From: a virus | Lineage: Duplodnaviria; Heunggongvirae; Uroviricota; Caudoviricetes | Virus record (IMG/VR): IMGVR_UViG_2877285697_000008 | Coordinates: 1-34,640 of that record | DNA length: 34,640 bases | Reading direction: 5' to 3' (one strand) | Notes under the pieces: model-generated | What the model saw: the letters and a program-made list of their open reading frames with translations, nothing else | What the model was told of the DNA's origin: nothing | Databases searched by the model: none | Shown: in pieces, positions 1-34,640 of the stretch | How the letters are laid out: the number at the start of each line of letters is the position of its first letter | Position numbering within the stretch: the stretch's first letter is position 1 | Program-made: the position numbers and the translations under genes

Positions 1-9816: not shown

Positions 9817-11091
9817 TTAAACGCTCGCCACGTTATACCAGGTACCATTAATCAGTTTTTGCAGCGGTCGGTAATACACACCGTCAACGTTATCCGCTGA
9901 GTTACGGTGGGTATCCGATATCTTTACCCCTGACAGCCCGTGTCCCGAAGGTGCGCGAAATGTCCACGAAACGGTGTTACTGCCGGGGCCGTAATACATT
10001 TCATGGCCATATCGCACATCCTGTACCCCCTCAGTTCGATGTTTATAGCGGGCATCGAAGTTTCCGTAATTTAACGGAATTACCTGTCCGTTTACGGCGA
10101 ACGTGATGCTGTTATCTGTATTCCTCTGGCTGAAAAAATGCCAGCCTGAATCATCAACAAGCTCTGCAACAACAGGCCTGGATGGATTACCCCACAAACA
10201 AAACGCTGCATTTTTCGTGGAGTTGTTGGCGCTGGATAACGTGAATTTTCTGGCAGTTCCGGCCTGAATATTCTTAAAAGCAATAGCCACGCCATTCTGA
10301 AAACGAAATACATGCTGTCCATTCGCATAAACATCCAGCAGACCATCGCCGTTCTGTTTCAGGCCGGTATCGTTATCCCCGAAAACAATTGAATTTCCAC
10401 CTAACGCATTCGTCGTACCAATGCCAAGGCAACCATTAATGACGGCATTAACCAGAATATTTAGTGAATCCCATTTAAGATTCATCAGCTCTTTGAGCTG
10501 GCCGCCAGCGAGGCGGTGTCTCCATTTGAAATACTCATTGCCGTTGTCACCTGTTTCAAACCACATGTATGAATCAGTATCGCTGTCGGCATCATTTTTA
10601 AAACCAATCTTTGCCCAGTCAGTATTCCGAATCCAGGCGAGGATTGAGTCGTTTTCAAAAGTAAGTCCACCGGACAAGGTATCGCCTGTCTTTTGGACAG
10701 CGTTACCAGCCTTGTTTACCGTTTCCTGTAAACCAAGGTTTTCGAGAGCCGTTTTCACCGTGCCATCCGATTTGATATCGCCAAACGGATTCTTGCGGCT
10801 CAGGTATTCAACAGCAAACCCCGATCCCAGCAATTCAACAAAACCGGGCAGATCACCATTATCAAGCACATCCCGTTGCGTTTTGTCACTTACAAACTGG
10901 GCCAGAGCTGCAGCAATAAAGCTGGCCTGCCGAATAACCTTATTGACTTGCGCACTGGATGCTTTCCCTGCTGTAAATCCGGATAAAAGCGCAGGCAACG
11001 CTTCCCATTCCTCCTGCGACATAACATTGGCATTTTTACCCGTTGCAAACGCTTTAAAGTCATTTTTCGCCATCAGAGTAATACTCCCCAT
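9817..11091 (-). CDS. Tail fiber protein (Mu S / P2 gpH-like receptor-binding C-terminal region)
   Basis: 424 aa; block ...LGLQETVNKAGNAVQKTGDTLSGGLTFENDSILAWIRNTDWAKIGFKND... is strongly reminiscent of P2 gpH-type fibers. Confidence 0.8.
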   Translation of the reverse strand: MGSITLMAKNDFKAFATGKNANVMSQEEWEALPALLSGFTAGKASSAQVNKVIRQASFIAAALAQFVSDKTQRDVLDNGDLPGFVELLGSGFAVEYLSRKNPFGDIKSDGTVKTALENLGLQETVNKAGNAVQKTGDTLSGGLTFENDSILAWIRNTDWAKIGFKNDADSDTDSYMWFETGDNGNEYFKWRHRLAGGQLKELMNLKWDSLNILVNAVINGCLGIGTTNALGGNSIVFGDNDTGLKQNGDGLLDVYANGQHVFRFQNGVAIAFKNIQAGTARKFTLSSANNSTKNAAFCLWGNPSRPVVAELVDDSGWHFFSQRNTDNSITFAVNGQVIPLNYGNFDARYKHRTEGVQDVRYGHEMYYGPGSNTVSWTFRAPSGHGLSGVKISDTHRNSADNVDGVYYRPLQKLINGTWYNVASV

Positions 11092-11753
11092 GCTCCTACA
11101 TCAAAACCACTGATGAATTCGTTATCCATATCAAAACCAAAAAATTTTGAGCCTTCCGATGGGGTTTCCACCGAAGGTGTTTCAATGCCACCCGCCCATA
11201 CCCCGGCGGCTTTTACTGTGAGATACCCCTGTTTAATTGCCGCAATTAACTCACACGATACATCTGAAATATCAGTATCAGGAAAGACCCAGACCGATAT
11301 CGTCATGTCCTGATTATCGACTATCTGCATTCGCAGCCCGGATCCTGCTGTTGCAGCGTCAAGAATTGCCGGAAGCGAATCATTCCGTCCATCCCAGTTA
11401 TTAATCGCAATCTTCGCTTTAAGAATGACACGATAAGTTTCATCGCTGAGGTACATGTATCCGGAATCAGGATCGTATGGTCCCTGCCATACCCCCTGAT
11501 CATATCCAAGCCCGTCGGTATCCCAGCTGAAATAGACACCTGAGATAGGCTGGCTGACAACACGGCTACGTCCGATCCACAATCCCAGAATGTCAAGTTG
11601 CACACCAACCGCAGAGTCAATATCAAATGCAGTAATCAGCCCTCTGGTGGCAGCCGCAACATCAATAAGTGGCCGGGTCATCAGATCAACATGCGCAAGA
11701 AATTTAGGTTTGGTGGCGTGGTAGTTCGTGATTAGTTCGGTGTATTTGCTCAT
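11073..11753 (-). CDS. Baseplate protein (Mu gp48 / P2 gpI-like)
   Basis: 226-aa ORF in the conserved position between the J-like baseplate gene and the fiber gene. Confidence 0.65.
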   Translation of the reverse strand: MSKYTELITNYHATKPKFLAHVDLMTRPLIDVAAATRGLITAFDIDSAVGVQLDILGLWIGRSRVVSQPISGVYFSWDTDGLGYDQGVWQGPYDPDSGYMYLSDETYRVILKAKIAINNWDGRNDSLPAILDAATAGSGLRMQIVDNQDMTISVWVFPDTDISDVSCELIAAIKQGYLTVKAAGVWAGGIETPSVETPSEGSKFFGFDMDNEFISGFDVGAWGVLL

Positions 11754-12949
11754 GACTCCACCGTTATAACGATATTTTCCGGGGTACAGGACGCAGATTC
11801 GTTGTATCTGATATCAATGTTTGATGACGACAAAGCCCCCGGGGATTTCCCAATCGTCAGCTCCTGAATATCGTAATAGCGTGCATTCCCGCCACTCACC
11901 ACGCCAAGATTCGCCGGTGAGTAAATGCGACTTAAAAGGACCGAATCACCAATCGTCAGACTAATGATATAGTCGGAAATAACCTGCTGGATCTGCTGCC
12001 CTATCTGTGAGGTATAACCCGTAAAAACTTTTAATTTAATCCGGGCATAAACAGGCACATCACTGGAACGCGAGAATTTGATTACATGGGGATTGCCGTA
12101 TTTATCCGGAACCGTAACGGATGTTGTACCGTGAGTGGCTGTCCCCTGGCCTTTATTCCCTCTGATAGCCTGAGCAATATCCGTCACATCACCGCCATCC
12201 ACAATTACAGCAACAGAGTGTGGCGGTAACCCGTTACCGTCCTCCGAACCAGTATCGTTTTCATAGAGTTTGTGGCGGGTTACACCGGCAACATTAGAAA
12301 CAGCACCATCCAGTGCTTCAAATGGGGTTATTGATGGCAACGCAACACTTTGCGACTGGCGGATACGTAACTCAGCATCAGTTTCTGCCGGAGAGCCAAC
12401 AGTAGCCGCAGCAGGATTAATTACCGAAACCCAGCCACGGGTTGGCGTATTAATTTCAGTGATAGTTCCAGCCAGCGCCGCCACTGCACCACTGACGGAA
12501 CATCTTGCGGTCGCCATCACTGTACCATCCACACCGACCACCACTGACGCAGGCAAACGCCATATCACATTATTACCATCTTTCACGCTGCCATTAATGA
12601 TGGTTGTTCCGGCTGTTCCTGTAAGAAGCAAATCAACCGTAGAGTTCGTCGCGCCTTTACGTGAAATACCATTTATTTTCACGTTACTGGTCAGTGCAGC
12701 CCCATAGCCGGTTGCCGGTGAAAAACAGTTGTAGACAGTTATAGCCATATTATTGGCATCATGAATCGCCAGCGCCATCAGAGCCACCATCTGACCGTCT
12801 TTACTGTCCGGTTCGAGGTAGGCATCACTACCATAAATCTGCTGAAAATAGCTAATCAGGGTGCTGAGTATCGTCTGATAATCAGGCGCACTGATCCCCT
12901 CCGCGGTTACCTTTGCAGATAAACCGAGAGAATCAAGGTTCAGAGCCAT
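11750..12949 (-). CDS. Baseplate J-like protein (Mu gp47 / P2 gpJ-like)
   Basis: 399-aa ORF with 4-nt overlaps to neighbours; position and size match the baseplate wedge gene. Confidence 0.7.
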   Translation of the reverse strand: MALNLDSLGLSAKVTAEGISAPDYQTILSTLISYFQQIYGSDAYLEPDSKDGQMVALMALAIHDANNMAITVYNCFSPATGYGAALTSNVKINGISRKGATNSTVDLLLTGTAGTTIINGSVKDGNNVIWRLPASVVVGVDGTVMATARCSVSGAVAALAGTITEINTPTRGWVSVINPAAATVGSPAETDAELRIRQSQSVALPSITPFEALDGAVSNVAGVTRHKLYENDTGSEDGNGLPPHSVAVIVDGGDVTDIAQAIRGNKGQGTATHGTTSVTVPDKYGNPHVIKFSRSSDVPVYARIKLKVFTGYTSQIGQQIQQVISDYIISLTIGDSVLLSRIYSPANLGVVSGGNARYYDIQELTIGKSPGALSSSNIDIRYNESASCTPENIVITVES

Positions 12950-13302
12950 TACGCCTCCGATGTAACAGTCGTTATTCCATAGAGAGTGTCGATTTCAGTG
13001 GAAAACCTGACACGTCGGGTCGTGGTATCCACCGTAGTATTGAAAGAGAGGATTGATTTAACGCCCCGCGTTTCGAGGATGCGCTTACGGATCGCCAGGT
13101 TGTAGGTTTCCGGCTTCTGCTTACCGAGTACGGACTGGATCCACGGAGTCCCCTCGGTGGTGTCGAGAAACCATTGCCCATACCACAATTCGAATCGCGT
13201 TTTTACCGCCTGCGCCACGGCCTCCGGTGAGTTAATCAGCCAGGTGTCATCACCGCTGCCAAAGGTGTAATCGCCATCGGCGTCTTCACGTCTGTATCGC
13301 AT
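12949..13302 (-). CDS. Baseplate protein (Mu gp46 / P2 gpW-like)
   Basis: 117-aa ORF between the spike-like and J-like genes, translationally coupled on both sides. Confidence 0.6.
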   Translation of the reverse strand: MRYRREDADGDYTFGSGDDTWLINSPEAVAQAVKTRFELWYGQWFLDTTEGTPWIQSVLGKQKPETYNLAIRKRILETRGVKSILSFNTTVDTTTRRVRFSTEIDTLYGITTVTSEA

Positions 13303-14054
13303 CAGTTTACTCCGTCGGTATTGCTTCCACCGCGCTGAACACCACCATGAGTGTGCGTATCATCGATTGGCTTGCCGTTAGCCTTCACGCTACCCAAAAA
13401 CTCAACAGCACCAGTGATTTTTGAAGCCACACCAGAAACAACAGACCCCACCATGCCACCCATCCAGGTTAACAGGCCATGAATGGTTACTTTCTCAGAA
13501 AAATCAGCCAGAGGGGCAACCACATCAAGCCCCCCCGGAGCGACAATTTTAATTTTCCTAGTATCAGGATTAAGCTCAAAATAGGTACTGCCGTCGTCAC
13601 TACGCAACTGTGTGGCACTGGTATTAATACCGCTAATCTTCCTCGCCTGCGACTGGGGACCTACAATACAAAACGCATCCGATAAATCATGCATTCTGTC
13701 ATCAACCGGCTCCTGTATCCCGCCACTCTGCCACCAGAAATCAATACAACGATCGGCAAAAACGACAAGACACTCATCCCCGGCTTTTACCGGAAAAGTC
13801 AACGTACAGCCTCCGCCGCGCGGGAATACCACTGGCACATCCACCAGCAAGGGTAATGTCGTCGACTGGTTGATTCCATTTGAGTCTGGCTCATAGCCTT
13901 TAATCGCTGGTTGAACAACTACCGTTACCGTGTCCGGATCAAATGACTGGACGATGCCGGGCATAGAAACACGCAGCGCCGACATGACAGAGCCAGCAAG
14001 TCTTACATCGGCCTGTTCTTTGCTACCACGCTGAGCGCTTAAAGAAACTGGCAT
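13302..14054 (-). CDS. Baseplate spike/assembly protein (P2 gpV / Mu gp45-like)
   Basis: 250 aa with C-terminal ...GKPIDDTHTHGGVQRGGS (His-rich spike-tip-like motif); strong GGAGG RBS upstream of ATG at 14054. Confidence 0.7.
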   Translation of the reverse strand: MPVSLSAQRGSKEQADVRLAGSVMSALRVSMPGIVQSFDPDTVTVVVQPAIKGYEPDSNGINQSTTLPLLVDVPVVFPRGGGCTLTFPVKAGDECLVVFADRCIDFWWQSGGIQEPVDDRMHDLSDAFCIVGPQSQARKISGINTSATQLRSDDGSTYFELNPDTRKIKIVAPGGLDVVAPLADFSEKVTIHGLLTWMGGMVGSVVSGVASKITGAVEFLGSVKANGKPIDDTHTHGGVQRGGSNTDGVN

Positions 14055-14070
14055 TCATATGCCTCCAGAA

Positions 14071-14100
14071 AGCAAAAAACCCACTCGAAGGCGGGTTTTA
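14071..14100 (-). terminator. Putative intrinsic terminator downstream of the moron pair
   Basis: Hairpin AAAACCC.C-TCGAA-G.GGGTTTT (one mismatch) with the U-run on the minus strand, between the moron stop (14163) and the spike gene RBS. Confidence 0.4.
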
Positions 14101-14162
14101 TGTAGCTAGTTTTCTTTCCATGGTGATAGAAGCAATTACCGTGAAAAGTTAATTTAGCGAAC

Positions 14163-14504
14163 TCATTTCTTATTTTCAGATAGCACCAATCTACATTCTT
14201 CTTTTTTTAGAATCGTAAGAGATTGGCCACTATCGGAAAAAGAATAACCGCACTCGAAAGCGAGTTGACGCAGAGCTATTTCACCATAACTATCACCATG
14301 TTCTTTCATTAACTCATCACCAAAATCCGCCTCACGACCATTAGATACAGCGTCCATAGCCGCATTAGAAACAGCCCTATTTGTGATCTCTCTCTTGATG
14401 ATGTAGTTATCAGCCAGTGAGGTGTGCAGTCCAAAAAAATCATTCAGCGTTCCACCTACACAAATTGTTGGAGTCAACACTGCGAGAAGGAATATTTTCT
14501 TCAT
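14163..14504 (-). CDS. Uncharacterised small secreted protein (moron gene A)
   Basis: 113 aa; N-terminal signal peptide MKKIFLLAVLTPTICVGG (possible lipoprotein); AAGAGA-like RBS; lies in a ~700-bp AT-rich segment (roughly 38% GC by eye, against ~50% in flanks). Confidence 0.55.
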   Translation of the reverse strand: MKKIFLLAVLTPTICVGGTLNDFFGLHTSLADNYIIKREITNRAVSNAAMDAVSNGREADFGDELMKEHGDSYGEIALRQLAFECGYSFSDSGQSLTILKKEECRLVLSENKK

Positions 14505-14539
14505 TACAAATGTCTCTTATAGCTGATTTCTTAAAAAAA

Positions 14540-14782
14540 TTAATTACAGTACGTTGTGCCAGTATTGGTCGCCTGGCATTCACGATGTACTGCACTCCCA
14601 TTAATCGTTCCTGTGGTATACGTAGTACCTGTATTGGTTGTATAAGATTCTGTTTTAACTGTAGAACCACTACTGTCTGTACCAGTACAGTAAGTTGTTC
14701 CTGTATTTGAAGTGGTGCATGTTACCGCAGCCACAGAAGACAAAGTCACAAAATATACCAGTAATAAGATCCATTTAAGCAT
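14540..14782 (-). CDS. Uncharacterised small secreted Thr/Gly-rich repeat protein with 4 Cys (moron gene B)
   Basis: Signal peptide MLKWILLLVYFVTLSSVAA followed by three NTGTTY-type repeats. Likely ATG at 14780-14782 overlaps the upstream gene stop (ATGCTTAA), implying translational coupling; the track ORF starts 4 codons earlier at 14794. Confidence 0.5.
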   Translation of the reverse strand: MLKWILLLVYFVTLSSVAAVTCTTSNTGTTYCTGTDSSGSTVKTESYTTNTGTTYTTGTINGSAVHRECQATNTGTTYCN

Positions 14783-15815
14783 TTGGTACCCCACTTATTT
14801 TCGCTATCGTATCAGGAGTGAGTAAACTTTTACTCCCTTTAGCCAGGCAAAGCAGGTCCATATACCACGCCTGCCCTCGGGTGTCGCCAGTATAATCAAT
14901 GCTGCCCACAATGTAATCACCGTCAGTATTAATGCTGGCAGGCTGTGACATGCCTGGCAGACCGTTAACGTAGAGATTACCGTCGCTTTCAGACTCATCC
15001 AGTCGTGCTGGCGATTTCGCTACCTGGTCATTACTCAAAGAGGCACGGTATACAGATGCCTGATCCAGACGAATAAGCCCACCGAGCTTAATATTTGGAT
15101 TAATCAGACATCTGACATTTACGCCAGCTCCCATCGTCTGCTGTGGCATACTGATAAGCCCGGTGTTAGCATTCAACACCGTAGCAACACCAATATATTT
15201 ATCTTCAGGAACAATATTTACCAGATTATTTTCATACCACCAGTTAGCTTTACACTGCCCTGCGATATGATTCATCAACCTTGATGTGTTTTGATAAACA
15301 ACGCGACCTCGGGGAAATACCGTTTCAGGCATGTCAGGAACTGCACCGGATTCGATGCCATATGGTTCGAATGATTTCATACCCAGACTGAAAAGATCGC
15401 TGTACTTCCAGCCAGCAGCCACTGTGGTTTTCACTCTTGCGTTCAGGTGGCCTTCCCAGCTGTCAATACACTGCAACATGATCCAACTGTCTGTGGCATT
15501 ATCTTTACCAGTGACAGTAAAACGGATATCTCCATTGAATATCATACCAACGTTTTCATCAGGATAATTACCTGCTGCATCCGGTTGCCCCTTGTATCCG
15601 GCAATAACCTGTATACGCGAAAACTCCTTCTGCATAATCCGGTTCTGAGTGGTAGGAGACAGGTTATAAACCTTAAAATTTCCAACAAATCCATTAAATA
15701 TGGTCGCAGGCATTTTCTGAATATTGAAAGTGACTTTAAGCTCAGAAATTTTTATCCCGTCGCCCTTATCATCAACAAGCAATAATTCAAAGTGACGCAT
15801 CCAGTTTTTCGACAT
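14775..15815 (-). CDS. Tail/baseplate hub-like protein (Mu P / P2 gpD-like position)
   Basis: 346-aa ORF between the tape-measure region and the spike gene; assignment is by synteny and size, not a recognised motif. Confidence 0.5.
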   Translation of the reverse strand: MSKNWMRHFELLLVDDKGDGIKISELKVTFNIQKMPATIFNGFVGNFKVYNLSPTTQNRIMQKEFSRIQVIAGYKGQPDAAGNYPDENVGMIFNGDIRFTVTGKDNATDSWIMLQCIDSWEGHLNARVKTTVAAGWKYSDLFSLGMKSFEPYGIESGAVPDMPETVFPRGRVVYQNTSRLMNHIAGQCKANWWYENNLVNIVPEDKYIGVATVLNANTGLISMPQQTMGAGVNVRCLINPNIKLGGLIRLDQASVYRASLSNDQVAKSPARLDESESDGNLYVNGLPGMSQPASINTDGDYIVGSIDYTGDTRGQAWYMDLLCLAKGSKSLLTPDTIAKISGVPNA

Positions 15816-15818
15816 TGT

Positions 15819-16120
15819 TACTCCGTGAAAACATAGAGGTGTGAGAGCGTTCCAAGATCGAATTGCGTCGGATTCTCCTGCCCTGCCACGTCGCAGAGCA
15901 CCACCAGAGAAAAACCCTGATCCATATATCGATACTGTGCCAGCAGGTCAGCCCCCATAATCATCGGTATACCTGATATAATGGCGGAGCCATTGCTGTC
16001 AGCAAGATCCAGAACCCAGCACTCGCCTCACCAGATGACAGACAGGTGATAAACCGAACCGTTAATTGTGGTGGCAAAAGTCTGATTGTCAGCAACCAGT
16101 GGGATTTCTACGGCTTTCAT
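15819..16120 (-). pseudogene. Small tail-module gene (~100 codons) with an in-frame TGA
   Basis: ATG at 16120, 30 sense codons (MKAVEIPLVADNQTFATTINGSVYHLSVIW), TGA at 16028-16030, then 69 in-frame sense codons to TAA at 15819-15821; tightly packed between neighbours. Confidence 0.4.
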
Positions 16121-16123
16121 GAA

Positions 16124-16774
16124 TCACCTTCCCAGAAATAAATTGCTCAAATACCCATCAACAGTGGAGATACCTTCTTGCGCCATCTGTGGCAGCGATT
16201 TCAGAATGGAATTATTCGGCGGCACCGTTGTTTTGGTGCCTGTATTCTGCACAGCAGACGTTCCGACTCCCTCGGTCATATTGTTTTTCGGGGCAACCCT
16301 GACTGACTGCGTGGAGATAATAATTACTTCCCTGAGGGTAAGTGTCGCCAGAAGCACATTTTCACTACTCTTATCGGTCGTGACCTCCAGCGTTTTTATC
16401 AACATATTGTTGTAAATACGCTTGCCGGTTGTCACATCGAAAGGAATACGATTCCGCTGCAGGTTAAGCAGTTCCTGATACAGTTCTTTCGGGCTCAGCC
16501 CCAGTAAACTGGTAGCAGTCAGGTTACTGGCAAAATCAAGCAGCGATCCGCCTCCGGAAAAACCGGTTTCCATCACAACCTCAGAAGGGCGCCTGAATGC
16601 GTGTTCTGATATGTAACCAGCGCCCTCACCACTGGCACCAGCATTCGTGGGCTGTTCAACCGGATGTTCCGTAATTTCCAAGGCGTCAGTGTGCTTTTCG
16701 GTAATAACCACATCAGGAATAATGATTCCTATTGAGCGGGTTCGCTGCTGCAGTAAAACAGATAAAAAGTCCAT
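16124..16774 (-). CDS. Tail protein downstream of tape measure (Mu N / DNA circulation-like position)
   Basis: 216-aa ORF whose start overlaps the tape-measure stop; assigned by synteny only. Confidence 0.45.
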   Translation of the reverse strand: MDFLSVLLQQRTRSIGIIIPDVVITEKHTDALEITEHPVEQPTNAGASGEGAGYISEHAFRRPSEVVMETGFSGGGSLLDFASNLTATSLLGLSPKELYQELLNLQRNRIPFDVTTGKRIYNNMLIKTLEVTTDKSSENVLLATLTLREVIIISTQSVRVAPKNNMTEGVGTSAVQNTGTKTTVPPNNSILKSLPQMAQEGISTVDGYLSNLFLGR

Positions 16775-17039
16775 TACGCAGGTCCTTTCAATTGCTGTAC
16801 CGCCCTGGCATTTACAGCCCCCTGCTTGTCAGCGATCAGATTAGCCGCCTCCTGAGGGTTGTTAACTCCATGAACATTTATAACAGTCTGCTGGTTAAGG
16901 TTGCCAGCGGCGGCCTGATACGCCAGCGGGCTGTTCCAGTTTGAATAACCTTCTTTGCGCGCCATCGACTGCATCAATGCTCCCATAGTCCGGGGATCTG
17001 TAAGATTCAATATTGCATTCGGTGGGTAATGACTCCAAC

Positions 17040-17543
17040 TTACTGATAGTGTTTTATGTTCAGATAATGCCCGATGACCTTGTCATGCAGCTCCACCGAT
17101 TTTGAGAACGACAGTGACTTCCGTCCCAGCCTTGCCAGATGTTGTCTCAGATTCAGATTATGTCGCTCAATGCGCTGAGTGTAACGCTTGCTGATAACGT
17201 GCAGCTTTCCCTTCAGGCGTGATTCATACAGCGGCCAGCCATCCGTCATCCATACCACGACCTCAAAGGCCGACAGCAGGCTCAGAAGACGCTCCAGTGT
17301 GGCCAGAGTGCGTTCACCGAAGACGTGCGCCACAACCGTCCTCCGTATCCTGTCATACGCGTAAAACAGCCAGCGCTGACGTGATTTAGCACCGACGTAG
17401 CCCCACTGTTCGTCCATTTCAGCGCAGACAATCACATCACTGCCCGGTTGTATGCGCGAGGTTACCGACTGCGGCCTGAGTTTTTTAAGTGACGTAAAAC
17501 CGTGTTGAGGCCAACGCCCATAATGCGTGCACTGGCGCGACAT
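17040..17543 (-). CDS. insB: IS1 InsB (made as InsAB' by -1 frameshift)
   Basis: 167-aa ORF overlapping insA, typical IS1 arrangement. Confidence 0.9.
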
Positions 17544-17737
17544 CCGACGCCATTCATGGCCATATCAATGATTTTCTGGTGCGTACCGGGCTGAGAGGCG
17601 GTGTAAGTGAACTGTAGTTGCCATGTTTTACGGCAATGAGAGCAGAGATAGCGCTGATGTCCGGCAGTGCTTTTGCCGTTACGCACCACGCCTTCAGTAG
17701 CGGAGCAGGAAGGACATCTGATGGAAATGGAAGCCAC
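17462..17737 (-). CDS. insA: IS1 InsA
   Basis: 91-aa zinc-finger/HTH protein [37 protein letters not shown]... Confidence 0.9.
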
Positions 17738-19680
17738 GCAAGCACCTTAAAATCACCATCATACACTAAATCAGTAAGTTGGCAGCATTACCCATTCGGT
17801 GATACTCCCATCCATTTCGCAACATCCTGTGCATACTTTTTCGGATCGTTGTTATCACCTGCCGGGGCCCAGGTACTGACAATATCCTGAATAGTCTGTA
17901 ATGCCCGTCCGGTTGTTTTCCCGGTAAAGTAACGCATGAGCTGGTTTTTCATCGCCTCCCAGCCCTCAAGAGCTGATTCGAAAAACCGGAACCCTTTACC
18001 GCTCACCGGGCGAATATTCCCTGGATTGTTATTCCGATCGGCTAAAGTACGCTTCGTAGACTGCGCATGTTGTTCCGGCTCAGCACCTGGAATATCTGAC
18101 TGAATATTTGCGCCTTTTACGGTATGAGGATTACGACCAAAATCGGTATCAATGCCAAGCCAGCGCAATGAATCTCCAATATTTTGTTTCGTGTAATCCC
18201 AGGATGACTTCGCACTGGCACCAATATTTTCGCGATCAGAGTACAAATACGCAGCATAAGCCATCCAGCCTTTTAACCACGGCGGGACCAGCAAACCTGA
18301 TATTTTCCCGAAAGCCCCCAGAACCTTGGATACCCAGACACCCGCGATGAATGTACCGAGGATTTCCAGTGCATTTTGCCAGCCGCCAACACCATCTTTT
18401 AGTTCCAGAAGGTGATCACGAAGCCAGGTGATCGCATCCTTCGCTTTATCTATTGCTGGTTGCCATTTTTCCCAGTCGATAAGACTGTTACCGCCTTCTT
18501 TCCATGTTTTGTAGTCTTCCCACAAGAGACCGAGAGCCACGATCAGACCGGTAATCAGCCCTATAGGTGACATCCAGAAAGTAGAGTTAAGTATCCGCAT
18601 GGCGACAACCAGACCGCCGATAACCTCTATCAGGGTTTTCGTTTCGGCATCCAGTTTCCCCCACCACTCGATGATATCTCCGACACCATCGACTATCCGG
18701 AATGCACCCCGCCCGACTATCTCACCCAGCCAGAGGATCCCCTTTATGACCTTTGTGATGGTGACTTCAATTTTGGGAAAATTTTCAATTATCTTTTTGC
18801 GCAGGTTATCAATCTGCCCCGCCAGTCCGTCCGCAAGATTCGATCCGATTTTGTCCCGCGCCATCCCGGCCATTTCACCGAGCGATTTCAGCGAGGTCAT
18901 AAACCGGTTTGACGATAAGGCAGCCTGATCGGCATTAAATCCGATCGCTTTCACCATTTCTGAATACTGAGCGCTGAACTGCCCCACTCCGCGACGCATA
19001 GCCATAAGGGTATTTTCGTCAATGCTCAGCATCTGCGCATACTGGTTAGCCCGGTAATACGGCATACCGCTGAGCTTCTGGCCTACACCAGTAAAAATAG
19101 CGGCCATGTCACGCATGTTACCGCTGGCATCACGGGTCTGTACGCCCAGGCGATTCAGAAAGCCTTCTGCACCGGGATTGTTACGAATAAACCGGGAGAG
19201 GCTTTCCAGAGAAGATCGCGCAGCGTCCACGCTGCCGCCAACCTGCGAAACCGCATAGCCAATAGACTGAATTCCCTGGACTGTCGCGCCGGTGCGCTGT
19301 GACGCCCAGTAAAGATTATCCAGACCGGAGGCGATCTTAGCCGTGAAGGCCACCACGGACAGCGCAGCTCCTTCAACAGCCAGCCCCATTTTGATGACAT
19401 TTGCAGTTGTACCGGCGAGGACAGAACCGAACTTTTTCGCTCCTGCATCATCCACACTGAAGCCAAGCGAGACGAGGAAATCTTTAATAGTCTCGGCGTT
19501 CATTATCCTCTCTCCATTTTTCTACCCGGACATCGTTGTCCTCGCACATATCAAGGTAGTCATTAAGAAGCGCGATGCGACAGAGATCTACCGCACCACT
19601 GTTAAGATCTTTCTGGTCAATATGGAAGGCAAGCGCCGGACGAAGAATAAAATCTTCACCACCCGGCAGGCTATTGAAGG

Positions 19681-20133
19681 TTATTCCGCTGGCGGGATGG
19701 GCGTCTCTTTGGTAGGGTGTCCTTGCAAAAAATTTCCTAGCGAATCGGCGACCACCCGCGCCACCAGCTGCAGCATGACCAGCAGGTCAATATCATCAAA
19801 CATCAGTTCGCCCTGGGTAAATACCGGCACCCATCCGTCCATATGACGCCGCGACACCACCGCAAGACAGGGATGAATAATTGCACTGGTGTCATCTTCG
19901 GTCAGGGAAGACAGTTCCTCAGCGATACGCGGGAGCATGGTTTCAAACACCGGTTTTAACTGCTCGAATTTCACGGTGTCTATTTTGCCGTCAGCAGGCA
20001 AACGGGAGCGAATGCTCCCGAAATCTGACATCATTCCTGCCAGCACCGGCAGAAGTTTGCGGGTCACTTTCAGCTGGTCAAAAACGCTGAGTTTTGCCGC
20101 GCGATATTTCACGCCTTTGATTTCGAATTCCAT
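19681..20133 (-). CDS. Tail assembly chaperone (lambda G / P2 E-like)
   Basis: 150-aa ORF between the tube and tape-measure genes; a -1 frame extension of ~80 codons follows (see frameshift site). Confidence 0.7.
   Translation of the reverse strand: MEFEIKGVKYRAAKLSVFDQLKVTRKLLPVLAGMMSDFGSIRSRLPADGKIDTVKFEQLKPVFETMLPRIAEELSSLTEDDTSAIIHPCLAVVSRRHMDGWVPVFTQGELMFDDIDLLVMLQLVARVVADSLGNFLQGHPTKETPIPPAE
19726..19732 (-). promoter_or_regulatory. Candidate -1 programmed ribosomal frameshift site (slippery heptamer T_TTT_TTG)
   Basis: Minus-strand TTTTTTG near the 3' end of the chaperone ORF; the -1 frame stays open ~80 codons to a TAA at 19483-19485, just inside the tape-measure start. Confidence 0.55.
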
Positions 20134-20136
20134 GTA

Positions 20137-20577
20137 TTAAAACTCCCCGAGAACCTGGTCAATCTTGCCGCAGTCAAGCACCCACGGCATCGTATTACCG
20201 GTTTTAGCGTTGGCGTTATCCGGTTGTTTCTGGAACGCAACACTGCGTGCCGTGATGATGTCGCCGCTGACCTTGTTTCGGATCACAATAACGTTATTCC
20301 CCCATGTGGCAGAAGACTGGCTCTGTGCGTTATACGCCAGCGACAATTTTTTATTTGTCGGTGATGTCTTCAGAAGGTTAACGGTAATCGTCCCGCTTTT
20401 ATCTGCATGGAGACTGTGCATCACTTCGCCATCAGCACCGATGGTCATGGTGTTTTTAGGACCGCCCATCGCAACCACAATCCCCTCTTCAGAACTTGCC
20501 GAACCGTACCCGAGGTCAATCGAACCGGTCGGCCCGGTCAGCGTCGCAGTGACATCCATAAAAGAATAGGTAGACAT
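20137..20577 (-). CDS. Tail tube protein (Mu M / P2 FII-like)
   Basis: 146-aa ORF immediately downstream of the sheath gene. Confidence 0.75.
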   Translation of the reverse strand: MSTYSFMDVTATLTGPTGSIDLGYGSASSEEGIVVAMGGPKNTMTIGADGEVMHSLHADKSGTITVNLLKTSPTNKKLSLAYNAQSQSSATWGNNVIVIRNKVSGDIITARSVAFQKQPDNANAKTGNTMPWVLDCGKIDQVLGEF

Positions 20578-20587
20578 TCACTTCCCC

Positions 20588-21733
20588 TTAGCGAACAACG
20601 TTAATCTGTACGTCAGCGTAATGAACCGCGCCTGCAAGTTTTATTGCAGCCTGAATCACCGGAGCCTTACGGGCTTCACGTTCTGATTGTGCCTGTTCAT
20701 CCAGCGGCTGGGCGTATACGTAATAACCTTTGGGCAGCGTGTCACCTGATGACAACTGACCAAGGTCGCCACCGTTCCATACGCCCGGAGCAATCAGTCC
20801 ATTCTGAACGGCCTGATCCAGTGATTTTTCAACACTTGATAACAGTCGGGTAATACCGGCTTCACTCTGGGGTACTTTCGTGGTGCTGGTATAAAGCAGG
20901 TTATAGAGGTTGGTCTGCACATAATTCTGTAACCAGTCCAGGCCGTGGCGTTCATCAAAGAAATCGCCGTTAGCCATCACTCCCTGCTGGAGGATAGCCG
21001 TATCATTCTGGTAGTACACGAATACATTGCAGTTTTTTGCATCAAGTGCCGATGCCTGGCTGACTGTCAGTGTTTCATACCCGACACCCGGCTCCTGCTT
21101 AAACTTGAGCGTAATCGCGGTATTACTGCCATTGAAATTAACCGTGAATGCCCGGCCAAATGCAGATAACGCAGCGTATTTATTACCCGATGAATACTGA
21201 ATAAAACTGCGTGAATATCCGGCGGTTTTCAGTTTTGATGCCAAATCATCGCTGGATGCGGTCTGCAGGCATTTCTCATCGCTTGTCGTAATCGCCAGAA
21301 TACGGCTTACAGAAGAGGATTCGATCGCCGCAGCCACATTCAGCCAGTCTGCATCCGGAATATCTGCATCGTCTGCAATCCCCAGCCCATACCATGAAGT
21401 ATAATCAAGCATGGCATTCACAGCCTGCTCCAGCGTCTCAGGCGTGGCCTGTTCGCTGTCTCCCTTCGTTTTCACCCAACGACCAACAAAAACCTCCTGA
21501 GGTTTCGGTGATTGTGAGAAAAACACCTGCGCAGCCTTATATTCTGGTGATTCCACGCCAAAATCTTTTCCAATATCTTCCGCAGCAGAATAACGGCGAA
21601 TGCGCTCACTTACCGGAATGATTGTGGACGGGCCGAGAATGAGTAATGCACCAAAATTTCGCCCTGATGCTGCACGCGGCGACATGATCACATCAACATT
21701 AACAACGTTTGATACAGGCAAGCCCTGTGCCAT
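20588..21733 (-). CDS. Contractile tail sheath protein
   Basis: 381-aa ORF at the head of the tail module, followed by tube and chaperone genes. Confidence 0.8.
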
Positions 21734-21736
21734 AGC

Positions 21737-22345
21737 TTAATCTCCGAAAAAGATGACTGGTGCTTCCACCAGCGATTTAATACCGTACTCGCGCACAACC
21801 TTCCGGCGCAGACGCACCGTCATATCGTAGCGGCGGACCCATTGCTGATTAATAAGTTCAGGGAAGGGAGTCAGACCTGTGTAATCGCCAAGAGACAGCC
21901 CCAGCGCATTCAGTGCTGCATTGTTCTGCGGCACAGATATACCGTCACGAAACCGGGACGCATACACCATCCCCGCCGGACCATAAAACGAAGCCATACA
22001 CTCAATCGTTTCATGCCGCCAGAGCTGAGAGCCATCATCGGTCTGTCTGGTGAATGCCGGACTGTCATCACCTGACCATCCGATAACCCCAAACGCACAC
22101 CAGCTCGTTTCAGCCGGTAGCAGTGGCGGCTGCTCTTTCTGCCAGCGCGGACGAACCATCCCGGCAGACAGACCGGAAACGTTACGCATCCACTGGCTTA
22201 ACAGCCTGTCGAGCGCTTCGTCATAATCCGGATCGCCACTGGTTGGTATCAGCCATCCGCACTCTGTGCTGGTGTTATTGCTCAACCGGAATTCCCCCAT
22301 CAAACGGCAGCAACTCACAATGCGCCTGAACGAATCCGGCACCAT
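21737..22345 (-). CDS. Phage structural protein, function unassigned (true start probably internal)
   Basis: ORF directly upstream of the sheath gene; the track start overlaps the upstream gene by 70 nt, a TTG about 11 nt before the upstream stop is a more plausible start. Confidence 0.4.
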   Translation of the reverse strand: MVPDSFRRIVSCCRLMGEFRLSNNTSTECGWLIPTSGDPDYDEALDRLLSQWMRNVSGLSAGMVRPRWQKEQPPLLPAETSWCAFGVIGWSGDDSPAFTRQTDDGSQLWRHETIECMASFYGPAGMVYASRFRDGISVPQNNAALNALGLSLGDYTGLTPFPELINQQWVRRYDMTVRLRRKVVREYGIKSLVEAPVIFFGD

Positions 22346-22664
22346 ACGCTGTATACGGGTCGACGAAAGTCACACGATAATCACGGCCCTGATACGTCAC
22401 GATATCGGCATCACGGCCAGTCTGTCCCTGCGTCAGTCGCTCAGTCGTCACAATCAGAATTGCACCACTGATTACCTGCCCGGCCTGCATACGACGGTTT
22501 TCCAGAGAGCGATCAACAGTAACGACTCCGGCAAACTGCTTTTTAACTTCGCTGTCGCTGCCGATCCCATCCTCATCCACCGTTTGCACACGGCGTGTTA
22601 CCCACAAATTGAAGTCGCAAAAATCGGGGTCAAAAAGCACATCTGTTACATCAAGAGTCGGCAT
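22275..22664 (-). CDS. Phage head-tail joining / tail completion-like protein
   Basis: 129-aa ORF in a tightly overlapping gene string between head and tail modules. Confidence 0.4.
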   Translation of the reverse strand: MPTLDVTDVLFDPDFCDFNLWVTRRVQTVDEDGIGSDSEVKKQFAGVVTVDRSLENRRMQAGQVISGAILIVTTERLTQGQTGRDADIVTYQGRDYRVTFVDPYTAYGAGFVQAHCELLPFDGGIPVEQ

Positions 22665-23205
22665 CTTTATCCCTCACAACATGGGTAATCGCTCTGCGAT
22701 ATTGCCCGGTGTCAATTAATGGTTTCGCCAGTTCGGTTCCCGGAGATTCGCCAGCAGCACGCCGGGCAAGTTCCAGTGTTGCCCCCTTGCGCCCCCGACG
22801 AGCCCGGGCTTCAACAGTACTGTCAGCAAGCGGCGTAAAGCCGGTAATGGTCATGTAACGCCTGACGCCATTAGCGGCCAGCGTTCCGGCACGGTTGAGC
22901 GCTCTTTCCGCACCCGCCGCATTACCATCAAGCGCAGCCTGCGCCGCTGCTTTGAGCTGCGGCACTGTCTGTTCTTCTACCGATTTAACGCCGGGGACCA
23001 GGTGAGGTCGTGGCGGGATGTTTTGCGCCGGTGAGCCGTATTCGTTGAGGTAACCGATGCCCGCATTACCAAACGGAACATCATCCCGCTCGCTGTCTTC
23101 CGAAGGGAGGCCGACCAGCACATCTTTTTTGGTTAACGACCTGAGCGCATCCAGAATGGCCTGAGCGTTATCCACCCTCGTTGTTACACCGCTTTTGAAA
23201 CTCAT
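22651..23205 (-). CDS. HK97 gp10-like head-tail / virion morphogenesis protein
   Basis: 184 aa with the motif [13 protein letters not shown], resembling the conserved L-x-DTG-x-L motif of HK97 gp10-type proteins. Confidence 0.5.
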
Positions 23206-23609
23206 AGCTGGCGACCGCCTGCACCGAACATCGTGATCAACTGATAAAATTCAGCGCCATATCGGGTGTTATTCCAGAAACCTGCATCAGGATTCAGCGT
23301 CGCGCTGGTGTCATAACTGACGCTTACCTTATCCACGGACTTTGAGGACTGAACACCATTGGTTGAACCGCCCGGACCACCAGCCAGCATCGCCCGGCTG
23401 TCTGCCGCCCAGAGCGTCATGTAGTGCGCAACGAACAATCCGGCAAAGTACGGAAACAACTTTTTTTCGGTGACGTTTTCGCTCAGCAGTTCATCGGCCA
23501 GATTCAGACGAAACTGGATTTGCGCTTCGGGATATTTGGCAGGGTCAGCAAACTGCGGGAAGTCGCGGCGAAAATCACTTACCGCTGGCAGACTTTGATT
23601 CTTTGGCAT
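23202..23609 (-). CDS. Phage head-tail connector-like protein
   Basis: 135-aa ORF; its start overlaps the upstream gene so the real start may lie downstream. Confidence 0.4.
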
Positions 23610-23796
23610 TTTTTACCTCGTTACGCGCGTCTGTGGCTTTGCCAACGGATACTTCCGCGTGCGCACGAGTGAACCAGTGCGTGGCAACGTCTTCCTCCAC
23701 TGCATGACGGCCTTTAACAAACTCGCGCCGCGAACCGTCGGGAAGCGTGAGCACAAACGGGGTATGTACGTGTATTACTGCATTATTTTTTGCCAT
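23575..23796 (-). CDS. Small phage structural-module protein
   Basis: 73-aa ORF with AAGGA RBS, directly after the truncated head-gene stub. Confidence 0.35.
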
Positions 23797-23806
23797 CGGG
23801 TCATCC

Positions 23807-23908
23807 TTAATGGCCCCGCCAGGGGGCCATATGGCTGTTAAATGCCATCAACGTACGAAATGGTTTCTTTGTACACTGGCTCGACTGCACCCAGCTTGCC
23901 GTAGTAAG
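23807..23908 (-). pseudogene. 3' stub (33 codons) of an upstream head gene, truncated by IS911
   Basis: Open frame ...LMAFNSHMAPWRGH ends at TAA 23807-23809 and has no start; it runs straight into the IS911 end at 23909. Confidence 0.4.
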
Positions 23909-23980
23909 TGAAGTGGCACACTGAATTTGGCCACCTGAACAGAGGTGATATGCTCACCTCAGAACAACACAGGTGCTCCA

Positions 23981-25149
<1,169 letters not shown>

Positions 25150-25347
25150 CCACTTCACTTCCTGTGATTTACTGTTATCGCTGCCTGTCACAATAGGTTG
25201 CTTTAATTCTTCCTCATCACTCACTCCTGCGACGCTCCGTGGCAGGGCCCCCCACAGGAGTACCTTGTAAATGTAAGGTGTTTAAGCCTAAATTAAGTCG
25301 TATCACGGTTAAATAGCAAAGAAAAATTCACAGAAGGAAAGACATTG

Positions 25348-25857
25348 ATGGAGTGGATAAATGCTTTGATGAACTATTTTGTACTTCATCCATATCGCCT
25401 ATGGGGGCTTCTTTTTATAATAGCGTTCACAAAATCCACTTTACTCATTTCGTCGATATTGCCACCAGCATCAATTATGATGGCCACTGTAATTACAGTC
25501 AGCAAGACGACTCTTTCACCATGGGAAGCTGGAATCACGGTCATGAGTGGCGCATGGTGCGGTACTATCGTTAATTACCATCTTGGTATAATAATTGGGC
25601 ATATCCCTCAACTTGCATGTATAATATCGAGCCGTTCCAATACAATAGAACGGGTTCGCCTTCAGTTGCAAAATAACTCTGTGTCAATACTTTTCACTTC
25701 GCGCTTTATCGCCGTGCTGCGTTATATTGCTCCTTTGGTGGCAGGAATGTTGCAACTTCATCCAGTGAAAGTGTATACAGTGAGTCTGATTTCAGCTGCT
25801 AGCTGGTCAGCACTTTATGTTGGTAGTTTTAGCTTCGTGTTGCCTTTTTTTAGCTAA
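25348..25857 (+). CDS. DedA/YqaA-like small integral membrane protein
   Basis: 169 aa, multiple hydrophobic helices, Gly-rich mid-motif; AGGAAA RBS; lies in an AT-rich 853-bp segment bracketed by inverted IS911 copies. Confidence 0.5.
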   Translation: MEWINALMNYFVLHPYRLWGLLFIIAFTKSTLLISSILPPASIMMATVITVSKTTLSPWEAGITVMSGAWCGTIVNYHLGIIIGHIPQLACIISSRSNTIERVRLQLQNNSVSILFTSRFIAVLRYIAPLVAGMLQLHPVKVYTVSLISAASWSALYVGSFSFVLPFFS

Positions 25858-26018
25858 ACTGCCCATAAAAAGCTCTTGCGAATCCAGCTTCCCCCATTCC
25901 TCTGACAACAGAATCTGATTTGAAGGATAATGAGTAAAATTACCGCTACCCCCCAAGGCATTGGATCCTGATGTACTCCTGAAGCATTCTCAATGCTGTC
26001 TGGTCGCTGATGAAGTGG

Positions 26019-27187
<1,169 letters not shown>

Positions 27188-27379
27188 TGGAGCACCTGTG
27201 TTGTTCTGAGGTGAGCATATCACCTCTGTTCAGGTGGCCAAATTCAGTGTGCCACTTCAGGTTATGGCTTTTGGTATAGAGAAAAAAGTTATTGCTTTTT
27301 GACGTAAAAACTGCTTCAATTCTTGTACGCTTCGCAAAGCTGTACCGCGAGGCGAATAGCAGACATGGACATTTGAAAG

Positions 27380-27403
27380 AGCCCGCTTTATGCGGGTTTT
27401 TTT
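27380..27403 (+). terminator. Intrinsic terminator upstream of the tRNA cluster
   Basis: Stem AGCCCGC/GCGGGT(T) with loop TTTAT followed by a 7-T run. Confidence 0.55.
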
Positions 27404-27491
27404 ATACCTGAAAAACGGCACAGGACGTTAAACGTGCTGGTGGTCAGATGAGTTTGCAGATGTGATGACATATGGTTATTATTCTGCCTCC

Positions 27492-27568
27492 GGTCCTTTA
27501 GCTCAGTTGGTCAGAGCGAGCGACTCATAATCGCCAGGTCGCTGGTTCAAGTCCAGCAAGGGCCACCA
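27492..27568 (+). tRNA. tRNA with CAU anticodon (Met or lysidine-type Ile2, ileX/ileZ-like)
   Basis: Cloverleaf readable by hand: acceptor GGTCCTT/AAGGGCC, anticodon loop CTCATAA, T-arm GCTGG-TTCAAGT-CCAGC, encoded CCA. Confidence 0.8.
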
Positions 27569-27569
27569 A

Positions 27570-27646
27570 CCACCACTAGCTCATCCGGATAGAGCATCAA
27601 CCTTCTAAGTTGACGGTGCGAGGTTCGAGTCCTCGGTGGTGGGCCA
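27570..27646 (+). tRNA. tRNA-Arg (anticodon UCU)
   Basis: Acceptor CCACCAC/GTGGTGG, anticodon stem TCAAC/GTTGA with loop CTTCTAA, T-arm CGAGG-TTCGAGT-CCTCG, encoded CCA. Confidence 0.8.
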
Positions 27647-27648
27647 GC

Positions 27649-27724
<76 letters not shown>

Positions 27725-27727
27725 TAT

Positions 27728-27802
<75 letters not shown>

Positions 27803-28415
27803 GCGAGATTTGAGACGAAGGTTGTTATTTGCACTGACACAATATTGTGTGGGAATGTCTGACTCCTTACCATCTCCTGTTCTGTGATGTTGTTTTGTTG
27901 CAGTTCCAGTGCTCTTTTTTCAGCACCAGAATGGTGCATTGTCGGTCAGGTTACGTAGTGAACCTCTGGCAGGGGACTGATGATTCATCATTCTGGTGTT
28001 GTAAATATCTCTTCGGACAACTTACAAAATATTCTAAGCAAACCCCGGGAACACACTCTTAACTGCCTTGGTTGGCGGTTTTTTGTACAGCGCTCGGTAT
28101 GTGTGAGCTGGAAATCAGATTTTGCATGGACTGGAATCATGCTGTTATTTAGGGGCGAAGAACTGGCTTTTTCTTCCGCCTTCTCACCAGTAACGATTAG
28201 AAAAATAATGAAATGCCCCCCTCCGGGGAGGAGGACCGTAGAAAAAAGGACCCGCCAGCAAAAACATTGGGGATGAACAGCTTTCGCTACTCAGATTGCT
28301 GGCGGGTAAAGTTCCTCATGAATTAAGAATGCTACGCGATCTTTTTTAATGGAAATGAAAATTATTGTCAATTAGTCGTGCGTGTTTTTTCATACAATAT
28401 TGGTAAAGGTGATTC

Positions 28416-28447
28416 AGGCCATCAGAGTTTTGCTGATGGCCTTTTTT
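28416..28447 (+). terminator. Strong intrinsic terminator (tR'-like) about 35 nt upstream of the holin gene
   Basis: Perfect 10-bp stem AGGCCATCAG/CTGATGGCCT, 7-nt loop, then TTTTTT. Confidence 0.7.
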
Positions 28448-28482
28448 CTTTCCGATAGCACAGGTCTGTCGGGGGGCGGGAT

Positions 28483-28698
28483 ATGTATCAGATGGAAAAA
28501 ATATCAACAGGCATTGCCTACGGCACCTCCGCCGGCAGTGCCGGCTACTGGTTTTTGCAGTGGTTGGATCAGGTCAGTCCATCACAGTGGGCTGCGATTG
28601 GTGTGCTGGGAAGTCTGCTTCTGGGGCTTCTGACTTATCTGACGAATCTGTATTTCAAAATAAGAGAAGATAAGCGTAAGGCTGCGAGAGGTGAATAA
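28483..28698 (+). CDS. S: Class II holin / pinholin (phage 21 S21-like), dual-start motif
   Basis: 71 aa, [71 protein letters not shown], recalled as very close to phage 21 pinholin; Met1 and Met4 starts. Confidence 0.85.
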
Positions 28699-29195
28699 TG
28701 TCGCCATCATTACGCAAGGCTGTTGCAGTTGCTATTGGTGGCGGGGCTGTTGCTATAGCATCTGTGTTAATCACTGGCCCAGGTGGTAACGATGGTCTGG
28801 AAGGTGTCAGCTACATACCATACAAAGATATCATTGGTGTATGGACTGTATGTCACGGACACACCGGAAAAGACATCATGCCTGGTAAAACGTATACCGA
28901 AGCAGAATGCAAAGCTCTCCTGAATAAAGACCTTGCCACTGTCGCCAGACAAATTAACCCGTACATCAAAGTCGATATACCGGAAACAACGCGCGGCGCT
29001 CTTTACTCGTTCGTTTACAACGTGGGCGCTGGCAATTTCAGAACATCGACGCTTCTTCGCAAAATAAACCAGGGCGATATCAAAGGCGCATGTGACCAGC
29101 TACGTCGCTGGACATATGCTGGCGGTAAGCAATGGAAAGGGCTGATGACCCGTCGTGAGATTGAGCGTGAAGTCTGTTTGTGGGGGCAGCAATGA
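28698..29195 (+). CDS. R: SAR endolysin (T4-lysozyme-like muramidase, phage 21 R-like)
   Basis: 165 aa; N-terminal signal-anchor-release segment ([18 protein letters not shown]) followed by a Glu/Asp/Thr catalytic region; start overlaps the holin stop. Confidence 0.85.
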
Positions 29196-29609
29196 GCAGA
29201 GTCACCGCGATTATCTCCGCTCTGGTTATCTGCATCATCGTCTGCCTGTCATGGGCTGTTAATCATTACCGTGATAACGCCATTACCTACAAAGAGCAGC
29301 GCGACAAAAACGCAAGAGAACTGAAGCTGGCGAACGCAACCATTACTGACATGCAGCAGCGCCAGCGTGCTGCTGATGCACTCGATGCTAAATACACGAA
29401 GGAGTTAGCCAATGCGAAAGCTGAAAATGATGCTCTTCGGCGCAAGCTTGATAATGGTGGTTGGGTGCTCGTCAAAGGAAAATGCCCTGTGCCATCCTCA
29501 GCCGAAACCTCCAGCGCCTCCGGCATGGGCAATGATGCCACCGTCGAACTCTCTCCAGTTGCTGGACGAAACGTTCTCGGTATCCGGGACGGAATCATCA
29601 TGAAGTGGC
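29192..29609 (+). pseudogene. Rz: Rz i-spanin, C-terminally truncated by IS911
   Basis: [34 protein letters not shown]... matches the lambda Rz N-terminus; native reading ends at the IS911 junction (29609/29610) and the last ~30 residues of the track ORF are IS-encoded. Confidence 0.8.
29412..29603 (+). CDS. Rz1: Rz1 o-spanin lipoprotein, embedded in the +1 frame of Rz
   Basis: Lipobox LIMVVGCSS and Pro-rich mature region ([16 protein letters not shown]), as in lambda Rz1. Confidence 0.75.
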
Positions 29610-29681
29610 TGAAGTGGCACACTGAATTTGGCCACCTGAACAGAGGTGATATGCTCACCTCAGAACAACACAGGTGCTCCA

Positions 29682-30850
<1,169 letters not shown>

Positions 30851-30858
30851 CCACTTCA

Positions 30859-31635
30859 CATCCAGTGGCGGTGTTCTCCCGCCAGGCTCCAGGCATTTAA
30901 CAGTCCCAGTGAGTAATAACCTTTATCCATTAACGTCAGAGTGTTATCGCCGGTTTGTTCTATAAGTTGCTCAGCAAGCTCATTTTCGCTGTTCTTCATC
31001 GTGCCGAAGGCTGCAGCCGTCAGCAGATGGCTGGTCAGTTCCATCTGGCAGACCATTTTGACCTGCGGGTAGAGCGCCGGGTTCCCGGCATGTGTCTGGC
31101 GGGGGAAGGCTGCATCGTTCTCTGGTGTATCCGGTGTGCGCCAGAACACACCATCGATGGCCAGCAGGGTCAGGCCGCACCAGTGCGGATGCGGCGTGGC
31201 GTTATGCCAGAGCTGCGCTGTTTTCGTGAACACGCGGCGGACAGCCTCACTTCCCAGGCGCTGGCGGGCCTGAATAACGGCACTGGGGGCAACGAAGGGG
31301 CGATTGCCCGGCAGCATGATGTCCAGGCGATTCACAATCTGGTGAAGAGGTTCTTTACGCTCAAGCGCCATGCCAACAATACACCAGACCATCATTTCGA
31401 GGGGAAGACGGCGCTTGCGTAGCGTTACAGTACCTGATTCGGCAAGGCAACGAGAGATGAGTTCGGGGTCGAGGTAATCCCCCAGAGAAGTCAGTGGGTT
31501 ACGCAGAGAATCGTAACGGGATACCAGATCAAGAGCCTGTCCAATGTGCATAAAAAAATCCGGAAACAAGTGAGCGTTTCCGGATTCTTACACAGCCACT
31601 GGATCGGTCAACTGATCCTTAACTGATCGGCATTA
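30859..31635 (-). mobile_element. IS4, partial copy (777 bp, transposase N-terminal 231 codons only)
   Basis: Collinear with 4627-5403 of the complete copy, same terminus ...GGCATTA at 31635; the other side is replaced by IS911 copy 3. Confidence 0.85.
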
Positions 31636-31727
31636 TCCGTCAGAAGTCCATTACAAAAATAAAATAACACAGCACCGCTCTTCCTGAGGTGTACTGGCAA
31701 TAGCGGACACTATCATTTGTTCTTTTT

Positions 31728-32546
31728 TTAAGCAGCCATCTGATGATATTTTTCCCTGAAGGCTGCCGGGGAGATATTCCCCAGACGAGAGTGACGACGC
31801 TGACGATTGTAGAAAATCTCAATGTATTCCCGTATTACTGAGATGGCTTCATCCCGGTTATTAAAACGATAGTGGCTCAGGCTCTCATTTTTCAGCGTTC
31901 CCCAGAAGCTTTCCATCGGAGCGTTGTCGTAACAGTTACCTTTACGCGACATTGATGTTTTCAGACCAAACTGCTCCTGTATGACCCGGTAATCGTATGC
32001 GCAGTACTGTGAACCTCGATCAGAGTGGTGGATTAGCCCGGCAGGTGGGCGCTGGCTCCTGAGCGCCATAAACAGGGCTTTACCTGTCAGCTCTTTTGTC
32101 ATGCGCTCTCCCATGGCGTAGCCGACAATTTCGCACGTATAAACATCTTTGATGCCAGCGAGGTACAACCATCCCTCCTGTGTGGCAACATACGTCAGGT
32201 CCGCCACCCAGACCTGATTTGGTGCTGTAGGAGCGAACGTCTGGTTCAGCAGATTTGGCGCAACTGGCAGATTGTGGTTCGGGTTCGTAGTCGCTCTGAA
32301 CTTGCGTTTCTGCTTACAGCGTAGCCTTAGCTCCTTACGAAGACGTGCCAGTCGGTCACGACCAACGATGATGCCATTCTCTGCCAGCTCCGTCTGGAGC
32401 CGCCGGGTTCCATATGTTTCGCGAGTGCGGATATGTGCCACCTTAATCTCCAGTTTTAGCCGCTCATCACTTTGTTTTCTGTCTGAGGGTTCATGCTGTA
32501 CCCAGTTGTAATAACCGCTCCTGGATACACCAAATACCTGACACAT
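31728..32546 (-). CDS. IS600 OrfB
   Basis: Identical protein to 6682-7500. Confidence 0.9.
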   Translation of the reverse strand: MCQVFGVSRSGYYNWVQHEPSDRKQSDERLKLEIKVAHIRTRETYGTRRLQTELAENGIIVGRDRLARLRKELRLRCKQKRKFRATTNPNHNLPVAPNLLNQTFAPTAPNQVWVADLTYVATQEGWLYLAGIKDVYTCEIVGYAMGERMTKELTGKALFMALRSQRPPAGLIHHSDRGSQYCAYDYRVIQEQFGLKTSMSRKGNCYDNAPMESFWGTLKNESLSHYRFNNRDEAISVIREYIEIFYNRQRRHSRLGNISPAAFREKYHQMAA

Positions 32547-32581
32547 CGCTTCAATGGGAAATTGTTGTCGCCATTGTTCGA

Positions 32582-32884
32582 TTAACGCGTATTTTTCAGC
32601 GACTCCTGTGCAAAATACGCTGTTGCTTTTTTTAATATATCTCGCTCAAGGCGAGCTTCATTTAACGCCTTACGCAGTTGCAGAATTTCAGATTCCAGTT
32701 CAGCCACCGTGCGGGAACCAGGAGTACCGAGCCCTTTTCTGGCGGCGGTAACCCATTGTCCTAAAGTGCCTTCAGGAAGGGATAATCGGGAAGCGCCTTC
32801 ACTGATCGAAAGTTGATTTTCAAGAACCGTTCTGACAGCTTCGGCTTTGAACTCTTTAGAGTAACGTTGGGTTTTTCTGCTCAT
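32582..32884 (-). CDS. IS600 OrfA
   Basis: One substitution relative to copy 1 (TVLENQ versus TVPENQ). Confidence 0.9.
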   Translation of the reverse strand: MSRKTQRYSKEFKAEAVRTVLENQLSISEGASRLSLPEGTLGQWVTAARKGLGTPGSRTVAELESEILQLRKALNEARLERDILKKATAYFAQESLKNTR

Positions 32885-33157
32885 TATTAGCTCCTTCTGA
32901 TGCCATTCTATTTCAGGAAGGAGTGTCCGTTAAACTCAGGCTACCTCAGTTAATGAGGCTATTGCGGCAAATATGGAATTATTATCCACGCAACATATAA
33001 GCTTACTGGATAGAATAAAAGGTAATAGCGTAACATTATTCTGCGAGCTGATATTAAATTTCAGAAATGAAATAGAGCGTAGACAATTAAGCACAAACAC
33101 CAGGTAATGCTGCCAACTTACTGATTTAGTGTATGATGGTGATTTTAAGGTGCTTGC

Positions 33158-34640: not shown

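Follow-up and report, generated by a model that had tools for sequence, protein, structure and literature searches.

In a 34,640-nt stretch of a Caudoviricetes virus record (hereafter, the window), the DNA that runs from the stop codon of the baseplate hub gene to a conserved hairpin with T-run, located just upstream of the ribosome-binding site of the central spike gene, constitutes a dedicated accessory-gene slot. The slot is composed of a first gene that is translationally coupled to the hub and encodes a small Sec-exported protein containing Cys, followed by exchangeable cargo; here, it holds gene B and then gene A. Searchable literature returned no description of an accessory slot between hub and spike. 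The tail module to which the slot belongs, of the simple myovirus kind, resides in Enterobacterales prophages, among them those of Escherichia/Shigella, Salmonella, Klebsiella, Serratia, Pantoea, Photorhabdus and Yersinia. The minus-strand order within the window is hub, B, A, hairpin and spike, with the individual features being as follows.

14775–15815, minus strand: hub gene (346 aa), left border of the slot; PF22759 (E217_GP41), E = 3.4e-7; phrog_196 ‘baseplate hub’, E = 7e-79
14540–14782, minus strand: gene B (80 aa), first position of the slot; ATG overlapping the hub stop
14726–14782, minus strand: predicted Sec signal peptide of B, MLKWILLLVYFVTLSSVAA / VTC, based on inspection and on A18 and an AxA-type site being kept in relatives
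14163–14504, minus strand: gene A (113 aa), optional second-position cargo; phrog_13007, E = 1.9e-38
14070–14099, minus strand: intrinsic-terminator-like hairpin and T-run, AAAACCCGCC-TTCGAG-TGGGTTTT, right border of the slot
13302–14054, minus strand: central spike gene (250 aa); PF18352 spike N-terminal domain, E = 1e-44; PF18946 Apex motif; RefSeq product name ‘membrane-puncturing spike protein’

Both minus-strand open reading frames listed by the first-pass annotation of this DNA are present, and its description of them as non-structural, exported, AT-rich genes between hub and spike was borne out. A windowed GC profile placed the slot at 0.393 GC as compared to 0.499 ± 0.032 for the structural module (z = −3.3; baseline of 214 windows of 720 bp each), that is, below all 214 windows, the minimum of which was 0.425. 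GC at third codon positions was 0.30 for B and 0.33 for A, versus 0.43–0.48 in neighbouring genes. The ATG of B overlaps the upstream stop codon (ATGCTTAA, 14782–14775), in line with the proposed coupling of B to the structural operon; the list of open reading frames begins B at an upstream GTG (14794). Promoter searches revealed no promoter of the slot genes’ own above chance: the hub gene contains a single weak sigma-70-like site (14917–14889) that matches at 9 of 12 positions, and the number of sites was below the shuffle expectation. The hairpin stem comprises nine pairs with the T-run attached, and the spike ATG follows 24 nt downstream. An Rfam search produced sub-threshold matches only. 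With respect to the tail itself, which had been likened to SfV- or Mu-like tails, Pfam points to the E217/Pam3/phiTE type and to nothing specifically SfV- or Mu-like.

To place these features in context, we compared 49 related Enterobacterales tail operons, with first-position genes counted over 55 operons and hairpins over 39 loci. It had previously been asked whether relatives have directly adjacent hub and spike genes. This is the case for none of the 49: a gap of 346–2824 bp separates the two genes throughout, and in every locus the GC content of this stretch falls below that of both flanking genes. Relative to the hub stop, the following gene begins at −8 to +23 nt (median −1), and it encodes a signal peptide in all 55 operons. 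The usual first-position family, which we term ‘C0’, corresponds to phrog_3443 (matched by its members at E = 3e-53) and displays the mature-domain pattern QCG...ING...SQK...LNVQLLQ..MDAP...C, while B occupies the position in a minority of loci. The two are mutually exclusive at this position, and one Hafnia locus (L012) carries B followed by a 3′ remnant of a C0 gene. B lies immediately after the hub in 11 of 11 viral-contig loci found with B; locus L079 contains the 3′ end of B only, with the hub absent. We rejected the idea of B being a diverged C0, as hhalign aligned only 24 columns (signal peptide and first Cys) and B lacks a PHROG match. Searching the C0 profile against PDB sequences returned nothing significant, and occupancy by B or C0 showed no correlation with spike type.

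Structurally annotated homologs at this site in most relatives would have spoken against the first-pass annotation; instead, among the first 49 operons, 11 contained A and 8 contained B, with all source names reading ‘hypothetical’. Its view of A and B as a single inserted two-gene moron did not hold, given that each gene occurs without the other, that B replaces C0 and that the site is empty in 0 of 49 loci. Specifically, B is present without A in five loci (L006, L012, L072, L078 and L080), and A is accompanied by C0 instead of B in at least ten. The same distribution led us to reject a toxin/immunity or other obligate pair.

The cargo of related slots comprises A (phrog_13007), Phd/Fic, YafO, T5orf172, PD-Lambda-1 (E = 1e-82) and an Mrr-like nuclease. 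Regardless of the cargo, a hairpin plus T-run (ACCCGCC...GGCGGG followed by T6–7) precedes the spike in 39 of 39 loci, and four of the seven stem pairs of this conserved hairpin covary, with both sides changed and pairing kept. The terminator-like hairpin proposed behind A is present (14099–14076) but is probably not A’s own: since it is found before the spike in all 39 loci, the hairpin belongs with the slot rather than with A.

By inspection, and as initially proposed, both proteins possess signal peptides with a basic n-region, a hydrophobic core of 13–16 residues and small residues at positions −3 and −1. Among relatives, 53 of A and about 25 of B keep this pattern, likewise judged by inspection, and Cys pairs are kept in the mature parts of both families. 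We predict the two proteins to be cleaved by signal peptidase I and to fold in the periplasm with disulfides, which in B would link C22 to C32 and C69 to C79. Neither had been recognised at first pass, and family libraries as well as structure prediction coupled to Foldseek revealed no known family or fold match for A or B. Megablast and tblastn searches of 50,697 phage records with A, B and a distant B relative found nothing. Neither A nor B resembles a known exclusion protein.

Gene B encodes 80 aa from its ATG, with a signal peptide of ~19 residues and a mature part of ~61 residues that, in agreement with the earlier description, harbors three NTGTTY units and four Cys in total (C22, C32, C69 and C79). 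Its N-terminus reads MLK, WILLLVYFVTLSSV and VAA/V, with A18 being invariant, and contains no lipobox. An AF2 model built from five sequences reached a pLDDT of 72.8 (52–55 over residues 1–20), reflecting moderate confidence, and predicts three β-hairpins with near-identical tips, which would form a flat sheet showing the same loop three times. Identity between NTGTTY units amounts to 0.67 within one protein versus 0.34 between proteins, with within-protein identity being the higher in 20 of 21 proteins. The three units are encoded by differing synonymous codons and no DNA repeat of at least 12 nt was detected, which argues against recent DNA duplication or gene conversion; the units are kept alike at the protein level.

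At least 18 loci keep the B reading frame in this position, with 54–100% amino-acid identity, and ~25 more distant relatives share its architecture. Its dN/dS is 0.63 against Salmonella and 0.14 against Hafnia. B is unannotated in RefSeq records (PGAP makes no call), and its exact sequence is absent from a collection of 15 billion proteins. In E. coli FDAARGOS_943, an IS1 element cuts B at codon 76, implying that B is dispensable for this host. PHROGs, Pfam and NCBIfam contained no significant match to B; the only PADLOC match was at chance level (Cas5d, E = 0.042), Foldseek against the PDB retrieved generic β-meander matches (E ≥ 0.27), and the B profile gave nothing significant against PDB sequences. 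A PAAR-like spike-tip protein was considered as well, and discarded: B has no such Pfam match and bears a signal peptide, and the spike has an Apex motif of its own.

Of the 113 residues encoded by gene A, ~17 form the signal peptide and ~96 a mature helical domain. The protein matches phrog_13007, annotated as ‘unknown function’, over its full length (residues 1–113 against profile positions 1–116 of 116). The family spans 56 clusters, Enterobacterales throughout and every one named ‘hypothetical’, within which C85 and C104 are invariant; dN/dS of A against Salmonella is 0.24. An earlier suggestion that A may be a lipoprotein had to be abandoned. The lipobox pattern applied here ([LVI][ASTVI][GAS]C ending the signal peptide, with the Cys conserved) fails, as Ile occupies position −1 to Cys15 (T-I-C15) and the Cys is missing in P0004, P0006, P0007 and most relatives. 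The N-terminus of A reads MKK, IFLLAVLTPTICV and CVG/G, and relatives carry VFA/G or ASA/G signal-peptidase I sites. An AF2 model has four helices (pLDDT 87.9), and we predict A to be a four-helix protein of the periplasm whose two Cys are conserved, not a lipoprotein. Foldseek returned no significant fold match for this model in the PDB (best E = 2.6, TM about 0.3) or BFVD. A profile search against PDB sequences and searches of Pfam and NCBIfam yielded nothing significant, PADLOC defence profiles gave no match, and no paper was retrieved by searching for A’s RefSeq accession. In every context examined, A lies between hub and spike, a confinement that could merely reflect exchange via flanking homology.

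Taken as a whole, the best explanation, which we advance tentatively, is an accessory slot whose exported proteins block phage entry at the level of the envelope; for A and B themselves, a function as entry block is our best guess, inferred from the features above. Accordingly worded as a model, A and B would not be virion parts; most probably, they would counter phage entry or re-adsorption at the envelope of a cell that is either infected or lysogenic. The target may be a periplasm-exposed part of the tail tip—the trimeric spike or hub, or a tape measure with transglycosylase domain—or else an envelope component required by the incoming tail tip. The three identical tips of B would suit a three-fold symmetric or repetitive target. 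As a result, superinfecting relatives would be excluded and progeny would be spared wasteful injection into lysing cells. Coupling to the hub implies expression with the late operon, a better fit to anti-readsorption than to classical exclusion expressed from a prophage. A more far-reaching version, which we regard as doubtful, would have the first-position gene (C0 or B) represent a new core class of ‘self-exclusion’ factors in simple contractile-tail phages, namely periplasmic proteins produced along with the hub that bind the trimeric tail tip of phages with the same tail type or its envelope target, with B adopting a new three-finger fold whose loop tips sit on a three-fold partner, and a terminator-bounded expression slot having turned into a defence hotspot.

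Exported phage-encoded proteins may also serve the host, lambda Bor and Lom being examples of such host-conversion factors. A and B might be periplasmic or surface proteins expressed from the repressed prophage that alter the envelope (stress or serum resistance, adhesion, colonisation) while taking no part in conflict between phages. The AT-rich, horizontally acquired look of the slot DNA is consistent with this, as are the export of both proteins suggested by signal-peptide inspection, the intact A and B reading frames in an IS-riddled, defective prophage of a Shigella/EIEC-type genome, the ipaH effector beside the tail fibres of that prophage, and a terminator that insulates the downstream late genes. 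However, the first position is filled in every relative, across numerous host genera and ecologies, plant- and insect-associated ones among them, which indicates a phage-centred role. Furthermore, B overlaps the hub stop with no promoter standing out and is truncated by IS1 in one strain, and the co-resident slot cargo consists of defence and toxin-antitoxin genes rather than virulence genes. We consider host fitness an unlikely explanation.

The first-position protein (C0 or B) might instead be a late helper of lysis or egress that tunes envelope breakdown or lysis timing from the periplasm; its coupling to a late structural gene in all 55 loci, predicted periplasmic location and obligatory presence would befit such a role. 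This is distinctly unlikely, as a lysozyme gene is found elsewhere in the window (28698–29195, PF00959), similarity to spanins, holins or antiholins was not detected, and the interchange of two unrelated folds, C0 and B, would suit a binder or blocker more readily than a component of the lysis machinery.

That B, A or both are small baseplate or spike-tip proteins or chaperones (such as a PAAR-like cap) with an uncleaved hydrophobic N-terminus is very unlikely. The genes do sit between those of two mutually docking proteins, the first position is universally occupied, and the three repeats of B loosely recall pseudo-threefold tip proteins. Yet, canonical signal peptides with AxA-type sites, conserved Cys pairs, the spike’s own Apex motif, the sharing of the first position by unrelated families and the lack of PAAR or structural Pfam and PHROG matches all argue against virion components, as does the Pam3 baseplate, which has the same gene order and is complete without such a protein (PMC9942802). 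Scarcely credible, finally, is that B is a spurious reading frame and A the sole gene: the missing PGAP call and database entry, the Thr/Gly-rich composition and the dN/dS of 0.63 against the closest relative would fit, but the frame is conserved in place across at least 18 loci, keeps its four Cys, signal peptide and start coupling, shows a dN/dS of 0.14 at larger distance, and has ~25 distant relatives of like architecture.

Accessory genes located in the structural operons of phages are known to supply superinfection-exclusion and host-conversion functions, but few such genes have been characterised. The present slot is precisely bounded, with a constant exported start and a constant terminator end, in a tail module common among Enterobacterales prophages. 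The C0, A and B families represent testable candidates for envelope-level interference between phages, and B exemplifies a conserved 80-codon gene missed by annotation pipelines. Further cargo can be mined by a simple rule, namely taking all DNA from the hub stop to ACCCGCC...GGCGGGTTTTTT. If the slot proteins indeed block entry of phages with the same tail, this would be relevant to host range in phage therapy and to prophage competition in enteric pathogens.

Several known systems invite comparison. Accessory and defence hotspots of the temperate phages P2 and P4 were reportedly described by Rousset et al. in 2022; they resemble the slot in being fixed sites between conserved phage genes with swappable defence and toxin-antitoxin cargo, whereas the slot differs in its position amid a baseplate operon, its constant exported first gene and its constant terminator. 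T5 Llp and Cor of T1, phi80 and N15 are small exported lipoproteins encoded beside the phage’s own entry apparatus, which mask the outer-membrane receptor, block phages of the same type and shield progeny from debris. Alternative, unrelated first-position proteins (C0 or B) would parallel the receptor-specific Llp variants, yet unlike Llp and Cor, A and B are without lipobox. T4 Spackle (Sp) is a periplasmic helical protein of ~10 kDa with signal peptide that inhibits the gp5 tail lysozyme. As a predicted helical periplasmic protein of ~10 kDa with signal peptide, A bears a likeness to it, and in the uninterrupted E. coli copy the tape measure carries a lytic transglycosylase annotation, with PF01464 (SLT) in the tape measures of related loci. 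We nevertheless rejected A as Spackle-like on account of lacking sequence and fold similarity, with no Spackle among 47 Foldseek PDB matches (best E = 2.6).

With respect to tail architecture, the Pfam order of the window operon agrees with that of Pam3, which runs from tube initiator and plug to hub (gp19), spike (gp20), sheath initiator and wedge; its six-component baseplate was fully modelled with no extra protein, hub and spike being numbered consecutively (PMC9942802). E217 gp42, encoded between hub gp41 and tip gp43, finds no mention in the virion structure paper; at 177 aa and with no signal peptide, it is not comparable to the slot genes and was rejected as analogue.

A precedent is the HK97 gp15 moron, which is said to have been reported by Juhala et al. 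in 2000 and Cumby et al. in 2012. When considered under the published definition and criteria of morons (PMC3594210), the slot shows the deviant base composition, its GC falling below all structural-module windows here and dropping in 49 of 49 relatives; as for extra DNA, A is lacking in most relatives, B substitutes for C0, and no Enterobacterales site is empty. HK97 gp15 lies within the tail operon and blocks genome injection by other phages, including HK97, in a tail-region-dependent manner; Cor is treated in the same work (PMC3594210). Like gp15, the slot genes are small accessory genes in a tail operon, predicted to be envelope-targeted, with deviant GC and flanked by a terminator; gp15 is not in the virion, and its exclusion depends on the tail region of the incoming phage. 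In contrast to A and B, gp15 resides in the inner membrane, resembles YebO, has a promoter of its own, is encoded between the genes for tail chaperone and tape measure, and is lacking in related phages, whereas the slot is filled in every relative. A and B, for their part, are predicted to be soluble in the periplasm and bear no sequence relation to gp15, and the first protein of the slot is coupled to the hub.

The tail region is encoded entirely on the minus strand, with the following features in order of transcription:

16124-16774, minus strand: tube initiator, Dit-like
between tube initiator and hub, minus strand: plug of the Pam3_gp18 type (annotation of the identical E. coli copy)
14775-15815, minus strand: hub (PF22759; phrog_196 'baseplate hub')
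14540-14782, minus strand: gene B, the ORF after the hub
14163-14504, minus strand: gene A, the ORF after B (phrog_13007)
14099-14076, minus strand: terminator-like hairpin and T-run
13302-14054, minus strand: spike (PF18352 and Apex motif)
12949-13302, minus strand: 'baseplate wedge subunit' protein (phrog_120)
11750-12949, minus strand: Baseplate_J domain match

This gene order is the same as in the minimal myophage Pam3 (gp17 tube initiator, gp18 plug, gp19 hub, gp20 spike, gp21 sheath initiator, gp22/23 wedge), whose whole built baseplate comprises six components (PMC9942802). PF10934 (Sheath_initiator) was found on the counterpart of the 12949-13302 protein in related loci. On this evidence, the tail module belongs to the E217/Pam3/phiTE type and is not specifically SfV- or Mu-like. 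From Baseplate_J into the spike gene (11750-13857), the window is 97.6% identical at the nucleotide level to vB_EcoM-606R2 (L001), an identity shared by four E. coli phages; the match ends within the 5' part of the spike gene, which indicates a probable mosaic breakpoint adjoining the stretch between hub and spike.

This stretch, from the hub stop to the hairpin, constitutes a slot with a GC content of 0.393, as against 0.499 ± 0.032 in the structural module (z = -3.3), and 0/214 structural-module windows reach so low a value. GC3 of A and B is 0.30 and 0.33, respectively. The windowed profile thus bore out the AT-richness noticed at first reading, and the other descriptive points of that reading held too, apart from the lipoprotein suggestion for A: the ATG of B overlaps the hub stop (ATGCTTAA, 14782-14775), and B contains four Cys and three NTGTTY-type repeats.

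We compared 50 loci fetched via the hub protein and others fetched via A and B. Hub and spike were adjacent in 0/49 operons, their gap spanning 346-2824 bp, and its GC was below that of the hub and spike genes in every operon compared (n=49). The first gene after the hub (position 1) begins -8 to +23 nt from the hub stop (median -1; overlap in 29/55) and encodes a signal-peptide protein in 55/55 loci. In most of them (L001, L003 and loci in the range L010-L058) this protein belongs to a family we call C0 (phrog_3443, labelled 'unknown function'), predicted to be exported and roughly 110 aa long, with ~95 mature residues and two invariant Cys; it has no relatives in Pfam, NCBIfam or PDB and no copy in the window. 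Four loci (L021, L022, L026, L030) encode a long position-1 protein of 288-379 aa with a lipobox-like signal peptide (e.g. LVTGC, IVAGC); BLAST clustering places these versions with C0, and they are possibly lipoprotein forms of the C0 function. B holds position 1 in a minority (8 of the first 49 loci) and in 11/11 B-bearing viral-contig loci, at hub identities from 48% to 100%. E217 gp42 (L059:12595-13128), encoded between hub gp41 and tail tip gp43 of this Pseudomonas phage and unmentioned in its virion structure paper, was ruled out as an analogue of C0 or B, being 177 aa long and devoid of a signal peptide.

Intact B and intact C0 never occur together in one locus, and their alignment is confined to the signal peptide and first Cys. 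Either can be the sole slot occupant (C0 in L016, L033, L047, L049; B in L006, L072, L078, L080). In Hafnia psychrotolerans (L012:6032-6394), B is followed directly by the last 24 codons of C0 (NVEVVRVNMDEPRQFWTYDCVKVK*), the footprint of a C0 replaced by B. Two unrelated families thus alternate at position 1, B being the rarer, and together they make it obligatory across the 55 loci.

The right border of the slot is likewise constant. In 39/39 loci, whatever the cargo, the spike ATG is preceded at 15-25 nt by an ACCCGCC-loop-GGCGGG hairpin with T6-7, and 4/7 stem pairs carry compensatory changes, with both sides altered and pairing kept. In the window, this element lies at 14070-14099 (minus strand), and no other site on the tail operon's coding strand convincingly resembles a terminator. 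A terminator conserved at such a place, amid baseplate genes, implies that there is read-through, antitermination or attenuation. It would be consistent either with shielding of the late genes downstream from transcription of the cargo or with attenuation inside the operon.

Behind position 1 the cargo is exchangeable. Besides family A, it includes a 136-aa secreted protein, Phd/Fic (L004, L005, L014), a YafO toxin pair (L034, L050), a secreted tRNA_anti-like protein, a Mrr-like nuclease (L025) and a T5orf172 protein that is PD-Lambda-1 (E=1e-82; L043, L053). In other genomes the slot accommodates a known anti-phage gene as well as nuclease-domain proteins and toxin-antitoxin pairs, and so behaves as a defence/accessory hotspot inside a tail operon. 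The initial description as accessory, secreted and AT-rich was right; its two-gene moron insertion gives way to a conserved accessory slot in which the two genes are independent occupants.

Gene A, an optional cargo, matches the phrog_13007 profile (E=1.9e-38); its 56 relatives (clustered at 90%) all come from Enterobacterales, and every one is named 'hypothetical'. It was found in 11/49 of the first loci and in another five contexts, and each time it lay in this slot; the exact protein is on 182 contigs, and the A/B cassette in 7/5,426 complete E. coli genomes. Compared with Salmonella, A has a dN/dS of 0.24. The suggestion of a lipoprotein did not survive: Cys15 sits in a T-I-C context, which is no lipobox, and is absent from relatives, which carry VFA|G or ASA|G sites. 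An AlphaFold2 model from 53 sequences (pLDDT 87.9) predicts a signal peptide followed by helices 20-31, 34-54, 59-88 and 101-111; a search of PDB and BFVD yielded no fold that matches it significantly. Two cysteines, C85 and C104, never vary in the family.

Gene B carries no annotation in RefSeq copies, and its exact sequence was not found in a 15-billion-protein collection, yet at least 18 loci retain the ORF in the equivalent position (54-100% amino-acid identity), along with signal peptide, four Cys and start coupling, and its dN/dS is 0.14 at larger distance. By these sequence criteria, B is a true gene overlooked by gene callers. When 1.84 billion representatives were searched by profile, ~25 more small proteins of this architecture came up; the B-family proteins compared (P0061-P0103) are small, three-unit and predicted to be secreted. 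Distant members occur on phage-like contigs, e.g. beside a Phage_T4_Y16F gene in L060.

The B model (5 sequences; pLDDT 72.8, about 80 in the mature part) shows three predicted beta-hairpins with an NTG motif at every tip and Cys pairs bracketing hairpins 1 and 3; a fold search returned generic beta-meander matches only. From one protein to another the nine-residue unit varies, yet within any one protein its three copies are nearly alike (e.g. three copies each of STDSWGTTR, YTDALGTTR or TTNSFGQTY), with identities of 0.67 within versus 0.34 between proteins and within exceeding between in 20/21. In the window, the three units are encoded by differing synonymous codons and no DNA repeat was found across them, so their sameness is kept by protein-level selection. 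This pattern suggests that B meets a repetitive or three-fold symmetric partner at three equivalent points.

The window itself is an IS-rich prophage remnant of Shigella/EIEC type, with IS4-type, several IS3-family rve ORFs and IS1 copies:

17040-17737: IS1, splitting the tape-measure gene (16774-19503) into 571-aa and 78-aa ORFs
645-1811, plus strand: ipaH-type NEL E3 ligase, beside tail-fibre genes
3991-5337, minus strand; 6682-7838, minus strand; 24310-25149; 26019-26858; 30011-30850: IS copies

An ipaH-type ORF together with many IS copies is the mark of a Shigella/EIEC genome. With its tape measure split, the prophage in the window is defective, though A and B are intact; E. coli FDAARGOS_944, which does not otherwise differ, has an uninterrupted copy of that gene (650 aa, annotated lytic transglycosylase). 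In E. coli FDAARGOS_943 (L068, locus 2071-3010), an IS1 cuts B after codon 76, with loss of the last Cys, and the hub is interrupted by another IS1; A is intact.

The slot, then, has fixed borders and an obligatory exported first gene translationally coupled to the hub. No promoter of their own was detected for the slot genes, which together with hub coupling points to probable late expression; this would favour an infected-cell role (anti-readsorption, self-exclusion) over classical lysogenic conversion. The signal peptides and Cys pairs, and the fact that the Pam3 baseplate is complete without such proteins, lead us to infer that A and B are periplasmic, disulfide-bonded, non-virion proteins. 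The truncation of B by IS1 in one strain, and the absence of any likeness found between these proteins and known exclusion proteins, argue against any strong claim as to function. Our best-supported guess, a tentative one that may well prove wrong, is that these proteins hinder phage entry or re-adsorption at the envelope, the analogues being T5 Llp, Cor, T4 Spackle and HK97 gp15, the last being the precedent drawn on for entry interference (PMC3594210).

Follow-up and report, generated by a model that had tools for sequence, protein, structure and literature searches.

Tail module and slip site

The stretch of viral DNA analysed here, 34,640 nucleotides long and referred to below as the window, carries a tail module encoded on the minus strand in the order sheath, tube, chaperone, -1 ORF (to 19484) and tape measure (from 19503). 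The tail sheath gene (20588..21733) was recognised by Pfam DUF3383 (E 1.4e-100) and by the tail sheath family phrog_205 (E 8.9e-135). The tail tube gene (20137..20577; Pfam KPP10_Orf10, E 1.7e-60) is located directly upstream of the chaperone; RefSeq names it 'DUF3277 family protein'. The tail assembly chaperone gene itself (19681..20133) comprises 150 codons and is closed by TAA at 19681-19683. Its 0-frame product, the short or 'G-like' form, passes the gathering threshold of Pfam PF21822 Phage_TAC_15 (108.6 bits, with 22 required) and matches phrog_1688 with E 1.6e-64. The truncated tape-measure gene (17788..19503, with ATG at 19501-19503) matches phrog_2276 (E 1.9e-224). The Pfam and PHROG matches of the neighbours bear out the position assigned to the chaperone ORF by the first-pass annotation, between the tube and tape-measure genes. 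Chaperone and tape measure are separated by an apparent intergenic gap of 177 nt, which is crossed by an open -1 frame.

At the 3' end of the chaperone gene, the minus strand reads ...CTA GGA AAT TTT TTG CAA... in frame 0. The heptamer TTTTTTG (19726-19732) proposed earlier for this part of the gene is confirmed and stands in the X_XXY_YYZ phase: its first T is the third base of AAT and is followed by TTT and TTG. The heptamer begins 17 codons ahead of the 0-frame stop, and both frames are open from the slip site to that stop (overlap zone, 19684..19726).

Translation of the -1 frame from the G of TTG gives the 'T-like' extension (19484..19726), which consists of 80 sense codons followed by TAA at 19484-19486. 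This stop falls 20 nt into the tape-measure ORF, so that the last part of the -1 ORF covers the tape-measure start. The first-pass annotation had given about 80 codons ending just inside the tape-measure start, as is found; its interval of 19483-20133 was one base too far at the left end and otherwise correct. An open frame of 80 codons occurs in 1.4% of mononucleotide shuffles of the stretch, a figure that is weak or suggestive when taken alone, and it is the comparative evidence that takes the extension beyond chance. The predicted fusion product has 216 aa, with residues 1-136 read in frame 0 and residues 137-216 in frame -1. Two slips are possible at the site, and their products would be distinguished only by residue 136, which would be F in one and L in the other. 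The predicted isoforms would be joined as ...GNFF-AR... and ...GNFL-AR..., with the junction peptides ...VVADSLGNFLAR or ...GNFFAR.

The -1 product ends in a small helical domain, the core of which (19502..19615, fusion residues 174-211) matches Pfam PF21829 DUF6889 with 43.9 bits against a cut-off of 23.9. The product also matches phrog_4364 (E 3e-17). Both Pfam and PHROGs give DUF6889/phrog_4364 as of unknown function. AF2, given an alignment of seven sequences, modelled the 216-aa fusion with a mean pLDDT of 77 and a pTM of 0.73. Confidence is high for the chaperone domain (residues 1-137) and for a helical C-terminal domain (157-216) with helices at 161-168, 174-179 and 184-215 (pLDDT 84-91), and the linker between the two is disordered (139-155, pLDDT <50). 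When the fusion was compared with the BFVD structures, the proteins matched were chaperones of tail assembly or of the tape measure (best E 6.9e-7); the DUF6889 part gave no informative structural match in that search.

Conservation of the site and of the second frame

Scanning one genome per species yielded 47 loci of relatives with chaperones 33-87% identical. An in-phase T_TTT_TTN is present about 16 codons ahead of the chaperone stop in 45 of these loci, and in the same 45 the -1 ORF extends about 62 codons past the stop and matches the extension profile with E values from 1e-8 to 1e-41. The chaperone frame is interrupted prematurely in the two exceptions, L094 and L128. The slip site was also present in all 80 close viral contigs examined. 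Four phages, E. coli vB_EcoM-606R2, Yersinia YP3, Salmonella SEN34 and Klebsiella Mulock, with chaperone identities from 98% to about 60%, keep GGGAAATTTTTTG, the 177-nt gap and a -1 ORF of 77-78 codons ending in ...KWRE.NER. Absence of the extension from related phages, which the first-pass annotation had named as grounds for abandoning the frameshift, is the opposite of what these 45 loci and four phages reveal.

The conservation is of the kind seen in proteins. Comparison of the 47 relatives within the overlap zone gives a mean pairwise amino acid identity of 0.578 for the -1 frame and 0.339 for the 0 frame, and the motif A-R-T-P-[RY]-Q-R-D starts in the -1 frame right after the heptamer. 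Across the 'intergenic' gap, the codon-position entropy of the -1 frame (0.73/0.58/1.42) resembles that of a coding gene and matches the chaperone body (0.72/0.54/1.26). The values for the overlap zone are 0.95/0.69/1.35, with the third-position peak in the -1 phase. In three relatives (L112, L122 and L125), a stop of the -1 frame directly precedes the heptamer, and because of this the -1 frame can be entered only at the heptamer.

The extension behaves as a mosaic segment of the module. Tail modules with 97-100% identity elsewhere share about 55% identity in the extension, and the break points coincide exactly with the slip site and with the ribosome-binding site of the tape-measure gene. Evasion of a chaperone-sensing immune receptor was considered as the cause of this mosaic and rejected.

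The codons at the site are restricted far beyond the usage of the same genes. Among the 47 unique relatives, TTT is fixed at the site (47/47, compared with 51% elsewhere in the same genes), all 44 Asn codons are AAT (37% elsewhere), all 40 Leu codons are TTG (14% elsewhere) and GGA is found in 42 of the 47 (12% elsewhere). Since GGA and AAT, which are under this synonymous constraint, precede T_TTT_TTG, the slippery sequence is described here as A_AAT_TTT_TTG (19726..19735), that is, T_TTT_TTG together with an overlapping in-phase A_AAT_TTT at 19729-19735. The upstream constraint fits a second heptamer of this kind, and the site may be composite. In most relatives, A_AAU_UUU is preceded by G_GGA_AAU. 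A_AAT_TTT belongs to the H_HH.U_UU.Y class, ranked among the most efficient in E. coli; U_UUU_UUG falls outside the most efficient E. coli motif class and also outside the motif subset chosen for the gene search in the same work (Sharma et al. 2014, PMC4066793). Despite this position of U_UUU_UUG, a low shift rate is what a G/GT system needs.

A stem-loop or pseudoknot downstream of the site, for which the first-pass annotation had advised a search, was found neither by single-sequence folding, nor by comparative folding, nor in Rfam. The 120 nt after the site in the window fold no better than shuffles (z -0.30); the RNAalifold consensus of 16 diverse relatives is essentially empty, with two invariant pairs and -0.31 kcal/mol; and Rfam gives no match at E<=1 within 19300-20300. 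A CCCGCCAGCGGG hairpin occurring about 30 nt downstream in some relatives was discarded, being not conserved and too distant for a stimulator. The sole candidate for an upstream Shine-Dalgarno-like stimulator, (A/G)GGA, was discarded as well: it stands 2-3 nt from the heptamer, which is too close. In the work on dnaX, Shine-Dalgarno-type stimulation of -1 shifts operates at a spacing of 10-14 nt. The (A/G)GGA next to the heptamer more plausibly belongs to the overlapping heptamers. The null search for RNA elements is consistent with a structure-free, low-rate case similar to that of lambda, the site of which reportedly works without a strong RNA stimulator.

Known frameshift systems and natural fusions

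The T_TTT_TTG of the window is identical to the heptamer of P2 gpE/gpE+E' and is read in the same phase, P2 having GGT TTT TTG. The site is located at 19684-19690 of the P2 record, in which 'site of -1 translational frameshift' is annotated at 19685, and the E/E+E' frameshift site of P2 has been verified experimentally. P2 is likewise a myovirus in which the chaperone gene lies between tube and tape measure and the extension runs into the start of the tape-measure gene. Unlike P2, the family of the window also conserves the second overlapping heptamer A_AAT_TTT, and its proteins are longer (150 and 216 aa, compared with 91 aa for E and 142 aa for E+E' by coordinates). Scanned against Pfam at E<=0.01, the fusion gives only PF21822 and PF21829 and no match to the P2 gpE/gpE' family; judged by the Pfam scan alone, the two are different families.

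The gpG/gpGT system of lambda shares with the window the order of tail-tube gene, chaperone ORF, overlapping startless -1 ORF and tape-measure gene, and the second ORF of lambda, as here, ends a few bases inside the tape-measure gene. Lambda differs in being a siphovirus, in using the slip site G_GGA_AAG instead of T_TTT_TTG and in the length of its T extension (about 144 aa compared with 80 aa). No sequence similarity to lambda G or T was detected by hhalign for either half (probability 0.2-0.3%), and the likeness to lambda is for this reason one of architecture and mechanism and not of protein family. Of the match to the lambda G/GT and P2 E/E' frameshifts proposed at the outset, the P2 site thus proved exact and the lambda architecture was recovered, but similarity to the lambda G and T sequences was not. 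The G/GT class is known for low sequence similarity, and sequence homology to lambda gpG/gpT is not defining for it.

The literature on G/GT frameshifts includes Levin et al. 1993 and Xu, Hendrix & Duda 2004, 2013 and 2014, as cited in PMC5009743. The two overlapping ORFs between tube and tape measure that characterise the class (Xu, Hendrix & Duda 2004) are present in the window together with a slip site (T_TTT_TTG, 17 codons ahead of the stop, and A_AAT_TTT), conservation of the site and of the second frame with constraint at the protein level (45/47 loci), and a downstream ORF lacking a translation start of its own.

A true homologue of the system is CPT_Mulock_014/015 of Klebsiella phage Mulock (GenBank MN098327), with a chaperone 60% identical to that of the window. 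Its slip site, GGGAAATTTTTTG, is the same, and its extension of 78 codons ends in ...KWREANER, the extension allele being different from that of the window. The joined CDS is annotated, by annotation only, as 'tape measure chaperone frameshift product', and the genome announcement of Mulock makes no mention of a frameshift (PMC6856289). The extension of the window is homologous to this annotated one, and the frameshift is not wholly new, a homologue having been entered in GenBank with its frameshift product. A literature search returned no paper mentioning DUF6889 and none describing a frameshift in the family of chaperones with DUF6889. What is added here is the assignment of DUF6889 as the frameshift extension of a Phage_TAC_15 chaperone. 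Its value lies chiefly in annotation, since the domain acquires a role and numerous database entries are put right.

Single-ORF counterparts of the predicted fusion occur in nature. A search with the extension profile against 1.84 billion representative proteins revealed six clusters of proteins of 191-210 aa that combine a chaperone-like N-terminus with a C-terminal DUF6889. DUF6889 is above the Pfam threshold in all six and Phage_TAC_15 in four of them (P0106, P0119, P0132 and P0172). These proteins align collinearly, end to end, with the conceptual frameshift product at 23-30% identity, including the junction, where ...SLGNFL-ARTPYQ... of the window corresponds to ...NFGPFF-ALERPTF... of the relatives. 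Two of the fusion junctions were checked in DNA: the first (L134) reads non-slippery TTC TTC, and the second (L135) reads CGC TTT TTC, containing no canonical heptamer. Several other proteins were set aside. P0031, a chimera of a siroheme-synthase-like N-terminus and DUF6889, was treated as an assembly artefact; P0044 and P0068 are long repetitive proteins that match the profile and are unrelated; and P0030, a 74-aa database protein seemingly fusing the frames, probably originates from a low-quality assembly, as its frame changes again.

In all five contigs considered (L134, L135, L138, L139 and L140), a separate shorter Phage_TAC_15 gene adjoins the fusion gene or lies near it. The long genes of these contigs exceed the Pfam cut-off for Phage_TAC_15 in three of the five, and in L138 the short and the long chaperone genes are parted by two other genes. 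These distant relatives thus encode the same short and long products as are predicted for the window, but from two paralogous genes and without a slip site. The presence of short genes beside separate fusion genes distinguishes two-gene lineages from the present lineage with its one-gene recoding.

Proposed mechanism, alternative readings and state of the prophage

The comparative evidence makes it highly probable that the chaperone gene of this SEN34-like (Brunovirus-like) temperate myovirus carries a programmed -1 ribosomal frameshift site of the G/GT type. Most ribosomes would produce the 150-aa chaperone and terminate at 19681-19683. A small fraction would slip back by one base on the U-rich A_AAU_UUU_UUG (19726-19735) and continue in the -1 frame through the apparent 177-nt gap, yielding the 216-aa protein. 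This long form would be composed of the chaperone domain, a flexible linker of about 20 residues and DUF6889 as a small helical domain. A function is proposed from the precedents of lambda gpG/gpGT and P2 gpE/gpE+E': the N-terminal domain common to both forms would coat the tape-measure protein, and the extension, present only in the rare long form, would bring in tube subunits and thereby start tail polymerisation. The lambda model (PMC5009743) assigns binding of the tape measure to the chaperone domain and recruitment of tube subunits to the extension. We infer that ribosomes do shift at this site, and the ratio of the two products and the binding partner of DUF6889 are deduced in the same way.

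The same fusion could arise from transcriptional slippage, in which the RNA polymerase adds an extra U in the U6 run. Such slippage is a known alternative route to fusions of this type (review PMC5009743), and a homopolymer of T6, extended to T7 in some relatives, is indeed found at the junction. We nevertheless regard it as improbable here, since the fixed GGA and AAT, irrelevant to a polymerase, fit tRNA re-pairing on overlapping heptamers, and the identical heptamer of P2 is annotated as a translational frameshift site. In addition, the T6 run is shorter than the runs of documented bacterial transcriptional slippage sites, which to our knowledge comprise about 8-9 or more A/T.

Another reading treats DUF6889 as a small separate gene with its own start, translated possibly by re-initiation after the chaperone stop. 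It agrees with RefSeq, in which stand-alone 'DUF6889 family protein' CDSs are annotated, and with the fact that the databases list the domain almost entirely as short ORFs. Its called starts are inconsistent, however: the RefSeq CDS has 30 aa in one and 66 aa in the other of two near-identical E. coli prophages, and the database ORF calls vary from 24 to 93 aa. In the window, the -1 frame has a single ATG, GTG or TTG codon after the slip site; this is codon 59 of 80, which falls within the conserved core and lacks a Shine-Dalgarno motif. The -1 ORF of L122 contains no start codon, no start position is conserved among the relatives, and in many of them the sole Met of the -1 ORF falls inside the DUF6889 domain. 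Moreover, conservation of the -1 frame sets in directly behind the heptamer, ahead of the chaperone stop, and in-frame proteins of chaperone and DUF6889 occur naturally. A stand-alone DUF6889 gene is thus very unlikely and largely refuted. In line with the expectation that ORF callers would miss the extension, RefSeq carries it as the stand-alone CDSs of 30 and 66 aa and in the other phage records examined the 177-nt gap is left unannotated. Some nr entries misname the DUF6889 ORF 'lytic transglycosylase'. The mis-annotation of the second half of the frameshift product is systematic in RefSeq across a widespread enterobacterial prophage family.

A merely coincidental heptamer and open -1 frame yielding no product, for which the shuffle frequency of about 1.4% and the lack of a detected stimulatory RNA element might be cited, is refuted by the conservation in 45 of 47 loci, the coding periodicity, the Pfam and PHROG domain matches and the natural fusions, and its probability appears negligible.

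The preferred reading, a programmed ribosomal frameshift, can be developed further, although only tentatively and with a probability we place well below even. A composite site of A_AAU_UUU and U_UUU_UUG, instead of a single heptamer, held by selection at synonymous positions, might set the ratio of the short to the long product without RNA structure; DUF6889 might form an exchangeable cassette; and a duplicated gene pair might replace the frameshift in distant relatives. If all of this were true, the family would constitute a natural system for questions of the G:GT ratio and of extension recognition. The possible composite site, the two-gene alternative in distant relatives and the cassette-like mosaicism of the extension are further additions of this analysis. 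The last two supply natural controls, namely the two-gene relatives and the extension cassette swapped between otherwise identical tail modules, and the family adds a well-conserved, structure-free example of recoding of the G/GT type for a contractile-tailed phage group.

In the window, the frameshift element is a relic, and the myovirus prophage around it has decayed and is riddled with IS elements. An IS1 insert of 768 bp (17025..17792, minus strand) disrupts the tape-measure gene; it was recognised by the Pfam match of its transposase (ORF 17040-17543) and delimited by comparison with L005; the window matches L005 on both sides of the insert, with 9 bp shared at the junction. The insertion shortens the tape-measure protein to 571 aa, compared with 650 aa in the uninterrupted E. 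coli copy. Because IS1 interrupts this gene, the product would have no role in tail assembly in the present genome. E. coli FDAARGOS_944 has a tail module that shares 99.7-99.9% identity with that of the window and in which the tape-measure gene is uninterrupted, and the frameshift cassette of the window is intact and identical to the FDAARGOS_944 copy. The view of the first-pass annotation that the tail module was once functional is made plausible by this near-identical module, although the copy in the window is broken by IS1.

The chromosomal context is of the Shigella type: an ipaH-type gene spans positions 1-1811, and IS elements are numerous. One IS cluster splits the tail-fibre gene, and upstream of 23609 IS copies occupy the place where intact relatives have head genes. 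Matches to the stretch were found in 367 of 5,426 complete E. coli genomes.

The -1 extension and its alleles

Compared with phage vB_EcoM-606R2 (L001), the window carries its -1 extension (compared at 19517-19716) as a mosaic cassette. Across 18117-22400 the two sequences are 97-100% identical (per 100 nt) nearly throughout, the exceptions being two blocks of 90% and 93%. Only between a point just after the slip site and the ribosome-binding site of the tape-measure gene does the identity fall to about 55%. Among the 80 closest viral contigs, the extension allele of the window was found in 6 and the other allele in about 70. Furthermore, in two relatives (L099 and L133) the window's allele is paired with a different chaperone (63% identical).

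The end of the extension is also polymorphic. In the window (19484-19495), CGA replaces the TGA that usually terminates the extension (...NER*), which lengthens it by three residues (RDY). The substitution does not alter the tape-measure protein (Ala3, GCT to GCC). In viral contigs, this TGA/CGA polymorphism is present on both extension alleles.

Two-gene arrangement and database annotation

Distant relatives have one gene for a short Phage_TAC_15 protein and another for a chaperone-like protein that is longer and has DUF6889 at its C-terminus (L134 231-1285; L135 108-1238; L138 510-983 and 4001-4633; L139 3493-4585; L140 3499-4630). In L134, the chaperone/DUF6889 junction was checked and has no slip site. 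With separate short and long chaperone genes, these lineages have an alternative to the frameshift that uses two genes. The gene pair of L139 and L140 immediately precedes baseplate genes (Dit-like, spike and hub), and an obvious tape-measure gene was not found between them.

RefSeq E. coli entries list the extension as a gene of its own, "DUF6889 family protein", and disagree on its start, giving 30 aa (L005 3185-3277) or 66 aa (L006 3185-3385). The tape-measure protein of these prophages is named "lytic transglycosylase catalytic", and the DUF6889 fragment is called "lytic transglycosylase" in several nr entries.

Insertion elements and interrupted genes in the window

The tape-measure gene is interrupted by a 768-bp IS1 (17025-17792, with 9 bp shared at the junction), which removed about 83 C-terminal codons. 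A further IS1 transposase ORF is located at 33352-33855. Within 2565-9245 the tail-fibre gene (Pfam phage_tail_N) is in two pieces, an N-terminal part (8907-9245) and a continuation (2565-3704). Members of the IS4 family (3991-5337) and the IS66 family (5446-8986) separate the two pieces, and the IS66-family element is in turn interrupted by one of the IS3 family (6682-7838).

No head genes, which lie upstream in intact relatives, were seen among the window ORFs scanned. One IS3-family element (112-aa and 279-aa ORFs) occurs in three copies, together with another IS3-family element (100-aa and 272-aa ORFs); these four elements are found at 23945-25149 (+), 26019-27223 (-), 29646-30850 (+) and 31728-32884 (-). 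They flank a DedA/VTT-domain gene (25345-25857) and the phage lysis genes for lysozyme (28698-29195) and Rz (29180-29701).

An ipaH-type effector gene with a type III secretion LRR domain and a NEL E3 ligase domain occupies 1-1811 (+), which points to a Shigella-type chromosome. The gene is split between two reading frames, with ORFs at 1-612 and 645-1811; it is possibly a pseudogene, or else truncated at the edge of the window.

Follow-up and report, generated by a model that had tools for sequence, protein, structure and literature searches.

In phage lambda, the bor gene lies downstream of Rz on the opposite strand, and composite transposons of the Tn5 and Tn10 type place inverted copies of one insertion sequence (IS) around a single-gene cargo. 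DedA proteins are tied to undecaprenyl-phosphate recycling, colistin resistance and membrane homeostasis. In Shigella, rearrangements are usually put down to recombination among the many IS copies, and prophages decay through insertion of IS911, IS600, IS1, IS4 and IS66 followed by deletion or inversion. All of these systems bear on a DedA-family gene that stands between two inverted IS911 copies in the window, by which we mean the whole 34,640-nucleotide stretch analysed here (IMG/VR record IMGVR_UViG_2877285697_000008), positions 15345-34640 of which are 100% identical to CP026827.1 from S. dysenteriae. An earlier note on this DNA had read the arrangement as a composite-transposon-like unit, and indeed, as in Tn5 and Tn10, a single gene stands between oppositely oriented copies of the same IS. 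In this report, we compare the locus with IS911-free relatives, and these comparisons show that the DedA gene is very probably an accessory gene that has never left its native site within a decaying, IS911-disrupted S. dysenteriae prophage.

IS911 belongs to the IS3 family and is defined by a length of ~1250 bp, terminal inverted repeats (IRs) of the type TGAAGTGG..., a 3-bp target duplication, and orfA (HTH) and orfB (DDE/rve) in overlapping frames. A repeat search revealed two inverted arms of 1249 nt, at 23909-25157 and 26011-27259, which the search gave as 100% complementary although they differ at 2 positions, and which are separated by 853 nt; both contain HTH_Tnp_1 and rve ORFs (Pfam) and match RefSeq-annotated IS911 elements with 99.6-99.8% identity. 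Together with the terminal inverted repeats and a 3-bp TGA duplication, these features identify them as IS911. Copy 1 (23909-25157, + strand) has its left repeat (IRL) on the left and its right repeat (IRR) toward the DedA segment, whereas copy 2 (26011-27259, - strand) adjoins the DedA segment with its IRR and an inverted block of DNA with its IRL. A third copy at 29610-30858 (+ strand), the putative inversion partner of copy 2, is also part of the structure that brackets the DedA segment; it differs from copy 1 and from copy 2 at 1 position each, and the three copies have only 2 variable positions in total. The four junctions read GTAAG/IS (J1), IS/CTTCC (J2), GCTGA/IS (J3) and IS/GGTTA (J4), and no direct repeats surround copy 1, copy 2 or the pair at J1-J4. 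The AAG and CTT that flank copy 1 are reverse complementary, which we take as chance (1 in 64).

The reference for the prophage map was L005, an IS911-free prophage from E. coli FDAARGOS_944, whose native order is head genes, terminase, DedA (opposite strand), Rz, lysozyme, holin, tRNAs and Q; read along the - strand, this becomes Q, tRNAs, holin, lysozyme, Rz, DedA (opposite), TerS-like, TerL, portal, head and tail. Three pieces of the window map to L005 with identities of 99.7-99.9%: 21750-23908 corresponds to L005 1-2158 (+), 25158-26010 to L005 9001-9853 (+) and 27260-29600 to L005 12190..9851, inverted. The left flank, the 853-bp segment and the block to the right of copy 2 are therefore all parts of one prophage, and the segment, 99.9% identical to IS-free prophages, maps as a piece of a lambdoid, contractile-tailed prophage that has kept its native place and, judged against the left flank, its native orientation. 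To the left of copy 1, a DUF2184 major-capsid-like gene (annotated at 2088-3029 on the - strand of L005) is reduced to a 3' remnant of its last ~23 codons (23838-23908, - strand), broken by copy 1; the capsid, portal and terminase genes of L005 are missing at this point, and the segment resumes 8 nt before the start codon of the TerS-like gene. At the other end of the segment lie the 3' terminal 65 nt (25946-26010, - strand; L005 9789-9853) of an Rz-type 'lysis protein' gene that occupies 9789-10259 (-) in L005 and has been severed by IS911 insertion. The inverted block (27260-29600, +, 2341 bp) includes the Q-downstream region with four tRNAs (27492-27802), the holin gene (28483-28698), the lysozyme gene rrrD (28698-29195) and the 5' 409 nt of Rz (29192-29600), whose ORF continues into IS911 as far as 29701; an Rfam scan of 25100-29700 returned the four tRNAs and nothing else. 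Both Rz breakpoints coincide and share the 3-bp overlap TGA, one copy of which lies at 26008-26010 (+; L005 9851-9853) and the other at 29598-29600 (-, reading as the reverse complement TCA). Thus, the earlier note was correct that no duplication flanks the copies or the pair, although a target duplication does exist, split between these two sites. The 9 bp between the second TGA and copy 3 repeat the tip of the IS911 IRL (TGAAGTGGC, 29601-29609, +), which does not fit simple insertion plus recombination. The IRR of copy 3 adjoins an IS4 transposase fragment (30859-31635, - strand; PF13006 and PF01609; a 100% match to the annotated IS4 of L003), and the prophage early region expected beyond this fragment is absent.

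These data support a model in which three ordinary IS events produced the bracketed appearance. Copy 1 takes the place of 6.84 kb of head and packaging genes, from the interior of the capsid gene up to a point 8 nt ahead of the TerS-like start; an IS911 inserted into the Rz gene, generating the TGA duplication; and the DNA between this Rz-sited IS911 and another, of opposite orientation and located upstream of the tRNA cluster, was inverted, which flipped the tRNA-holin-lysozyme-Rz' block and parted the two TGA copies. According to this model, copies 1 and 2 lie side by side by accident and are not the two arms of a transposon, and the duplication looks absent at copy 2 because it was split by the inversion involving copy 3. 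L005 12191 onward, the far-side junction of the second IS911, is missing from the window, so at least one more rearrangement is required. The whole picture is one of ordinary IS-driven prophage decay. Like other decaying Shigella prophages, this one contains near-identical IS copies and a split 3-bp duplication of the IS3-family type and has lost head, packaging and early genes, and other lineages have independent IS911 insertions and an independent inversion: in S. flexneri SFBU1023, IS911 lies at L005 10034 and L005 12590..10879 is inverted independently, and in E. coli O121 201805972 and VL7S7, IS911 adjoins at other points upstream of DedA. There is no essential difference from Shigella IS decay, the sole oddity being the 9-bp IRL-tip duplicate. 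The window and E. coli O121 201805972 had seemed to share a left junction, but this was a 10-bp BLAST extension and was rejected as a chance match.

The same observations allow other accounts of the structure to be weighed. One is a composite transposon, made up of the inverted IS911 pair with the DedA segment inside, that imported the gene or can export it; this is hardly credible, even though a compositionally distinct single-gene cargo does lie between two near-identical copies of the same IS (1249-nt arms set 853 bp apart). In IS-free prophages, the cargo and the sequence that here lies beyond each IS copy are collinear, so that cargo and both flanks come from one prophage rather than representing foreign DNA found at various sites; the outer flanks (GTAAG and GGTTA) contain no duplication; and the inner-right junction is a normal insertion site with its duplicate 3.6 kb away beside the third copy, the sole duplication (TGA) thus linking an inner junction, that of copy 2, with copy 3. 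IS911 transposes by a copy-out-paste-in mechanism through an IRR-IRL circle junction, as reviewed, and both outer ends of the pair are IRL; given this pathway, an inverted pair would be a poor substrate. The absence of a flanking duplication, a native cargo, one set of flanks and the circle-junction pathway therefore all separate this locus from the Tn5 and Tn10 type. A single set of flanks was found, in two complete S. dysenteriae genomes and in draft contigs of ~850-960 bp; the IS911-DedA-IS911 unit was not present in 5426 E. coli genomes, 72,556 plasmids or 50,697 phage records, and the exact J2 junction had no match in 185,579 species-representative genomes. The idea of a mobilised unit that would recur elsewhere with different flanks is thus contradicted by the search and by the IS-free relatives, which have the ORF at the same prophage place, and the flanks become collinear with the prophage after one deletion and one inversion. 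The alternative offered by the earlier note, a chromosomal fragment trapped by IS recombination, holds as far as the trapping is concerned, but what was trapped is prophage DNA, not an ordinary chromosomal fragment. A closer competitor keeps the same structure and assigns it to IS911 transposase acting intramolecularly, in one-ended or dimer-type reactions, instead of to RecA-dependent recombination. Intramolecular inversion also predicts a split and inverted target duplication, the three copies are nearly identical, and the 9 bp repeated from the IRL tip hint that the ends were processed aberrantly; moreover, in EIEC-like E. coli, the IS911 IRR is found at three different points upstream of DedA, resembling nested adjacent deletions. 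Yet the copy-out-paste-in circle pathway alone yields neither adjacent deletions nor inversions, the E. coli cases have different left junctions too, so nesting is not required, and recombination between IS copies is already the usual explanation in Shigella. We therefore regard transposase action as an unlikely route, and homologous recombination between the two IS911 copies as the most likely one.

With homologous recombination in a decaying prophage as the preferred reading, we turn to the gene itself. The 853-bp segment contains a single long ORF (+ strand, 25345 or 25348 to 25857), which encodes a DedA/VTT-family protein (WP_168177836.1 of S. dysenteriae). The PGAP start is TTG 25345 (170 aa); ATG 25348 (25348-25857, 169 aa) appears the likelier start because homologues begin with MEW..., and an AGGAA motif is located 7 nt upstream of it. 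GC content is 43.0% in the segment and 41.7% in the CDS, as against 51.3% in IS911 and 51.1% in the phage flank. The first impression of one intact ORF in a compositionally atypical stretch between inverted arms is confirmed. Only 25273-25867 is shared with Citrobacter prophage and chromosome copies, and this defines a conserved cassette of ~595 bp (+ strand) that consists of ~75 bp upstream, the CDS and ~10 bp downstream; identities to two Citrobacter copies are 82% and 77% over segment positions 116-710 and 121-711 (blastn). The dN/dS values against the Citrobacter copies, 0.26 and 0.17, indicate that the gene is under purifying selection, and the RMDEC465 copy differs by 1 synonymous and 2 non-synonymous changes. 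A consensus scan of 25100-26060 found no sigma-70-like promoter or terminator around the ORF. By eye, a weak TTGTAA-N18-TAAATT and a -35 element in the IS911 IRR (TTGACC) that faces the gene are possible candidates, but neither is convincing.

The distribution of the gene is that of a phage accessory cassette, or moron. The same gene occupies the same slot without IS911 in FDAARGOS_943, FDAARGOS_944 and at least five IMG/VR prophage contigs, and among 5426 E. coli genomes, the head module was found in 340 and the DedA segment in 6. In the E2348/69 prophage, another opposite-strand gene fills the DedA slot and DedA is absent, and RMDEC465 has both this slot gene and DedA. Citrobacter prophages carry a 77%-identical homologue between a GH19-endolysin lysis cassette and a lambda-type terminase, and in every context examined, DedA is on the strand opposite to the late operon. 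The gene is therefore present in only some related phages, between conserved modules and with a different base composition (41-43% versus 51% GC), and on these sequence grounds we take the ~595-bp cassette to be a moron, placed at a variable site that separates the lysis from the packaging module. Its position and orientation match those of lambda bor, and as with bor-type morons, its GC content is below that of the phage, it occurs in a small minority of related phages and it is common to phages with unrelated lysis and terminase modules. The products differ, bor encoding a lipoprotein and the present gene a predicted polytopic inner-membrane protein, and, in contrast to bor, the promoter and terminator scan was empty here. 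Beyond prophages, no DNA match to the segment was found among plasmids, and among sequenced phages there was no DNA match and only DedA proteins of 24-30% identity in records resembling host DNA. A 73% protein match on an 82-kb 'plasmid' was set aside, as the record carries icd, purB and mnmA and looks chromosomal. Our literature search found no paper on a DedA moron in a phage or prophage.

Several lines of evidence place the protein within the DedA superfamily, at some distance from its best-known members. It matches the Pfam VTT_dom profile (PF09335) at E=9.5e-14, scoring 52.4 bits where the cut-off is 33.9 and covering positions 3-121 of the 123 in the profile, and a GRAVY of 0.86 with hydrophobic stretches over the full length agrees with the multi-pass membrane protein proposed earlier. 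The AF2 model, from a 17-sequence alignment, is all-helical but poor (mean pLDDT 58.9, pTM 0.49). The assignment to a 'DedA/YqaA type' stands for DedA and not for YqaA: in BLASTP against K-12 paralogues, the best match is YabI (8e-12), identities to YabI, DedA and YqjA are 23-25%, and YqaA gives no match at E<=10. NCBIfam equivalog scores lie far below their cut-offs (DedA, 30.9 versus 236 bits; UptA, 19.7 versus 250). YabI, DedA, YqjA, B. subtilis UptA and the present protein all possess the VTT domain and an R-x5-R pair followed by a P..AG motif, and the tryptophan matching UptA W146 is conserved here. The roles of the arginine pair (YqjA R130/R136; UptA R112/R118, in the second re-entrant loop) and of the acidic residues have been described (10.1101/2021.10.18.464800, PMC11474028). 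In the YqjA alignment, R130 and R136 correspond to R120 and R126, so the arginine pair required by DedA proteins is present, whereas the membrane acidic residues (YqjA E39 and D51; UptA E32) are not, K30 and A42 standing at the positions of E39 and D51; YqjA PGDS thus reads PPAS here. K30, R120, R126 and W154 show no variation within the subfamily, the lysine across 17 homologues. Canonical proteins are ~200-250 aa long with a C-terminal TM helix (219-254 aa for YabI, DedA, YqjA and UptA), whereas the present protein has 169 aa, lacks ~11 N-terminal residues and stops short of the helix that ends YqjA and DedA. Orthologues outside phages belong to the chromosomal core genes of Enterobacter, Lelliottia and Arsenophonus, where they adjoin a CBS-MgtE transporter gene, and the phage gene appears to derive from this chromosomal enterobacterial subfamily of short DedA proteins. 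Canonical proton-coupled transport is unlikely, because lysine and alanine occupy the essential E39 and D51 positions and the C-terminal helix is missing. We speculate, with low confidence, that the protein would be made in the lysogen as an inner-membrane member of the superfamily and probably serves anionic lipid carriers or membrane/cation homeostasis; our literature search found no experimental evidence for the function of the short-DedA subfamily.

Whether the gene does anything for Shigella, and if so what, can be argued in more than one way. It might be a functionless passenger, intact because it is small and recently acquired: the Shigella and E. coli copies are 98-99% identical, with changes too few to measure selection, the promoter scan was empty, and a few IS insertions could easily miss a gene of 513 bp. 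We find this doubtful in view of the dN/dS of 0.17-0.26 against Citrobacter and the 30 positions invariant across genera, the conserved ~75-bp upstream block that moves with the gene, and the ORF itself, which is full length at each of the 13 close IMG/VR loci and in each of the 6 E. coli genomes. A role in phage defence or superinfection exclusion, or as a lysis modulator, instead of in envelope homeostasis, seems more improbable still. The gene adjoins the lysis cassette and occupies a site at which prophages keep genes expressed in the lysogen, but PADLOC gave no match at all, and the core chromosomal orthologues beside CBS-MgtE argue for a housekeeping membrane role. We are also inclined to doubt, without dismissing it, a more ambitious version of the homeostasis reading, namely that Shigella/EIEC and Citrobacter prophages captured an uncharacterised short-DedA subfamily that acts as a lysogenic-conversion factor on the undecaprenyl phosphate carrier or on divalent-cation or membrane homeostasis; if this were true, the conversion role would also explain why the gene is intact amid a decaying prophage.

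For the interpretation of similar loci, our results imply that an IS-cargo-IS arrangement in an IS-rich genome such as that of Shigella does not count as evidence for a composite transposon, and that an IS-free relative can resolve such a structure into insertion, deletion and inversion and recover the 'missing' target duplication. For the biology of the phages, they indicate that lambdoid prophages hold a DedA-superfamily gene in the accessory slot that bor occupies in lambda. An atypical DedA borne by a phage is in itself a modest curiosity, and in an enteric pathogen it may be considered a candidate for lysogenic conversion.

Two inverted IS911 copies with one complete ORF between them had been described in the earlier note, and a repeat search confirmed this organization: arms of 1249 nt each (copy 1, 23909-25157, + strand; copy 2, 26011-27259, - strand) are spaced 853 nt apart, with a single long ORF (25345/25348-25857, +) in the intervening DedA segment (25158-26010). 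The copies differ at 2 positions in a base-by-base comparison, and each arm has one ORF with an HTH_Tnp_1 domain and one with an rve (DDE) domain and is 99.6-99.8% identical to RefSeq 'IS3-like element IS911 family transposase' elements. AGGAA stands 7 nt ahead of the ATG of the DedA ORF, whose product is strongly hydrophobic (GRAVY 0.86) and scores 52.4 bits with the Pfam VTT_dom (DedA domain; cut-off 33.9), bearing out the ribosome-binding site and the DedA-type membrane protein predicted in that note; the distinct composition of the segment also holds, at 43.0% GC vs 51% in both IS911 and the phage flank. The IS load of the window comprises three copies of IS911, two each of IS600 and IS1, and one IS4 plus a fragment, together with an IS66-family element (5446-8986; tnpA, tnpB, tnpC) broken by IS600, which splits tnpC at 6638-7902.

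The surroundings of the DedA segment are a contractile-tailed lambdoid prophage, with neck, sheath, tube, chaperone and tape-measure genes (PHROGs) on the - strand to its left. Window 15345-34640 is 100% identical to S. dysenteriae CP026827.1, and the DedA protein is listed as WP_168177836.1 ('DedA family protein [Shigella dysenteriae]'). E. coli FDAARGOS_944 has this prophage without IS elements (locus L005, our mapping reference), with the gene order neck genes, STY1053 family protein, DUF2184 (capsid), Gp24, DUF2213, head morphogenesis, DUF1073 (portal), TerL, TerS-like, DedA (opposite strand), lysis protein (Rz type), lysozyme RrrD, holin, four tRNAs and DUF1133 (Q-like), and at least five IMG/VR prophage contigs are collinear with it across 7-12 kb.

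Mapping to L005 at 99.7-99.9% identity aligned window 21750-23908 with 1-2158 and window 25158-26010 with 9001-9853, both in + orientation, and window 27260-29600 with 12190..9851, inverted. The left flank and the DedA segment thus keep their native relative orientation, and the block beyond copy 2 is the stretch that natively follows the segment on the right, reversed. Copy 1 stands in place of L005 2159-9000, a 6.84-kb stretch that begins within the capsid gene and stops 8 nt short of the TerS-like start codon, and the inverted block is bounded at its far end by copy 3 (29610-30858, +). The last 65 nt of Rz lie at 25946-26010 (-) and its first 409 nt at 29192-29600 (+), from where they read on into IS911, and the two breakpoints coincide in L005 with a 3-bp overlap: native Rz reads GTCGC-TGA-TGATTCC, the junction at 26010/26011 reads GTCGCTGA followed by the IS911 terminal repeat IRR, and the junction at 29600 reads GGAATCATCA followed by the opposite terminal repeat, IRL, of copy 3. 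TGA is therefore the 3-bp target duplication of one IS911 insertion into Rz, and its two copies were parted by inversion of the 2341-bp block between the Rz insertion and an oppositely oriented IS911 at L005 12190. The earlier note saw no target-site duplication at the four junctions of copies 1 and 2, and our junction comparison likewise found no direct repeats around copy 1, copy 2 or the pair; a duplication does exist, but its copies were separated by the inversion. The tRNA cluster at 27492-27802 (CAT, Arg-TCT, Thr-TGT, Gly-TCC) now lies in inverted orientation with respect to the late genes; its CAT tRNA is called Met by ARAGORN vs Ile in the annotation of RefSeq relatives, and the fourth is tRNA-Val, not Gly, in E. 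coli O121 201805972 and VL7S7.

Alignment to the IS-free relative shows that the arrangement arose by IS911 insertion plus one deletion and one inversion within the prophage. For the inversion we favour recombination between inverted copies; an intramolecular transposition event predicts the same product, and we prefer recombination because reviews state that IS911 normally moves by copy-out-paste-in via a circle. At least one further event removed the early region of the prophage (a Q-like gene, replication and immunity are absent from the window), and the IRR of copy 3 adjoins an IS4 fragment (30859-31635), not L005 12191 onward; IS600 (31684-32948) and IS1 (33103-33871) follow, and a phage integrase ORF (33879-34640) begins directly after IS1. 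Between the second copy of the target duplication (29598-29600, here as TCA) and the full-length IRL of copy 3, 9 bp (29601-29609, TGAAGTGGC) repeat the IRL tip, and this duplicate could have been left behind when one IS911 inserted into the end of another already in place, or when its ends were processed aberrantly.

The inverted pair had suggested a composite-transposon-like mobilised unit or, alternatively, a chromosomal fragment trapped by IS recombination. Cargo and outer flanks proved to be one prophage; the complete S. dysenteriae genomes CP026827.1 and CP119450.1 show the unit with a single set of flanks, and draft genomes have the segment assembled alone between repeats on contigs of ~850-960 bp. 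A search of 5426 E. coli genomes, 72,556 plasmids, 50,697 phage records and 185,579 species-representative genomes found no such unit. We therefore reject the composite transposon, the segment being native to a prophage slot, and retain the trapped fragment, now specified as a prophage piece in its native slot. IS911 entered this prophage repeatedly and is not the deliverer of the DedA gene. S. flexneri SFBU1023 (CP182556.1, 7848-10808) has an independent IS911 in Rz (L005 10034), 181 bp deeper in the gene than the S. dysenteriae site, and past it an independently inverted Q-tRNA-holin block (L005 12590..10879), then IS600. In E. coli O121 201805972 (L002 6275-7523) and VL7S7 (L004 4752-6000), an IS911 oriented as copy 1 has tail-module DNA on its left, with left junctions 10 bp apart, and its IRR joins the prophage either within the TerS-like gene or at a point 44 bp upstream of DedA, which looks like repeated IS911-associated deletions stopping just short of the DedA gene.

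Sequence comparison thus places the DedA gene in a native prophage slot, where it behaves as a moron. Among 5426 complete E. coli genomes, the head module occurs in 340 and the 853-bp segment in only 6, every time in a prophage and annotated 'DedA family protein' and 'lysis protein'. Cargo varies in this slot, which separates TerS from the lysis genes: E2348/69 carries there a different opposite-strand gene without DedA, and RMDEC465 carries both (the alternative gene encodes a 182-aa hypothetical protein; L118 18424-18972 and L003 5370-5918, respectively). A 77%-identical homologue in Citrobacter youngae (P0002) takes up the same slot, identically oriented, in prophages whose neighbouring genes are unrelated (two holins, GH19 endolysin, lambda-type GpA terminase), and DNA similarity between Shigella and Citrobacter is limited to window 25273-25867, which takes in the CDS with ~75 bp ahead of it and ~10 bp after it. 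The cassette neighbours dinI in C. freundii and C. meridianamericanus, and in one of these cases it is next to icd. The 82-kb C. freundii 'plasmid' pRHBSTW-00902_4 (NZ_CP056259.1) looks like chromosomal DNA, since it carries icd, rluE, mnmA, hflD and purB; its DinI and VTT genes adjoin icd, an Ail/Lom-family gene and an ars operon are in the vicinity, and the region may be a prophage remnant. Compared with the Citrobacter copies, the gene has dN/dS values of 0.26 and 0.17, and none of the sequenced free phages in the phage records searched carries the gene. In position and orientation it presumably corresponds to the bor gene of phage lambda. The prophage carries a further accessory gene, an ipaH-type type-III effector gene (1-1811; LRR_TTSS and NEL E3-ligase domains), which adjoins the tail-fibre genes and may be interrupted; it reads as two ORFs (1-612, clipped by the window start, and 645-1811).

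The DedA protein falls in a narrow subfamily of DedA proteins, 167-185 aa long, whose members come from Citrobacter, Kosakonia, Enterobacter, Lelliottia, Hafnia, Morganella and Arsenophonus. A comparison of three chromosomal lineages (Lelliottia, Enterobacter, Arsenophonus) put the GC of the gene within ~3 points of its locus. A CBS-MgtE gene (333-338 aa) lies next to or near the short DedA gene in two arrangements, divergent in ~25 Enterobacter/Lelliottia species and tandem in several Arsenophonus, and ~3 kb away in Hafnia; this adjacency may point to a role connected with the transport of Mg2+ or divalent cations. Of the E. coli K-12 paralogues, YabI is nearest (24.6%, E=8e-12), with DedA and YqjA next; YqaA gave no match among the paralogues compared, so that the YqaA-like assignment was not sustained. 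In YqjA, E39, D51, R130 and R136 are reported essential, and in UptA the two corresponding arginines, with the matching glutamate, help to bind undecaprenyl phosphate (10.1101/2021.10.18.464800; PMC11474028). In our alignment, the YqjA arginines are kept (R120 and R126), whereas E39 is replaced by K30, invariant in the subfamily, and D51 by A42, in a PPAS rather than PGDS motif. Unlike YqjA and DedA, the protein stops short of their last transmembrane helix, and its NCBIfam equivalog scores are far under the cut-offs. We therefore place it in the VTT/DedA superfamily, outside the canonical YqjA, DedA and UptA types.

We propose that the gene would be expressed in the lysogen from the conserved upstream block, giving an inner-membrane protein that may bind an anionic lipid head group or ion via the arginine pair, without the acidic residues thought to couple binding to protons. 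Our confidence in this molecular function is low, because a sequence scan found no promoter for the gene and the predicted structure model is of poor quality. Overall, the locus represents ordinary IS-driven prophage decay in Shigella, and the one mildly new feature is an atypical DedA-family moron carried by a phage.
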